This document shows, in pieces, positions 1-64,000 of a stretch of DNA of 64,000 bases. Positions within the stretch are counted from its first letter, which is position 1; every line of letters begins with the position of its first letter. The position numbers and the translations under genes are program-made. The notes under the pieces were generated by a model, which had not been told where the DNA came from, searched no databases, and worked only from the letters and a program-made list of their open reading frames with translations. The DNA comes from Spirochaetia bacterium (GTDB lineage Bacteria > Spirochaetota > Spirochaetia > UBA9216). The DNA lies in contig OZ223264.1 in assembly GCA_965140585.1 (NCBI GenBank), positions 800,001-864,000 of the forward strand. Direction: 5' to 3'.

Positions 1-402
1 AGTGATCGAGGATCAGCTTCAGATAAACTTCTGCCCAGGATGACTCTGCAGCCCTTTGTTGAAAATTGCTTCAAACACGGAATGTACGGTCTGGACCGGG
101 CTATAGAAATCTCAGTTTTTGGAAGACAAACTGATGACGGTTGGGAGATTTTTATCCGTGATAATGGAACGGGAATAGATGAAGACGAACTGAAGAGGAT
201 AAAAGATGAGATATATCATTTTAATAACAGCAGCAACTGGCTTAATGATAACGTATATCTGAAATCAAGCAAGCTGGGTGTTTTAAATACTTTTATGAGA
301 TTAAAACTGCTGTATGATGAACAGCTTGTTTTTGATATTCATAATATTGCCGGCTCCGGAAGCGAAATTAGAATCCGTGTAAAAGAGATTCAGGAAGGAT
401 AA
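1..402 (+). CDS. Sensor histidine kinase, YesM/LytS family, C-terminal part (5' truncated by window edge)
   Basis: Frame is open from base 1. Motifs LQPFVENCFKHG (N box) and IRDNGTG (G1 box). Directly upstream of an AraC-type response regulator. Confidence 0.85.
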   Translation, partial: SDRGSASDKLLPRMTLQPFVENCFKHGMYGLDRAIEISVFGRQTDDGWEIFIRDNGTGIDEDELKRIKDEIYHFNNSSNWLNDNVYLKSSKLGVLNTFMRLKLLYDEQLVFDIHNIAGSGSEIRIRVKEIQEG

Positions 403-404
403 GA

Positions 405-1910
405 ATGCCTAGAATTATGCTTGTCGATGATGAACCGATTTTTATTAATGATCTGAGGGATACTATCCGGAGTATAGGTCCAGAGTATGAAGTAGTATAT
501 GAAGCTTTTGATGGAAGTGATGCACTTAAGAATATTGGAAAGTTTAATCCTGACATTATCTTTACCGATATAAAAATGCCGGGTATTGACGGAATTACCC
601 TGATTAAAGAAATAAAAAAAATTTATAAGCATATTATTTTAATAGTCCTCAGCGGTTATCAGGATTTTAATCTTGTGCGTGACGCTTTAAGAGCAAATGC
701 AGATGACTATCTTTTAAAGCCTGTCGAAAAGAATCTGCTGCACACTGTTTTATTGCGGGCCTCAAGTCACATTCAATTTTTAAAAAAAAATTATCAGACA
801 GGTCTGTTAAAGTGCATAATGAAGAATATAATTCCCCGGGACAGTGACCTGTTAAATTATTTCAGTACTTATTCTCAGTACTGCTGCTGTCTGATTTATC
901 CCGCAGTATCGGTGAATGACAGAAATCTAACCGAGATTGAAAAATCACTCGGTGATAACGAAACCTGCTGGATTTTTGATCAGTACTTCAATGAGTGCAC
1001 TTTAATTATATTCGGAATAATAAACAGAATATCCGATGAATCAAGAGTTATCGGTGAAAAGATATTAAAGAGTAAAATGCCTGCAGGTGTTGTCGTCGTC
1101 AGTCAGCGATTCAGTGATATCAGAAGACTGGAGCAGGTAGTGAATAAAATAAAAACTGAAAAAGATTCCTACCAGGTTCTTGGGCAATCGTGTACAGTTG
1201 TCAGCGATAAGGAATCTCTTTCGGATAATACTGAGATATACAATCAGCTGCAGAACAGATTCAAGCTGAAACTGCAGAATGCGCTTTTGACGCATCATTG
1301 GTATGATTTCTCCGAATTAATTAAAAAAACTTTTGAATACTGTCAAACTGAAAAAATTTCAGCTTTGCTTATAAAGAAATTTCTTTTCAGAATCACTATA
1401 TCGGTTGAGAAGAATTACTCAATTCTTCCTCAATTTACAGAACTGAATATTGAAAACCATATTGAAAAAATAGTGGATGAATCAGAGGATTACCAGGTGT
1501 TAACAAAGGAATACCTGAATTTTTTATGTGAAATCTTTTCGATCAACTATGGTAATATTTCCTCCAGTGACCAGGAATTGATGCTTCTTATTGAATCCTA
1601 TTTAAAAGAGAACATAACTTCCAAAATTAGTGTTGAAGATATCTGCAGGCATTTTTATATATCCCAGACTAAAATGAACCGGATTTTTAAAAAATACTGC
1701 CGTACATCTTTTATTGATTATCTCACGCAGATGAAGATGGAGGAAGCAAAAGTTCTGCTGCGGGATCAACCGGATATGCCTATTGCGCAGATTGCGTATA
1801 CCCTGGGATTCAGCGATAATCTGTATTTCAGTAAGGTGTTTCGTAAAATAACTGAATATTCACCGTCTGAATTCAGAAAACAATATTCAGCTGTTTATTC
1901 AGATAGTTAA
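405..1910 (+). CDS. Response regulator with receiver and AraC HTH domains (YesN-like)
   Basis: N-terminal LVDDE...TDIKMPGIDG...YLLKP receiver. C-terminal AraC motif IAYTLGFSDNLYFSKVFRKITEYSPSEFR. Confidence 0.92.
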   Translation: MPRIMLVDDEPIFINDLRDTIRSIGPEYEVVYEAFDGSDALKNIGKFNPDIIFTDIKMPGIDGITLIKEIKKIYKHIILIVLSGYQDFNLVRDALRANADDYLLKPVEKNLLHTVLLRASSHIQFLKKNYQTGLLKCIMKNIIPRDSDLLNYFSTYSQYCCCLIYPAVSVNDRNLTEIEKSLGDNETCWIFDQYFNECTLIIFGIINRISDESRVIGEKILKSKMPAGVVVVSQRFSDIRRLEQVVNKIKTEKDSYQVLGQSCTVVSDKESLSDNTEIYNQLQNRFKLKLQNALLTHHWYDFSELIKKTFEYCQTEKISALLIKKFLFRITISVEKNYSILPQFTELNIENHIEKIVDESEDYQVLTKEYLNFLCEIFSINYGNISSSDQELMLLIESYLKENITSKISVEDICRHFYISQTKMNRIFKKYCRTSFIDYLTQMKMEEAKVLLRDQPDMPIAQIAYTLGFSDNLYFSKVFRKITEYSPSEFRKQYSAVYSDS

Positions 1911-3056
1911 CAAACTCTTCTGGGGTGTTCTGCCGGATATTATCAGCATTCCGCCGTTTATATAGGCATCAATCTCGGTTCGCATGCCGAATTCCGGCAG
2001 ATAGAGTCCCGGTTCAATAGAAAAGCATGAGCCTTCAAGCAGAAACCGTTTATCTGGAAATTCGACCGAGTCGAGTCCTGTTCCGTTTCCGTGAAGTTCG
2101 GTATCTATACCGTGGCCGGTACGGTGCTTTATGTATTTTTCATATCCGTGTTCAATCAATACTCTTCTTGCCGCCTCATCTGCTTCTGCTCCGGTGATAG
2201 GTTTTCCTCCAGCAAGTCCCGCTGATATGATTTCAGCGCAGCGGTCACGGGCTTCTGTCACTGTTGAGAACAGCTTATCAGCATCTCCGGGGATATTTTT
2301 CCCGGTGAAACCAACCCAGGATATGTCAGCAAACACTGAATCAGGTTTCCTGAGTTTAGCCCACAGATCAAGCTGCAGGACTGAATCCTTTAATATGAGG
2401 CCTTCGTTGTCTTCTGCCGCATAATGCGGATTTCCTGAAGCTTTGCCGCATGCCACAACCGGGAGATGTTCGGTTTCAAGGTTTCTAAGATTAAATTCAT
2501 CAAGAATCCACTGCTGAACATCACGTTCATACAGTTTTTTTCCGGGAGCAGTCAAAGCTTTCGACAGACGGGCCCAGACCTGTTCAACGATGTCGTAGAG
2601 ATGGTCTGCAGCCTCTTCATGCATCTGAATCTGGTCTTTATCAATAAGCCCGCAGAAACGCTGAATCAGGGCAGCTGACGACGCAAGCTTTATCCCGGCA
2701 GACTGAATTGTCAGTGCCGTACCGTAATCGAGACATGAGAGTGCGCTGAGTTCTTCTGAGTATTGGGCTCCCCATTGTCCGCTGAACCGACCCAGACTAC
2801 TGATAAGCTTCTGGCGGTTCATATACATTACCGTCTCTCCGGGTAGTTTTTTTAACTGATCGGGTTCAACTTCATGAAGGATTTTTACCGGGACTCCCAC
2901 GGCCGGCACCAGATAGTACCATGCCCTTGTATTCATTGTTTCCGGATTTATCCCGAGTATTCGGTCTGCAACGGGATCTCTGTGTCTGAAGTTAAAAAAA
3001 AGCCATCCGTCGAGGTTTTCCCCCGCGATGGCTTTCTGCATTTTTATCAAATCCAT
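1899..3056 (-). CDS. M24 family metallopeptidase (Xaa-Pro aminopeptidase-like)
   Basis: Pita-bread metal ligand motifs LQLDLW, ADISW, HRTGHGI, FSIEPGLY, MRTEID. Confidence 0.9.
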   Translation of the reverse strand: MDLIKMQKAIAGENLDGWLFFNFRHRDPVADRILGINPETMNTRAWYYLVPAVGVPVKILHEVEPDQLKKLPGETVMYMNRQKLISSLGRFSGQWGAQYSEELSALSCLDYGTALTIQSAGIKLASSAALIQRFCGLIDKDQIQMHEEAADHLYDIVEQVWARLSKALTAPGKKLYERDVQQWILDEFNLRNLETEHLPVVACGKASGNPHYAAEDNEGLILKDSVLQLDLWAKLRKPDSVFADISWVGFTGKNIPGDADKLFSTVTEARDRCAEIISAGLAGGKPITGAEADEAARRVLIEHGYEKYIKHRTGHGIDTELHGNGTGLDSVEFPDKRFLLEGSCFSIEPGLYLPEFGMRTEIDAYINGGMLIISGRTPQKSLLTI

Positions 3057-3070
3057 ATTATCTGCTGCTG

Positions 3071-3472
3071 TCAGAACTTAAGTTCGATTGATTCAACTCC
3101 TTCAAACTTACCTGAAATATCATCGGTTGAATCTACATCTCCCCAAGTCAGATCCGTTCTGTCGGACTTCAAATAGAGTCTGATATGGTCGAAAGCTCCG
3201 TCTTTCCAGAAGATTGAAAAATACGGATAGGATTCTGATTTACCATATACAACTTCAGCCTTTGCTGCAGCGCCTCCGAACCAGTCAATAGGAACATAGA
3301 TTGCTGAATATTTCATCGAACTGTTCATATAAACGAGTCTGTAACCCTGTTCAACTGAATAAACCTTAACGATGGGTACACTTTTTACATAATATGGAGA
3401 TTCCGCGGCTTCAGCGAAAACTGCTGTTGAAACACACAGAAGTATAAGGATCACGAGTATGGTTTTTTTCAA
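3071..3472 (-). CDS. Exported hypothetical protein
   Basis: AAGGAGG RBS, TTG start, signal peptide MKKTILVILILLCVSTAVFA. Confidence 0.75.
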   Translation of the reverse strand: MKKTILVILILLCVSTAVFAEAAESPYYVKSVPIVKVYSVEQGYRLVYMNSSMKYSAIYVPIDWFGGAAAKAEVVYGKSESYPYFSIFWKDGAFDHIRLYLKSDRTDLTWGDVDSTDDISGKFEGVESIELKF

Positions 3473-3628
3473 AGCTCTGCCTCCTTGAGTTCTATAACCA
3501 ATTATATAGTCTTTGATAACGGTAAATCAAGTACAAAATTATTATTTGAAACAGGGCTGGTGCTTGATCAAAAACACTTATTGTAAGAAAATACTTACGA
3601 TAAGATATAGCGAAAGAGAGGTGTTTAC

Positions 3629-4627
3629 TTGCCCAGTACTATAGATTTGAGGGATTTTAACAAAATTAAGCTGCTTGAAGCGCTTAAGGCAAAAGATTTT
3701 GGAACGAAAAATACTCTTTCAAGGGAAACCGGTTTAAGTGTCGCAACATGCGGAAATCTTCTTGCAGAACTTATCAGGTCCGGAATGGCTGTTGAAGTTG
3801 ATGCGGCCGATTCAACCGGAGGAAGACCTTCCAGACGATTCATATTTAACAGGGAACATGCGTATATCCTGACTATCTTCCCGAGGACAGAGGCTGATGT
3901 ACTGACGCTGAATTATGCGGTTGCGGATATGCTTGGGGAGGTCGTAGAAGAAGGGAGTAGGCAGTACGAGAGGATTGGAATTTCCGAACTTGAAGAACTG
4001 GCAGATTCGATGCTAGGGCATTATCCTGATGTTTCGGTTATTTCTATCGGAATACCGGGAGTTATTTGGAGAGGCAGAATAGGAAACTGTGATTTCAGTG
4101 ATTTTGAAGATGTTAATCTGGGAGAATATCTTAATTCGAAGTATTCATTAGACACCGTTATCGAGAATGATGTGAATGCCGCGGCTTTCGGATACTATCG
4201 TCAAAACTGTGGCGGAGCAGCATCGTCACTTGCTTATCTCTATTACCCTGACGGGCATAACCCCGGCGCCGGTATTGTTATAGGCGGAAAGGTCCATCGC
4301 GGAGCGAGTAATTTTGCAGGCGAGATTGGATGGCTGCCATGGTCCGGAATGGACCTTATCGCAGATAAAATTGCAGAGGCTGTGGTTTCTGTCAACTGTG
4401 TGATAAACCCTGAGCAGGTAATAATTTCAGGTATATTCCTTAATGATGAGATAATAGAAAATATAAGGAAATCTGCCGCTTCGGTCATTCCTGCCGGGCA
4501 TCTTCCTTTAATAATTTTTGAAAAGGATTTCAGGACAAGTTATTCTGGAGGCTTGATTTTTGCCGGGCTTGAAAAATATTCGGAGAGTCTTAGGTCGGAT
4601 AATGCTCTCCTACAGGAGAGCATATGA
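3629..4627 (+). CDS. ROK family transcriptional regulator
   Basis: N-terminal HTH (LSRETGLSVAT, STGGRP). ROK motifs IENDVNAAA and GASNFAGEIG. Confidence 0.9.
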   Translation: MPSTIDLRDFNKIKLLEALKAKDFGTKNTLSRETGLSVATCGNLLAELIRSGMAVEVDAADSTGGRPSRRFIFNREHAYILTIFPRTEADVLTLNYAVADMLGEVVEEGSRQYERIGISELEELADSMLGHYPDVSVISIGIPGVIWRGRIGNCDFSDFEDVNLGEYLNSKYSLDTVIENDVNAAAFGYYRQNCGGAASSLAYLYYPDGHNPGAGIVIGGKVHRGASNFAGEIGWLPWSGMDLIADKIAEAVVSVNCVINPEQVIISGIFLNDEIIENIRKSAASVIPAGHLPLIIFEKDFRTSYSGGLIFAGLEKYSESLRSDNALLQESI

Positions 4628-5835
4628 TTACAATACTACTTCTAATTCTCATTTATTTTGCTTTTATCAGTCTGGGCCTGCCTGATTCTCTTTTCGGTGT
4701 TTCCTGGCCTCAGATGCGCATAGACTGGGCACTTCCGCTTGATTATGCCGGGTTTGTATCGGTTTTTATTGTTGTTGCCACGGTTGTGTCGAGCCTGCTG
4801 AGCGGAGTGATAATTAAAAAACTGGGCACCGGCAAGGTTACATTTTTAAGCTGCCTGATGACCGGGCTTTCAATTCTGGGAATATCCTTTGTTCCTTCAT
4901 ACTTCTGGCTTGTGCTTCTGTCGGTGACTCTCGGTTTCGGAGCAGGCTCTGTTGATACAGCACTCAATAACTATGTTGCTCTTCATTTCAAGGCCCATCA
5001 TATGAACTGGCTTCATTCATTCTGGGGTGTTGGCGCCACTGTCGGCCCGCTGTTTATTTCAAATGCTTTTGCACATGACCTTTCATGGAGAGTCGGCTAC
5101 AGGCAGGTTGGATCTATTCAGTTGTTTCTGGCGTTTCTGTTATTTATAAGCCTGCCTCTGTGGCGTATGCATGCCCGGAAGCCCTCTGAAGCTATTCCGG
5201 TAGCCCCTGACAGCGCAGCGGAGGGTAAGGTTTCTGATGAGGCCCGTTCTTTAAAGCCTTTTCAGATGCTCTCAATTCGCGGTGTTCCATTCGCTCTGCT
5301 CACATTTGTCTTCTACTGCGCAGCAGAAGTCAGTGCCGGATTGTGGGGCAGCAGCTACCTTGTAGGAGTGAGAGGTCTTCCTGTTGAGAAGGCTGCACTT
5401 TTTGTTTCAATGTACTACAGCGGAATAATGGCGGGGAGGTTCCTTTCCGGATTTGTATCTCTTCGCGTGAGCAGTATTACGATGATAAGAGCCGGAGTTT
5501 TTATTTCAGCGGCTGCGGGTGCTTTGATTGCCCTGCCTCTGCCTTCCGGTCTGGTTATAGCACCGCTTTTTCTCTTCGGACTGGGGATGGCTCCGATATT
5601 TCCTTCAATGATTCATGAAACTCCGTCCAGGTTTGGTAAGCAGAATTCCCAGTACATCATAGGTTTTCAGATGGCCTCGGCATATGCCGGCTGTGCTGTC
5701 TTTCCGCCGCTTTTCGGGATCCTTCTCAAGAATGTATCCATGGGGCTGTATCCGTTTATGCTGGCAGGCTGTATGCTCTTAACAGCGTTCTGTTCAGAGG
5801 CTGTTAGAAGGCTGACAGGAAAGAAGGAAGCATAG
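4624..5835 (+). CDS. MFS transporter (FucP-like sugar permease)
   Basis: About 12 hydrophobic segments; motifs ISLGLPDSLFG and MNWLHSFWGVGATVGP. ATGA overlap with the ROK gene. Confidence 0.88.
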   Translation: MITILLLILIYFAFISLGLPDSLFGVSWPQMRIDWALPLDYAGFVSVFIVVATVVSSLLSGVIIKKLGTGKVTFLSCLMTGLSILGISFVPSYFWLVLLSVTLGFGAGSVDTALNNYVALHFKAHHMNWLHSFWGVGATVGPLFISNAFAHDLSWRVGYRQVGSIQLFLAFLLFISLPLWRMHARKPSEAIPVAPDSAAEGKVSDEARSLKPFQMLSIRGVPFALLTFVFYCAAEVSAGLWGSSYLVGVRGLPVEKAALFVSMYYSGIMAGRFLSGFVSLRVSSITMIRAGVFISAAAGALIALPLPSGLVIAPLFLFGLGMAPIFPSMIHETPSRFGKQNSQYIIGFQMASAYAGCAVFPPLFGILLKNVSMGLYPFMLAGCMLLTAFCSEAVRRLTGKKEA

Positions 5836-5847
5836 GTTCCAGTGAAA

Positions 5848-5875
5848 AGCCATCCGTAATCGTACTCGGACGGCT
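5848..5875. terminator. Hairpin between convergent MFS and lon genes
   Basis: Imperfect inverted repeat AGCCATCCG-N10-CGGACGGCT. Confidence 0.4.
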
Positions 5876-5892
5876 GTAACTTATTTCAGATA

Positions 5893-8238
5893 TTATTCCC
5901 CGAAAAGTATCGGGTAGGCTTCTTCTGCTGTCTTTACGTAGTGAAAGGTCAGGGCAGATGTTACTTCGTTCGGCAGTTCGTCGGTATCCTTGCGGTTTCC
6001 TTCGGGGATAATGACGTCAGTCATCTTGTTCCGGTAGGCTGCAAGCGATTTTTCCTTTAGTCCGCCGATCGGGAGAATCCGTCCTGTGAGGGTTATTTCT
6101 CCGGTCATCGCTATTCCCTTGTTTACAGGTTTGTCCTTCAACAGTGAAAGAAGTGCGGCAAGCAGGGTTATTCCGGCTGACGGACCGTCCTTGGGTATTG
6201 CGCCTTCCGGAACATGGATATGCATGCCCTTATCCTTAAAAAAGCCTTCATCAAGATCAAAAAGTCCGTAGTTGGCCCTTATAAAAGACAGGGCTGTTCT
6301 GGCACTCTCCTTCATGACATCGCCAAGGCTTCCGGTAAGTATAACCTCACCTTTACCGTCAATCAGCGCAGCCTCAATAGGAAGAAGGGTTCCTCCAAGT
6401 TCTGTCCATGCCAGGCCGTGGGCCAGTCCGGAACGGGTCTCGGTATAAACCAGATCGTCCTGATGAAGTTCCTTACCGAGGAACTTTTTAAGACTTTTTG
6501 AAGTAATAACGCGTTTATATTCAGAATCTAGGTTTTCACCCTTTGTAAGAGCCTCACGTGCTGTTTTTCTAAGTATTGTGGCAATCTGCCGTTCGAGGCT
6601 TCGAACACCGGATTCCATGGTGTAATTTCGTATAATCTTAAGAAGAGCGGATTTCTGGAAATCGATTGTTGTTTCGGCCAGCCCGTTTTCTTCCTTCTGC
6701 TTTGGAATTATAAAATCGGTTGCAATGGTAGTTTTTTCAAAATCTGTATAACCTGGAATCTCAATAATTTCCATCCTGTCCCGAAGCGGGTAGGGGATGT
6801 TGTGAATTGAGTTAGCAGTTGTTATAAACATTATTCCCGACAGATCGTAGGGTACTTCCATATAGTGATCGACGAATGTGCTGTTCTGTTCCGGATCGAG
6901 AACCTCAAGCAGGGCAGATGCGGGATCGCCCTTGAAATCTGAGCTCATCTTGTCTATTTCATCAAGAAGAAAAACAGGGTTTGAACTGCCGGCTTTTTTG
7001 ATTGACTGAATAATTTTGCCCGGCAGTGCTCCGACGTAAGTTTTGCGATGTCCGCGGATTTCCGCTTCGTCACGTACTCCGCCCAGCGAGATCCTTACAA
7101 ACTCACGGTTAAGAGCCCTTGCCACGGATTTACCAAGCGATGTTTTACCGGTGCCCGGAGGCCCTACAAAGCAGAGTATTGGACCCTTCATTTTTTCTTT
7201 AAGCTGCCTTACGGCTATATAGTCAAGGATTCTGTCCTTGGGTTTTTTCATGTTGTAATGATCTTCATCGAGGACTCTGGCTGCTTCGATGAGGTTTTTA
7301 TTGTCCAGGGTTTTAAGTCCCCATGGCAGATCTGAAAGCCATTCGAGGTAGGTTCTGAGAACTCCTGACTCCGGACTCATCGGCTGAAGTCTCGACAGTC
7401 TGGCGCCTTCTTTTTTGGCTTTTTCAATTACCTCGGAGGGGGCTTTTTTTGCCTCAATTTTCTCAACGAACTCGTTGATCTCCTGTCCCTCATCCTTTTC
7501 TTTACCCAGTTCCTTGTTTATTTCCTTAATCTGTTCGTTAAGAAAGTATTCACGCTGATTTTTTTCCATCTTCTGACGGACCCGGGTGGATATTTTATTC
7601 TGGAGGTTGAGCATCTCAATTTCTGCTTCAATCAGAACAGAGAGTGAGTCAAGCCTCTCGTTGGAGTCTACTATCGAAAGAATTTCAAGTTTGAATTCCT
7701 TTTTAACAGGCAGGGCTGCAAGAATAACATCAACAAGCTTGTCAGGATATTCGGCTTTTTCTGCTGCGGTAACTGAGTCTTTAGGGAAATTCTTTTTTAT
7801 GGAGGCGTATTTAGTGAATGCCTTAAGTACTGCCGCCATCGACGGAACAAGGTGCTCCGGAGTCGCAGTATGCAGTCTTATAAGGTTAACGTTTACAAAA
7901 GAAAAGTTCCGTTCATGCCTGAGTTTTCTTACAACGGCCCTCTGCTTGCCTTCTACGAGTACGCGGACAGTCCCGTCGGGCAGTTTCAGTACCTGAAGAA
8001 TCTTTGCTGTAGTTCCCGTAGGGTGAATATCGTTAATTTCGGGGTCTTCAGAGTCGTTTGACTGACATGAAATGAAAACCATCCGATCAGAAGCCATAGC
8101 TGCGTTTATTGCGTTAATGGTTGTCTGACGGCTGGTAAAAAAAGGTGTAACCATGAAAGGAAGAACCACCAGGTCCTTCAGGGCTACTAAGGGCAAGTCC
8201 TGTTTTTCGGTTTTTGATCCTGATGGTAGTATCTTCAT
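5893..8238 (-). CDS. lon: ATP-dependent protease La (Lon)
   Basis: Walker [23 protein letters not shown], catalytic [18 protein letters not shown]. Confidence 0.98.
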
Positions 8239-9479
8239 GCTGATTTTTTAGAAAATATAATCTCCGGTTTCTCTCTGTTGTGCACTACGTCTGCTGTAAC
8301 GCGGACTTTCTTTTCGCCTTCGATAGAAGGAATGTCGTACATAATGTCCATCATAATGGTTTCAACTATTGCACGAAGTCCTCTGGCGCCGGTTTTCCGG
8401 TTAACTGCCAGTTCCGCGATTGCTTCTATTGCAGAATCTTCAAAATCAAGTTCAACGTCATCAAGCTCAAGAAGAGCCTTGTACTGGCGAATTATTGAGT
8501 TCTTCGGTTCTGTAATAATCTTTTTGAGACTGTCAACTTCAAGATTGGACAGAGTTACATTAATAGGAAGCCTTCCAATAAACTCCGGAATGAGTCCGAA
8601 TTTAATAAGATCGTCCGGAAGAAGGTTTTCAAAAAGTTTTACAAGATCCTTGTCGCCGCTGGGGCGCACATCGGCACCGAAACCCATCGGATGCTGGCTG
8701 ATTCTGGTTTCAATAACCTTATCAAGACCTACAAATGCACCGCCGCAGATGAAAAGGATGTTCTTTGTATCAATTTTAAGCATTTCCTGGTTGGGGTGCT
8801 TTCTTCCTCCCTGTGGAGGTACAGAAGCAGAGGTTCCTTCGATTATCTTGAGAAGAGCCTGCTGGACACCTTCACCTGAAACGTCTCTTGTTATAGATAC
8901 GTTCTCGCCTTTTCTGGAAATCTTGTCAATTTCGTCAATGTAGATGATGCCCTTTTCAGCAGCGGCAATATTATTGCCTGCATTCTGGATAAGTTTGAGA
9001 AGTATGTTTTCAACATCTTCACCAACATAGCCTGCCTCTGTCAGAGTAGTTGCATCAGCTATTGCAAAAGGTACTTTGAGCTTTTTTGCAAGAGTTTTGG
9101 CAAGCAGGGTTTTACCTGTTCCTGTAGGACCAATGAGAAGGACATTGGCTTTTTCAAGCTCAACATCCTTGTCAAGTTTAACGTTCTGGGTAATTCGTTT
9201 GTAATGATTGTACACGGCTACAGACAGAACCTTTTTGGCTGAATCCTGCCCTATGATGTATTCGTCAAGATATTCCTTGATTTCCTGCGGCTTGGGTACC
9301 TCGTCCAGGTATTCCCCTGTAAGGATGTCTTCTTCCTCTTCCAGGATCTTTTTACAGACGTATACGCAGTCGTCACAGATGAATACACCCGGTCCTGCAA
9401 TAAGACGTCTGGCTGCATCCGAGCTTTTGCCGCAGAATGAGCAGACTTTATTATTGCTGTCTGTCTTATTTCGTGCCAT
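8235..9479 (-). CDS. clpX: ATP-dependent Clp protease ATP-binding subunit ClpX
   Basis: C4 zinc finger [34 protein letters not shown]. Start placed at ATG 9479 after RBS GAGAGGTG. Confidence 0.98.
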
Positions 9480-10077
9480 TTTCACCTCTCTCAAGTACTT
9501 TATCTACGATTCCGTACTCAACAGCCTCATGTGCGGACATGAAGAAATCCCGTTCGAGATCTTTTGCTATAACGGCAGCATCTTTGCCTGTATGGCTTGC
9601 AAAATAATCTATAGTCAGTTTTTTAAGTCTTACAATTTCCTTGGCCTGGATACCAATATCGGTGGCCTGACCCTGAACACCGCCCCAGGGCTGGTGAATC
9701 AGTACTCTTGAAGAGGGGAGGGAAAATCTTTTTCCCGGGCTTCCGCATGTAAGCAGCAGTGCTCCCATGGAAGCTGCCTGCCCAAGACAAATTGTCTGTA
9801 CATCTGTTTTTATGTGCTGAATTGTATCGTAGATAGCCAGTCCCGCGGTTACTGAGCCGCCGGGACTGTTGATATAGATGCTTATATCCCTTTCAGGATC
9901 CTGTGATTCAAGGAAAAGAAGCTGAGCTACCACTAAGTCGGCAGTCAGGTCATTGATTTCTCCATCAATGAAGATAATTCGGTCTTTCAGCAGACGTGAA
10001 TAAATGTCGTAGGATCTTTCTCCTACTCCTGTCTGTTCAATTACGACAGGGACAAGGCTGTTCATTTGTTCGTTCAT
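9466..10077 (-). CDS. clpP: ATP-dependent Clp protease proteolytic subunit
   Basis: [40 protein letters not shown]. Confidence 0.98.
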
Positions 10078-10086
10078 GCTGTTAAT

Positions 10087-11454
10087 TTACTCCTTATTCT
10101 GCATCAAGTCCAGATAATCTTTTTTTGCTCCTTTCTTGATCTCGGCACTCTTAAGCAGTAAATCAAAGAGTTTATTTCCTTTCATCTCATCCTTAAGATA
10201 AGAGGTCATTCCGTTCTGGTCGAAGTAGTTCTTTGTGTCTTCGAAGCTCATGCCGGCAGTTTCTCCCTGCTTCTTGATTTCTTCGTCGACTTCTTCATCG
10301 CTTACTTCTATTTTTTCTTCTTCTACCAGTTTGTCAGATATGAGGTATGTTTTAACATTCTTTTCTGCAGAGGGTCTCCATTCATCACGCATGTCTTCCT
10401 TGGTTTTTCCCTGCATTTCAAGAATCTGCACAATCTGCTCTTCAGGCATTCTTGACTGTGCAACAAAATGCTGCCATGCCTGGTCAATTTCAGCATCAAG
10501 CATTGATTTGGGAACATCAACCTTGGAATCTTCAAGAATAAGATCGATAAGCTTCTGCTTGTTAATCTCTTCAATTTTCTTGTCTGCATTTTCCTGAAGT
10601 TTTTTCTTTGTAGCTTTTTTAAGGTCATCGAGTGTTTTGTATTCATCACTGATGTCCTGTGCAAGTTCATCATCAAGATCCGGAAGGTCTTTTACTTTTA
10701 CAGTAACAAGTTTGATTTTAATCTTCTTCTTTGTGCCGGCCAGGTCCTTGTAGTCGTAGTCTTCAGGGAAATCCTTTTCTACAACCTTTTCCTCGCCTGT
10801 AGTCATTCCGGTTACGTCGTCATCAAGTTTGTAAAGATTATATCCGGTGCCGATTGTAAATACGAAATCTTCTCTTTTAGTATCTTCAATATCGTTTCCG
10901 TCTTCATCTACTTCGCAGTAATTTACGGTTACAATATCGTCTTTTTCGGCCTTGCTGCCTTCTGCCTTCTCAACAACAACTGAATTCTGTTCTCTGAGGG
11001 TTTCAAGCTCCGCATCGATATCTTTCTTCAGAACTGAGCATACGGGAGATTCAATCTCAAGGCCCTTGTATTTACCGACTGTAACTTCAGGCATAGTGTC
11101 GTATACAACTGCGAAAGTGAAGTCCTTATCAAGTTCGATGAGGAGTTCTTCGTTTTCATCTTCCTGAAGAACCGGTGTAGCATAGGGAAGAGGTTTCTTT
11201 TCAACATCTTCGTAGGCTTCCTTCAGAGCGTTCTCCATAAGGTTCATCGTAGCTTCACCTTTAATGGAATCTCCGAATTTCTGTTCAAGAACACTTGCGG
11301 GAGCTTTTCCCTTTCTGAACCCCTTGATATGTGCTGATTTGGTGTATTTTTTCAGCAGTTCGTCATATTCCTTTTTAACTGCATCTTTGGAAACTGTGAC
11401 TGTCAGTTTAACTTGTGAGTTCTCAAGTGTTTCCAGGTTTTTACTTACGATCAT
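10087..11454 (-). CDS. tig: Trigger factor
   Basis: Ribosome-binding signature GFRKGKAP, FKBP-type middle domain, canonical tig-clpP-clpX-lon order. Confidence 0.96.
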   Translation of the reverse strand: MIVSKNLETLENSQVKLTVTVSKDAVKKEYDELLKKYTKSAHIKGFRKGKAPASVLEQKFGDSIKGEATMNLMENALKEAYEDVEKKPLPYATPVLQEDENEELLIELDKDFTFAVVYDTMPEVTVGKYKGLEIESPVCSVLKKDIDAELETLREQNSVVVEKAEGSKAEKDDIVTVNYCEVDEDGNDIEDTKREDFVFTIGTGYNLYKLDDDVTGMTTGEEKVVEKDFPEDYDYKDLAGTKKKIKIKLVTVKVKDLPDLDDELAQDISDEYKTLDDLKKATKKKLQENADKKIEEINKQKLIDLILEDSKVDVPKSMLDAEIDQAWQHFVAQSRMPEEQIVQILEMQGKTKEDMRDEWRPSAEKNVKTYLISDKLVEEEKIEVSDEEVDEEIKKQGETAGMSFEDTKNYFDQNGMTSYLKDEMKGNKLFDLLLKSAEIKKGAKKDYLDLMQNKE

Positions 11455-11516
11455 CTGCGTCCTCGCTGTTTTCCGTTATGTTTATACGGTGAATAATTAT
11501 GTTTCTAGAGAAACTG

Positions 11517-11556
11517 AAAAAAAAAGGCGACCTAGGGAAATGCCCTCGATCGCCTT
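11517..11556 (-). terminator. Rho-independent terminator downstream of tRNA-Gly
   Basis: AAGGCGA..AGGG/CCCT..TCGCCTT stem followed on the minus strand by a T9 tract. Confidence 0.75.
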
Positions 11557-11563
11557 ACTGTAG

Positions 11564-11635
11564 AGCGGGAGACGGGAATTGAACCCGCGACATCCACCTT
11601 GGCAAGGTGGAGCTCTACCGCTGAGCTACTCCCGC
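11564..11635 (-). tRNA. tRNA-Gly(GCC)
   Basis: Reverse complement GCGGGAGTAGCTCAGCGGTAGAGC-TCCACC-TTGCCAA-GGTGG...GGTTCAATTCCCGTCTCCCGCT folds as a cloverleaf. Confidence 0.97.
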
Positions 11636-11686
11636 TTGATGTTCTGAAACTAAGTACCCATGGGCACATCTTTAAAAAAAAAGATA

Positions 11687-11767
11687 TACGAGAGAAGGGA
11701 CTTGAACCCTTACGCCAAAGGCACCAGATCCTAAGTCTGGCGTGTCTGCCAATTTCACCACTCTCGC
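11687..11767 (-). tRNA. tRNA-Leu(TAG)
   Basis: GCGAGAGTGGTGAAATTGGCAGACACG-CCAGA-CTTAGGA-TCTGG, long variable arm, GGTTCAAGTCC. Confidence 0.97.
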
Positions 11768-11854
11768 AGTTTTACTGCGGAGCGTGGCTTCCATCAGGAA
11801 GTTTCCGCATTATTACACTTTTTCTAATATAGGTCAATATATTTGAAAAAGTTT

Positions 11855-11927
11855 TGAGCCGTGTAGGGATCGAACCTACGACCCGCAGATTAAGAGTCTG
11901 CTGCTCTCCCAGCTGAGCTAACGGCCC
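11855..11927 (-). tRNA. tRNA-Lys(CTT)
   Basis: GGGCCGTTAGCTCAGCTGGGAGAGCA-GCAGA-CTCTTAA-TCTGC...GGTTCGATCCC. Confidence 0.97.
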
Positions 11928-11955
11928 GTTATTTAAATTGCCAAAAAACAAAGAC

Positions 11956-12029
<74 letters not shown>

Positions 12030-12058
12030 ATGCTCCTGTACGCAAAGTCAGGCGCTAG

Positions 12059-12132
12059 GGTGGATAACGGGACTTGAACCCGCAACACCCAGAACCACAA
12101 TCTGGTGCTCTACCGATTGAACTATATCCACC
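12059..12132 (-). tRNA. tRNA-His(GTG)
   Basis: G(-1)GTGGATATAGTTCAATCGGTAGAGCA-CCAGA-TTGTGGT-TCTGG...GGTTCAAGTCC, C discriminator. Confidence 0.97.
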
Positions 12133-12148
12133 ATATTACGTGCGTAGG

Positions 12149-12177
12149 AATATGCTATATTTTAGCTTTTTTGTCAA
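12149..12177 (-). promoter_or_regulatory. Sigma70-type promoter for the tRNA cluster
   Basis: TTGACA-17 nt-CATATT just upstream of tRNA-His. A second TTGACC-17-AATAAT lies upstream of tRNA-Leu (~11809-11837). Confidence 0.65.
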
Positions 12178-12263
12178 CCCGAAAGCAAAATCTAAAACCG
12201 CTTAAACCTTACACGAAATGGTATTAAATTTGAATCCCGCTTCGGTTTAATTATAATTTAAAT

Positions 12264-13355
12264 ATGAGAAGAAAGATCCTCTTTATAGCAGGAGCTGCTG
12301 CAGTTCTGGCTGTTTCAGTGCTCCTTGTTTACAGCAATCTGCGTCCATACAGGATCGGTGTTGTACTGCTTCAGAACGCCTCGGTTGTACAGGAGCAGTA
12401 TTTGGCTTCCCGGTTCTATGCAGAAAAACTTGAAAAAATAGGTATGCATCCGCTTAAAGTCATTTTTAAATCGCCTGATTCAGGCGAAGAGGCTCTACGG
12501 CAGTCCTGCAGGGAGCTTGTGGCGGAGAACGTCTCAGTAATCATAGGCGGAAGCATCAGCAGTGAGGGTGTGATCATTGCTGATGAGCTGAAGGATTCAG
12601 GTATTCCGGTTCTCGGAGTGACTGCTTCTACCGGCAGCCTAAGTGATTTGAAAGATAACTTTTTCAGAATCGCTATATCCGCCTTCGAGATAGGAAAGTG
12701 CTATGGTTCTCATTTTAATTCAAAAGGATATAGTTCAGTTACTGTGATAAGAGCTCAAAGCAACCAGGATTATACCGGTTCTCTTAGTGAAGGCGTTAAA
12801 TCCGTATTTAACGGACGAATCTCAGAATCTTTTTTTGAACCTGAAGCTATCTATACAGCTGATAGCAATGATGATGCCGTTCTGGCAATCTGTACCGCAT
12901 CTGAACTTATTCAGATTATCAAGAGTATAAGAATTCAGTCTCCGGATTTTAAAATCTATGCTACAGACTGGGGATTTGATGAACTGCTTTCGCTTTTTTC
13001 TATTCCGGAAATGGAGGGGGTTCTTTCATTAAGCAGAGTTGGAGCGATTGAAGACAGTAACCGGAAGCTGCTGGATGAGTATCATGAACAGATGCAGATC
13101 AAACCGACTTTTGGTGCGCTCACGGTTATCAGGGTAATGGATATATGCAGAACAGCCCTCATTGAAAGCGGTGATTCTCCTGAAGCGATAATTGATTATT
13201 TTTCAACTCCAAGATTTTATGACTCAGGCTACGGCCGGATTTATATGAATGAGTACGGCGATTCAATTCCTGAAAACATGTTTTTAAGGCAGATTGTTGA
13301 TTCCGAAATTGTAATTATAGAAGAGATTAGAAATGCAGATTTTCCGGAAAAATAA
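12264..13355 (+). CDS. Periplasmic binding protein type 1 (LivJ/LivK-like)
   Basis: N-terminal membrane anchor, YRIGVVL, VSVIIGGSISS, DNFFRI motifs. Confidence 0.75.
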   Translation: MRRKILFIAGAAAVLAVSVLLVYSNLRPYRIGVVLLQNASVVQEQYLASRFYAEKLEKIGMHPLKVIFKSPDSGEEALRQSCRELVAENVSVIIGGSISSEGVIIADELKDSGIPVLGVTASTGSLSDLKDNFFRIAISAFEIGKCYGSHFNSKGYSSVTVIRAQSNQDYTGSLSEGVKSVFNGRISESFFEPEAIYTADSNDDAVLAICTASELIQIIKSIRIQSPDFKIYATDWGFDELLSLFSIPEMEGVLSLSRVGAIEDSNRKLLDEYHEQMQIKPTFGALTVIRVMDICRTALIESGDSPEAIIDYFSTPRFYDSGYGRIYMNEYGDSIPENMFLRQIVDSEIVIIEEIRNADFPEK

Positions 13356-15009
13356 ATCTGAAGCCAAATCAATTATCAGAATCTATATAACCATAATCAG
13401 GTTTATTAAGGGTTCTGTTGCAATATTCAGTATTTTATCAATCAGTATAGTGCTGTTCTTTTACTCTTATCAGGCAGAACAGCTGCTAAAGAGGCTGGAC
13501 CACTGGAGTGTCACCTTTCAGGAAAGTCTTGATTTTATGCAGAAATCGGGGTTCCTTTCTTTTGAACGGCTGCGCTTTTTTTCCGATGCTGAAAGTTTTG
13601 TTTATGATATTGATGGTAACATTATTACTTCAAATACTGAGGGGCTTGAAGGTTTGAATATTCGGCCAAGCGCACTCTATATTGCAACCAAGAATCTGAA
13701 AAACGGACAGATTCATATAGGGATTTATCCTGATTTTAAGAGCAGTGAGCAGAAGGTAAATGTTGTAGAGCTAAATGATGGTATGTATGTCACTGTGAGC
13801 TACAGTCCTGATATATTTTTTCCTGCAATGATTTCAGGTATTGATGTAATTGCCGTAACACAGTCTTCCAGAGTCGTATATTCAAATTTATTTGAGTGGG
13901 TAGGGCTTTCAGTTAACATAAAGCATTTTCTCATTCTTCAGGGAAGGGCTTATTTAATCGGTTCAAAATCTCTAAGTCAGATGGAAAATGCGGAAATTGC
14001 GTTCTTTCTGGATATAACAGACTATATTATCCTCGGGGTAGTACTGATTTCAATTTTGGCAGTTTTTTTGCTGATACTATATCTCTTCTCGATCAGGCTG
14101 TCCATGGAAGTTAGAAAGCTTAGAAAAGAGCAGATAGAGATAACCTCCGCCGCTGAGTTTTTTCCCGATGATCTTACTGCACCGGATGCTGCAGCAACGG
14201 ATTCAGGTATGGATCACTACAGGAATCTTATACTGAAAGAGCAGAAGATTATTGAAAAAATTCAATCGGATTTCATCGAAAACCGGCATCTCCTTGAACT
14301 TTTTTACCGATTTGTAACTGCCTCAGGTTTTCTTCTTGAACGGATTGATTCTGAAGCCGGAAAGCGTGATTTGCTGCAGAAAAAAGCTCTGCATGAAAAG
14401 GATGTGCTGATGGCGGAAATTCATCACAGGGTAAAAAATAATCTGCAGATTATTTCAGCACTTCTGCAGATTCAGAGTGAAAAGGAAACAGATCCGAGAA
14501 TCCTTGATTTTGTAAGAAGCGCTGTTGCCAGAATTCATTCAATAGCCTTCGTTCATGAAGCTCTTTATTCAGGAGATGACCTGATTACTGTTTCAACTGA
14601 GGAATTCTTTTTCGGTCTTCTCAGAGACCTCTGTATGATAACAGGCATGGAAGAGGTTGAATTGAAACTTGATTTAGACTCATTTCCACTTAACCTTACC
14701 GAACTGGTTTCGCTTGGTTTGATTTTCAGTGAGCTTATTATTAATTCTCAGAAGCACGCATTCAATGATTCGGTTAAAGGTGAAATTTATGTGTTGATGA
14801 AAAAAGAGGTCAACGGCACAATTACTGTAAAATATGGTGATAATGGTCCCGGTCTGCCCCAATTCTTCCGGATTGAAGATTCCGGAAGAATTGGGCTTAC
14901 TCTGGTGCATGATCTTGTAAAACAGCTGGGTGGTACTATGCTTACTGAGGCGCCCGATAAACATTATGCTGTTTCATTTTCATTTATCCCCTCAGGCGCG
15001 CCTTTTTGA
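13333..15009 (+). CDS. Membrane sensor histidine kinase, HisKA_2 family
   Basis: Two TM segments, EIHHRVKNNLQII H-box, ELIINSQKHAF, DNGPG. Confidence 0.9.
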   Translation: MQIFRKNKSEAKSIIRIYITIIRFIKGSVAIFSILSISIVLFFYSYQAEQLLKRLDHWSVTFQESLDFMQKSGFLSFERLRFFSDAESFVYDIDGNIITSNTEGLEGLNIRPSALYIATKNLKNGQIHIGIYPDFKSSEQKVNVVELNDGMYVTVSYSPDIFFPAMISGIDVIAVTQSSRVVYSNLFEWVGLSVNIKHFLILQGRAYLIGSKSLSQMENAEIAFFLDITDYIILGVVLISILAVFLLILYLFSIRLSMEVRKLRKEQIEITSAAEFFPDDLTAPDAAATDSGMDHYRNLILKEQKIIEKIQSDFIENRHLLELFYRFVTASGFLLERIDSEAGKRDLLQKKALHEKDVLMAEIHHRVKNNLQIISALLQIQSEKETDPRILDFVRSAVARIHSIAFVHEALYSGDDLITVSTEEFFFGLLRDLCMITGMEEVELKLDLDSFPLNLTELVSLGLIFSELIINSQKHAFNDSVKGEIYVLMKKEVNGTITVKYGDNGPGLPQFFRIEDSGRIGLTLVHDLVKQLGGTMLTEAPDKHYAVSFSFIPSGAPF

Positions 15010-15014
15010 AAATT

Positions 15015-15632
15015 TTATCTGGAATAATATTCGATTATCAATCTCTGATTAGCTTTTATATTCTCCGAAAGCCCTTCGGGAGAAGCTGCTACATCTGCTT
15101 TGAATTCATCATTGTCTGTATTCAGCCAGGCTGTTGTTCTTCTGGATATACTGCCCAGATTCTGTCTGGCCAGATCTCGGACTCCCTTTTTTGATGTGAG
15201 TGTTATTTCATCTCCGGGGCTTATCTGCGCTGATGGAATATTCAGTCTTTTTCCGTTTACCAGGATATGACCGTGAGAAACCATCTGCCTTGCCTGGGCT
15301 CTGCTTGATGCCCAGTTCAGACGGAACACAGTGTTGTCTATTCTCTGCTCCAGCATCTTCAGCATATTCATGCCTGTATCGCCGGGTCTTTTTTTTGCCT
15401 TTTCATAGAGATTGTAAAACTGCTTTTCCGAAAGTCCATAGGTGAATCTGAGTTTCTGTTTTGCTTCGAGCTGAAGTCCGTAGTCACTGATCTTTCTGCG
15501 GTCTCTTGTTTTAGGAGCTTTTCCGGGCTTATTCGGTTTGCGATCCAGCAGCTTCGAATATTTCGGCTGTTCGAATATATTATCACCGAAGCGTCTTACA
15601 ATTTTACCCTTCGGGTTGTTTAATCTTGCCAT
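15015..15632 (-). CDS. rpsD: 30S ribosomal protein S4
   Basis: SDYGLQLEAKQKLRFTYG, LEQRIDNTVFR, ARQMVSHGHILVNG, C-terminal IIEYYSR. Confidence 0.97.
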   Translation of the reverse strand: MARLNNPKGKIVRRFGDNIFEQPKYSKLLDRKPNKPGKAPKTRDRRKISDYGLQLEAKQKLRFTYGLSEKQFYNLYEKAKKRPGDTGMNMLKMLEQRIDNTVFRLNWASSRAQARQMVSHGHILVNGKRLNIPSAQISPGDEITLTSKKGVRDLARQNLGSISRRTTAWLNTDNDEFKADVAASPEGLSENIKANQRLIIEYYSR

Positions 15633-15695
15633 TTGGCCTCCTGTTCAGACTTAATAAGATAATTAGGAGACTCTAAGTTGTCAAGATATAGATTA

Positions 15696-17945
15696 CTAAT
15701 TTACTAATGTATATGAAAGTTTGATGAATTTCATCTGCCATGCAACCGTTTTTCCGGATGCTGCAGCACTGATAATCTGTACCAGCCGGGAAATATCATC
15801 AACGGACAGAAGGTCCTTAAGTGCTGACCCGTAGCTTCCTCCGGGTTCAAACCATTTGTTCATATCTTCTGCCGAAATCAGGCGTTTTTCGGTGATCGTT
15901 TCGATGCTGTGAACATATTTCAGCCCGGATTCTTTTGCCGCCTGTACAATGTTTTCTTCATTCCAGTTTACAAGCGGGTTATCCGGCTGGCTGTAAATTG
16001 AATCTTCGGCGCTTTTTAACGCAGCTAAGAGAGCCTCTTGAGATGAGAGGGCATCGCTTACTTCAGCAAGTGCCGAAAGCCGCTGGGCACCGGAGGGGAT
16101 AATCTGGTGGATTACCGCATGTCCTCCAGGCTGAAGCAGTTTTACTGTCTGCTGCAGAAAGGCGGTTTTATCCGGCTCCCTTGTCAGAAGATCCGAGAGT
16201 ATTATCAGGTCGAATTTGAGACCTTCTTCCAGTGAATGAAAAATCCTTCCGCTCCGGATTGCCTCAGCGGGAGCGGCTGCAGGGCCGGTACTGTCGGTGT
16301 TATTTTTTATTTCAACAGGACGCCTGTCCTCCGGGAGCCCCTGAGCATGATGAGCGGCAATTTCTGAAGCCCTGCTTCCGGAGGTCATGTACCATACGCC
16401 TCCCTCGGGAGTCTTTCTTACCGCCTCCCAGAGAAGTACCGGAGGCTTGTTTTCAAGCACAAGAATACAGTCATGCCTTTTTATATTAAGAGATTCAAAA
16501 ATCGAGTTTCTGATTATTGAAAGCGTAGTTCCGGAACTGTCGGTGACTCTTTTTAGCCACCGTTCCTGCTGTCTGTCAGGCGGGCTGAATGTGAGAATTT
16601 CCTCATGCTCAGGCTGAACGGCCGCAGACAGCTGTATTTCCCGTCTTTTTTCAACTGAATCACGTATACCTTTTTCGAATCCCTGATCCGAAGGCTGGTA
16701 GAATATTCTGCCCTGAAGTCCAGAGGGCAGGTACTGCTGGGCAACCCAGTGATCACGGTAGGCATGCGGATACATATAGCCTGCGCCGTGACCGAAGCCT
16801 TCCTTATCACGTCCGGCATCTTTAAGATGGTTTGGGACTTCCCCTGAGCCGTCTTTTTCTATTGAATTAAGTGCGTCGAAGAATGCCAGTGTTGAGTTGG
16901 ATTTGGGTGCTGTCGCGAGGTAAAGTGCTGCCTGCGCAAGGTGGAACTGACCCTCCGGAAGCCCGACCCTGTCGAATGATGCAGCTGCAGATTCAACAAC
17001 CCCAAGCGCTGCAGGGTCCGCAAGTCCGATATCTTCGCTTGCACTGATAAGCATTCGTCTGAACAGGTAGCGGGGATCTTCTCCCGCTCTTATCATCGTA
17101 GCCATCCAGTACAGTGCCGCATCGGGATCCGAACCCCGAATAGATTTGATGAATGCGCTTATTGTATCAAAATGATAATCACCTTCCTTATCATAGAGGA
17201 CGGCTTTTTTCTGTATACTTTCCTCTGCTGTCTGCAGGTCTATTTTAATTGCGGAACCCGGTTCGGGAGGGAACTTGTCTGCTGAGGTTTCAACTGCCAG
17301 TTCAAGGGCGTTAAGCAGGCTTCTGGCATCCCCCGAAGATATATCCACAAGGTGCCCCAATGCTTCTTCACTTATCTGTACATCAAACCTGCCGTAACCG
17401 CGCTGACTGTCGGCAAGAGCCTGTCTTGCTATATTATACAAATCATCGGTTGTGAGTGATTTAAGCTGGAAAATACGGCTTCGGCTCACAAGCGCCTTGT
17501 TTACTTCAAAGTAGGGGTTCTCCGTTGTCGCTCCAATTAATATGACCGTTCCGTTTTCAACCCAGGGCAGCAGCGCATCCTGCTGTGACTTGTTCCATCG
17601 ATGAACTTCGTCAACGAAGAGGATTGTACGCCTTCCATACAGATCCCGGTGATTCTGCGCTTCGGCAATAGCGTCGCGGAGGTTTTTTACACCGTCAAGG
17701 ACTGCGTTCATTGTGATGAAGTAGCTTTCTGTTGTGTTTGCAATTACCTGGGCAAGGGTAGTCTTTCCTGTTCCCGGAGGACCGTAAAAGATTATAGACG
17801 ACATCCTGTCTGCCTGAATCAGCCTTCGCAGCAGTCTGCCCGGACCGGCAATGTGGCCCTGTCCAATGAATTCCTCGATGGTTCTCGGCCTCATTCGGTG
17901 GGCGAGAGGCGCATTTGTGTCGGGGCTTGATGAGAAAAGGTCCAT
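15696..17945 (-). CDS. rarA: Replication-associated recombination protein RarA (MgsA) with C-terminal methyltransferase-like extension
   Basis: [60 protein letters not shown], plus about 300 extra C-terminal residues. Confidence 0.92.
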   Translation of the reverse strand: MDLFSSSPDTNAPLAHRMRPRTIEEFIGQGHIAGPGRLLRRLIQADRMSSIIFYGPPGTGKTTLAQVIANTTESYFITMNAVLDGVKNLRDAIAEAQNHRDLYGRRTILFVDEVHRWNKSQQDALLPWVENGTVILIGATTENPYFEVNKALVSRSRIFQLKSLTTDDLYNIARQALADSQRGYGRFDVQISEEALGHLVDISSGDARSLLNALELAVETSADKFPPEPGSAIKIDLQTAEESIQKKAVLYDKEGDYHFDTISAFIKSIRGSDPDAALYWMATMIRAGEDPRYLFRRMLISASEDIGLADPAALGVVESAAASFDRVGLPEGQFHLAQAALYLATAPKSNSTLAFFDALNSIEKDGSGEVPNHLKDAGRDKEGFGHGAGYMYPHAYRDHWVAQQYLPSGLQGRIFYQPSDQGFEKGIRDSVEKRREIQLSAAVQPEHEEILTFSPPDRQQERWLKRVTDSSGTTLSIIRNSIFESLNIKRHDCILVLENKPPVLLWEAVRKTPEGGVWYMTSGSRASEIAAHHAQGLPEDRRPVEIKNNTDSTGPAAAPAEAIRSGRIFHSLEEGLKFDLIILSDLLTREPDKTAFLQQTVKLLQPGGHAVIHQIIPSGAQRLSALAEVSDALSSQEALLAALKSAEDSIYSQPDNPLVNWNEENIVQAAKESGLKYVHSIETITEKRLISAEDMNKWFEPGGSYGSALKDLLSVDDISRLVQIISAAASGKTVAWQMKFIKLSYTLVN

Positions 17946-18095
17946 GACTTTGGATTATAGAATGATTCAGGTGATCTGGGAAGCATTCATAAAGATATCG
18001 ATATAATAAAGTTCTTCATCTCCATATCAGTATAACCTGACAAAAAAAGTTAACTTTACTTGTCGTTTATGCTTATTTTAGTAACAGGAGTATTT

Positions 18096-19253
18096 ATGAA
18101 AAATTTACATTTTTCGATTATTATATTGCTGCTGTTATCAGTTGTCGTTCTGGCCGGTTCTGCTCAGAGCAAATCGGAAATCATTACAGGTGATGCCGGT
18201 ACCAGGATTCTTGCTGAGGATTACGGTGTTTTTAAACAGCCCTGGGCAATGACTTTCACAGGGGATCAGGAGCTGCTGATAACCGAAAGGACCGGCAGTT
18301 TAATTATTTATAACATCGAAAGCGGAAGTCGCATTCAAGTCAGCGGAGTTCCGCAAACCACCTATGGTGGCCAGGGAGGTCTTGGTGATGTGATCCTTCA
18401 TCCCGGCTACACGGATAACAGAATTATTTATATTTCCTATGCTGAAGCAGGAGCTTCCGGCCTTTCCGGAGCAGCTGTTGCCAGGGCTGTGCTGGAACGT
18501 TCCGGCGGTTCAGCTTCACTTAAAGATCTGGAGGTTATATGGCGACAGTATCCCAAGGTAAGCGGAACCGGGCATTATTCGCATCGGCTGGCGTTTGACC
18601 GTGACGGGTATTTGTATATTTCCTCCGGAGAAAGGCAGAAACAGCAGCCCGCACAGGACTGGAGCCAGAGCCTTGGGAAAATAATAAGAATAAAAGATGA
18701 CGGTACCGTGCCCGAAGATAATCCATTTCAGGCTAAGGGCGGGCTTGCAGAATCATTCTGGACTTTGGGACACCGTAATGTTCTTGGATTAGCCTTTGAC
18801 AGCAGATGGCAGCTGTGGGCTGTCGAAATGGGGCCTCGTCACGGTGATGAGTTTAACCGGATAATTCGCGGGGAAAATTACGGCTGGCCTCTGGTTTCCT
18901 GGGGTAATCAATATTCCGGTGCCGACATTCCCGATCATGATACAAGGACGGAATTCTATGCCCCCGATGAGTACTGGGTTCCGAGTATTGCACCTTCCTG
19001 TCTGATCATTTATGACGGCGAACTTTTTCCGGACTGGCGGGATAATGCCCTCATAGGCGGGCTTGTATCGCAGAGTCTTGTGAGAGTAAATACACTAGGC
19101 GGCAAAGCCAATGAAACGGAACGATTCAGTATGGGGCGACGGATTCGGGAGATAGAGCAGGGCTCTGACGGGGCTGTCTGGATTCTTGAGGATCGTGACG
19201 GTGCAAGACTTCGGAGGCTGACTCCGGCAGAGTATATGTCAGCTGATAGCTGA
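18096..19253 (+). CDS. PQQ-dependent aldose sugar dehydrogenase (YliI/GSDH family)
   Basis: [48 protein letters not shown]. Start set at ATG 18096 after AGGAG. Confidence 0.9.
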
Positions 19254-19265
19254 TATCCGTCTCTG

Positions 19266-20284
19266 TCATCCGAAACAGAAATCCTCATAATGAATATTGT
19301 TTCGATGTATATCCATATTCTTTAGGAGCTGAAGCACAATCTTTCTCACGACGGGAGACGAGCAAATGAAGAAGGAGCAGGCTTCAGGTGCTTCTAATCT
19401 ACTTCTGAAATACTCTTCACTGAAAGTATTCCATCCTATTTATAGAATAAAAAGTTCACCTCGAGGTTTTTCATTTACTTTCCCATTCCCTCGAGCGTGG
19501 AATATTCTGGTAATTCCTCTCTTGTGTTGACTGAGAGAAAGGCTTTTATCATTCGTTTTTCATCCACTTTTTGGAACTCTTTTAAAAGGCTGACTATTGG
19601 AACTGCTCCGATCCCCGAACCTATAAGGCAGATATATTTTTCATCCTGCGGTCTGAAATTTCCGAATGCCCCGCTCAGGCTGATTTTGTCATCCTGATGT
19701 AAATTTTCGAGATTTTTTGTGAATCTTCCGATTATACGGGCGGCAAATTTATCATCACCATGGGCGGAAAGATATGAGAATGGGTGTTCTCCTCTCACAC
19801 CGGGAATGCGTATAAATGAGAACTGTCCGCTTTTATACAGATATTGCCTTTTTGTACGGACTGATAGCGTTACTATATGTTCTGCAATTGATAGTGATGA
19901 AACGACGGCGGAGGTTCTGCCGGCAGGGAGTTTGGACAGAACAAATGAAATTACCGCACTGACATAGACCAGAACAAGAAGAATACCTGATCCCGGCAGA
20001 GCTATCCAGATTAAAGCTGCAGAGAGCATTATCAGGATTAAGATTATCAGTGTTATCCGTTCGGCAATAAGTGAGTATCCGTAAATAAGTTTATAAAAAG
20101 CGTGATAGGCAGTGAATAATATAAGGGCGGATGTTGAATAGATGTGCAGCTGAACCCTTTTATCATAGGGTAGAGCCTGCTGCAGCAGGGGAATCTTTGA
20201 ACCGAGAATCATGTTGCCCAGAAGCAGATGGTATGCGAAAACCGAACAAAAATAATTTAATAGATCAGCGATTCCATTCCACAT
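19266..20284 (-). pseudogene. Degraded ferric-reductase/FNR-like membrane flavoprotein
   Basis: Shortened TM region, GQFSFI..EHPFS, LIGSGIGAVP. After a stop at 19475, the homologous tail (FICSSPVVRK...NIHYEDFCFG*) continues across stops and frameshifts to 19266. Confidence 0.7.
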
Positions 20285-20374
20285 TCCAAATTAAATCCCT
20301 GTATATATTACTATCCCTGCCTGTGTGACCGGGAGTAGTATAAATAGTATAATAAATATAATCATAAAAAGCTG

Positions 20375-20734
20375 CTATTCCTGTAGAAGTTCAAACAGTT
20401 TTGTCAGCCATTCTTTGTGCATATCTCTTATATTACCGCGACCCCATTTTGATGCTGCGGTAATTGTATCGACACCGTTTTCGCTTTCTGTTCTATCAGA
20501 ATACTGCACACTCAATGAACTTCTGTTTTTCACAACATTGACTACTATGACTTTTACTCCGCCCGGGATTGAGTTGAGGAAGTTCAGAAGGACAGGATCT
20601 GTCCCAGTGCTCATTCTGGAATTGAGAATCACCAGAGCGGAATAATCTGAAAAATTAATCTGCTTACTTACATCAAGCGGCTTAAAGGTAATGTTTCTGT
20701 CAATCTTTCGTCCTTCCTTTTGCACATACTCCAC
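20375..20734 (-). CDS. Hypothetical protein, possibly a flavodoxin-like fragment
   Basis: 119-aa ORF with an alternating beta/alpha pattern (YSALVILNS, KVIVVNV, GVDTITAAS). May be 5' truncated. Confidence 0.4.
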   Translation of the reverse strand: MEYVQKEGRKIDRNITFKPLDVSKQINFSDYSALVILNSRMSTGTDPVLLNFLNSIPGGVKVIVVNVVKNRSSLSVQYSDRTESENGVDTITAASKWGRGNIRDMHKEWLTKLFELLQE

Positions 20735-21383
20735 GGCATGCCGGTTTGTTCCCTTTGCCTAATTATACACAAGCCCTATCTGTGAGCTTTCCGCTGAAAT
20801 ATACGCTGTAACACTGATAGGAGGAATAGAATTATAAATGTGATTTTTGCTGCACGCATAGCAATCTCCTTCTGTTAGAACAGTCAGTTGAGAATAATTC
20901 CGGATGCCATAAGTGCTGTTCCGGCAATACCAAGGCTGCTGTGATATTCTGTTGGAGCAATGATGGGAGCAACAGTCTTGCTTCACCGTCTCCTTCATCA
21001 TCTTCTGGTTCAGCAATAATAGTTACAAATCCGAGAATGACGCTGCTGTATCGGGCATATTCATGAATTCAGCTTAATGTGTTTAATAGAGCAATATCAT
21101 CTGTTATTTGTGCAGGTACAGATATTCCAAGCTTTTCCGGAATAGGGACATCATCGGCAGCTAGTATTGTTTGAGTCTGAGCCGGCAGGGGCAAAATTAA
21201 GGATAAAAAAAATAATATTGAAACTGTCTTCATAGAACCCTCGACAATATTGAAGACTAATGAATCATACACTGTAAATCAAGTTATTGTACTTATGGAA
21301 ATATATGAAGTTAATTACGGTTTTTTGGATTTGTTCTGTACTCACCGGCCAGGATCGTTTAAATTTATCTTACTGGAGATTAT

Positions 21384-22082
21384 ATGAACAGCAGTTATTT
21401 TGACAGGCTGACGGAATACGCAGGAAAGCGTTTTGAAAGCTGCGACAGAAGAATTATTGGAAGTGAGGATGCATTTCGTTCCGCTGTAGTTATCCCTTTT
21501 TTCAATGATAATGGAATAGAATCCATACTTTTTGAAAAAAGAGCCGCTAATATCAGGCAGGGCGGGGAGATATGTTTTCCAGGGGGAATGGTCGATGAAG
21601 AGGACGGCAACTCTCTTGAAACGGTAGTTCGTGAGACTGAAGAGGAAACCGGAATTTCCAGGGACATGATTGAAGTACATGAATCTGCGGGGTACATGCT
21701 CACGACAATGGGAGCCTTTGTTGATGTTTACATGGGCAGGCTGCTGGTTAACTCAATGGAGCTGTTTCAGCCTAATCCCGATGAGGTAGAGAAGCTGTTT
21801 TCAATTCCGGTTGATTTTTTTATGGATACTGAACCCGAGATATATAATTACCGGCTCTCTATAGATCCCTGGTTTACAGATGAAAAAGGTGATCGGGTTG
21901 AGCTCTTTCCGGCAGAAGCGCTGGGGCTTCCAGAACGTTACTGGAACAGCTGGTCGCATACAAGAAACAGGTTTGTCGTGTACCGCTATGGCGGTGAGGT
22001 TATCTGGGGCCTTACTTCGAGGATAATGTACAGTATTTCGAAGATGCTTAAAAAAGTACAGCGGCCTGGAATGGACCGCTGA
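21384..22082 (+). CDS. Nudix hydrolase, CoA pyrophosphatase family
   Basis: QGGEICFPGG..RETEEETG Nudix box, NPDEVEKLF, IWGLT. Confidence 0.92.
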   Translation: MNSSYFDRLTEYAGKRFESCDRRIIGSEDAFRSAVVIPFFNDNGIESILFEKRAANIRQGGEICFPGGMVDEEDGNSLETVVRETEEETGISRDMIEVHESAGYMLTTMGAFVDVYMGRLLVNSMELFQPNPDEVEKLFSIPVDFFMDTEPEIYNYRLSIDPWFTDEKGDRVELFPAEALGLPERYWNSWSHTRNRFVVYRYGGEVIWGLTSRIMYSISKMLKKVQRPGMDR

Positions 22083-22194
22083 AAAAGGAGTTAAGTAAGT
22101 TATGAAGATGTTTAAAAAGCATTATTAGTGCTTTGAAAACATCAAGTTAAAATAATATTCAGCTCTAATGTTCACGTCAAGTCTTTTATTTTCT

Positions 22195-23334
22195 TTATCT
22201 GTTTATATGAATAATTTTAGACGGAGCAAAACCGTTAAACCAGGTTGATGAAGCACTGCTGTAAGCTCCGATATTTTCACTGTAGACGTGCTCTCCAATG
22301 TCAAGGTCAGGCAGTTCTTCAGCCAGTGAGATGGTGTCCAGGGCGTCGCAGGTCGGTCCGAAAACCGAGCAGATACTCTTGGGTCCGGTTTTAAATGCCC
22401 TCAGGCTGTATTTGCAGTGATCGAAAATGATACCCGAAAAGGTATGATATACTCCATCATTGATATAATAGCAGCGTTTTCCATCCCTGTCAGCTTTGCC
22501 TACAACTGATGCTATTGCTGTACAGGCTGTAGCCACCATGTACCTGCCGGGTTCGGCAATTACTTCAATTTCAGGACCGAACAGACGGTCCAGTTCAGAA
22601 TTAAGTCTGCGTGCAAGCTCCCTGAAAGGCTCAACATTCACATCGTATGGGGCTGGAAATCCACCGCCGATGTCAAGGATTTTCATTTTTTCAAAACCCT
22701 TAAGTTTTGCTTCGGCAAAAATACCGGCGGCAAGTTCAAGAGCCTGAATATAGTTGTCAAAGTTTGTGGTTTGACTGCCCACATGAAAGCTGAGTCCTTC
22801 AACAGTCAGGCCGCAGTTATGTGCTTCTTCGATAAGATCTACTGCTTCTCCGGGGTCTGCTCCGAATTTTGAAGAAAGTTCAACCATGGCTCCTGTATTC
22901 GGAACTCTGAGTCTCAAAACCAGTCCGGCATTTGGAGCGTTGTCTCTAATTTTAAAGATCTCTTCTATATTGTCGAAGGTTACCAGAGGCTTGTAGCAGT
23001 CAAGCTCCTTGAGCGTTTTTATATCCTTGATGGGGTTGGCGTAGATAATCTTTTCCCATATGAATTTCTGGCGTTTATCGTCAGGCCAGTCCTCAATATT
23101 GCGGTGAACCAGGAGAAACTCGTTCATCGAAGCTACGTCAAAGCTAGACCCTGCATCAAAAAGTGTTTTAACAATCTCCTGTTCAGAGTTTGCTTTTACC
23201 GCGTAAAAGATCTGAACGCGGGGAAGCATTGAATTAAATTCGCGGTAGTTCCTTCGAATAACTTCGTGATCTACTACAACTACCGGAGTCCCTTCAGACT
23301 CCGCTATCTGCTCCAACGTACTTAATTTCGCCAT
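22195..23334 (-). CDS. Ornithine/lysine decarboxylase, fold type III PLP enzyme
   Basis: FYAVKAN, FDVAS, LSSKFG, SFHVGSQ, LDIGGGFP, AEPGRY, FGPTCDALD, GAY. Confidence 0.92.
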   Translation of the reverse strand: MAKLSTLEQIAESEGTPVVVVDHEVIRRNYREFNSMLPRVQIFYAVKANSEQEIVKTLFDAGSSFDVASMNEFLLVHRNIEDWPDDKRQKFIWEKIIYANPIKDIKTLKELDCYKPLVTFDNIEEIFKIRDNAPNAGLVLRLRVPNTGAMVELSSKFGADPGEAVDLIEEAHNCGLTVEGLSFHVGSQTTNFDNYIQALELAAGIFAEAKLKGFEKMKILDIGGGFPAPYDVNVEPFRELARRLNSELDRLFGPEIEVIAEPGRYMVATACTAIASVVGKADRDGKRCYYINDGVYHTFSGIIFDHCKYSLRAFKTGPKSICSVFGPTCDALDTISLAEELPDLDIGEHVYSENIGAYSSASSTWFNGFAPSKIIHINR

Positions 23335-23358
23335 TCTGCCTTCTCAGTTTGAAAAGTT

Positions 23359-23952
23359 TTATAGTTCGAAAAATTCTTTCAGCTGACCCTTTGCCTGGTC
23401 TACGGCTTCAGAGTATTGTTTCTCGAGTTTTCCCATGTTCTGTGAATAAGCTTTCTGAAATTCGGGATCATCCATGGGGTTTATTTTTATGCGGCTGCCC
23501 GTCTGAGCGAAGATTGCATCTTCCTTCTGTTTGAGCAGGGGCTGAAACTGCTGTGTAAGCTGTGTGACAAACTGCTCTTTGTTCTGAAGGTACTGTGCAA
23601 AAAACTGGATAAGCTGATCAAACATCTGGTTGATAGATGAGGGGTCGTCTGATATTGTTGCAAGGCCTTCGGCGGTTTTCTGAATCTCGGATTCAAAGCC
23701 TTCTGCCATAGGGAGTTTTACCCTTGAAAGAAAAGATTCTGCAAGGCCGCGCATAAGAGCCTGTTTTTCTTCGTTTTTATATTCTTTTAAAAACTTCTTC
23801 AGTTCTTTAGCGTCAGTTTTGCCGTCTATAAATGAAATTGCAGCCTTCCGGCCTTCAATCTTAAGCTCTTTTTCTCGTATTTTACCTGTGTCTGTCTCTA
23901 TACCCTCTGTCCGGGCCAGAGCTATTTCAAGTGCTGATTTTATTTCTGCCAT
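23359..23952 (-). CDS. Conserved hypothetical protein (DUF6657-like)
   Basis: N-terminal MAEIKSALEIALART motif; helical protein. Confidence 0.7.
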   Translation of the reverse strand: MAEIKSALEIALARTEGIETDTGKIREKELKIEGRKAAISFIDGKTDAKELKKFLKEYKNEEKQALMRGLAESFLSRVKLPMAEGFESEIQKTAEGLATISDDPSSINQMFDQLIQFFAQYLQNKEQFVTQLTQQFQPLLKQKEDAIFAQTGSRIKINPMDDPEFQKAYSQNMGKLEKQYSEAVDQAKGQLKEFFEL

Positions 23953-23979
23953 ACTAAGAATATAACGGTGTTTTTCAGG

Positions 23980-24672
23980 CTAATCAAGATTAATATCGGC
24001 GAAACGCTTTTCAATGGCTTTAGCATTTTTTACTGTTCCCCTAAGCCAGGAAAGCAGGACCTCTGATCTTTCATCTTCTGTAAGTTTCCAGTCTATTTCG
24101 GAATCCCGCAGCTTCCAGCTCAGATGATGCAGGATGAGAGCACAGGCAACCGATATGTTGAAACTTTCAACGAAGCCGAACATCGGAATCTTAAGAAACT
24201 CATCCGCCTCATTTATAACATCATCGGTAATTCCTTCCAGTTCAGTTCCAAGTACTACGGCAAACTTTCCCTTTTCAAGATCGAAGTCTTCAAGGTTTAC
24301 ATCATTGGTATGAGGTGTTGTTGCGACTATCCTGTAGCCGTCAGATTTAAGTTTCCGGAGAGTCTGGATTGTTGAGCTTGTACCCTTTTCCGCCCTGTAT
24401 TTGTTGATGCTCAGCCACTGGGCAGTTCCCATGTCAACTGTCTTTGTCGGCGCAAAGGTATTCCGGTTTTCTATGATATGTACATCCTGAACACCGAAGC
24501 CGTCGCAGGAACGGAGTACTGCACTAGCGTTATGAGGCTGAAAGATATCCTCAAGGACAACTGTCATGTATCTGGTTCTAAGGTTAAGTACACGGTTTAT
24601 CTTTTCGAATCTCTGTTCGGTTGTAAATTCCGACAGGTGCTCGGTGAGTTTTTTTTCGTAGGCTGTAAGCAT
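23980..24672 (-). CDS. trmH: tRNA (guanosine-2'-O)-methyltransferase, TrmH/SpoU family
   Basis: HNASAVLRSCDGFG, VLGTELEG, IPMFGFVESFNISVA SPOUT motifs. Confidence 0.88.
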   Translation of the reverse strand: MLTAYEKKLTEHLSEFTTEQRFEKINRVLNLRTRYMTVVLEDIFQPHNASAVLRSCDGFGVQDVHIIENRNTFAPTKTVDMGTAQWLSINKYRAEKGTSSTIQTLRKLKSDGYRIVATTPHTNDVNLEDFDLEKGKFAVVLGTELEGITDDVINEADEFLKIPMFGFVESFNISVACALILHHLSWKLRDSEIDWKLTEDERSEVLLSWLRGTVKNAKAIEKRFADINLD

Positions 24673-25982
24673 CAGCTCTCCTGATTGTTTTTATCCGACA
24701 GCAGTGGAGGCATCCATGAACCGAGTTCCGCAAGGTTTTCAGTAAGATGCTTGATTTCATCCCTGAGTATAAATATACAGTCGTTCTTTTTTGCGGTATC
24801 TCTGACTATATCCTCGGCAAGAGCCCTGCATGTCGGTGCTCCGCATGAACCGCAGTCCAGTCCCGGAAGGGTCTCTGTGATTCTATCGATTTCCGCCATT
24901 TTTTCAAGAGCCTTTCTGAAATCAGTATCAAGAGACAGGATATGCTTTGGCGCTATTTCGGCATTCATCTCAAGCTGCACCTTTGAATTTTGAGCCAGTT
25001 CTCCGTGAGTATCGCGGTCTTTCATATGTGAAGCTTTTCTTATTATTCTGGCCTTTGATATATACGGATTTTCAACAGTGAGGGCTCCGCCTACACAGCC
25101 GCCGGGGCAGGCCATTGCTTCAATAAAATCTACGTGCTTTATTTTACCGTTCTCAAGTTCTTCAAAGAAATTTATAACATTTCCTATTCCGTCTACAGCA
25201 ACCGTTTCCGTCCAGCCTGTTGCGCTGCTTTCACCTTCGCTTCTTGCCCAGCCTATGCCGGCGGAAGATGCTTTTCCAATAGGCGGAGGATTTTTTACCG
25301 TGTCTGCGGCCGCTAAAAGGGGCAGGTAGATCTGGTTGATTGCGATTACACCATCCACCCAGGTCTTGTCTGAACCCAGGGGTGAGCGTACCGCAGTTAT
25401 CTTTGCCGGGCATGGGCTTATGAAGTAGACTCCAATGTCCTCACGATCCGGATAAATATCCTGTTTAATGATTCTGGCCGCAATTTCCATCGGTGATTCA
25501 ATTCTGACTATCTGATCTATTAAACCGGGGTATCGAATCTGAATCAGTCTGACGATTGCCGGACAGGATGATGATATCCAGGGAGTGTTTCCCGGTTTCT
25601 TCTCAAGGGCTTTTTTAAGTTCAGCTGTAACTATATCTGCAGCGGCTGCCGCTTCGAATACATCGTCAAATCCTATTCTTTTCAATGCAGAGAGGACGGT
25701 GTCGATTGAATAGCGGTCCTTGAACTGGCCGTAGAGGGTCGGAGCAGGAATTGCAACGTTGAATGAGTGTTTTTTCAGAATCTCAAGGCTGTCCGAGTGA
25801 GCTTTTTTTGCGTGGTGTGGACATACCCTTATGCATTCACCGCAGTCGATGCACCGGTCGCTAATTATAAAGGCCTTTCCCCTGCGTACTCTTATCGCCT
25901 CGGTCGGACAGTGGCCAATGCAGTTAGTGCAGCCCCTGCATTTATCTTCATCAAGATATACTGAGTGTATGTATTCGGCCAT
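24672..25982 (-). CDS. [FeFe]-hydrogenase-like protein, putative sensory group C/D
   Basis: Two N-terminal CxxCxxCxxxCP motifs. H-cluster motifs ISSSCPA, FISPCPAK, EAMACPGGCVGG. C-terminal LDCGSCGAPTC FeS domain. Confidence 0.85.
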   Translation of the reverse strand: MAEYIHSVYLDEDKCRGCTNCIGHCPTEAIRVRRGKAFIISDRCIDCGECIRVCPHHAKKAHSDSLEILKKHSFNVAIPAPTLYGQFKDRYSIDTVLSALKRIGFDDVFEAAAAADIVTAELKKALEKKPGNTPWISSSCPAIVRLIQIRYPGLIDQIVRIESPMEIAARIIKQDIYPDREDIGVYFISPCPAKITAVRSPLGSDKTWVDGVIAINQIYLPLLAAADTVKNPPPIGKASSAGIGWARSEGESSATGWTETVAVDGIGNVINFFEELENGKIKHVDFIEAMACPGGCVGGALTVENPYISKARIIRKASHMKDRDTHGELAQNSKVQLEMNAEIAPKHILSLDTDFRKALEKMAEIDRITETLPGLDCGSCGAPTCRALAEDIVRDTAKKNDCIFILRDEIKHLTENLAELGSWMPPLLSDKNNQES

Positions 25983-25984
25983 AT

Positions 25985-26419
25985 TTACCTCGGTAGATCT
26001 ATTCCTATGGTGACCCGGGTGCCCTTTCCGGGTTCGGATTCAATAAGGAGATCGCTCGAATTCTTTTTTATATTAGGCAGACCAAGACCGGCACCGAAGC
26101 CCATCTCACGAATTTCTTCGGATGCGGTTGAATAACCTTCCTGCATTGCAAGCTCTATATCGGGTATTCCGGGTCCCTGATCTTCAAAGATTATCTTAAT
26201 ACTGTCTTCTGTGATAGTTACCTCTGCTGTTCCGCCGTGTCCGTGGACTATGGTATTTATCTCTGCCTCATACATGGCAATAGCTGTTCGTTTGATGATA
26301 TCAGCTGCAAGACCGATCTGTTTAAGTGTTTTTTTTAGACTGCTCGATGCCTCGCCGTATGTAAGAGGATTGTCTGAAGAGATCTCGTACTGTTTGGAAA
26401 ATAGAATCATTGAGCTCAA
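25985..26419 (-). CDS. Anti-sigma regulatory Ser/Thr kinase (RsbT/RsbW-like)
   Basis: YEAEIN, EDQGPGIPDIELAMQEGYSTA, GFGAGLGLPN HATPase motifs. Confidence 0.9.
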   Translation of the reverse strand: MSSMILFSKQYEISSDNPLTYGEASSSLKKTLKQIGLAADIIKRTAIAMYEAEINTIVHGHGGTAEVTITEDSIKIIFEDQGPGIPDIELAMQEGYSTASEEIREMGFGAGLGLPNIKKNSSDLLIESEPGKGTRVTIGIDLPR

Positions 26420-26467
26420 TATACCACAGTGCGGCAGAAATTGGAATTAAAAAGATATAAATTTACT

Positions 26468-26860
26468 TTATACAAGCTTTGAAATAACATTTATCAGAGC
26501 TTCTTCATTCAGAGGTTTAACTACAACATCGTCCATACCTGCTTCAAGGAACTTCTTCCTGTCCGAGGGGAAAGCATGGGCAGTCAGAGCAATTACAGGC
26601 AGATGTGTACCCTCATCTTCGCTAGCCCTTATCTGTGTAACTGCATCAAGACCGTTAAGTTTAGGCATGCTTATGTCCATAAGCACAATATCATAGGTAT
26701 CGCTCTTTATCTTTTCCAGGGCTTCAATGCCGTCTGAAGCTTCATGGACTTCCCAGCCTATCCTGTCCAGAATTGTAGTAATATACATTCTGTTTATGGC
26801 TTCATCTTCGGTTACGAGTATTTTTAATTTTCTGTTTCTGATGTCACTCATTTCACCCAT
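26468..26860 (-). CDS. Single-domain response regulator receiver
   Basis: VTEDE, LMDISMP, ALTAHA, VKP. Confidence 0.9.
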   Translation of the reverse strand: MGEMSDIRNRKLKILVTEDEAINRMYITTILDRIGWEVHEASDGIEALEKIKSDTYDIVLMDISMPKLNGLDAVTQIRASEDEGTHLPVIALTAHAFPSDRKKFLEAGMDDVVVKPLNEEALINVISKLV

Positions 26861-26905
26861 CCTGGAATTTTAATTATATATTGTAATCTGCCTGTTGTCA
26901 GGTTT

Positions 26906-28135
26906 TTATTTATCATCCGGCCCCTCCGGATTATTGTCATTTTTAGATGCCGGAAGTTTTATTGTAAAGGTTGTCCATTCTCCGGATTCTACAGTGAGTT
27001 CACCTTTATGAATTTCAACTATAATGTTATGTGCATGGCTTAAGCCCAGGCCTGTCCCCTTTCCAGGCGGTTTTGTGGTGTAAAAAGGGTCAAAAATACG
27101 GTTCAGTCTGTTCTGAGGAATCGGTTCGCCGTTATTTGAGATTGAACAGTTTACAGCCCCGTCTTCACTCCATGTTTTTATCTTTATTATTCCTTTTACT
27201 CCTGGGCTCATAGCCTGGGAGGCATTAATGATAATGTTCAGAAGAACCTGGTTTATTTCACTGCTTACACACCTTATTCTTGGAACTTTACCGAAGTCGG
27301 TTTCCAGATCGGCAGAATATTTATAGGCATTGCCTGCAACTATCAGAGTAGATCTGATTCCGTTATTGATATCATAGTCTGCTGTTTCTGCTGCATCGGA
27401 GCGGGAAAAAGACTTCATTTCCTTGACTATGGAAATGATCCTTGAAAATCCTTCCTGTGACTCCGAGAGAATACTGCTTAAATCGCCGAGGATGAATTCG
27501 ATGTCCATATCTTCTCTGATTTCGGAAAGCCTTTCTGACGGCCCGGAATTCTCTTTGCAGATCTCTTCGATTTTTTCTATATAGCCGAGTATTACGGGTG
27601 TATATTTCTGCAGGCTTATAAAATTACTCTGTACAAAACTAAGCGGATTATTAATTTCATGCGCTATCCCGGCTGCAAGCTGCCCGAGGGATGCCATTTT
27701 TTCATTCTGAATAAGTGCGGCTTGAGTTTCTTTGAGTTTTTTGTTTAATTCTACAAGTTCAAGATTATTTTTAATGGACTGCTGATCACTTTTTATTTTT
27801 TCAGTTACATCATGCATTAATCCCTTAATTCTGCATGATTTTTCTTCGGGGTTCTGATTTTGTATAGCAGTAATTGACATTACACGCATTCCGTCTGCTG
27901 ATTTAATAGCCACCTCGCATTCTGTCAGCCGGCCGTCCTGTTGGATTATATTCTGTGTAGTTACATAGTCTATGTGGTGTCCGAAGATATCCGGCAGCCT
28001 GAGTTCGGTTTCCGCTTCATTTACACCGAAAAAGTCTCTTCCGGCAGGATTAAGGAAGTTGACTATTCCTTTATCTGTGATGGTGAAGTAGATAAAATGG
28101 CTCAGTTCAAGCAGTTCCCTGAACGTTTCATACAT
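26906..28135 (-). CDS. Cytoplasmic PAS-domain histidine kinase (NtrB-like)
   Basis: N-terminal PAS, EKMASLGQLAAGIAHEINNPL, IFDPFYTTKPPGKGTGLGL. Confidence 0.92.
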   Translation of the reverse strand: MYETFRELLELSHFIYFTITDKGIVNFLNPAGRDFFGVNEAETELRLPDIFGHHIDYVTTQNIIQQDGRLTECEVAIKSADGMRVMSITAIQNQNPEEKSCRIKGLMHDVTEKIKSDQQSIKNNLELVELNKKLKETQAALIQNEKMASLGQLAAGIAHEINNPLSFVQSNFISLQKYTPVILGYIEKIEEICKENSGPSERLSEIREDMDIEFILGDLSSILSESQEGFSRIISIVKEMKSFSRSDAAETADYDINNGIRSTLIVAGNAYKYSADLETDFGKVPRIRCVSSEINQVLLNIIINASQAMSPGVKGIIKIKTWSEDGAVNCSISNNGEPIPQNRLNRIFDPFYTTKPPGKGTGLGLSHAHNIIVEIHKGELTVESGEWTTFTIKLPASKNDNNPEGPDDK

Positions 28136-28141
28136 CAGCGG

Positions 28142-28540
28142 CTAGTCCCCCCTGATTATGTTCAGATCATCGACAAACTGAAAAAAGGAGGTGAATCCGA
28201 GCAGATCAATCAGTGATTTGATTTTTTCTCCGGCTCTCGCAATTTTAAATTCGATATTGAATTTATGAGTCTGGATGAGCAGATTTGTCAATGAGCCGAT
28301 TCCCGTGGAGGAGACATAGTTTATTTCTTTCATATCTATTATTAGTACGTCGATTGAGCTGTTTTCGGATATGATGGTCGATACATGTTCTGTAAAAATA
28401 TTGGAGTTATAGTTGTCAAGCTTTCCTGAAATCTCGATAAGAACACCCCAGGGGGCTGTCTCTCCAAGTATCCTGCCGTCTGCGATAATTCCTTTATCTG
28501 CAGAGTTAATCTGTTCCAGGGCCTTCAGTCTTTCATCCAT
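28142..28540 (-). CDS. STAS-domain anti-sigma-factor antagonist
   Basis: GKLD...IDMKEINYVSSTGIG with the phosphorylatable Ser, LLGF. Confidence 0.88.
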   Translation of the reverse strand: MDERLKALEQINSADKGIIADGRILGETAPWGVLIEISGKLDNYNSNIFTEHVSTIISENSSIDVLIIDMKEINYVSSTGIGSLTNLLIQTHKFNIEFKIARAGEKIKSLIDLLGFTSFFQFVDDLNIIRGD

Positions 28541-28627
28541 TTAAAAATCCTATACTATATTCTAAGAAATCAGACAGAAGCAATTCAAGGGCATTGATGA
28601 AATTAAGAAAAATCGTTACAAAAGTCT

Positions 28628-28885
28628 ATGCCTAAACACATATCATATAAAACATCAGGAACCTGCTCTAAAGAAATAAATATTAAAATTAAAAATGAGA
28701 TAATAGAATCAGTTGAGTTTCGCGGAGGCTGTCCGGGAAACCTTATCGGAATAAAGCGGCTTGTAGAGGGTCGAAGTGTTGATGAGGTGATCAGCTGTGT
28801 TGAAGGAGTAAAATGCGGAAGCCGCAGTACATCCTGCCCCGACCAGCTTGCCAATGCCCTTAAAAGCTACCGGGAAGCCGGCTGA
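28628..28885 (+). CDS. TSCPD domain protein (TIGR03905-like, 4 Cys)
   Basis: GTCSKEI, FRGGCPGNL, CGSRSTSCPDQLA. Confidence 0.88.
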   Translation: MPKHISYKTSGTCSKEINIKIKNEIIESVEFRGGCPGNLIGIKRLVEGRSVDEVISCVEGVKCGSRSTSCPDQLANALKSYREAG

Positions 28886-28892
28886 GGACTTT

Positions 28893-29771
28893 TTATAATC
28901 CACGCATCCACGATGGTCTGATCCTTTCATTTCCGTTTAGAGCACTGTTGATCTGCGCAAGCAGTTTTTCCCTGTGCGCCGGAAGTATTCCCCGAAGCGG
29001 CAGAGCATTCGACGAATGATTTGACATAAATACAATATTGCTTTCCGGATTAAGCTTTTCAATGAGCATTCTGATTTCTTTCATTACCGCTATATCGTTC
29101 TGCAGAGTAAAGCTGTGCCCGTAGGACTCTTCAAGCTTTTTCACAGTGTTCCTGTCTACCATCAGAGTGAGAGTGGACAGGTAATCTGTGGGGGTCCGGT
29201 TTATCAGTTCAGCACTGCCGCTTATATGCTCTTCCCAGTGTTCGGCACCACCGAGTCCTGTTATCAGAGTCGCGGAAACTTTGAGCCCGGCCTGTCTGGA
29301 ACGGCTTATGCCTTCATTTATCAGTTCTGCATCCGCACCTTTTCTGATTTTCTTAAGGATTAAATCGGAACCCGATTCAATTCCAAGATACAGCAGTTTT
29401 ATTCCGCCCTCCCTGATTTGTTTAAGTTCATTATCTGATTTTCTGTGGATGTTGCCCGGGTTTGCGTACAGGGATATGCGTTCAAGCTGCGGAAGTTTAT
29501 TATGCAGGTGTTCCGATATCTTAAGAAGAGTATCGGTTTCAAGGGCCATTGCGTCCCCGTCTGCCAGAAAAACCCTTCTGATGCCCGGGTAACTGGAGGC
29601 TGCATAGCTGATTTCACCCAGCACTTCCTCAAGAGGTCTGGCTTTAAAGGTTTTTGACTTGTACATGCCGCAGAAAACGCAGCGGTTATGGCTGCAGCCC
29701 AGAGTTGCCTGTATTATGAGGCTTTCGGCCTCTGAAGGCGGCCTGTAAAGAGGTTCATCATAGATAATCAT
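28893..29771 (-). CDS. Radical SAM protein
   Basis: YRPPSEA..LIIQATLGCSHNRCVFC (CxxxCxxC), FLADGD, GIESG. Confidence 0.9.
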   Translation of the reverse strand: MIIYDEPLYRPPSEAESLIIQATLGCSHNRCVFCGMYKSKTFKARPLEEVLGEISYAASSYPGIRRVFLADGDAMALETDTLLKISEHLHNKLPQLERISLYANPGNIHRKSDNELKQIREGGIKLLYLGIESGSDLILKKIRKGADAELINEGISRSRQAGLKVSATLITGLGGAEHWEEHISGSAELINRTPTDYLSTLTLMVDRNTVKKLEESYGHSFTLQNDIAVMKEIRMLIEKLNPESNIVFMSNHSSNALPLRGILPAHREKLLAQINSALNGNERIRPSWMRGL

Positions 29772-31831
29772 TTCCTGTTCCTCTTCGGCCTTTCTTTTAT
29801 CATGTCGGCAAGGGTGAATGTATCTCCGCTGTCTGCAGAATATTGTTTCATAAGATTGCGGGCTACCGCTTTTTCTCTCTTTGACGGTTTACTCATTCCG
29901 CTGTGGTTTTCAGGTTCTTCCTCGTAACCGCAGGAAAGGGAGCGGCAGACCTTGATTTCACGGCCTTTTTTATCGTGTGAACTCATCATAGGTCTTCCGC
30001 AGAGAGGGCAGGGAGGACCGCCTGCGGCTGCCGGTTTTAATGTTTTTCCGGAGCTTTTAACCTCACTGACCATCTTTTTTGTCTGCTCTCTAATTTCTGT
30101 CGAGAAGGCGCCGGCTTTCTCTCTGCCTTCTGCTATGTTTTCAAGCCGCTGTTCCCACCTTGCTGTCAATTCCGGGGATTTTAATTCATCGGGTGCCAGC
30201 AGAAGGACCTCTTCTCCGGCCGGAGTAACACTCAGTATCTTGTTTTTACGGTCCAGATAATGGTTTGATATAAGCTTTTCTATTATATCAGCTCTGGTTG
30301 CAGGGGTCCCAAGTCCGGCCTTTTTGATATTTTCTTTTAATTCGCTGTTCCGCAGGAATTTTGACGGATCCTCCATAAGTCCCAGAAGCACGGCCTCTGT
30401 ACAGGGAGCCGGCGGTTTTGTAAGGTGTGTGGATATGTTAATTTCTTTGATGCTGAGTTTATTTCCCTTTTGAAGGTCATTCAGACTGCCATGTCCCTCG
30501 GCCTCCTCTGTTTCCGACACTGTGGAAACAAATTCCACTGCCTTCCAGCCCTGGTCTATCATGATATTGGAAGAAGCTCTGAAGCTTTCTCCTCCGGCTG
30601 TAATTTCCACGCTAATACGTTTGTAGCGGCAGGGTGGTGAAAGCACTGCTATAAACCGCTTCACTACAATATCCCATAGCGCTTTTTCCTCTGCGGAAAG
30701 TTTCTCGGGAATTACGGTTTCTTCAGTCGGAATAATCGCATGATGATCGCTGACTCCGGCATTGTTGAACAGCCTTTTCCCTGCTTTTATCTCATTTTTC
30801 CCTATCTGATGGGCCTGCTTTTGCCATCCGGTATTTTTAAGCGCGGAGAGCCTATCGCTTATTGTTTCCCGAATATCCTCCGGAAGATAGCGTGAATCGG
30901 TTCTGGGATAGGTTACTATTTTATGTCTTTCATACAGACCCTGAAGAACCTGAAGGGTTTTTTTTGCTGAGAATCCGAGTACTCTGTTTGCTTCCTGCTG
31001 AAGCGAGTTTAAGTCATAGGCAAGAGGCGGCGGTTCTGATTTATCGGATGATTTTACCGAGTTTATTTCCGCCTCTGAATTCAGCAGTTTCAATTTGAGG
31101 GCTTCAGCCTCTTCTCCGGTTTTAATAAGAGTATTGCCTTTCCCGTCTCTCCATCTGGCGGAAAAACTTCCGAACCCTGCTTCAAGGTTCCAGTATTTTG
31201 ACGGTATAAAGTTTTTAATCTGTTCCTCACGGTTTTTTACCATAGCAAGTGTCGGTGTCTGAACCCTTCCTGCTGAGAGTCTGGTATCGTAATGGCAGCT
31301 TAAGGCTCTTGTTATATTCAGGCCGATAATCCAGTCGGCTTCTGCCCGGCATTCCGCGGCCCTGAGCAGGTTGTCGAAGTCGTGACCTGGCATGAGTGAT
31401 CTGAACCCGTCTCTAATTGCCTTGTCGGTCAGTGAATTTATCCAAAGTCTTGAAAATTTACCCTTATAGCCGGAGAGTCTGAGAATAAGTCTTGCTACCT
31501 GTTCGCCCTCTCTTCCCGCATCTGTGGCAATTACTACATCCGCAACATCGTTTCGGTGAAGAAGCTTTTTAACAGTAGAAAACTGGGAGGAGGTCCGCTT
31601 TATAACGTGATGTTTCATCCTTTCGGGAAGCATGGGCAGATCCCCGAGGTTCCAGCTGTTGTATCTGCTGTCATAAGTTCCTGGATCGGCAAGCTCTACC
31701 AGGTGACCCATTGCCCATGTCACAATGTATTTGTCTCCTTCAATAAAGCTTCGTGTCTGTTTTCGGCAGCCGAGTACCCGTGCTATATCTCTGCCCGCGC
31801 TGGGCTTTTCTGCAAGAACCAGTGTTTTCAT
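29768..31831 (-). CDS. topB: DNA topoisomerase III
   Basis: LAEKPS, ATDAGREGE, GRVQTPTL, catalytic TYPRTD, DHHAIIPT, GLGTPATRA, C-terminal zinc ribbon. Confidence 0.93.
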   Translation of the reverse strand: MKTLVLAEKPSAGRDIARVLGCRKQTRSFIEGDKYIVTWAMGHLVELADPGTYDSRYNSWNLGDLPMLPERMKHHVIKRTSSQFSTVKKLLHRNDVADVVIATDAGREGEQVARLILRLSGYKGKFSRLWINSLTDKAIRDGFRSLMPGHDFDNLLRAAECRAEADWIIGLNITRALSCHYDTRLSAGRVQTPTLAMVKNREEQIKNFIPSKYWNLEAGFGSFSARWRDGKGNTLIKTGEEAEALKLKLLNSEAEINSVKSSDKSEPPPLAYDLNSLQQEANRVLGFSAKKTLQVLQGLYERHKIVTYPRTDSRYLPEDIRETISDRLSALKNTGWQKQAHQIGKNEIKAGKRLFNNAGVSDHHAIIPTEETVIPEKLSAEEKALWDIVVKRFIAVLSPPCRYKRISVEITAGGESFRASSNIMIDQGWKAVEFVSTVSETEEAEGHGSLNDLQKGNKLSIKEINISTHLTKPPAPCTEAVLLGLMEDPSKFLRNSELKENIKKAGLGTPATRADIIEKLISNHYLDRKNKILSVTPAGEEVLLLAPDELKSPELTARWEQRLENIAEGREKAGAFSTEIREQTKKMVSEVKSSGKTLKPAAAGGPPCPLCGRPMMSSHDKKGREIKVCRSLSCGYEEEPENHSGMSKPSKREKAVARNLMKQYSADSGDTFTLADMIKERPKRNRK

Positions 31832-32039
31832 GGGCGGATTTTACTACAATATGAGGATTGTTGAAAAGACCGGATGGTTTAGGATACTGAAACCGGAATT
31901 TTACATCGATAGTTTGAATCTGTATGTAAAATTTACTAGAATATATATATGTAATCGTTTCAATTATATTTTTATGGTTTTTATTAGCAGTTATCTGTAA
32001 TAAACTATTTATTCAAATTGGTTGATTATCGGGGGATAA

Positions 32040-34022
32040 ATGACTATTAAAAATAAACTTTTCGCTATAGTTTTCGGTGAATTCGTGATTTTCCTTCTTG
32101 CTGTCGGTTTGATTATTCTATTTATTATACCTGTTCTTGAGATTAACAGGGAAACCGAGGACCTGAGGCTTCTTGGTGAAAAGGTTCTTCTGGTGAGGGC
32201 TGAGATGAACAGGCTTTTTACAGCACCGCTTGAGCAGCAGTTTGAGGAAGTTAACGACGCAAAAAGCCAGATGGATGAGGTTTTTAATATGGTCTCCAGC
32301 CAGCGCAGGCTGAGCAATCTGAATGCAAAAGTAAACAGATCCATGGATGCTGTGATCCAGCTTCAGCAGCTTTTTGAGGAACGCTGGGAAAGATATATCG
32401 AAATAATGCCCATTGTAATGGATGATGCGGAGCGGACCCTTTTTTCTAAGATGGTTTCGCTTAAAACCTTTTATACATCAACAATAGTTGAACGGTATGA
32501 TGACTATTTTGAGATAATGGAAAGGGTTCTTGATCTTGAGAGCAGTGTTGATATATGCAATGGAGCACTTAGTTCTGCATACGAGGTCATTGATAAGCAG
32601 TTTGAAGTTATCGAGACCGAGGTTGCCGGAAAAACTGTATCGGTAATCATCAGAAGTGTAATAATTTTTATTCTTATAGTTATCGGAATAATTATAGCTG
32701 CTGCAATTATGGCGGGCCGGATGGCTAAAAGCGTTACCCAGCTTGAGTCGGGTGTCGCAGAACTCAGGCACGGAAACCTTCTTAGAAAATTCACTGCTGT
32801 CACCAAGGATGAAATAGGGACTCTATGCAGAAACCTGAACAGTTTTTCAGGAGAACTGAGGGAGTCGATCGAAAAGATTAAGGAATCTTCCGAGAAAAAT
32901 ATTGCCATGAAAGACGAGCTGATTGGTGCCGCAATAAGTTCCACAGCCTCTACCACCCAGATAGCAACAGTGATGAATGAAATTAAGGATGGAATGGGAA
33001 GCCTTGATTCTCAGGTCAAGGATTCCGGCCAGGGAATGGGAACTGTTAAGTCAAAGGTTTCTGAAGTCAGGATCATGCTTGAGGAACAGTTTGCAATGAT
33101 TGAGGAGTCAACATCAGCAGTTACACAGATGATAGCTTCGATCGACAATGTTGCCGATATTACCGGTAAAAAGAAAAATGCAACTGATGAGCTTGTAAAG
33201 ACTGCCAATATAGGCGGTGAAAAACTTAATGAAACCATAGGGATTATCCAGGAGATAACTTCCAATATCGATGAAATAAGAACAACGGTTTCCATTATTC
33301 AATCTGTAGCAGCACAGACCGGCCTTCTGGCAATGAATGCAGCAATTGAAGCGGCACATGCCGGTGAATATGGAGCAGGTTTTGCTGTTGTAGCTGAAGA
33401 AATAAGGAAGCTTTCCGATGCATCAGGACAAAGTTCCAAACGGATAAGCGCTGTTATTAAGTCGGTGATTGAGAATATAGAAAAAGCTGCTTCTGCCGGT
33501 GAGGATACAAAGGGTTCGTTTGTTGATATAAACCGTGAGGTAGTGGGAGTAGCCCGCGCACTGGATGAAATCTCCGGAAGCATGGATGAGCTTTCAATAG
33601 GCGGAAAGCAGATACTTGATGCCATGACAAGTCTTAGAAGTACCGCTTCAAATGTAGAGAACGGCGGCAGGGAAATGGAGGAAGCCTCCAGCCAGCTTGA
33701 GGTCGCCTACAGTATGGTTGAACGTGTAACCCGGGATGTTATTTCCAGGATGAGCGGAATAACACAGGGTATAAACGAAATTAAATCAAGTGTAGAGATA
33801 GTCTCTGATATCAGCTCACGCCTCAGTGATGAGGCAGATACTCTTAATTCACAGATAAGCCGTTTTAAAACTGAAGGCTGTCCTGAGGATTTTGATAACC
33901 CTGAGGAAATTACTGACGACTATTGTGATACCCCTGAGAGTGCCGGAACCTTGCCTGCTGATTCTTCAGCCGATAAGGATGCAGGTGCATCTGAACCGGA
34001 TAATTCTGAGGTTATATCATAG
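32040..34022 (+). CDS. Methyl-accepting chemotaxis protein
   Basis: Two TM segments, HAMP (DEIG), signalling hairpin QTGLLAMNAAIEAAHAGEYGAGFAVVAEEIRKL. Confidence 0.95.
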   Translation: MTIKNKLFAIVFGEFVIFLLAVGLIILFIIPVLEINRETEDLRLLGEKVLLVRAEMNRLFTAPLEQQFEEVNDAKSQMDEVFNMVSSQRRLSNLNAKVNRSMDAVIQLQQLFEERWERYIEIMPIVMDDAERTLFSKMVSLKTFYTSTIVERYDDYFEIMERVLDLESSVDICNGALSSAYEVIDKQFEVIETEVAGKTVSVIIRSVIIFILIVIGIIIAAAIMAGRMAKSVTQLESGVAELRHGNLLRKFTAVTKDEIGTLCRNLNSFSGELRESIEKIKESSEKNIAMKDELIGAAISSTASTTQIATVMNEIKDGMGSLDSQVKDSGQGMGTVKSKVSEVRIMLEEQFAMIEESTSAVTQMIASIDNVADITGKKKNATDELVKTANIGGEKLNETIGIIQEITSNIDEIRTTVSIIQSVAAQTGLLAMNAAIEAAHAGEYGAGFAVVAEEIRKLSDASGQSSKRISAVIKSVIENIEKAASAGEDTKGSFVDINREVVGVARALDEISGSMDELSIGGKQILDAMTSLRSTASNVENGGREMEEASSQLEVAYSMVERVTRDVISRMSGITQGINEIKSSVEIVSDISSRLSDEADTLNSQISRFKTEGCPEDFDNPEEITDDYCDTPESAGTLPADSSADKDAGASEPDNSEVIS

Positions 34023-35158
34023 GCACCTTTATCTTTTTTTGAAAATATAAGTGCCCCGGTGATTGCTGTCAGCGGGGCAACCAAAACAAGACCGAAACTT
34101 CCCACCAGGGTATGAAGAATTTCTGCACTCACATAACTGAGGTTGAGTATGTTCATAAGCGGTGTTCCCTGAGCCATAAAGACCATGAGAAGTGCGGTGA
34201 ATCCGCCGGAATAAGCGAGCAGCAGGGTCGTCGTCATTGTTCCTATCACAGACCTTCCAACCTTGAAACCTGATTTCAGAAGTTCTCTGAAGCTTATATC
34301 GGGGCGTTTATGTTTGATCTCATGCATCGAAGCTGCAATATCCATTGCAATATCCATGACGGCACCCGAAGAAGCAATGAAGATCCCCGAAAGGAAGATG
34401 AGGTTGAGATCAAGGTAGGCGTAACCGGAATACAGCAGAGTTTCCGAAAAGGGTTTCACTGCTCCATGAACATGAAATGCGTGACCGAATATCATAGAAA
34501 AAAGCGAAGTGAACAGTATTCCGGCAATAGTTCCTGTGAAGGCTGTCAGACCCTTCTTTGAGAACCCTCCGATAAGAAAAATAATTGCGGCTGACAGAAT
34601 TAACACGGTTCCGAAGGATATAAGGACCGGATTGATACCGGAAAGAAATCCCGGTATCAGAATCTTCCATATTACAATGCCTGTGAATGTGAATGATAGA
34701 ACAGCATTGAAGCCGGTCCAACCGGCATACGCTATCAATATCAGCACAAAAAGAAGCAGAAGAATAAGTTCTACATTAATTCGGTAGTGGTCAATGATAT
34801 TTGCATAAACAAAATTATTGTTTTCATCCATGTCGATGACCATCAGAGCCTTGTCTCCGGGAGCGAACATTTTATCAAGTTCGAGTTTGCCCATAAGTAT
34901 GTTCGTCGATGATACTTCCAGGCCCCTGAATCTGCCGTTCAGAATTCTAAGTTCAACCTGCTGGTTCCCGGTTTTTACAATCCCATACTGTTCCAGCTCT
35001 GAGTTGTCAGTTGAAATAACCTCGGCCCTTGCTCTGGAAGAATTACCTGCGGTCCTTGGTTTGGGTGTTGTCGGCAGTAATATTATCACCGTAGAAAGCA
35101 GTATTATGAAGAGGCTGAAAATAATATCCCTTTTTTTGGTCTTATCCGCAAATATCAT
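33920..35158 (-). CDS. YibE/F family membrane protein
   Basis: GAVMDIAMDIA, GRSVIGTMTTTLLLAYSG, GSFGLVLVAPLT. Start set at ATG 35158 after CAGGAG. Confidence 0.88.
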   Translation of the reverse strand: MIFADKTKKRDIIFSLFIILLSTVIILLPTTPKPRTAGNSSRARAEVISTDNSELEQYGIVKTGNQQVELRILNGRFRGLEVSSTNILMGKLELDKMFAPGDKALMVIDMDENNNFVYANIIDHYRINVELILLLLFVLILIAYAGWTGFNAVLSFTFTGIVIWKILIPGFLSGINPVLISFGTVLILSAAIIFLIGGFSKKGLTAFTGTIAGILFTSLFSMIFGHAFHVHGAVKPFSETLLYSGYAYLDLNLIFLSGIFIASSGAVMDIAMDIAASMHEIKHKRPDISFRELLKSGFKVGRSVIGTMTTTLLLAYSGGFTALLMVFMAQGTPLMNILNLSYVSAEILHTLVGSFGLVLVAPLTAITGALIFSKKDKGAYDITSELSGSDAPASLSAEESAGKVPALSGVSQ

Positions 35159-35179
35159 ATGAATCTCCTGGTAATGAAA

Positions 35180-35202
35180 CGGGAGGAGCACTGCTCCTCC
35201 CG
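35180..35202. terminator. Perfect 11-bp inverted repeat between phoA and yibE/F
   Basis: CGGGAGGAGCA-C-TGCTCCTCCCG. Weak U-tract, so it may be an attenuator or mRNA stabiliser. Confidence 0.55.
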
Positions 35203-35243
35203 GAATAGCATGTTCTTTTTAAATTTATTTTTAGATGTTATTT

Positions 35244-36701
35244 TTACCTAGCTGACTTAAGTCCCATGATTGCAGTCAGTTTTCTGAAGATGTCTGTATT
35301 GTCATAGTAGCCGTTGAAAGCTTCTGAACCTGCGCCCTCGGCAAATGTAGCAACAGGTACTCCTGTATGCGAGTAGGATGTCCAGCCGAGACCTGCCCGC
35401 TGGTTAAGGATATGTGTAAGAGTCATTGAAAGCGGGTTATAACCGCCGTAGAGAAGGTAGGTCTGCTCATCAGATGCTTTTACTTTTACATTTCCCATAG
35501 CCTGGTCGAATGCCATTGTAAGCTGTTCTTTCTCGTAGTCTGAAAGATCTGTAAGGCCGAAGTTCTTTTCTATTTCAGGCATAAGCTCTGCAAGTGAACC
35601 TCCGTTGGCATGTGCTTCCTTATAAGGTCCGAATACATACTTGTCGAATGCTTCATAGGACATTTTCTGCTTATCAATTTCACTGAAGGCTGAAGCGTAT
35701 TTTGTGCCAGCGAAACCGAGGGCAAGTCCACCTGTCTCATGGTCGCCTGTAACGACTATCAGAGTTTCGTCGGGATGTGCATTATAAAACTTCACTGCTT
35801 CGGCGATAGCCTTATCAAACTCGATAGTGTTGTGAATTGAGGCTGCTGCATCATTTGCATGACATGCCCAGTCAATCTTTCCGCCTTCAACCATCATGAA
35901 GAAGCCTTTATCGTTGTCGAGAAGTTCAATTCCCTTTGTTACATATTCCACCAGGGAAATATCATCTGCTTCCTGATCCATTGCATAGTCAAGAGAGTTT
36001 CTTGTAAAGCTTGTTGCATAATAAGCGTAAACCTGCTTTCCGTCCTGAGTAAGGGCATTAAGCTCATCCCTTGTTGTGGTTACATTCCAGCCTCTTTCGT
36101 TCATCACGTCCAGAGCTGATTTTTCTCCTTCGGGAGTCTTATCCAGGCGGACCATACCGCCGGCAAAGTAATCAAAATTACTGTTTGCCATCTGCATGTT
36201 AATTTCGTAGTAGCTGTTTCTGCTCTGCTGTTTTGCATAGAAAGATGCCGGGGTGGCATGATCAAGGTTGACGCTTGAAAGAATACCAACCTTCATGCCG
36301 GCTTCCTTTGCATATTCCGCTATTGTCTTGAAGGTTTTTGTTTTTGTTGCATCGTAATTGATTACACCTGAAAGGGTTTTGTTGCCTGATGCAATTGCAG
36401 TTCCGGCTGATGCTGAGTCGGTTATGAAAGAACCCGCATCATAGGTTGTTGTAAGCCCCTGAGCCGGGAACTGAGTAAAGCCGAGTTTTGTTACTCCGGG
36501 GGCGGTGCCTTTCTGTGCGTTGAGGTAGGCTTCTGCTGCGTTGATTTGGGGCATTGCCATGCCGTCTCCGATAAAAAGGAAAACGTACTTTGCGTTTACA
36601 TCAGGAGCTGAAGTTTCTGCGACAGCGGTTTCCTGCTGTCCTTCAGCGAAAAGACAGAATGGAATTACTGCCAGTAAAAGAATTGATACTAATTTTTTCA
36701 T
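35244..36701 (-). CDS. phoA: Alkaline phosphatase
   Basis: Signal peptide, FIGDGM, catalytic TDSASAGTA, HATPA, VEGGKIDWACH, TGDHETGG, HTG. Confidence 0.93.
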   Translation of the reverse strand: MKKLVSILLLAVIPFCLFAEGQQETAVAETSAPDVNAKYVFLFIGDGMAMPQINAAEAYLNAQKGTAPGVTKLGFTQFPAQGLTTTYDAGSFITDSASAGTAIASGNKTLSGVINYDATKTKTFKTIAEYAKEAGMKVGILSSVNLDHATPASFYAKQQSRNSYYEINMQMANSNFDYFAGGMVRLDKTPEGEKSALDVMNERGWNVTTTRDELNALTQDGKQVYAYYATSFTRNSLDYAMDQEADDISLVEYVTKGIELLDNDKGFFMMVEGGKIDWACHANDAAASIHNTIEFDKAIAEAVKFYNAHPDETLIVVTGDHETGGLALGFAGTKYASAFSEIDKQKMSYEAFDKYVFGPYKEAHANGGSLAELMPEIEKNFGLTDLSDYEKEQLTMAFDQAMGNVKVKASDEQTYLLYGGYNPLSMTLTHILNQRAGLGWTSYSHTGVPVATFAEGAGSEAFNGYYDNTDIFRKLTAIMGLKSAR

Positions 36702-36750
36702 TTCTCTCTCCAAAATATTTTTAGAATTTAGAGAGATCCTGCGCCTGTTT

Positions 36751-36790
36751 GATTAGGAAATTATGACGGGTTTATGAGATTTCAATTAAC
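36751..36790 (-). promoter_or_regulatory. Pho-box-like array of four half-sites with 11-bp period
   Basis: Minus strand gTTAATtgaaatCTCATaaacccGTCATaatttcCTAAT, about 50 bp upstream of phoA. Confidence 0.65.
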
Positions 36791-36797
36791 TCAAATC

Positions 36798-38516
36798 TTA
36801 TAAAATTACTGAGGAATGGGCCGGAACCTCTAAATCACTGTAAAAAATGGTCTTATTTGAGAGGTTTGCAAATAGAATATGTTCTTTTCCGCCCTCAGTA
36901 TAGCTGATGGTATAGGTTCCGTTATCAGATTCGACCGATTCTATTTTCTTCTTTGACTTTAGAGACTCAAACATCTTCTTTCTTATATCGCTGTATTCTG
37001 CAACATTGTCGGATGTAAAAACAAGAGCTCCGGTAACAGCGTTGATTCTGAACAGTGTTTCTTTTTCGGCTCCGCTCAGTTTGGTATTTCTGTCTCTTAA
37101 TATGAAGACGTCCGGATCGTTTCTGAAAGCCCTCCCGTCAAGATGTCTCCGGCCTATTGCATTTGCCAGTGAGTTCAATGTTGAGGGTCTCTCCCGGTGA
37201 ATCTGGCTACCTCTGAACCCGTCGTCCCAGTCAAGGCTGACATCGCAGCCGATTCTGCAGTAGTCAACTAATCCAAAGGCCGAAGCCAGAGGTACTCCGC
37301 AGCCGAGAATCAGTTTGTCACCGGTAAGTTCCCGCAATAGTTTCATGCCGTCATGCATAACCGCTCCACGGGTTCGTCCCTGAGTTTCCGGTGCAAGGCA
37401 GGCGCCGTAGAGGAAGTCAAGCTTGACCATATCAAATCCCCATTCATTCAGAACTGTATTGAAGACTTCGGCAAGGTGGTCTCTGAACGCCTGATTGTAT
37501 ATATCAAGAGCATAAAATCCGCCCCAGTTTATTCCCGCCTGAACCGGCTTTCCCTTTTCATCCCGCAGCAGCCATTGCGGGTGTTTTTTTACAAGTTCTG
37601 AATTTTTCTGGGCTGAAAACGGGGCAAGCCATAAGCCGGCTTTGTAACCGCCTTCATGAATTCGGGCTACAACCGGAGCAAGCCCTTCAGGGAATTTTGA
37701 CCTGTCAATGCTCAGCCAGTCGCCTGTTGCGGTCTGGAAGCCGTCATCTATCTGAAATATATCGATAGGAAGACCGGTATCAATAAAAGCGTCGAGATTC
37801 TGATTTATTATATCGCTGCTGATATTTTCATAGTGGTCATACCATGAAGTCCATCCTGTTATCTGCGGTGTTTTTACCGCAGGCATCTCCATTGCCGAAA
37901 ACCACTGATCGAAGGCCTTATTTTCGTCATCGGTAACACAAAGCAGTTCAAGTGCTGTTACAGGTTTGTCGGTGGCAAGGTTGTTGCATTCCATGCTCAC
38001 ACGGATTTCTTTTGCCGCAGCTGTAAAACGTATTACAGTGAAAGCGTTCTGCTCATTCAGAGAACCCAGAAGCGTTATCTCATTTGAGCCATTTTTCCTA
38101 ATATATCCGTAAGAGAAGCCGTGAAACTCGCCCGGTCCGGAAGGCTGACGGATAAAATCGTAGTCTCCGTATTTACGAAGCTGAAAGTAGGGATTAACTA
38201 TTCTTCCTAAAAGAGGAATGCCCTTCTGTCTGTCCTGAAGGCCGTGTTCTGAACTGTCGGTCCAGCTCTGGTAGCCGTTGAGGAAAACCTTTTCATCCTG
38301 ATGAAATTCGTACCCGGCAACAAGCTCAAGCCTGTGAATTTTTATTTCAGCACGGGGAATGATTGAAACTTTTACATTTTCCCGTTTTCCGTCATTTGCA
38401 TGGCTCAGATTGAAACCTACAGCCTCTGAGTTGACCGGCGCCTGGAAAGGCATTACAACCGTATGTCTAATTCCGGCAGCCGAGTATTCAGCTTCAAACA
38501 TGGCTTTTTCAAACAT
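36798..38516 (-). CDS. Alpha-galactosidase, GH36 family
   Basis: GWTSWY, FQIDDGFQ, GLWLAPF, VKLDFLY nucleophile motif, RIGCDV, NDPD. Confidence 0.9.
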   Translation of the reverse strand: MFEKAMFEAEYSAAGIRHTVVMPFQAPVNSEAVGFNLSHANDGKRENVKVSIIPRAEIKIHRLELVAGYEFHQDEKVFLNGYQSWTDSSEHGLQDRQKGIPLLGRIVNPYFQLRKYGDYDFIRQPSGPGEFHGFSYGYIRKNGSNEITLLGSLNEQNAFTVIRFTAAAKEIRVSMECNNLATDKPVTALELLCVTDDENKAFDQWFSAMEMPAVKTPQITGWTSWYDHYENISSDIINQNLDAFIDTGLPIDIFQIDDGFQTATGDWLSIDRSKFPEGLAPVVARIHEGGYKAGLWLAPFSAQKNSELVKKHPQWLLRDEKGKPVQAGINWGGFYALDIYNQAFRDHLAEVFNTVLNEWGFDMVKLDFLYGACLAPETQGRTRGAVMHDGMKLLRELTGDKLILGCGVPLASAFGLVDYCRIGCDVSLDWDDGFRGSQIHRERPSTLNSLANAIGRRHLDGRAFRNDPDVFILRDRNTKLSGAEKETLFRINAVTGALVFTSDNVAEYSDIRKKMFESLKSKKKIESVESDNGTYTISYTEGGKEHILFANLSNKTIFYSDLEVPAHSSVIL

Positions 38517-38517
38517 T

Positions 38518-38946
38518 TTACACTTCCTTGTTCTGGTACTCTTTTATTGCGTTTCGGTATCTGTCCGGTATTACAATAGTTTCGGCCCTGTCGTAATCAT
38601 AGCCGGCGAATATTGTTGTACAATCGGATTTTATCTCGCCGGTCTGGTTTTCTTTGATTCTCTGCAGCATTGTGAGTGATTTATTGCCGATCTTGATCAC
38701 CGCAGATTCTACTATTATATCATCATGTAGGAAAACCGGTGCAAGAAAATCTGTTTTTACTGAAGCTACCACCAGGGATTTTCCTCCGGGCATATATGGT
38801 TCACCAAGCATTTCGGAAAGGTATTTTACCCTCCCGATATCATAATAATTCTGGTATACAGCGTTGTTTACATGGCCCTGGCCGTCAATATCTCCAAAGC
38901 GTATCTGAACAGGGACCTTGCATTTGAAATCGTGTTGTCTGTGCAT
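38518..38946 (-). CDS. Acyl-CoA thioesterase (4HBT/YbgC family)
   Basis: RFGDIDGQGHVNNAVY hot-dog motif. Confidence 0.9.
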   Translation of the reverse strand: MHRQHDFKCKVPVQIRFGDIDGQGHVNNAVYQNYYDIGRVKYLSEMLGEPYMPGGKSLVVASVKTDFLAPVFLHDDIIVESAVIKIGNKSLTMLQRIKENQTGEIKSDCTTIFAGYDYDRAETIVIPDRYRNAIKEYQNKEV

Positions 38947-39027
38947 ATACTTATTATTCTAGGAATAAAAAGGTTGTCAAGGAGTTAAAAAAATCCATCA
39001 ATATATATAAAAGTGATAGCGATTTAC

Positions 39028-39057
39028 TTGACAATGTAAACCCAAAGTAAATAATAT
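39028..39057 (+). promoter_or_regulatory. Sigma70-type promoter of the sugar/ThDP-complex operon
   Basis: TTGACA with AATAAT/TAATAT 16-18 nt downstream. The -35 sits inside TTTAC-N8-GTAAA, and GAAA-rich repeats follow. Confidence 0.6.
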
Positions 39058-39121
39058 AGAAAGCGAAAAGAAAGAAAATAGAAAGTGAACATGGTGTTTT
39101 TAGAAACCTTAAGGAGGAATT

Positions 39122-40384
39122 ATGAAAACCAAAGCTGTACGAATATACGGAAAGAACGACCTCAGACTCGAGGAGTTTGAGCTTCCGGCAATGAAAGATG
39201 ATGAAATACTCGCAACAGTAATCTCAGACAGTATCTGTATGTCTTCATACAAGGCTGCTATCCAGGGGCCTGAACATAAAAGGGTTCCCAATGATGTTGC
39301 GCAGAATCCGACAATGATCGGCCATGAATTCTGCGGAGAGATTCTTGAAGTAGGTTCAAAATGGGCTGATAAGTTCAAACCTGGCCAGAAGTTTTCAATT
39401 CAGCCGGCACTTAATTATAAGGGAAGCCTTGATGCTCCGGGTTATTCATTTCATTACATAGGCGGTGATGCGACAAATATCTTGATTCCCAACGAGGTAA
39501 TGGAGATGGACTGTCTTCTTCCTTATGAGGGAGAGGCCTACTTCATGGGATCTCTGAGCGAACCTGTTTCCTGTATTGTCGGAACCTATCACGCCATGTA
39601 CCATATTCCCCAGGGAACTTATATTCATAATATGGGTATTAAGGAAGGCGGAAACCTTGCAATTATTGCCGGTGTCGGTCCAATGGGCCTCGGTGCCATA
39701 GATTACGCCATACATAATCCGGTCAAGCCCGGACTTCTGGTTGTGACCGATATTGACGACGCAAGGCTTAAAAGAGCCTCCGAGGTTTACAGCGTTGAAG
39801 AGGCTGCCAAAAACGGCGTAAAGCTCATCTATCTGAATACAAAGGATACATCAGATCCTGTTAAGCTTCTTATGGATCAGACCGGCGGAGCAGGCTACGA
39901 CGATGTACTGGTTATGGCTCCTGTTAAGCCGCTTATTGAACAGGGAGACTCAATACTTACAAAAGACGGATGTCTGAACTTCTTTGCAGGACCTTCAAAT
40001 ACAGAGTTTAAGGCTGAACTCAATTTTTACAACGTTCACTATGAGTTCCATCACCTTGTAGGAACAAGCGGCGGAAACACAGCTGATATGCGTGAATCAC
40101 TTGAAATGATGGGCCGCGGAGAATTGAACCCCGCATCGATGATAACCCATATCGGCGGACTTGATTCCGTTGTCGAGACTACACTTAATCTGCCCAAGAT
40201 TCCCGGCGGCAAAAAACTGATTTATGTTCAGAAGAGCATGCCGCTTACAGCAATTGCCGATTTTGAAGAACTCGGCAAGTCAGACCCTGTTTTTGCCGAA
40301 CTTGATAAGCTCGTAAAGAAACATAACGGCTTGTGGAACCTTGAAGCCGAAAAATATCTTCTTGCTCACAGTACCTCAATTTAG
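39122..40384 (+). CDS. L-sorbose-1-phosphate reductase-like zinc-binding dehydrogenase (MDR)
   Basis: ISDSICMSSYKAAIQG, GHEFCG, SLSEPVSC, AGVGPMG, DGCLNFFAGP, NFYNVHY, GTSGGN, IPGGKKLIY, all typical of SorE. Confidence 0.85.
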   Translation: MKTKAVRIYGKNDLRLEEFELPAMKDDEILATVISDSICMSSYKAAIQGPEHKRVPNDVAQNPTMIGHEFCGEILEVGSKWADKFKPGQKFSIQPALNYKGSLDAPGYSFHYIGGDATNILIPNEVMEMDCLLPYEGEAYFMGSLSEPVSCIVGTYHAMYHIPQGTYIHNMGIKEGGNLAIIAGVGPMGLGAIDYAIHNPVKPGLLVVTDIDDARLKRASEVYSVEEAAKNGVKLIYLNTKDTSDPVKLLMDQTGGAGYDDVLVMAPVKPLIEQGDSILTKDGCLNFFAGPSNTEFKAELNFYNVHYEFHHLVGTSGGNTADMRESLEMMGRGELNPASMITHIGGLDSVVETTLNLPKIPGGKKLIYVQKSMPLTAIADFEELGKSDPVFAELDKLVKKHNGLWNLEAEKYLLAHSTSI

Positions 40385-40393
40385 CGGTAAGGC

Positions 40394-41146
40394 ATGCATA
40401 GTTTAACCGAAAGAGAAAGGCGGATAGTTGAGATCCTGTCTGAAGAGGGCAGGGTCAGCGTCTCGGAGATAAGCGAGCGGCTGAATGTTTCAACCGTGAC
40501 TGTCAGAAGCGATTTTAACAGTCTGGTTGAAAAAGGCGTGCTCGTGAAAACCCGGGGCGGGGCTGTTCCGGCAATGCACCCGGAAATCCTTGAGCGTCAG
40601 AGGGATATGACTGATGTAAAAAGAAGGATTGCAAAGGAAGCTGCTTCAATGGTTGAAGACGGCGATTCCATTATGATATGTGCAGGTACGACAACTGCGT
40701 ATATCGGGAATTATCTCTTGGGCAAAAGAGACATCAGGATAGTTACAAACTCAACCCTGCTTCTTCCGTATGCAAGGATGAACCCTTCAATAAACCTTAC
40801 CCTTGTAGGCGGAGAATTCCGTCCGATGGCTGAAGCTGTTGTGGGTCCGGAGCCAATCAGACAGCTGGATGCCTACCATGTGAAAATTGCTTTTATCGGA
40901 ACGGAAGGATTCTCATATCAAAGCGGGATGACCACCCAGCTTGTTGAGAATTCGGAAATAATTAAAAAGATGGTCAGGCAGTCGGAAAAGACGGTTCTTC
41001 TTGCTGACTCGGGAAAATACAACAAGGTGGGCTTTGTGAAAATCCTGCCGCTTGAAAGTACAGACCTGATTATTTCGGATGAGGGATTGGACCAGACGGT
41101 CAGGGCTGAAATGGAAGAAAAAGGACTGAACCTGAAGATAGTTTAA
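40394..41146 (+). CDS. DeoR/GlpR family transcriptional regulator
   Basis: HTH VSTVTVRSDF..RGGA, AGTT, VTNS, LADSGK. Confidence 0.93.
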   Translation: MHSLTERERRIVEILSEEGRVSVSEISERLNVSTVTVRSDFNSLVEKGVLVKTRGGAVPAMHPEILERQRDMTDVKRRIAKEAASMVEDGDSIMICAGTTTAYIGNYLLGKRDIRIVTNSTLLLPYARMNPSINLTLVGGEFRPMAEAVVGPEPIRQLDAYHVKIAFIGTEGFSYQSGMTTQLVENSEIIKKMVRQSEKTVLLADSGKYNKVGFVKILPLESTDLIISDEGLDQTVRAEMEEKGLNLKIV

Positions 41147-41262
41147 ATCGGGAACACATTCGTGTATTTTCGATTTTCAGAAGTTTGAAAGCAAGGCTTT
41201 AAAACTTCATTTTTGAACCTGCCGTCACGGCAGAATGATTGATGTATTATTAGGAGAGAAAT

Positions 41263-42660
41263 ATGGCAACAGCGTTATTGATGCCAAAGCAGGGTAACTC
41301 GGTAGAATCCTGTCTCATTCTTGAATGGATGAAGAAGGAAGGCGACCGGGTTAATGTCGGTGATGTAGTCTGCGAGGCTGAAACCGACAAGGCAACCATA
41401 GAAGTTGAATCTACTGCTGAAGGTACCATTCTAAAGATTTTTTATGGACCGGATACCGAAGTGCCTGTACAGAAAATGATGGCGGTTATCGGTGACCCCG
41501 GTGAAGATATAAGCAGCTTTGAAGCTGAGTTTGCAGCCTCAGGGGACGGTGCATCCGCACCTGCGGCAGAACCCGCTGCGGAAGCTTCCCCCGCCGAATC
41601 AGCTGCTCCGGCAGCAGCACCTGCGGCAGCCCCGGCTGCAGCTGCGGTTAATACTTCCGGCGGAGACCGCTTTGTTTCTCCAAGGGCAAGAAACCTTGCT
41701 GCAGGAAAGGGCTTTGATGCCTCGGGCCTTGCAGGAAGCGGCCCCGGCGGACGTGTAATTGAGCGCGATGTTGTAAATGCACTTGCCGGAAAGGAACCCC
41801 TTACTCCTGCAGCTGTTGCAGCAGTCATAGAGCAGGGCCTTACTGCCCCGGCAGAGGGCACAGGAATCGGCGGAAGGGTCAGACTTCAGGACCTTTCATC
41901 CGCACCCGTTGCTGCTCCGGCAGCAGGCATTACCGCTTCAGCGTCGGCAGCCCTTCCGTTCCCGGGCGCTTTCAGGGATGAAAAGGTTAAGGGTGTAAGA
42001 AAGATTACCGCCGCTAGGATGATGGAATCGCTTTCAAAGACAGCCCAGCTCACACACAATTTTACAGTAGATGCTACCGAACTTCTTGCCTACCGTGCAA
42101 AGTTCAAGAACTCTCCTGAAGAACTCGGTCTTGGAAAGGTCAGCATAAACGATATCGTAATGTTTGCCGCTTCAAGGGTTCTGAAGCTTCATCCTGAGTT
42201 CAACTGCCTCTGGCTCGGCGACACAATGAGATATTTTGACAGTGTCCATCTCGGTTTCGCATGTGATACACCGAAAGGTCTGCTTGTTCCGGTAATAAAG
42301 AATGCCGACAGCCTCAGCCTGAAGGAACTTTCAGCAGAAGCGGCAAGACTTATTGCAGCCTGCCGTGAAGGAAAGGCCCAGCCTGATGAACTTACAGGAG
42401 CCACCTTCACACTAAGCAATGTAGGCGCTTTTGGAATTGACAGCTTTACTCCGATTATTAATCCGCCGGAGATAGGAATACTTGGTGTCTGCTCAACCCA
42501 GCTTAAGCCTGTGAGAACAGCGAACGGAGTTGAGTATCGAGATCACATCGGCTTCTCACTGACCTATGATCATCAGGCTGCAGACGGTGCACCGGCATCA
42601 AAGTTCTGTGCCGATATCAGGACTGCAGTTGAGAATATCGGGATCTACCTCGCACTGTAG
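41263..42660 (+). CDS. Dihydrolipoamide acyltransferase (E2)
   Basis: Lipoyl domain ETDKAT, Ala/Pro linker, PSBD SPRAR..GSGPGGRV, catalytic domain TFTLSN..PIINPP..YDHQAADGA. Confidence 0.93.
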   Translation: MATALLMPKQGNSVESCLILEWMKKEGDRVNVGDVVCEAETDKATIEVESTAEGTILKIFYGPDTEVPVQKMMAVIGDPGEDISSFEAEFAASGDGASAPAAEPAAEASPAESAAPAAAPAAAPAAAAVNTSGGDRFVSPRARNLAAGKGFDASGLAGSGPGGRVIERDVVNALAGKEPLTPAAVAAVIEQGLTAPAEGTGIGGRVRLQDLSSAPVAAPAAGITASASAALPFPGAFRDEKVKGVRKITAARMMESLSKTAQLTHNFTVDATELLAYRAKFKNSPEELGLGKVSINDIVMFAASRVLKLHPEFNCLWLGDTMRYFDSVHLGFACDTPKGLLVPVIKNADSLSLKELSAEAARLIAACREGKAQPDELTGATFTLSNVGAFGIDSFTPIINPPEIGILGVCSTQLKPVRTANGVEYRDHIGFSLTYDHQAADGAPASKFCADIRTAVENIGIYLAL

Positions 42661-42680
42661 AAATTACTGGAGTTTGAATT

Positions 42681-44006
42681 ATGTTTGATTTGATAGTAGC
42701 TGGAGCCGGTCCCGGAGGCTATGTTGCCGCTGAACGTGCCGGCCATATGGGAAAGAAGGTTCTGCTTGTTGAAAAGGAGAACCTCGGCGGTGTCTGCACA
42801 AACCACGGCTGTATTCCCACAAAGAGTCTTCTGAATGCCGCAAAGCATTTTACATACGGAAAAGAATCCGCAAAATTCGGCGTTCATTTTGACAATCCGG
42901 TCTTCAATTTTTCCGAGGCCATGGCCTGGAAGAATGAAACTATAGACAGTCTTAGAAAAGGTATTGCCTTTCTGATGAAGCAGGGCAAGGTTGAAGTCGT
43001 CTACGGTGAAGCAGTTTTTCCCGGAGGGAAAAAGGTGCAGGTCGGCGAAACTGTATACGAGGGTGAGAACCTGATTATTGCAACGGGATCTTCAGCCTTT
43101 GTTCCGCCTATTCCCGGATTTGACGGTCCAAATGTGGTAACAAACCGTGAAATACTGGCGCTGGAGGAACTGCCCAAAAAACTGGCAGTTATCGGCGGAG
43201 GTGTTATCGGCGTTGAGTTTGCTTCTTTCTTCAGTAATGTAGGCGTTGAGGTAAGCGTTATTGAGATGATGGATGAAATATGTCCGATGATGGACGGCGA
43301 AACCGCAAAACTCCTGCGCAAGCAAATGGGTGCGGTAAACTTCCTCCTCTCATCAAAGGTCACAGCAATTACAGCTGACGGTGTTGAATATGAAAAGGAC
43401 GGAAAGAAGGAAAGCGTAAAGGCAGACCTTGTCCTGATGTCAGTCGGAAGGCGGCCGAATGTCGGAGGCTTTGAAAATCTAGGTATTGACTACAGCCCGA
43501 AGGGTGTTGTAGTTGATGAGCGGATGCGAACCAATATTCCCGGTATCTACGCCGTTGGTGATGTAACAGGTGAGAGCCTGCTTGCCCACTCGGCATCAAG
43601 GATGGGTGAAGTTGCCGTGATGAATATGTTCGGAACCGGCGGAATAATGAGATACAACGCGGTCCCCTGGGCTGTTTACTCACTGCCTGAGGTTGCCGGA
43701 TGCGGCTACACAGAAAAGGATGCAAAGGCTGCCGGATACAATGTGAAATCTGCCGCTATGCAGATGCGCGCCAACGGCCGCTTTCTCGCCGAACACGGAA
43801 AGGAAGCCGGTATGTGCAAGGTTATTGCTGATGCCGATACCGACATGATTCTCGGCGTTCACATGATCGGCGCTGTATGTTCGGAGATGATAGGTACAGC
43901 CGCTGCAGCAATTGAAGCGGAACTTCGTACAAAGGATATGAGAGAAATTATCTTCCCGCACCCGAGCGTGTCGGAAATTATCAAAGATGTATGCTGGATG
44001 CTTTAA
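42681..44006 (+). CDS. lpdA: Dihydrolipoyl dehydrogenase (E3)
   Basis: GAGPGG, GGVCTNHGCIPTK disulfide, GGGVIG, HPSVSE. Confidence 0.95.
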   Translation: MFDLIVAGAGPGGYVAAERAGHMGKKVLLVEKENLGGVCTNHGCIPTKSLLNAAKHFTYGKESAKFGVHFDNPVFNFSEAMAWKNETIDSLRKGIAFLMKQGKVEVVYGEAVFPGGKKVQVGETVYEGENLIIATGSSAFVPPIPGFDGPNVVTNREILALEELPKKLAVIGGGVIGVEFASFFSNVGVEVSVIEMMDEICPMMDGETAKLLRKQMGAVNFLLSSKVTAITADGVEYEKDGKKESVKADLVLMSVGRRPNVGGFENLGIDYSPKGVVVDERMRTNIPGIYAVGDVTGESLLAHSASRMGEVAVMNMFGTGGIMRYNAVPWAVYSLPEVAGCGYTEKDAKAAGYNVKSAAMQMRANGRFLAEHGKEAGMCKVIADADTDMILGVHMIGAVCSEMIGTAAAAIEAELRTKDMREIIFPHPSVSEIIKDVCWML

Positions 44007-44035
44007 TCCGGTGCTAAGTTATAAGGAGTTATCAA

Positions 44036-46495
44036 ATGCCTAAAATACTTGAAATAAGGCCGGAAGAAGTTAGAAAGCCCGGCACCATCAAAATAAAGGA
44101 TATACCGGTAAACCAGTATAAGCCTGATATTAAGAAAGAACTTAAGCTGTACGGAAAAGACGGCCTTATCGGCATGTACTATGACATGCTTATTATCCGC
44201 GAGTTTGAAACCATGCTCGATCTCATCAAGAAGGAAGGTTCCTACAACGGACTTGAATACAACCACAAGGGGCCTGCACACCTTTCTGCCGGTCAGGAGT
44301 CCGCATCAGTCGGTCAGTGCGCCGTCCTTGATACAGACGACTTTATCTTCGGTTCCCACCGAAGCCACGGTGAAATACTTGCAAAGTGTTTTTCCGCTAT
44401 CAAGAAGCTTGATGAAGCAAGCCTGAAATCAACAATGGAAGGCTTCATGAACGGCGAAGCTCTGGGAATCGTTGATAAGCACCACAAGGGCGATAACGTA
44501 AAAGACCTTGCAGAGAACTTCGTTCTATATGGAGCACTCGCCGAGATTTTCGCCAGAGCCCCCGGTTTCAACAGAGGCCTCGGCGGTTCAATGCACACCT
44601 TCTTTGCCCCCTTCGGCAGCATGCCCAATAACGCAATTGTAGGCGGAAGTGCCGACATCAGCGTCGGTTCTGCCCTTTACAAGAGAATCAACCGGAAGCC
44701 CGGTATCGTAATTGCCAACATAGGCGACGGATCAATGGCTTGTGGTCCTGTGTGGGAAGGTCTTATGCTTGCAGCAATGGACCAGTACAACACCCTCTGG
44801 GACAAGGATCTCGGCGGAGCTCCTCCAATTATGGTTAATATCTTCAACAACTTCTACGCAATGGGCGGACAGACAAACGGTGAAACAATGGGTTACAAGG
44901 AGCCCGCCAGAATCGGCGCCGGTGTTAATCCCGACAATATGCATGCAGAGCGTGTAGACGGATTCAATCCGCTCGCAGTTGCAGATGCAATGACCAGGAA
45001 GAAAAAACTCCTGCTGGAAGGCAAGGGTCCTGTATTGATGGATACAATCACCTACAGACTCTCCGGCCACTCACCCTCAGATGCTTCATCATACAGAAGC
45101 AAGGAGGAGATGGATGCCTTCAGGGACGCTGATGTAATTCAGAACTTTGAAAAGTACCTCATTGAGAATGATGTTCTTGATCAGAAAACTTCCGAGAGCC
45201 TCAAAGAGAAGGTTACCGGAAAGATTACCAATACAATGCGTATTGCAATTGACGACAATATTTCAAAGCATGTAGACGGCAAGTTCATCGAATCTGTGAT
45301 GTTCTCAAATACAAAGATGGAAAAACTCGATGACCGCGAGCCCGAAGTTCTTATGCCGCTTGAGGAAAACCCGAGAGTAAAGGCAAACGCCAGAAAGAGA
45401 AGATACGCCTTCGATGAAGCAGGAAACAAGCTTCCGGCTTCAAAGCAGTTTGTATACCGTGATGCGCTTTTTGAAGCGGCCGTTCATGGTTTTTATACCG
45501 ATCCGACATTGGTCGCATATGGTGAAGAAAACCGTGACTGGGGCGGAGCTTTTGCCGTTTACCGCGGTCTTACTGAAGCTCTTCCGTACCACAGACTGTT
45601 CAACTCACCGATCTCAGAAGGTTCAATTGTAGGCTCGGCTGTAGGTTACGCTATGAGCGGCGGACGTGCAATGGTTGAACTCATGTACTGCGATTTCCTC
45701 GGAAGGGCAGGTGATGAAGTATTCAACCAGATGCCCAAGTGGCAGTCAATGTCCGGAGGCGAGCTCAGAATGCCGCTTGTCCTTCGTGTTTCTGTCGGAA
45801 ACAAATACGGCGCCCAGCACTCACAGGACTGGTCGGCTCTTGTTGCCCATATTCCCGGACTCAAGGCAATGTTCCCTGCAACTCCGTATGATGCAAAGGG
45901 GATGCTTAACCTGGCGCTCAGTGGAACAGACCCTGTTATCTTTTTTGAAAGCCAGAAACTTTACGGTATCGGCGAAGAGTTTGAGAAAGCCGGTGTTCCT
46001 GAAGGATACTATGAAATCGAAGAAGGCGAACCTGCAGTTAGAAGAACCGGAAGTGATGTAACAATTATCACCATCGGGGCTACTCTCTATGAAGCAGTCA
46101 AGGCTGCCGATGAGCTTCAGGAAAAATACGGAATGAGCGCCGAGGTTATCGACCTCAGATTCATCAATCCGCTCAACTATGACAAGATCATCGAGTCTGT
46201 TAAGAAGACCGGTAAGGTGGTTCTTTCATCAGACGCAAGCGAGAGGGGTTCATACCTGCACAACATAGCATCAAATATCAGCAGACTGGCATTCGATTAC
46301 CTCGATGCGCCACCGGTAGTAGTCGGTTCAAAGAACTGGATTACTCCGCCGGCAGAAATGGAAGACTACTTCTTCCCGACATCAAAGTGGATCATTGATG
46401 CCATTGATGAAAACATAATTCCGCTTTCCGGCCACAGCCCTTCATCTGTTCAGACCAACGGAGAGCTCCTCAGATCCCAGAGGGAAGGTGTATGA
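44036..46495 (+). CDS. ThDP-dependent dehydrogenase E1, fused alpha/beta subunits (acetoin/2-oxoacid dehydrogenase family)
   Basis: [21 protein letters not shown]...NNFY ThDP motif, TYRLSGHS. Beta part PISEG, GAQHSQ, DPVIFFE, EVIDLR. Confidence 0.93.
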
Positions 46496-47829
46496 TAAAT
46501 ACCGATCCCGGAAAAGTATTATCAGAGCAACTCAACAGCAGCAGCCGGACCGAGCGTCTGGCTGCTGCTTCTGCAATAGGGGATATGATTAAAAGCGGGA
46601 AGCTCTCAAACGGGCAGACCGATGAGGTCAACAATCATATCCATACAATTTATTCCTTCAGCCCTTATTCACCTTCAAAGGCCGCATTTATGGCCTGGGC
46701 ATCAGGACTGAAGGCTGCGGGCAGTGTTGACCATGACAGCATCGGGGCGGCCGCGGAGATGGTTGAAGCATGTAAGTCCATAGGCATAGGTTCGACAACC
46801 GGCTTTGAGCTGAGAGTCAACTTCAGCGGCACTTCACTTGAAACCAGAAAGATAAACAACCCCGACACCATAAACAGTGCATACATCTGTATTCACGGCG
46901 TTCCCCACGGTCGCTTTGCTGAGGTTGCGGAATTTATCAAGCCGATAAGAGATGAGCGGAATATCAGAAACCGGACGGAGGTTGAAAAGCTCAACAGCAT
47001 CCTTCCTCAGGGAGTTTTTGAAACCCTGGATTTTGAGAAGGATGTGCTTGCAATTTCAGAATCTGCAGACGGGGGAGGTGTTACCGAGCGTCATATCCTC
47101 TACGCCTTAAGCCATAAGATAATCGAGGCTGCCGGAAAGGGGGAGGGCACGGTTGATTTGGTAACTGATAAACTCGGCATACCTTTGACTGATAAAATCA
47201 AAGGCTTCCTGCTTGATACTGAAAATCCCCATTATGTTTACGATCTGCTCGGCATACTCAAAAGCAATCTTGTACCGTCTTTTTTCATACAGCCGAATGA
47301 GGTTGAATGTCCGGCTGCAGATAAGGTTGTGGCATTTGCCAACAGCATCAATGCTATTCCTTCGTATGCCTACCTCGGAGATGTTGCCGAAAGTCCTACC
47401 GGAGACAAGAAGGCTGAAAAATTCGAGGATGACTATCTTGATGAACTGTTTGAAATATTGAAAAAGACCGGCTTCAAGGCAGTAACATACATGCCGCCGA
47501 GAAACACTGTTAAGCAGCTTCTTCGGGTACAGGCTCTCTGCGATAAGCATGCGTTCATGCAGATCAGCGGTGTGGATATAAACTCCTCCAGACAGGTTTT
47601 CAGATGTCCGGAAATTCTTCAGCCCGAGTTTACACATCTTATCGATGCAACATGGACGCTTATTGCTCATGAGCATCTTGCCTCTGCCGACGAATCTTAT
47701 GCGCTTTTCAATCCTCAAGGAAAATTCGCGTCAAAGCCGCTTTCCGAAAGAATGAAGCTCTATGCTGAGGCCGGTAAAAAGATGGATCTTTTTAATCCTG
47801 AAAATATAATCGATTTAATAGGAGCATAA
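46492..47829 (+). CDS. PHP domain metallohydrolase
   Basis: [33 protein letters not shown] overlap with E1. Confidence 0.85.
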
Positions 47830-47830
47830 A

Positions 47831-48928
47831 ATGAGCATAAAAGCAGAAGCTATAGCACCGCTTATCCGCGGGCTTACATATAACGGTGAAACAGGGGCAA
47901 CTGTAACCTTCAGTCCTGAGAGGAAATCCGGACCGGGTGTGCTTTCTGTTAAGGATGCTGAAGCTTTTTTTGAGAATCCCGGTACTGCATACAGTGAGTA
48001 TCTGTTAGTAAACAAGAATATTCCTGAAGCCGTTTCGGTGGAAGGCTTGGGGTCTTTTGCTGTCAGTACAGCACTGCGCGACGGCTGGCCTTCAGTACTA
48101 GCCGGTAAGATTGCAGTAGTAACCGGCGGGGCCCAGGGCTTTGGAGCAGGCATTGTCGAGCAGCTTGTGAAAAAGGACATCTTTGTCTTTGTTGCCGACA
48201 TGAACCTTAAGGGTGCGCAGGAGTTTGCCGCACAGACTAATAAGTCTATCGGTAGAGAATGCTGCGACGCCGTCGAGGTCAATGTTGCTGATGAAGCTTC
48301 TGTTGAACAGATGATGAATACCATTGCCCTGAAGAAGGGCGGAATTGATATCTTTATAAATAACGCCGGTGTGCTTAAGGCCGGTAGCGTTAAAGAGATG
48401 AATCTCGGAGATTTTGAGTTTGTGACAAAGGTAAACTACACCGGCTACTTCATCTGCACCAAGTTCGCCTCACGCCTTATGGCTGAGCAGAACCGGGGTG
48501 CTGAATCAATCGGCAAAAACTATTACTCCGATGTTATCCAGATAAACTCAAAGTCAGGGCTTGAGGGATCAAACAAGAACGGTGCATATGCCGGCGGCAA
48601 GTTCGGCGGAATCGGCCTTACCCAGAGTTTCGCTCTTGAACTGATAAGCGACAATATCAAGGTTAACTCAATATGTCCGGGGAACTTCTTTGAAGGCCCT
48701 CTCTGGTCGGATCCGGAAAGGGGACTTTTTGTTCAATATTTAAACGCTGGAAAGGTTCCGGGTGCGAAGACAATTGCGGATGTGAAGGAGTTCTATGAGG
48801 CAAAGGTTCCAATGGGCCGCGGCTGTAATCCTGTCGATGTATCAAAGGCTGTTTTTTACCTTGTAGAGCAGAAATATGAAACAGGACAGGCCCTCCCGGT
48901 AACCGGCGGCCAGATAATGTTAAAATAA
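47831..48928 (+). CDS. Sorbitol-6-phosphate 2-dehydrogenase-like SDR with N-terminal extension
   Basis: TGGAQGFG, NNAG, INSKSG..NGAYAGGKFGGIGLTQSFALEL (SrlD-type signature), TGQALPVTGGQ. Confidence 0.85.
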   Translation: MSIKAEAIAPLIRGLTYNGETGATVTFSPERKSGPGVLSVKDAEAFFENPGTAYSEYLLVNKNIPEAVSVEGLGSFAVSTALRDGWPSVLAGKIAVVTGGAQGFGAGIVEQLVKKDIFVFVADMNLKGAQEFAAQTNKSIGRECCDAVEVNVADEASVEQMMNTIALKKGGIDIFINNAGVLKAGSVKEMNLGDFEFVTKVNYTGYFICTKFASRLMAEQNRGAESIGKNYYSDVIQINSKSGLEGSNKNGAYAGGKFGGIGLTQSFALELISDNIKVNSICPGNFFEGPLWSDPERGLFVQYLNAGKVPGAKTIADVKEFYEAKVPMGRGCNPVDVSKAVFYLVEQKYETGQALPVTGGQIMLK

Positions 48929-48943
48929 GGGAGCGGTTGATTT

Positions 48944-50359
48944 ATGAGGAAGTTTATAGCTGTAGACCTGGGAGCATCAAGCGGCAGGGTGATTGTCGGG
49001 GATCTCTACGGAATAGAGATAATGACAAGATTTCCAAGCCGGATTGTCAGGATTAAAGACACAATATACTGGGATTTTCTTGCCCTTTTCACAGATATTA
49101 AAAAGGGTCTGAAGGAAGCCTTTGATAAATACGGAAGCCAGATTAAAAGTATCGGGATAGATACCTGGGGCGTTGATTATGCTCTGCTTGATAAAAACGG
49201 AGATCTCATCTCCAACCCATACCACTACCGCGACAGCAGAACAGATGGTATGGAGGAGGAGTTTTTCAAGCTTGTTCCTAAAGAGGATATATACAAGGAA
49301 ACCGGTATTCAGTTCATGCAGCTCAATACCATCTTCCAGCTGCTTGCTCACAGCAGAAAATCTCCTGAAACGGTTGCCGCTGCAAGGCATTTTCTTACCG
49401 TACCGGACCTGCTGAACTACTGGCTGACAGGCGTAATCAGCAACGAGTTTTCCGAAGCCTCAACGACCCAGCTGCTCAATCCCGAGACTCGCAAGTGGTC
49501 TGAAAGACTGATAACCGCAGCCGGGTTTAAGCCTGAAATATTCAGTGATGTTGTCCTTCCGGGCGCCGTAATTGGAAAGCTCCTGCCGGAAGAGGCGGCC
49601 GAAATAGGGGCTCCTTCCGATGTTGTTGTAACGGCACCGGCCTGTCACGATACCGCATCAGCGGTTGCCGCAATGCCATATACCGGCAGCGGGAATGCAG
49701 CATACCTGAGTTCCGGTACCTGGTCTCTGCTCGGTATTGAACTTGAGAAACCCATTATCAATGATCTTAGCTTCAAGTATAATTTTACCAATGAAGGCGG
49801 CCGTGAAGGTCTTATTACATACCTTAAGAATATAATGGGGCTCTGGGTAATTCAGGAATGCAAGGCCGACTGGGACAAGAGCGGGAACGAACTAGGCTGG
49901 GGTGAGATTGTGAGTCTTGCAGAGAAAGCCCGGACAGCGGAATGGCCTGTGGATCTCGATGATCCGCTGTTTTTGAAATCAAGTCTTACAGACGGCAGCA
50001 TGCCCGGCCGCATCATTCAGTACTGTAAGGATGCCGGAACTGATGTGCCTGCAAACCCGGGTGAGGTTGCTGCATGTGTATTCAGAAATCTTGCTGATAA
50101 GTATGCAAAAACTGTTGGAAAGCTTGAAGAAATAACCGGTAAGCGGGTGGAGCAGCTTAATATTATCGGCGGCGGCTGTCAGAATGATCTTATAAATAAA
50201 TGGACTGCCGAAGCTCTTAAAAGACCTGTTCTGGCCGGACCGGTAGAGGCGACAGCCCTTGGAAATATTCTGATTCAGGCTGTATCTGCCGGTGAAGTTT
50301 CCTCCTATGAAGAAGGCAGAAAACTGATCGCTCAGAACTTCGAAATCAGAGAGTACTAA
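48944..50359 (+). CDS. Rhamnulokinase-family sugar kinase (FGGY)
   Basis: AVDLGASSGR, GIDTWGVDY, YRDSRT, TGIQFMQLNT, HDTASAV, SSGTWSL, NEGG, KNIMGLW, GPVEATALGN. Confidence 0.92.
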   Translation: MRKFIAVDLGASSGRVIVGDLYGIEIMTRFPSRIVRIKDTIYWDFLALFTDIKKGLKEAFDKYGSQIKSIGIDTWGVDYALLDKNGDLISNPYHYRDSRTDGMEEEFFKLVPKEDIYKETGIQFMQLNTIFQLLAHSRKSPETVAAARHFLTVPDLLNYWLTGVISNEFSEASTTQLLNPETRKWSERLITAAGFKPEIFSDVVLPGAVIGKLLPEEAAEIGAPSDVVVTAPACHDTASAVAAMPYTGSGNAAYLSSGTWSLLGIELEKPIINDLSFKYNFTNEGGREGLITYLKNIMGLWVIQECKADWDKSGNELGWGEIVSLAEKARTAEWPVDLDDPLFLKSSLTDGSMPGRIIQYCKDAGTDVPANPGEVAACVFRNLADKYAKTVGKLEEITGKRVEQLNIIGGGCQNDLINKWTAEALKRPVLAGPVEATALGNILIQAVSAGEVSSYEEGRKLIAQNFEIREY

Positions 50360-50447
50360 AGCATAATAGAATTAAAAAGCTTCAGTTTTTTAATTCTTAC
50401 CATAGATTTACACACATAATATTTTTTTGAAAAAAAAAATTATGCAA

Positions 50448-50545
50448 AAACACCGGGAAACCCGTACCGGGGCATCCCGGTGTTTCATCCATCAAGAAGC
50501 GGGTGGAGATTTCTTTTGGCCGGCAGCCGATGCCGGTCTTTTTTT
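50448..50545 (+). terminator. Two stem-loops after the sugar operon; the second has a T7 tail
   Basis: AAACACCGGGA/TCCCGGTGTTT (50448-50485) and GGCCGGCA-GCCGA-TGCCGGTC-TTTTTTT (50518-50545). Confidence 0.65.
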
Positions 50546-50648
50546 GCTGTACAGAATGATCATAAAAAATAGAATATAGTAAAACATATATAGACAAATA
50601 GAAATATAGCGTGTATCCTGTGGTTAATAATTGAATGGAGAATCTGTA

Positions 50649-51164
50649 ATGAAATCCTCAAATCGTATAACCTCATTTTTTACTTCTAAAAGGAGATGGA
50701 TACAGCTGCTTGCCGGTGCGGGGATGTTTGCCGCAGTATTTTACCTGCATATCAGCCTTTTGTATGTTCTCGGCGTCGGGGCTTTGGCAGGAATAATATT
50801 TGGAAAGGTTTTCTGCCGCTGGATCTGCCCGATGGGTTTTATCAAGGAGCTTCTAACCGGTTCAGTTCCCGATGAAGATAAGTTTATACAGACATACCAG
50901 TATCACAAAATGGGATGCCCAATTGCCTGGGTTTCCGGATTCCTCAACAGGTTTTCATTGTTCAGGATAAAACTGGACCGGGACTCATGTAAAAACTGCG
51001 GAGTCTGCGACAGGGCCTGCTACCTATCTACACTGGAGTCAGAGACTTACAGTTTATATAAAGAAGATAAAAAGATTCCCGGAGAAGCATTCGCCTGTTC
51101 CAAATGTCTTAAATGTGTTGAAGCCTGTCCTTCAGGATGTCTGAGCTACAGTCCGGGCAGATAG
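50649..51164 (+). CDS. Membrane-anchored 4Fe-4S binding protein (NapH/MauN-like)
   Basis: Two TM segments, FCRWICPMG, CKNCGVCDRAC, CSKCLKCVEACP. Confidence 0.85.
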   Translation: MKSSNRITSFFTSKRRWIQLLAGAGMFAAVFYLHISLLYVLGVGALAGIIFGKVFCRWICPMGFIKELLTGSVPDEDKFIQTYQYHKMGCPIAWVSGFLNRFSLFRIKLDRDSCKNCGVCDRACYLSTLESETYSLYKEDKKIPGEAFACSKCLKCVEACPSGCLSYSPGR

Positions 51165-51243
51165 CCGGAAGCATTAGAAAAACACTACTTGAAATTGCTG
51201 TCTCCAGCAAATAGAATGATGGAACTTTTTAAACGGGGTTCAT

Positions 51244-52167
51244 ATGGGCAATATCTTATCTTCTGTTTTCAGCGTGGTACCGATTTTCATCCTGATAATT
51301 TTCGGGATAATTCTCCGGCGTTTCAATTTTCTGAATGATGATTTTATTAAAAAATCCAATAAGATAATTTTTACATTTGCACTGCCGGCGACCCTTTTTC
51401 AGAAGATGCGCTCTATTGAATCAGTACCATCCGAACTGCTTGGGGGGATTGGTGTCTTTCTTGCTGCAACCATCACCACAGTTTTTGTAACATGGCTCAT
51501 CCTTCGTAGATACGAGCACCCTATGAGGGCAAGTGCACTGCAGGGGGCATTCCGCAGCAATGTTGCTATTGTAGGCCTTGCAGTTGTGCAGAATCTGCTG
51601 TCTGATTCCGGTGTTGCTGTGGCCATCGTAATTATAGCTTTTACTATGCCTGTTTATAATATACTTTGTATCATTGTTCTTGGGGATCACTCAGAACAGA
51701 AACCGTATCAGATTGTATTGAATGTAATTATAAAATTAATAAAAAATCCGCTGTTTTTGAGTCTTGCCGCCGGTTTATTGTTTTCGCTGATTAAAATCCC
51801 TGTACATTCGGTGATTGATTCATCGTTGAATTATCTTTCCAGAATGACTCTGCCGCTTGCACTGCTTTGTGTAGGAGGTTCACTTCAGCTTTCCAGCCTT
51901 ATTCATGGCAGGGTTTTATGGGGTGTAAGTTCATTCATGAAGCTTGTTCTTCTTCCGCTGCTTGTCTTTACTGCCTGCAGGCTTCTGAACTATTCGAATG
52001 AAATGACAGCTGTTCTTGTGCTTCTCGCAGGCAACCCGACTGCAGTTTCAACCTTTGCAATGGCAGACGGGTTCGGGGCTGATACAAGGCTTGCGGGTGA
52101 AATAATATCGGTGACAACTATTTTTTCTATAATCACCATGTCGCTCTGGATTGTAGTTTTAATCTGA
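51244..52167 (+). CDS. AEC (auxin efflux carrier) family transporter
   Basis: About 10 TM segments, ALPATLF, FRSNVAIVGL, KNPL, PLALLCVG, PTAV. Confidence 0.9.
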   Translation: MGNILSSVFSVVPIFILIIFGIILRRFNFLNDDFIKKSNKIIFTFALPATLFQKMRSIESVPSELLGGIGVFLAATITTVFVTWLILRRYEHPMRASALQGAFRSNVAIVGLAVVQNLLSDSGVAVAIVIIAFTMPVYNILCIIVLGDHSEQKPYQIVLNVIIKLIKNPLFLSLAAGLLFSLIKIPVHSVIDSSLNYLSRMTLPLALLCVGGSLQLSSLIHGRVLWGVSSFMKLVLLPLLVFTACRLLNYSNEMTAVLVLLAGNPTAVSTFAMADGFGADTRLAGEIISVTTIFSIITMSLWIVVLI

Positions 52168-52731
52168 GTCATCGGTCGGCCGCTGTGAGGGCTAAGAGGG
52201 AGCATTCTTTTTACTTCCGCGAGGATATTATTCCAGTCTGTCCGGCTGTCTTCAAGAAGTATTCCCAGCGGCTCAGTATATTCATGAAATAAGCTGAAAA
52301 ACTTATTAACCGTCTGATTAAAGCTTGTTTCAAGAGCCTCTCCTGTGACCGGGTTTTTATAAGTTATGAGTCCATTCACAAAAGCTTCCTTAAGTCCCTC
52401 CGCAGCCTTCTTCCCGTAAAGCAAATGTTTCACGCGTACACTCAATCTGTGAATAGAATTCCTGATATGTACGGGAATGAGTTCAGGATAAACCATCTAA
52501 GACGGATATCTATTTCAGTTTCCAGTGCTATGTCCATCCTTCGATGCTATTAACTGTTTTCTTTCCGGTACCGTGCTTATAATTGAAAACGGAATCTGGA
52601 ACCATTGCCCCGGTCATAAAGATATTAGGACTCGATTCAATGAGCTTTGAAAGCTGTTTAAGTTCCTTACGTGATTTAAGATATTCTCTCAGTCTGAAGT
52701 TAAGATAAATATGAGATGATTCCTTGGGCAA
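52165..52731 (-). pseudogene. Degraded zinc-dependent phospholipase C family gene
   Basis: MPKESSH..GAMVPDSVF N-terminus, then ALETEID in another frame and YKNPVTGE in the downstream ORF. Fragmented and short. Confidence 0.55.
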
Positions 52732-52755
52732 AACAGGCCTCCTGCGGCAATTGTA

Positions 52756-54606
52756 TTATCTGAGTTCTGAACGGATATATTCGGTTTCTTTTACCGAAAT
52801 ACCATAATAATCATATAATATATCTTCTGTATTACTCTGCCCAGGATTAAGAAGCTTCCTGCCCTGCTCAATAGCTTCGGGTTCAGGTAACGGCAACGCT
52901 TCAAGATTTTTACGAAGAACTTTCAGGGCATTAAAACGCTTCTGGTAGATGAAATTATATAGGTCTGTATTAAATATTTCAGTCAGTAATCTGCAGCTGA
53001 TAAATGACTCATCCGGGATGATTATATTTGCGCTGTTCAGTGTCAGGCTGCTGCATGTATCAACTGCGCATATCAGTTTTTTTGAAATGAAACGATACAC
53101 AATTTTTTCGGGTTTCCTGTAAAGTTCTTCTGCAGCGGCCTGCTGAAGCCTGTCTTTTTCGAAAATTATAAATTTGGATGCTGGTTTTATAAATCCGGGA
53201 TAAATATCAGACCCTGTTATTACCGGTTCTGCATTATCGGATTCTCTGCTGCGAAGATACCTGCGGTTATCACCGGTAACAATACCAAGTGCCCATTCTG
53301 CATTCCCTGTAAGTGTCTCCGCGGCTTTTTTCTCAATCTTTTGAATTATGGCGGAATCTTCTGATTTCAGGTAAAAATCAAAGATATAATCTGCATTTCC
53401 AAGATACCTGCTGCTTTGAGCATTTCTTTCCGGGATTGTTTTTTTTCTGAACTCGAGACTAACCACCGATGTAAAAACATTTTTAAATATGCGGCCGTGA
53501 TTTATTATTGAAGTTATTTCAGCATTCTCAAGTATCTCTTTTCTGGCAGTTTTATGCTTTTTTATATTAGTAACAGATTCTGGTAAAAGCATTGAGACCA
53601 TGCCTCCCTCAGAGACAAGACGGCAGCTGAGTTTGAGGAAACTTGAAAAACTGTCTTCACCTTTGCTCTGTTTAAGCTCGGCGCCCCAGGGCGGGTTTGT
53701 TACTATAATATCCGGTTTGCTGCCGATAAGCTCATGCATTTTTTGGGCTGTCATCTCTAGCGCATCAGTGCAAATAATCTTCGGAGAGAAATCAATTTCA
53801 GGAAATCTTGCCATCAGGTTGGCTTTCGCTATCCTGACGGCTATGGGGTCTGAATCAAATCCGATTATATTTTCAGGTGATGCACCTGCCTCTGCAAACG
53901 ACAGCAGAAACTGTCCGGAACCGCAGCATGGATCCAGAAACAGTAGCTTTTCTGCTGTATTTCCTTTGTCTGCTTTTAACCCTGCAACAGCAGATGATGT
54001 CATTTCTTCTGCTGTGATTCCGGGTGTATAGAAAGAGCCTTTAACAGCCATTTCCCCTCGCTGCAGCATTGCCTGATAGATACAGCCTGCCGGATCTTCT
54101 ATCTGTAGCTCCGGGATCATATGAAGGTAAGAAGAGAACGGGATTGTTGTCAGAGCTGTTTCGGCATACCAGGATGAGATGAACGCTTTGACAGCAGGAT
54201 GCCGGAACTCAGTTTCAATGTAGCCCCGGAGATTTCCGTCTGCTGCCATATTAATAAGTCCGGCTTTCTGAAGCTGTTTCAGTACTGCAGTAAAAATCAC
54301 TGTGTTAAGATCTGTATCATCGGGGGGGCACTTCTTTAAAAAAGCTTTCAGAGCAGCCGCGTCAGTTTTCTGCAGAATATGCCCGGAGGGATTGGTTGTC
54401 CCGGAAGCCTGTTTTTTATTTGCCCTGCTGCTGAGTCTGCTGACAGTTCCGTTTTTGATGCTCTTCAGCAGTTCATTCACTTCGGAAGCCGCAAATTTGC
54501 CGTCCATTCTAACCAGAAGACTATGTTTTTCCCAGTTTTTTATACTGGCTTTTGTAATCCCGAGTATCTCAGCTGTTTCTTCTGCGGAAATAAGTTCATC
54601 GTTCAT
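52756..54606 (-). CDS. N6-adenine DNA methyltransferase (TaqI-like, gamma class) with N-terminal HTH
   Basis: GSFYTP, motif I LDPCCGSGQFL, motif IV TNPPW, ALGIVTGDN and KIVYRFIS..LTLNSAN TaqI-C-like TRD. N-terminal ETAEILGITKASIKNWEK HTH. Confidence 0.88.
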   Translation of the reverse strand: MNDELISAEETAEILGITKASIKNWEKHSLLVRMDGKFAASEVNELLKSIKNGTVSRLSSRANKKQASGTTNPSGHILQKTDAAALKAFLKKCPPDDTDLNTVIFTAVLKQLQKAGLINMAADGNLRGYIETEFRHPAVKAFISSWYAETALTTIPFSSYLHMIPELQIEDPAGCIYQAMLQRGEMAVKGSFYTPGITAEEMTSSAVAGLKADKGNTAEKLLFLDPCCGSGQFLLSFAEAGASPENIIGFDSDPIAVRIAKANLMARFPEIDFSPKIICTDALEMTAQKMHELIGSKPDIIVTNPPWGAELKQSKGEDSFSSFLKLSCRLVSEGGMVSMLLPESVTNIKKHKTARKEILENAEITSIINHGRIFKNVFTSVVSLEFRKKTIPERNAQSSRYLGNADYIFDFYLKSEDSAIIQKIEKKAAETLTGNAEWALGIVTGDNRRYLRSRESDNAEPVITGSDIYPGFIKPASKFIIFEKDRLQQAAAEELYRKPEKIVYRFISKKLICAVDTCSSLTLNSANIIIPDESFISCRLLTEIFNTDLYNFIYQKRFNALKVLRKNLEALPLPEPEAIEQGRKLLNPGQSNTEDILYDYYGISVKETEYIRSELR

Positions 54607-54783
54607 AGATTAATATTCAGGAATAATATCATTTTTACCTGAGGGTGTAAAATCAGGTTCAAAATTAAATTTCATGGATAACAATTAAGAAAGATCAGGG
54701 TCTTTAGATCCATGGAGGCATCTATTTGCTTTTAGAGCTTGATCTGTTAAATGATAAACAATATTATGAATTGATATTAATAT

Positions 54784-55455
54784 ATGGCTGAATACGAATC
54801 CGGTAAAATTACCAAGTTAAAAATCCTAAATGCATATAAGCAATTGTTTTACCTTCAGGGATATAAAAAAACCACATACAAGGATGTTTTTAATCTTACC
54901 GGATTGAATCAAGGGCTTATCACATACCATTACAAGTCAAAACGAGCAATAGCCGGTCAAATTCATACTGAATTCAGAATAAACATCAAGAACACTGTAA
55001 AACAATATTTTCAATCTAAAAGTATAAAGTACGATCTTCGTGTAGCATCGGCTTTGGAACAGATTATTTATAGTCAAATAAAATTTAGTGATGAAAATTT
55101 GAAACGTTTTGTATATGAAATTTCCATGGAAGGTATTTTTATGGAATATGAAATTTCCGAATTAAAATTTTTTTGGGACTTACATGTAAAAGAGTATAAT
55201 CTGGATTTAAGTGATTCTGAAATAAGAATGATTCAGGTAGAGAATTCTTCCGTAACATGGGGAATAACAACCAAGATGATTGAAGGGTATCTTGATATTT
55301 CAAAAGATGAGTATGCTGATCTTAGAACAAGACTTATGTACAGATCCATGGGGCTTTCTGATCAGGAAATTGATAAAATACTGGAAGAAAGCTATTTGCA
55401 TTACGGTCAGATAGATATTTCTTTGGTCGAATTTTTTAGAATTAGTATAAATTGA
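54784..55455 (+). CDS. TetR/AcrR family transcriptional regulator
   Basis: TKLKILNAYKQLFYLQGYKKTT..GLITYHYKSK TetR HTH. AT-rich. Confidence 0.85.
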   Translation: MAEYESGKITKLKILNAYKQLFYLQGYKKTTYKDVFNLTGLNQGLITYHYKSKRAIAGQIHTEFRINIKNTVKQYFQSKSIKYDLRVASALEQIIYSQIKFSDENLKRFVYEISMEGIFMEYEISELKFFWDLHVKEYNLDLSDSEIRMIQVENSSVTWGITTKMIEGYLDISKDEYADLRTRLMYRSMGLSDQEIDKILEESYLHYGQIDISLVEFFRISIN

Positions 55456-55485
55456 AGTAAATTTTTTTCTCCATAGATTATGTAT

Positions 55486-55581
55486 ACATAAATTTAGGTA
55501 AACATAAATTTATGTGTTGACAAAATAGAATTCCCAATGAGATAATTTTCTAAATATAAAACAAAGAATCCCAATTAGGGA
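55486..55581 (+). promoter_or_regulatory. Promoter with tandem palindromic operators upstream of the isomerase
   Basis: ACATAAATTTAGGT (55486-55499), perfect palindrome ACATAAATTTATGT (55502-55515), TTGACA (55517)-18-GATAAT, and TCCCAAT present twice. Confidence 0.6.
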
Positions 55582-55597
55582 AAAGGATGAGAGAGGA

Positions 55598-57145
55598 ATG
55601 TATATAAAAAAAACCAATGGAATTAAGCTGAATGTCAAACCTGTATTTATTGCTTTTTATCATGAATATGTATTTGAAGGGCCTTGTCGTTTCGGAATGG
55701 AAGAAGAACTTACAAAAGAATATGATATGAAGGGCAGCGCTGCGGCATACAAGAAGTTTCAGGAAGAACTTGAACAGTATATGCCTGAAGGAGTAAATGT
55801 TCTTGCTCCCGTATATGTGGAGAGAAACGAGGAACTCCGGATACAGGAAGATCTTCTTGAGAAAATCGGCGAAGGTAGTGATGAAGCGGATGTTTATCTG
55901 TTCGGTGAAAAGGGCCGCGGATACGATATCATCGTAGAATTTGCACAGCGCTACGGAAAGCCCATCATGTTCACAGAAAACCCGTTATATAATTCAATAA
56001 CTGGTGCAGCTCTGCTTGCAAGGGGCCTTGAGGCATATCCAACAATGACCTGGGAAGATACTGTTGAAACTCTGAAGGTTTTACGGGTAAGAAAAGTTCT
56101 AAAAGAGACGAGGGTTTTGCTTGCTCCAAGAGAGAATTCAAACATTTCTTTCAGCACGACCGATTCTTTTTTATCACTTGAAGATGTTACTGCAAAGCTG
56201 GGCATCAGGTTTAGGTATATTAATGCACATGAACTGCTGGATCAGTTGCATGATAGCGACCCGGAAAACAATTATACTCTGCCCAGAAAGAAAGGCTTGA
56301 ATCCTACATCGGAAGATCTGAAGGAGATCGGCAAGATCACTGATGATTTTATTGCGGGCGCTGTGGAGTGCGATATGAAACGGGATGATGTATTTAAATC
56401 TGTTAATGCATTTCATACCGTAAAAAGACTTATGGCCGATAATCAATGCAGCGCCTTCTCTATGCCCTGTCCGGATGTTTGTGCAACCAGGCGTTTGAAT
56501 CAGGAAGAGATCACTTTCTGCCTGACTCATTCGTTGCTAAATGAAGAAGGGATTCCATCATCATGTGAATATGATATCCCGGCGCTTCTTTCTCTGATAG
56601 TGCTTATGAATTTCTCCGATTCGGCGCCGTATATGGGAAATACAGTTCCCATGATGATAAAAGATGGTAAGCGCCAATTGGGAACTTCACACCTATTCAG
56701 ATCCAGGGAATCGCTTGAAGTTGATATTCCAAATCTTGGAGATACTGCTAATGTTATTCTTACCTTTCATGCTGTTCCTAACCGTAAAATGAAGGGATTT
56801 GATAAAGTCCCCGGTCCTTATGCAATCAGGCCTTTTGCCAGGGCAGGTAAATGGGGTGCAACAATACGCTATGACTTTAATAAAGACAAAGGCCAGGTGA
56901 TAACCATGTGCCGTTTCGACCCGTCATGCAGAAAATTGTTTCTTGCAAAAGGCACCATAGTCGGCGGAATAGGCTATCATGATGAAAACTGCAGTGAAGG
57001 GGTATTTTTTACGGTAAAAGACGATAAAGATTTCTACAATAAGCAGGTTGCATTTGGTAATCATGTTCCGCTTGTTTATGGAGACTACTTTTCTCAGGTA
57101 AAAAGGTTAGGTGAAATTCTTGGGCTTGAAGTCGTGACTTCCTAA
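55598..57145 (+). CDS. L-fucose/L-arabinose isomerase family protein
   Basis: FCLTHSLLNEEGIPSSCEYD metal-binding CExD, PYMGN, FHAV, FGNH..LVYGD C-terminal domain. Confidence 0.8.
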   Translation: MYIKKTNGIKLNVKPVFIAFYHEYVFEGPCRFGMEEELTKEYDMKGSAAAYKKFQEELEQYMPEGVNVLAPVYVERNEELRIQEDLLEKIGEGSDEADVYLFGEKGRGYDIIVEFAQRYGKPIMFTENPLYNSITGAALLARGLEAYPTMTWEDTVETLKVLRVRKVLKETRVLLAPRENSNISFSTTDSFLSLEDVTAKLGIRFRYINAHELLDQLHDSDPENNYTLPRKKGLNPTSEDLKEIGKITDDFIAGAVECDMKRDDVFKSVNAFHTVKRLMADNQCSAFSMPCPDVCATRRLNQEEITFCLTHSLLNEEGIPSSCEYDIPALLSLIVLMNFSDSAPYMGNTVPMMIKDGKRQLGTSHLFRSRESLEVDIPNLGDTANVILTFHAVPNRKMKGFDKVPGPYAIRPFARAGKWGATIRYDFNKDKGQVITMCRFDPSCRKLFLAKGTIVGGIGYHDENCSEGVFFTVKDDKDFYNKQVAFGNHVPLVYGDYFSQVKRLGEILGLEVVTS

Positions 57146-57170
57146 ATCCTGTTATTGATAAGGGGCTGAC

Positions 57171-57310
57171 TTAATAATCGCAGGATCATGGAACCTCTGT
57201 GATATTTTTCTCCCAAAGAATTTGAAATGATGTATTATGAACAGGAAGAAAGTCTGGCTGTAAGTGCCGGACTCAAATAAAACCGTCTCCGGGATTCTCG
57301 GGGCGGTTCA
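57171..57310 (+). mobile_element. IS3-family (IS629/IS51-like) right-end remnant
   Basis: OrfB tail NNRRIMEPL*YFSPKEFEMMYY..., then terminal IR whose reverse complement is TGAACCGCCCCGAGAATCCCGGAGAC (57285-57310). Confidence 0.75.
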
Positions 57311-57417
57311 ATTGCGTTTCTTTTGAATTTCGCGTCATACCGACGTCTCTTTTTCTCACTAATAGTTAATATCTCATTCTATTTGAATTTGGTCTTAACT
57401 ACACTCCGGAGAATCGA
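57311..57417 (-). mobile_element. IS3-family left-end remnant (OrfA N-terminus)
   Basis: Minus strand encodes SEKKRRRYDAKFKRNA (HTH_Tnp_1-like start) and is cut exactly at the neighbouring IS end. Confidence 0.55.
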
Positions 57418-57548
57418 GGCAGGAGCAACCTCAACTTATAATACCAATTTAAATGTTTAGAATTGTGAAAAATCATATACTGTATAACTTCACATGGACT
57501 TTCCTCATTATGATATTATATGTAAGTTATTCATAGTCATAAAATTTA

Positions 57549-58737
57549 GGACGCCTCTAAAAACTAAAGGAATTTCAAAAGATTCAAAATCTGATATTCT
57601 ATTACTTTGGGAGGAATAAATGTCAAAGCAGAAAGGTTTTTTCATAGAAGATTTAAGACTATCAGAATTATCACAGCACGGAGATCCCTTGCAGAGATTG
57701 AGTGCAATGATTCCATGGGAAAACTTTCGGCATAAATTAAATCGTATCTTTGTAAAAGAAGCAAAAGGCCCTGGAGGAATACCTCCATACGATTATGTGA
57801 TGATGTTTAAAATCCTCGTATTGCAGAGAATTTATAATCTATCCGATTCGCAAATGCAGTACCAGATCATGGATCGATTATCATTTATGAGATTTCTCGG
57901 TTTGAATCTTGATGACAAAGTACCCGATGAAAAAACAATCTGGCACTTTAGAGAAGAACTTGTTGAATCAAGGAAACTTGAAATACTATTTGAACAGTTC
58001 AGGAATTATCTGATAAAAGAAGGAATACTGCTTGAGTCGGGGACAATTGTCGATGCTTCTTTTGTTGAAGTACCAAAACAAAGAAATAATAAAGATGAAA
58101 ATAAAGAGATAAAAGAGGGCGAAACTCCTAAAGAGTGGTCAGACAATAAATTAAGACAAAAAGATGTGGATGCAAGATGGGTAACAAAAGGCGGGCAACG
58201 CCATTATGGCTACAAAAATCACATAAAAATTTATCGTAAATCCAAGCTTATTAAAAATTATGTAGTAACCAGTGCTGCAGTTCATGACTCGCAAGTAATA
58301 GAAGGAATTTTAGAAGAAGCTGATTCGCATCATGAATTATATGCTGATAGTGCTTATTGCGGAGCTCCAATAAAAGAAATATTGTCGGAATTGAAAATTA
58401 GAAACCGGATACATGAAAAAGGTTATCGAAATAGCCCGTTGACTGAGAAACAAAAAGAGCGGAATCGAAAAAAGTCGAAGACGCGGGCGAGAGTAGAACA
58501 TGTATATGGATTTATGGTTAATTCGATGCAAGGTGATTTTATCAGGTACATAGGTCAGAAAAGAGCTGAAGCAGTGATAGGATTAAGTAACCTTGTTTAT
58601 AATATGATGAGGTATATCTATATATGTCCTGCTTGACGGTGGGATGATTGAATGAAGGCTGTATCGGCTGGCTGGTACAATGATAAAAAGGCTGCAGATG
58701 TTTTATGCAGCATAGCTGAAGGTTTTTAGAGGCGTCC
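57549..58737 (+). mobile_element. IS5-family insertion sequence, apparently intact
   Basis: Perfect 16-bp terminal IR GGACGCCTCTAAAAAC. TTA target duplication at 57546-57548 and 58738-58740. Single transposase ORF. Confidence 0.93.
57620..58636 (+). CDS. IS5 family transposase
   Basis: DRLSFMRFLGL..VPDEKTIW; DDE residues in VDASFV, YADSAY and RVEHVYG. Confidence 0.95.
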   Translation: MSKQKGFFIEDLRLSELSQHGDPLQRLSAMIPWENFRHKLNRIFVKEAKGPGGIPPYDYVMMFKILVLQRIYNLSDSQMQYQIMDRLSFMRFLGLNLDDKVPDEKTIWHFREELVESRKLEILFEQFRNYLIKEGILLESGTIVDASFVEVPKQRNNKDENKEIKEGETPKEWSDNKLRQKDVDARWVTKGGQRHYGYKNHIKIYRKSKLIKNYVVTSAAVHDSQVIEGILEEADSHHELYADSAYCGAPIKEILSELKIRNRIHEKGYRNSPLTEKQKERNRKKSKTRARVEHVYGFMVNSMQGDFIRYIGQKRAEAVIGLSNLVYNMMRYIYICPA

Positions 58738-58809
58738 TTAAGTTATAGGCAATAAGCGCTTTAGCTTTTGATAAAAAGAGCCACCTCAGCGGCTTAGATT
58801 GGAGGAAAA

Positions 58810-59214
58810 ATGAAACATTCAGGTTCGTGTCTTTGTGGAAATATTAAATATGAAATAAGAGGAAATTTTGAAAACTTTTTTTTCTGTCACTGTAAATCTT
58901 GTCGTAAAGATACTGGGTCAGTTCATGCTTCAAATCTTTTTTCAACAACTGCAACTTTGAAATGGTTGAAAGGAGAGGAAAAAGTTAAAACGTATAACCA
59001 TAATAATTCAGGACACATAAAGAGCTTTTGTCCTAACTGTGGTTCTGCACTACCTAATATTCAAATGGATGATAAACTACTTGTTGTTCCCGCAGGAAGC
59101 CTAGATTCAGATATAGAGATGGTTCCAACCGGTCACATCTATTTAAATGAAAAAGCTAATTGGGATCACAATCTCGAGATGATTCCCCATTATGAGGATT
59201 TCCCAAAAGAATAA
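58810..59214 (+). CDS. GFA family (glutathione-dependent formaldehyde-activating/CENP-V) protein
   Basis: GSCLCG, CHCKSCRK, FCPNCGS zinc motifs; GGAGG RBS. Confidence 0.92.
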   Translation: MKHSGSCLCGNIKYEIRGNFENFFFCHCKSCRKDTGSVHASNLFSTTATLKWLKGEEKVKTYNHNNSGHIKSFCPNCGSALPNIQMDDKLLVVPAGSLDSDIEMVPTGHIYLNEKANWDHNLEMIPHYEDFPKE

Positions 59215-59300
59215 AATGCGTAGAAAACCTGAATTTATCAGAAGTCGAGCATTGTTAACCGGCATGGCTCATTACATTACAACATACCAGCGCTTATTGC

Positions 59301-59388
59301 CAATAACAGTGTTTATATGCGGCGCCTACGGCTTGGGCTTCGTCACATTTGCCTACGGCAAACGTCACATAATTCCGGGACGTTAGAT
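59301..59388 (+). repeat. attC-like recombination site (88 bp)
   Basis: R'' CAATAAC, L'' TTATATG, internal hairpin TTTGCC-TAC-GGCAAA, L' CACATAA, R' GTTAGAT (GTTRRRY). Confidence 0.7.
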
Positions 59389-59401
59389 GTAATGTCCCGA
59401 T

Positions 59402-60488
59402 TGTCAAACCAGGACATGGGTAACGATTTAACTTCAAGACATAGGTAACACTTAGCAGGGAATAATTCGTAAAATTCTTCTAAGGAGGATTTTAGAAATG
59501 CCCTGGAAGGAGACTTATGTTATGGAACAGAGAAAAATGTTTGTACTTGAAGCAATGGATCCTCTTTGCAATTTTACTAGGCTTTGCAGCAAATACGGGA
59601 TTTCAACTAAAACCGGATATAAATGGAAAAGCCGATTTATCCAGGAAGGGTTTGTTGGTTTATACGATCAATCAAGAAGACCAGATAATTCCCTTACACA
59701 AATATCTGAAGATGTAATGCTTGAGATAATTAGATTAAAGATCAAAAGGAAACATTGGGGACCAAAGAAGATAAGAGAAGTTTTTAAAAAGAATAACCCA
59801 CAAGAAACTATTCCATGTACAACCAGTGTTGAAAGGATTTTAAGAAAAGCTGGTTTAGTTGAGAAAAGAAAACGGAGAAGAACTGGAAAAGGTGTTCGAA
59901 TACAGGATTCAGCATTAGCAAAGAAGCCCAATGATGTGTGGACGGTTGATTTCAAGGGGTGGTGGTATACCCATGATAAAGAGAAAGTAAATCCATTAAC
60001 CGTAAGAGATGATTATTCAAAATACATTTTATGCATAAGAGCTTTAAGAAAAGGCGATACTCCATCAGTAAAAGCGGAATTTGAAATATGGAGAAAATAG
60101 TACAACAATGAAAGACCGCATGAATCACTGGGGATGAAAACTCCATCAATGGTGTATACAGAATCGGATGAAAAGTATGTTGAAGTGATTGAAGAATTAG
60201 AATACCCAGGCAATTTTCGGATAAGAATGGTAAATGATAGGGGCTTTATAAGCATAAAAAAAAGAATGTTCTTCATAGGAAATCCATTTTCAGGTTATTA
60301 TATAGGAATAAGACCACAGCCAGATGGTCAACAAAATGTTTGGTTTGGGAATTATTATTTAGGATATCTTGATATAGATACAAGTCTACTGAAGCCTGAA
60401 CATGTGGTGAGATTTGAAGAAGGTAATCTTAAAAAACCGTTACCTATGTCTTGAAGGTGTTTTGTTACCCATGTCCTGAAGTTGGACC
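59402..60488 (+). mobile_element. IS481-family element with internal deletion
   Basis: Starts TGTC. Subterminal motifs CAGGACATGGGTAAC and CTTCAAGACATAGGTAAC recur inverted at 60439-60478. Flanking direct repeat (CC)CGAT. Confidence 0.85.
59498..60454 (+). pseudogene. IS481 transposase pseudogene
   Basis: MPWKET..ISTKTGYKW..HWGPKK..PNDVWTVDFKG jumps directly to IWRK*YNNERPHESLGMKTP. The RSDNG and NG..ER segments are missing and there is an in-frame TAG. Confidence 0.85.
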
Positions 60489-60544
60489 CGATTTTATAAC
60501 TAATAGAAAACCTCGCCATCCAGGGTTCGTAGGAAAGAGAGTAA

Positions 60545-60732
60545 ATGAGTAAAAAGAAACAGTCGATTTTGAGAGGGGCCGTGGGATAGTATGAGTTTGT
60601 GATATTGAAAATTCTTCTAAATATTTGAATGATGCAAAGTATGTAGATTACTTAGAGAATTTCTTGATCAGGTTTCATTGGTTTTCTAGAAGAATTGTTG
60701 ATCCGGCCTTCAAAAAACGGACACGTAGTTAA
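60545..60732 (+). pseudogene. Fragment of a probable second cassette gene, class III nucleotidyl-cyclase-like N-terminus
   Basis: With one frameshift it reads MSK.ETVDFERGRGIV*VCDIENSSKYLND..LENFLIRFHW. Confidence 0.35.
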
Positions 60733-60777
60733 GCAACTTAAAAGTCAGTTCCTTGATAGCAAGCTTTTACTGATAAT

Positions 60778-61269
60778 CTAACCCCATACTTCTTCGGCAA
60801 TTTCCTTCTTCGGTTGAGGCACATGTCGAATGATAATTTCCCCGTTAAACATGGGGTGATATTCTTAGATCAGACGGTAAATCACCGATTGCCTTATTAT
60901 TTAATTCAAGATATATATCCTGAAGCTTGTCCGGGTCAACCCCGTCTCCTGTCATCAATTTCCAGAAATCACGGTCGCAGAGCATTCTTCAGGTGCAGTC
61001 ATCAAGTTTTAAATCTCTGCATCCAAGCTTGTAAAAGGCCAGAATTGTTTTACGGTAAGCTTCGCTTATATCGTTGATTAAATCGTTGCAATCGGGATAG
61101 ATTTCATCCGTTTTTCCTCGTTTGCCTCCTTGAGTAGTTCGGCGTAGAGTTGCGCGGGTGATAGAATATTCGGACGGGCTACAGCCTTATCACCGGCAGC
61201 CTCCTTTAAAAATTTGTAATTAGCCAAAAAAGGATGAGTGTCCGAAAAATGGATTTTTCCGTTTACCCT
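60778..61269 (-). pseudogene. Cobalamin-independent methionine synthase-like (MetE C-domain/YxjH type) pseudogene
   Basis: Minus strand: GKIHFSDTHPFL..SPAQLYAEL, frameshift, IYPD..DISEAYRKTILAFYKLGCRDLKLDDCT*..H V*RGNYHST, then a jump to KEIAEEVWG*. Confidence 0.8.
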
Positions 61270-61934
61270 TGCCGAAGCAGTCCAGGCTCTTTATGTTACA
61301 CAGCCGGCCCTTACCCATGCTATACGGAAACTTGAAGACCAGCTTGAGACAAGGATATGGGCTAAAGACGGCAGGAAAATAAGGCTGACGCAAAGTGGAG
61401 TGTTGCTTGAGCTGGCCGGACGAGTTCTGCCGCAGATGAAATACACTGAATTTCTTATAAAACAGATATTAGCCGGTAAAAGGGGACTCCTGCGAATCGG
61501 GATGGAATGTCATCCCTATTATAAATGGCTTCAGTATGTGCTTACCCCGTTTTTAAAGAACTGGCCCTATGTTGAGGTGGAGCTAAAACAACAGTTCCAG
61601 TTTAGCGGAGTTAAGGCTTTGATGCGTTATGAAGTCGATATATTGATCACACCGGATCCGTATAAAAGCAGCTCCCTCGAGTATGTTCCGGTTTTTGATT
61701 ACAAACAGGTACTAGCGGTATCAAAAGAGCACAAGCTCGCCGGCCTGAGGGGGGCTGTCGGATTGGCTGATTAAAGAATACAGAAAGACTCTTCCGTTGA
61801 CGTCAATAAAACTGAACAAGACTGGTATCTGCAAAAGTATACATATCGGTGCAAGGTAATCGAGGTAGCACCCCGATTACCTGCAAAGTTTTATAAAAAC
61901 TACCGGTGAAAGCAGCCTGTCTCTTTTGCGATAG
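61270..61934 (+). pseudogene. MetR-like LysR regulator pseudogene
   Basis: Partial HTH ALYVTQPALTHAIRKLE, LRIGMECHPYYKWL, ILITPDP, VFDY. After a deletion LSDWLIKEY..GICKSIHIGAR*..DYLQSF follows in another frame. No real start. Confidence 0.8.
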
Positions 61935-61943
61935 AATGTAAAT

Positions 61944-62492
61944 TCAGCCTGCGGCAGTATCTACCGCCTGATTGAGTATTGTAGGTACAGCCTGAGCATT
62001 AAGCGCACGGGCAGCCATCTCTGAATCATATCTTAAGAGGCCGTTTGAGTCGTCTTTCAGTCTTTTTAGTTTTACCAGAATCTGATTCGCTGTGTCTTCT
62101 TCTTCCACTTGTTCGTTTACATACCACATCAGGAAATTCTCGGTTGCATAATCTTCTATCTTCCTGGAAAGTGTAACCAGTTTATTGATCCGATCGCTTA
62201 TGTATTCTTCATGTTTGACAACTGCATCGAATGCTTCTGCATATGAGTTCCATGTTGTATCCGGTGCTTCGATTGCCTTTATTTCACCTCGTCCGCCCCG
62301 TTCGTCAAGGAAATTGTAGAATTTCATTGCGTGCATTGTTTCTTCCAGGTACTGACATCTCATCCAGTTGGAAAAACCCGGAAGGTCTTCGCTGTCAAAC
62401 CATGTTGCCATGGAAAGGTAAAGGTTTGCTGAGAACATCTCCGCATTTATCTGATCATTGATAGCATCCTGCATTTCTTTTTTGATACTCAT
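61944..62492 (-). CDS. ftnA: Non-heme ferritin
   Basis: QINAEMFSANLYL, EETMHAMK, HE, FLMWYVNEQVEEE ferroxidase motifs. Confidence 0.93.
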   Translation of the reverse strand: MSIKKEMQDAINDQINAEMFSANLYLSMATWFDSEDLPGFSNWMRCQYLEETMHAMKFYNFLDERGGRGEIKAIEAPDTTWNSYAEAFDAVVKHEEYISDRINKLVTLSRKIEDYATENFLMWYVNEQVEEEDTANQILVKLKRLKDDSNGLLRYDSEMAARALNAQAVPTILNQAVDTAAG

Positions 62493-62588
62493 TGAATTCT
62501 CCTTGATTAATTAAAACTTATATTAATAGTAATAATAGAGGTGACATCTTGCAACTGAAAAAGTAAATGTATTAACTTTTTACGTTTG

Positions 62589-63200
62589 TTACTCTTTGCC
62601 CGCCTTTATTGCGGCTTCGGCATCCTCAAGGTTTTCATAACCATACATGTTAACGGTATTGAGAAGAAGCTTTGCGGCAAGGTTTTCATTTCTCTTTTCA
62701 TGATCACGGAGCCATTTAAGAATCAGATAAAGTGTTCTCTCAGAGTAGGTTGAAAGCTCACCTTTCAGATATGTCTGCTTTGATGTTACATATTCTGTGT
62801 CCTGGCTTCCTCTTCCCCTTGATGTTATGGCAGGATATTCAGCTTCAAGCTCAGTATCCCATTGCAGGTAAATTGCTGCAATTTCTTCAACTGCCTGTTT
62901 TGCCGGATCAGAAACTTCAGGAAGACTGCCCTTTATCTGTTCATATTCCGTCGGGAAGGTATATTCCATCATTCTGGCGTATTTCTCGGTCATCAGGTTT
63001 CTTTTGGCAGCCTCTGCTCTTCTGAGATCTTCAAGCCAGCTCTGCAGAATCTCATCATTATAGATCTCAAACTGGCTGATCCTCATTATTTCAAAGGTTT
63101 TTCTGTCGTCCTGGCAGGTTGCTTTTCCTCCCTGGTTATTCACAGCTGTAAACATCTCAAACTCAATATCGATTATTTTCTCTATTAATGCAGCATTCAT
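62589..63200 (-). CDS. DUF4125 family protein
   Basis: EFEMFTAVNNQGGKATCQDD..TFEIMR.SQ, RNLMTEKYARMM, TYLKGELSTYS. Confidence 0.8.
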   Translation of the reverse strand: MNAALIEKIIDIEFEMFTAVNNQGGKATCQDDRKTFEIMRISQFEIYNDEILQSWLEDLRRAEAAKRNLMTEKYARMMEYTFPTEYEQIKGSLPEVSDPAKQAVEEIAAIYLQWDTELEAEYPAITSRGRGSQDTEYVTSKQTYLKGELSTYSERTLYLILKWLRDHEKRNENLAAKLLLNTVNMYGYENLEDAEAAIKAGKE

Positions 63201-63210
63201 ATAAGTTCCT

Positions 63211-64000
63211 CTAAGGTTCGATTTTTAATATAGCAAGCTCTTTGCTGCTTATTCTATCATGGATATCTGCCAGATGATCAATCAGGAAGTCGCTACCGCC
63301 GTCTGAAAGACCCTGATTTTTAATCTCCTCAATAAGTCTGCTGCTTATTGTTTCGATGATGTCGATAACTTCTTTCTTTTCAAAAAGCTTTATGAACAGC
63401 GGTGAAAGCTGTTTTCCGGCTTCGCCGGTGTCAATGAGTCCCCGGTGGAGCCATTTATAGTACGGCGGATATCTGCGGCCAAGGTGGTAGAGCATTTTCA
63501 TGGCAGATTCGCCGAAGCGTGAGAGTGCAAGATTCTGCGCCGGTGTATCACCTCTCCTGAAGGCTCTCAGATAATTGTACTGGCCGGACTGTCCGGCTTT
63601 GAATGCATATTGGGCAATGTGCTTGACTCTCACATCCTCAGGCATGGCTGAAAGATATTCCCGGGCTGCAGAGAATACCCCGGGAGAATCAGAAAATACT
63701 TCACCGTTGGTGGACGCTGCAAGCATGAAATCGGGAATTCCCCACCAATCAAGCACCGTTTTAGGGAGTCTTTTCATGCCTGTGAACTGCTTAAAGAAAG
63801 TGCTGATTTCAAATACGCCGGTGCGGGCAGGTGCGCCTGAAAGGCGTGTTTTAAAGCCCTTCCATGTCTGCGGAAGATTTCCATATGCTTCTCTCAGTTC
63901 TGTATTTAGGTTATCATCCGCGGCAGACTCAATCCAGATACAGAAACCCGGCCCCCAGTCATGATCCCTTGATATCTCATCGTCATAACCGAAACAGTCC
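63211..64000 (-). CDS. DUF4037 domain protein (5' truncated by window edge)
   Basis: Frame is open to the window end: DCFGYDDEISRDHDWGPGFC, TNGEVFSD, QSGQYNY.R, YPPYYKW. Confidence 0.82.
   Translation of the reverse strand, partial: DCFGYDDEISRDHDWGPGFCIWIESAADDNLNTELREAYGNLPQTWKGFKTRLSGAPARTGVFEISTFFKQFTGMKRLPKTVLDWWGIPDFMLAASTNGEVFSDSPGVFSAAREYLSAMPEDVRVKHIAQYAFKAGQSGQYNYLRAFRRGDTPAQNLALSRFGESAMKMLYHLGRRYPPYYKWLHRGLIDTGEAGKQLSPLFIKLFEKKEVIDIIETISSRLIEEIKNQGLSDGGSDFLIDHLADIHDRISSKELAILKIEP

Follow-up and report, generated by a model that had tools for sequence, protein, structure and literature searches.

The window, that is, the whole 64,000-nucleotide stretch of spirochaete DNA analysed, contains a run of eight co-directional genes on the + strand. 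An ORF check of the window places them at exactly 39122–50359, and the gene list and coordinates of the first-pass annotation are thus correct. The intergenic gaps, in gene order, are 9, 116, 20, 29, −4 (an overlap), 1 and 15 nt. The genes and flanking signals are as follows.

39028..39055, + strand: promoter-like site TTGACA-16-AATAAT (11/12 matches), 67 nt 5′ of the first gene
39122..40384, + strand: SorE/YggP-family Zn-dependent MDR, 420 aa (Pfam ADH_N, ADH_zinc_N)
40394..41146, + strand: DeoR-family regulator, 250 aa (HTH_DeoR and DeoRC)
41263..42660, + strand: E2 dihydrolipoyl acyltransferase, 465 aa (Biotin_lipoyl, E3_binding, 2-oxoacid_dh)
42681..44006, + strand: E3 dihydrolipoyl dehydrogenase, 441 aa (TIGR01350)
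44036..46495, + strand: fused alpha-beta ThDP-dependent E1, 819 aa (E1_dh, Transket_pyr, Transketolase_C)
46492..47829, + strand: PHP-fold metal-dependent (phospho)esterase-like protein, 445 aa (structure model and Foldseek), overlapping the E1 gene by 4 nt
47831..48928, + strand: SrlD-like SDR, 365 aa (adh_short; NF009050 below cut-off)
48944..50359, + strand: RhaB-type FGGY kinase, 471 aa (TIGR02627 below cut-off)
50518..50538, + strand: terminator-like hairpin (8 pairs, of which 6 are G-C) with a T-run after it, 159 nt past the last gene

The promoter and terminator reported earlier are both present. They carry little weight, because their excess over shuffled sequences is small: 26 promoter-like sites against 17.2 ± 4.3, and 17 terminator-like sites against 13.0 ± 4.0. 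Upstream of the operon, the window has a divergently oriented 4HBT thioesterase gene, which is kept only in the closest relative (L007).

Gene products of the operon

The earlier family labels stand for the MDR, the SDR, the kinase and the PHP-fold protein. Over 99–100% of its length the MDR shares 51–54% identity with E. coli YggP and annotated SorE proteins, and of 151 genomes of the class, 58 encode an orthologue (59–99% identity). The SDR comprises an SDR domain (residues 93–363, with adh_short at 93–285 and the YxxxK motif at 253) preceded by an N-terminal extension of about 90 aa that is specific to its family. Among solved structures SrlD (5o3z) is the closest, at 152 bits, with the second-best reaching 97, and the SDR is 35–37% identical to annotated SrlD proteins. 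Its match to the sorbitol-6-phosphate dehydrogenase model NF009050 reaches 223 bits (cut-off 307), compared with 131 for RhaW. Both enzymes thus have counterparts in the enterobacterial L-sorbose pathway (SorE plus SorD/SrlD).

The kinase scores 461 bits against the rhamnulokinase model TIGR02627 (cut-off 528) and is 38.7% identical to E. coli RhaB. A genome search found it to be the sole RhaB-type kinase, the runner-up reaching 70 bits. Like the SDR and the kinase, E1 falls under all curated NCBIfam equivalog thresholds, and the DeoR protein reaches no such cut-off either; the latter presumably senses a pathway sugar phosphate and regulates the operon.

E1, E2 and E3 retain their cofactor and catalytic motifs. 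E2 has its lipoyl-lysine motif DKA at 42 and the catalytic DHQAADG at 436–442; E3 exceeds the TIGR01350 cut-off of 408.8 with 483.9 bits and has the redox-active CTNHGC at 39. The domains of E1 are E1_dh (168–407), Transket_pyr (473–643) and Transketolase_C (667–784); residues 1–167 match no family. Pyruvate dehydrogenase (PDH) E1 models are its best NCBIfam matches, none at cut-off, and its beta part is equidistant from solved PDH and BCKDH E1-beta structures (143–200 bits). Two further E1 sets are encoded in the genome.

The 445-aa protein has no Pfam match, Pfam PHP included. Its AF2 model (pLDDT 94.4) indicates a PHP phosphoesterase fold: the top Foldseek structures are 3o0f (E 9e-11), 3e0f, 2yb1 and 9etk, with E-values of about 1e-8 to 1e-10, probability 1.0 and TM 0.69–0.73 on the target. 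These represent BAD_1165 (3e0f/3o0f), the nucleoside bisphosphate phosphatase Cv1693 (2yb1) and RNase AM (9etk). With them it shares the N-terminal HxH and DH motifs; it differs in its low identity (13–16%), an inserted helical region (about 150 residues), its sugar-pathway context and a last metal motif DxN in place of the usual DxH of PHP phosphoesterases. Residues H49, H51, D80, H81, E106, H201, D362, N364, H393 and E394 are invariant in 37 sequences.

Conservation and sugar-gene context

This gene arrangement is far from chance and recurs in dozens of genomes. The order DeoR-E2-E3-E1-PHP-SDR-MDR(-kinase) is kept across Spirochaetota, Kiritimatiellota and others, with DeoR heading DeoR-E2-E3-E1 in 47–49 of 80 loci. 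The PHP gene lies immediately 3′ of E1 in 52 of the 70 genome loci with room for it; where at least 6 kb of downstream sequence is available (54 loci), the SDR is found in 44 and the MDR in 38. In 80 metagenome loci anchored on PHP, the SDR occurs in 58, E1 in 50 and the MDR in 37. When PHP is not beside E1, it is located elsewhere in four of five genomes checked, and in both of those looked at further it is adjoined by the SDR and MDR genes; no PHP gene was found in the fifth genome (G005, a Victivallales MAG of 3.0 Mb). The linkage of sugar genes to E1/E2/E3 that the first-pass annotation had pointed out is therefore strongly conserved in this neighbourhood survey.

The deoxysugar link is also borne out, as the module goes with the isomerase genes for L-fucose and L-rhamnose. 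Among 151 genomes of the class, 59 carry PHP; 58 of these have E1, 53 the MDR and 58 RhaA or FucI. RhaA or FucI is likewise present in 69 of the 77 E1 carriers, and E1 in only 8 of the 71 genomes that have neither isomerase; these counts take in related, non-independent genomes, so that their significance is overstated. Variable neighbours of the module are FucI, FucU, RhaA, sugar ABC transporters and lipoate-protein ligase. One locus (L042) reads FucI, ABC transporter, FucU, DeoR, E2, E3, E1, PHP, SDR, FGGY kinase, MDR, LplA, and another (L155) FucU, FucI, E2, E1, PHP, SDR, MDR. Transketolase genes lie within or adjoin the module in four loci (L018, between DeoR and E2; L021; L073; L103), which fits a tetrose-phosphate product.

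The genome itself encodes FucI and RhaA (65% and 54% identical to their E. coli counterparts). Its rhamnose locus, apart from the operon, consists of a RhaS-type ABC transporter, RhaA, a RhaE-like protein and RhaM. There is no kinase in this locus, which therefore relies on that of the operon.

E1 has 344 relatives in genome contigs. The E1 family is not confined to the module: 19 of the 77 E1-carrying genomes lack PHP, and in some the E1 genes lie among housekeeping genes. Fused E1s with 52–54% identity occur in sugar clusters on alphaproteobacterial plasmids, namely of Rhizobium, Agrobacterium and Pleomorphomonas, next to an AcoC-like lipoyl/alpha-beta-hydrolase pair, a carbohydrate kinase, sugar ABC transporters and an RbsD/FucU protein.

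The first-pass annotation saw no intact class II aldolase among the eight genes, and none is encoded anywhere in the window; the eight PF00596 matches of the genome all lie outside it (C1:800001-864000). The earlier description of the route as aldolase-free holds in part, with a reservation for rhamnose. In none of 160 loci does a FucA- or RhaD-type aldolase adjoin the module, and the fucose-type operons (L042, L155) have no aldolase. All class II aldolase-family matches in the 160 loci are RhaE-like, with FucA, RhaD or AraD never the best match. These RhaE-like proteins are tied to RhaA, the two occurring together in 50 of 52 genomes, and are encoded inside some module operons; they were not found in five fucose-only module genomes (G011, G035, G038, G040, G082). 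Module-bearing genomes, including fucose-only ones, also contain two to three unlinked class II aldolase genes, some of which could conceivably function as FucA.

A candidate route for L-fucose and L-rhamnose

Judged from sequence, the pathway put forward in the first-pass annotation is the best explanation, with a probability of roughly 0.5. The operon would form the core of an L-rhamnose/L-fucose catabolic module in which a carbonyl shift and oxidative ThDP/lipoate cleavage replace the lactaldehyde-forming aldol cleavage. If correct, this would be an undescribed mode of fucose and rhamnose breakdown that gives acetyl-CoA instead of lactaldehyde; no publication on this gene module was found.

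RhaA or FucI, encoded elsewhere in the genome, would form a 6-deoxy-L-ketohexose, and the operon kinase, a candidate 6-deoxy-L-ketohexose 1-kinase, would convert this to the ketose-1-phosphate. For rhamnose only, the RhaA-linked RhaE-like protein would then invert C4 to give L-fuculose-1-phosphate. In either order, the SDR would oxidise the C5 hydroxyl to a methyl ketone and the MDR, as candidate 6-deoxyketose-1-phosphate C2 reductase, would reduce the C2 ketone. The carbonyl would thus end up at the far end of the molecule, in a 1-deoxy-D-ketohexose-6-phosphate, which is a methyl acyloin.

In the L-sorbose pathway, SorE and glucitol-6-phosphate dehydrogenase move the carbonyl of L-sorbose-1-phosphate to give fructose-6-phosphate; SrlD oxidises the carbon four bonds from the phosphorylated one. 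The logic is alike: the C2 ketone beside the phosphate is reduced, then the far penultimate carbon is oxidised. Unlike in the L-sorbose pathway, the proposed substrate is a kinase-made 6-deoxy sugar phosphate and not a PTS product, the SDR has its 90-aa extension, and the methyl ketone would be barred from glycolysis and passed to the ThDP/lipoate complex.

Methyl acyloins are cleaved by the E1 of acetoin dehydrogenase, and acetoin dehydrogenase systems occur in anaerobes. The fused E1 is a candidate for the same kind of cleavage of the 1-deoxyketohexose-6-phosphate; together with E2 and E3 it would yield acetyl-CoA and NADH, with release of a tetrose-4-phosphate. The resemblance to AcoA/AcoB/AcoC/AcoL lies in the combination of ThDP E1, lipoyl E2 and E3, in a reaction that splits a methyl alpha-hydroxyketone into acetyl-CoA and an aldehyde, and in the AcoC-type lipoyl and alpha/beta-hydrolase proteins that accompany the alphaproteobacterial E1 relatives. 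The differences are the fused E1 with its novel N-terminal 167 residues, the classical-type E2 and the presumed sugar-phosphate substrate.

Given the configurations of the sugars, and if facial selectivity is SorE-like, the tetrose would be D-threose-4-phosphate, which would need epimerisation to erythrose-4-phosphate before transketolase reactions. D-threose-4-phosphate is not known as a central metabolite, and this counts against the route. So does the PHP-fold protein, which has no required step in it; the earlier scheme had found no place for this protein, which is as conserved as E1. It may act on a phosphorylated intermediate; the best guess is an epimerase/isomerase or phosphatase working on the tetrose phosphate that E1 would release.

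The assignment of the RhaE-like protein as a probable 4-epimerase comes from gene context, because rhamnulose-1-phosphate and fuculose-1-phosphate differ only at C4. It has the fold, zinc ligands and phosphate site of AraD (L-ribulose-5-phosphate 4-epimerase). In contrast to AraD, it has the Glu of true aldolases, not Asp, at the position of FucA Glu73; it also has a C-terminal domain, about 160 aa long. As outlined in PMC5434028, sugar phosphates can be epimerised at C4 by class II aldolases, through retro-aldol/aldol chemistry that inverts this carbon.

Alternative explanations

FucI, RhaA, FucU/RhaM, the RhaB-type kinase and the RhaE-like protein beside RhaA are all shared with the FucIKA, RhaABD and RhaEW pathways. 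A conventional aldolase route has to be weighed, in which the RhaE-like protein (or, for fucose, an unlinked FucA-like one) splits the ketose-1-phosphate into DHAP and L-lactaldehyde, the SDR, acting like RhaW, oxidises lactaldehyde to lactate, lactate is converted to pyruvate, and E1/E2/E3 are a dedicated PDH that forms acetyl-CoA. The intact aldolase-type active site of the RhaE-like protein, the unlinked aldolase genes of fucose-only genomes and the PDH models that head the E1 matches argue for it. RhaE-like::SDR fusions recall RhaEW and count against our preferred route; they occur in 4 of 80 metagenome loci, and in one (L188) the SDR domain is 60% identical to the SDR described here. The RhaEW members tested, as described in PMC3870299, yield DHAP and lactate. 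The RhaE-like protein of this genome has no fused RhaW domain, however, and the SDR is closer to SrlD. A SorE-type reductase of hexose phosphates would be left without a substrate after net aldol cleavage, because it needs the uncleaved ketose-1-phosphate. Neither the PHP-fold protein nor the linked transketolases would be explained, there is no lactate dehydrogenase, the operon has no lactaldehyde reductase or dehydrogenase of known kinds, and the modules, fucose-type operons included, have no FucA or RhaD orthologue linked to them. With two other E1 sets in the genome and an E1 as close to BCKDH as to PDH, this route is unlikely.

Slightly less likely again is a variant of the carbonyl shift in which the SDR oxidises C4 and not C5 after C2 reduction, and E1 cuts C3–C4 to give L-lactyl-CoA and D-glyceraldehyde-3-phosphate. 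Acyloin-cleaving E1 chemistry should permit this cut, both products would feed directly into known metabolism, and C4, the sole difference between fucose and rhamnose, would be erased too. The divergent thioesterase gene would suit such a scheme, but its retention in a single relative does not. The SrlD analogy points to C5, and a tetrose phosphate would account better than glyceraldehyde-3-phosphate for the dedicated transketolase of four loci.

It is improbable that the substrates are non-deoxy ketoses or hexitols (L-sorbose-type, polyols), with E1 forming glycolyl-CoA and a tetrose or triose phosphate and fucose/rhamnose genes as mere frequent neighbours. Sorbose and glucitol are the normal substrates of SorE/SrlD relatives, and alphaproteobacterial E1 relatives also lie beside a mannitol-dehydrogenase-family gene, xylulokinase and polyol-type ABC transporters. 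Nevertheless, all but one of the PHP-carrying genomes have RhaA or FucI, the module shares operons with FucI, FucU and RhaA, and the only RhaB-type kinase is in this operon, with none in the rhamnose locus.

Finally, chance juxtaposition of sugar genes with an ordinary 2-oxoacid/acetoin dehydrogenase complex is very unlikely: every gene does come from a common family and PHP is absent from some E1 carriers, but the cross-phylum gene order, the translational coupling of E1 and PHP (by their 4-nt overlap) and the co-occurrence figures all speak against it.

Composition of the operon and its flanks

The source genome measures 4.85 Mb, and its closest named relatives are Spirochaetales/Spirochaetia MAGs. 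The eight co-directional open reading frames of the operon lie exactly where the first-pass annotation had placed them, with intergenic gaps of 9, 116, 20, 29, −4, 1 and 15 nt. One promoter and a terminator had also been proposed; a good promoter-like site and a terminator-like hairpin were indeed found, but both types of site are hardly commoner than in shuffled sequence.

Features of the operon and its surroundings in the window
36798-38516, minus strand: GH31/melibiase-like protein, 572 aa, divergent from the operon
38518-38946, minus strand: 4HBT-family thioesterase, 142 aa, divergent from the operon
38980-38953, minus strand: promoter-like site
39028-39055, plus strand: promoter-like site
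39122-50359: operon, in the order MDR, DeoR, E2, E3, fused E1, PHP, SDR, kinase
Within the operon: DeoR regulator, HTH_DeoR (57.6 bits) and DeoRC sensor domain (149.4 bits) in Pfam; none of the NCBIfam equivalog cut-offs reached
50518-50538: terminator-like hairpin
52756-54606, minus strand, downstream of the operon: N6-adenine methyltransferase, 616 aa, with Eco57I-like and TaqI_C specificity domains, a type IIG-like restriction-modification enzyme

The operon and the divergent pair share one intergenic region, in which the two promoter-like sites mirror each other. This pair is kept in the closest relative (locus L007) only; the position of an acyl-CoA thioesterase beside an acyl-CoA-forming complex may be more than coincidence.

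The Zn-dependent MDR (420 aa) had been described as SorE-like, which is right at the family level; it is 51.2–54.3% identical to E. coli YggP and to annotated sorE over 99–100% of its length. The matches include L-sorbose-1-phosphate reductase SorE genes of Serratia, Klebsiella and Citrobacter, whose names reflect annotation, not assay, and the unusual SorE length of about 410–420 aa is shared. For the SDR, sorbitol-6-phosphate dehydrogenase SrlD is both the best solved relative, by a wide margin (152 bits versus 97 for the next), and the best-scoring NCBIfam family, although the score of 223.3 bits against NF009050 stays below the equivalog cut-off of 307. Identity to annotated SrlD genes is 35–37%. 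The label SrlD-like can therefore be retained, and on these scores the protein is classed as a relative of SrlD, not an orthologue. Its catalytic YAGGK motif (YxxxK) lies at 253 and its glycine-rich NAD motif, GGAQGFG, at 99. The catalytic domain begins at residue 93, preceded by an extension of about 90 residues that is a weakly conserved feature of its own SDR family; it was rejected as an aldolase remnant after comparison with RhaE-like, a class II aldolase-family protein tied to RhaA, showed no similarity (best E 6.6). The FGGY kinase shares 38.7% identity with E. coli RhaB across 470 aa and scores 461.3 bits against the rhamnulokinase model TIGR02627, below the cut-off of 527.95. The genome encodes no other RhaB-type kinase, its second-best FGGY protein reaching 70 bits.

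The hallmarks of 2-oxoacid dehydrogenase complexes (a ThDP-dependent E1, a lipoyl E2 with catalytic His-Asp, and a flavoprotein E3 with redox disulfide) are all present. E2 contains lipoyl, E3-binding and catalytic domains, with the lipoyl lysine motif DKA at 42 and DHQAADG at 436-442, while E3 exceeds the TIGR01350 cut-off and carries its disulfide motif, CTNHGC, at 39. The fused E1 (819 aa) consists of E1_dh, Transket_pyr and Transketolase_C domains, with GDG at 230; its residues 1-167 have no family match. Against the PDH E1 models of NCBIfam all its scores are below cut-off (best 231.8 versus 321), and no BCKDH or OGDH E1 model occurs among the 10 NCBIfam families listed for it. Its affinities are given by scores against solved E1s and annotated plasmid genes only; the beta part is about equidistant from solved PDH and BCKDH E1-beta chains (143–200 bits). 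The genome holds two further, ordinary split E1 sets, each with its own E2 and one also with E3, so that this third complex is not by default a general pyruvate or branched-chain enzyme. Members of the fused-E1 family are annotated as ‘2-oxoisovalerate dehydrogenase E1’ or ‘alpha-ketoacid dehydrogenase subunit alpha/beta’, in our view uniformly a mis-annotation.

The 445-aa protein encoded after E1 matches no Pfam family at E ≤ 0.001 (PF02811 included) and reaches only 20.4 bits against NF041577; a sequence search against solved structures gave nothing useful (E 0.6). An AlphaFold model built from a 37-orthologue alignment (pLDDT 94.4) has as its best Foldseek matches the PHP-family metal phosphoesterases BAD_1165, Cv1693 and RNase AM (E 9e-11 to 1.5e-8), and its Atlas neighbours are also named PHP-domain proteins. 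The protein is thus predicted to be a PHP fold, with a seven-stranded barrel, an N-terminal HxH metal motif and a helical insertion of about 150 residues. In the 37-sequence alignment, the HxH (H49-x-H51) and DH motifs are invariant, as are R108, R156, R159, R200, K257, K306, R337 and R367. The last metal motif in PHP proteins is usually Asp-x-His (DxH); at this position the family has an invariant D362-x-N364. This motif and the many invariant Arg/Lys residues may reflect a modified metal centre and binding of a phosphorylated ligand.

Conservation of the module and its link to deoxysugars

The fused E1 has 344 relatives in a scan of one genome per species, of which the best 80 loci (66–97% identity) were examined. 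Most of these 80 belong to Spirochaetota, with others in Pontiellaceae/Tichowtungia (Kiritimatiellota), Victivallales and Moduliflexus, and the order DeoR–E2–E3–E1–PHP–SDR–MDR(–kinase) recurs among them. Of the 70 loci with at least 1.4 kb of sequence after E1, 52 have PHP as the gene immediately downstream; where at least 6 kb is available downstream (54 loci), SDR is found in 44 and MDR in 38. This recurrence across phyla bears out the expectation that the sugar genes and this E1 clade are linked in a conserved manner. Five genomes with an E1 locus lacking PHP were searched for it: four encode PHP elsewhere, and no copy was detected in the remaining one, a 3.0-Mb Victivallales MAG (G005). 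Two of the four were inspected further. In Oceanispirochaeta, PHP occurs with SDR–MDR–kinase about 8 kb from the E1 genes, and Treponema primitia ZAS-10 has an operon RhaE-like–PHP–SDR–MDR–isomerase–ABC transporter on a contig other than that of E1. Among 80 PHP-anchored metagenome loci, many on short contigs, SDR is present in 58, E1 in 50 and MDR in 37.

A profile of 151 genomes of the class detects PHP in 59, fused E1 in 77 and an MDR orthologue in 58; since these genomes are related, the counts describe a pattern and are not independent trials. E1 accompanies PHP in 58 of the 59 carriers, and MDR does so in 53. The 19 E1 carriers without PHP include a family (f24) with DeoR–E2–E3–E1 amid housekeeping genes and uninformative flanks, which argues that the E1 family is also used outside the exact module.

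Two variants were observed. Genomes G089, G034 and relatives (loci L109, L115), one family of the class, have DeoR–E2–(E3)–E1 (66–70% identity) flanked by rpsB, tsf, dxr, a sigma factor and pyrD, with no PHP, MDR orthologue, RhaA or RhaE-like; FucI is present in five of six genomes, and several have a second fused E1 paralogue (50–53% identity) adjoining E2. In genome G146, the sole MDR-family match (C1:902185-903072; 46% identity to the window MDR) carries three in-frame TAA stops, and PHP, two E1 copies and RhaA are kept. This represents either a decaying module or a variant that dispenses with MDR.

Beyond the module core, no neighbour is universally conserved. Recurrent but variable neighbours are L-fucose isomerase, FucU mutarotase, L-rhamnose isomerase and a 367-aa class II aldolase-family protein, as well as AraC and LacI regulators, ribose-type ABC transporters and lipoate-protein ligase. 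RhaA or FucI is present in 58 of the 59 PHP carriers and 69 of the 77 E1 carriers in the 151-genome sample; of the 71 genomes that have neither isomerase, E1 is present in only 8. Contig 2 of the source genome carries a rhamnose locus with genes for a RhaS-type binding protein (above cut-off), ABC components, RhaA, RhaE-like and RhaM, and none for a kinase; this locus must therefore rely on the kinase of the window operon. Contig 3 encodes a FucI 65% identical to the E. coli enzyme, with neither FucK nor FucA beside it. Based on isomerase co-occurrence, the kinase-less rhamnose locus and the FucI locus, the module thus belongs to 6-deoxyhexose catabolism, and a deoxysugar substrate, at first guessed from the kinase alone, now has the RhaA/FucI association behind it.

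Between MDR and a RhaS-type ABC transporter, at L104:4180-5607 (Treponema primitia ZAS-10) and L183:5514-6917, a 475-aa protein without a Pfam match replaces RhaA/FucI in position. It has a faint likeness to sulfoquinovose isomerase SftI (39.5 bits), and may be a new deoxyhexose isomerase.

None of the eight class II aldolase matches of the genome lies within the window. Across 160 loci, RhaE-like is the best match for every class II aldolase-family protein; in no case is the best match FucA, RhaD or AraD of E. coli, or another aldolase-family gene of the source genome. RhaE-like follows RhaA in every place inspected, and the two occur together in 50 of 52 genomes. Five module genomes with FucI and no RhaA yielded no RhaE-like (G011, G035, G038, G040 and G082; four are 96–100% complete, G038 69%). 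Fucose-type operons look self-contained without any aldolase, as in two loci:

Fucose-type operons without an aldolase
L042: FucI, LacI, ABC transporter, FucU; DeoR, E2, E3, E1, PHP, SDR, FGGY kinase, MDR; LplA
L155: FucU, FucI, E2, E1, PHP, SDR, MDR

The claim that no aldolase takes part therefore stands for the window operon and the fucose branch, but not for the system as a whole, of which RhaE-like is a regular, rhamnose-specific member. One metagenomic lineage (L146, L152) has an operon with the gene order RhaA, aldolase-like protein (264–270 aa), kinase, E2, E1, PHP, SDR, MDR. No unlinked class II aldolase gene of the source genome exceeds the FucA or RhaD cut-off; the fucose-only genomes have two to three such genes each, which may provide classical FucA activity.

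RhaE-like is the counterpart of the N-terminal half of ‘bifunctional aldolase/SDR’ models (131 bits). In the source genome RhaE-like and the SDR are not fused in the manner of RhaEW: RhaE-like (372 aa) is encoded on contig 2, the SDR on another contig, in the window. In-frame fusions of the two do occur inside module operons, in 4 of 80 metagenome loci:

RhaE-like::SDR fusions
L143:7446-9395
L160:192-2180
L188:4250-6244
L197:4146-6134

The SDR part of the L188 protein, the sole fusion compared, is 60% identical to the window SDR. In the same locus, a very divergent MDR-like gene (565 aa) separates the fusion from PHP, and no fused E1 is in view.

A possible route and its alternatives

All chemical steps of the scheme described here are ones that we infer. 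L-Rhamnulose-1-phosphate and L-fuculose-1-phosphate differ solely at C4, and a SorE-type reductase requires an intact ketose-1-phosphate. The zinc ligands of FucA (H92, H94, H155), the residues of the phosphate site (G28, N29, G44) and a Glu corresponding to Glu73 are all retained in RhaE-like, whose sequence therefore cannot separate an aldolase from an epimerase. Cleavage would, however, leave MDR, SDR and E1 of the same operons without a substrate, and is at odds with the rhamnose-only genomes (G015, G024, G030, G153), which keep the whole module. RhaE-like would thus rather act as a C4 epimerase, inverting C4 of rhamnulose-1-phosphate by a retro-aldol/aldol mechanism as in AraD, and feeding rhamnose into a module specific for fuculose-1-phosphate. 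For class II aldolases, 4-epimerisation of sugar phosphates has been demonstrated (PMC5434028). An Asp at the FucA Glu73 position is reported for RhaE of RhaEW (PMC3870299); an AraD-type assignment with this Asp was rejected, as the spirochaete proteins have Glu. An analogy of RhaE-like and PHP to an MtnB-like dehydratase and phosphatase was discarded because RhaE-like is rhamnose-specific and PHP universal.

The RhaE-like::SDR fusion suggests that the SDR acts next. Together, SDR and MDR would shift the carbonyl from C2 to C5, as SorE and glucitol-6-phosphate dehydrogenase do with L-sorbose-1-phosphate; by our derivation, the C5 carbinol of the L-sugar, viewed from the phosphate end, has the same configuration as C2 of D-glucitol-6-phosphate. 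The product would be a 1-deoxy-D-ketohexose-6-phosphate, a methyl acyloin, and methyl acyloins are the substrate type of acetoin dehydrogenase E1. Cleavage by E1 would yield acetyl-lipoamide and then acetyl-CoA and NADH, with release of a tetrose-4-phosphate. Given SorE-like facial selectivity, this tetrose would be D-threose-4-phosphate, and C2 epimerisation would be needed to reach erythrose-4-phosphate. Handling of the released tetrose phosphate would fall to the PHP-fold protein, which is translationally coupled to E1 and conserved as E1 is, and hence a natural candidate; an epimerase/isomerase and a phosphatase carry roughly equal weight. Four separate loci have transketolase genes within the module or next to it (L018, between DeoR and E2; L021; L073, Pontiellaceae; L103), which fits a product entering non-oxidative pentose-phosphate reactions.

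The full reading, to which we assign a probability of roughly 0.4, is that in anaerobic Spirochaetota and Kiritimatiellota a PDH-type lipoate/ThDP complex cleaves 1-deoxyketohexose-6-phosphate after a sorbose-like shift to acetyl-CoA and tetrose phosphate, in a lactaldehyde- and propanediol-free route for L-fucose and L-rhamnose. In this reading RhaE-like would be an L-rhamnulose-1-phosphate 4-epimerase, PHP would perform new tetrose-phosphate chemistry, and the fused E1s would form a new class of sugar-phosphate dehydrogenase complexes.

The emergence of FucI and RhaA as neighbours meant that a module processing lactaldehyde, formed by an aldolase and converted via lactate and pyruvate to acetyl-CoA, had to be taken seriously. 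There is a precedent in RhaEW, whose published assay (PMC3870299) gave DHAP and lactate as products and neither of them without NAD+, even DHAP; its authors ascribe this to dependence of the aldolase on the dehydrogenase domain. This route would account for neither the SorE-type MDR nor the PHP protein nor the transketolase link, and would require an unlinked FucA. With the MDR a close SorE/YggP relative and fucose operons lacking an aldolase, it is considered unlikely. The fusions described above may also warrant a second look at the order in which RhaEW enzymes carry out their aldol and redox steps. Slightly less credible still is oxidation at C4, giving lactyl-CoA and glyceraldehyde-3-phosphate, which is chemically attractive but runs counter to the SrlD analogy. 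Non-deoxy substrates, which would yield glycolyl-CoA, are improbable in the face of the isomerase and kinase associations. Chance juxtaposition of two units is very improbable, as the conservation of the arrangement speaks against it.

Precedents and related gene clusters

Every part of the module falls within a known superfamily, and the sorbose carbonyl shift and acetoin cleavage are precedents for the two halves of its logic. What would be new, if the reading is correct, is the combination of the two, a lipoate-dependent complex that takes a sugar phosphate, deoxyhexose breakdown without lactaldehyde, a putative 4-epimerase in the form of stand-alone RhaE-like, and the PHP-fold member. To our knowledge, textbook catabolism of fucose and rhamnose always proceeds via lactaldehyde to propanediol, often within microcompartments. 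Both are major sugars in algal fucoidans, plant pectins and mucins, and such spirochaetes and Kiritimatiellota inhabit marine sediments, termite guts and anaerobic digesters. The claim is specific and widespread in nature. Formation of acetyl-CoA, NADH and a pentose-phosphate-pathway intermediate would alter predicted fermentation products, hydrogen/acetate yields and cross-feeding; the substrate range of 2-oxoacid/acetoin dehydrogenase complexes would widen to sugar phosphates; and the large fused-E1 family, the Pfam-less PHP-fold family and stand-alone RhaE-like proteins would acquire their first functions. A full-text literature search, outside subscription journals and supplements, returned no description of the module.

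Fused E1s of 52–54% identity occur on alphaproteobacterial plasmids, namely Rhizobium pRL8 (L117; NC_008383.1, 85082-87547 and flanks), Agrobacterium pAt15955 (L118) and a Pleomorphomonas plasmid (L119; pSM30-1). Each is followed by a free lipoyl protein (78 aa), an alpha/beta-hydrolase and a SorC-type sugar-binding regulator, the first two being the AcoC-type E2 arrangement of the acetoin dehydrogenase system. Around them are carbohydrate kinases or xylulokinase, sugar ABC transporters, an RbsD/FucU protein, a mannitol-dehydrogenase-family gene, a sugar-phosphate isomerase/epimerase and lipA. Judged by gene content, these clusters provide independent evidence, from another phylum, that fused E1s act on substrates derived from sugars and have an affinity with acyloin-cleaving systems. 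The pRL8 E1 cluster is not mentioned in the accessible portion of a Rhizobium rhizosphere transcriptome paper (PMC3333776). One of the plasmid copies is annotated acoB, and the E1 gene of pRL8 adjoins a divergently oriented gene for a ‘sugar phosphate isomerase/epimerase’ barrel protein.
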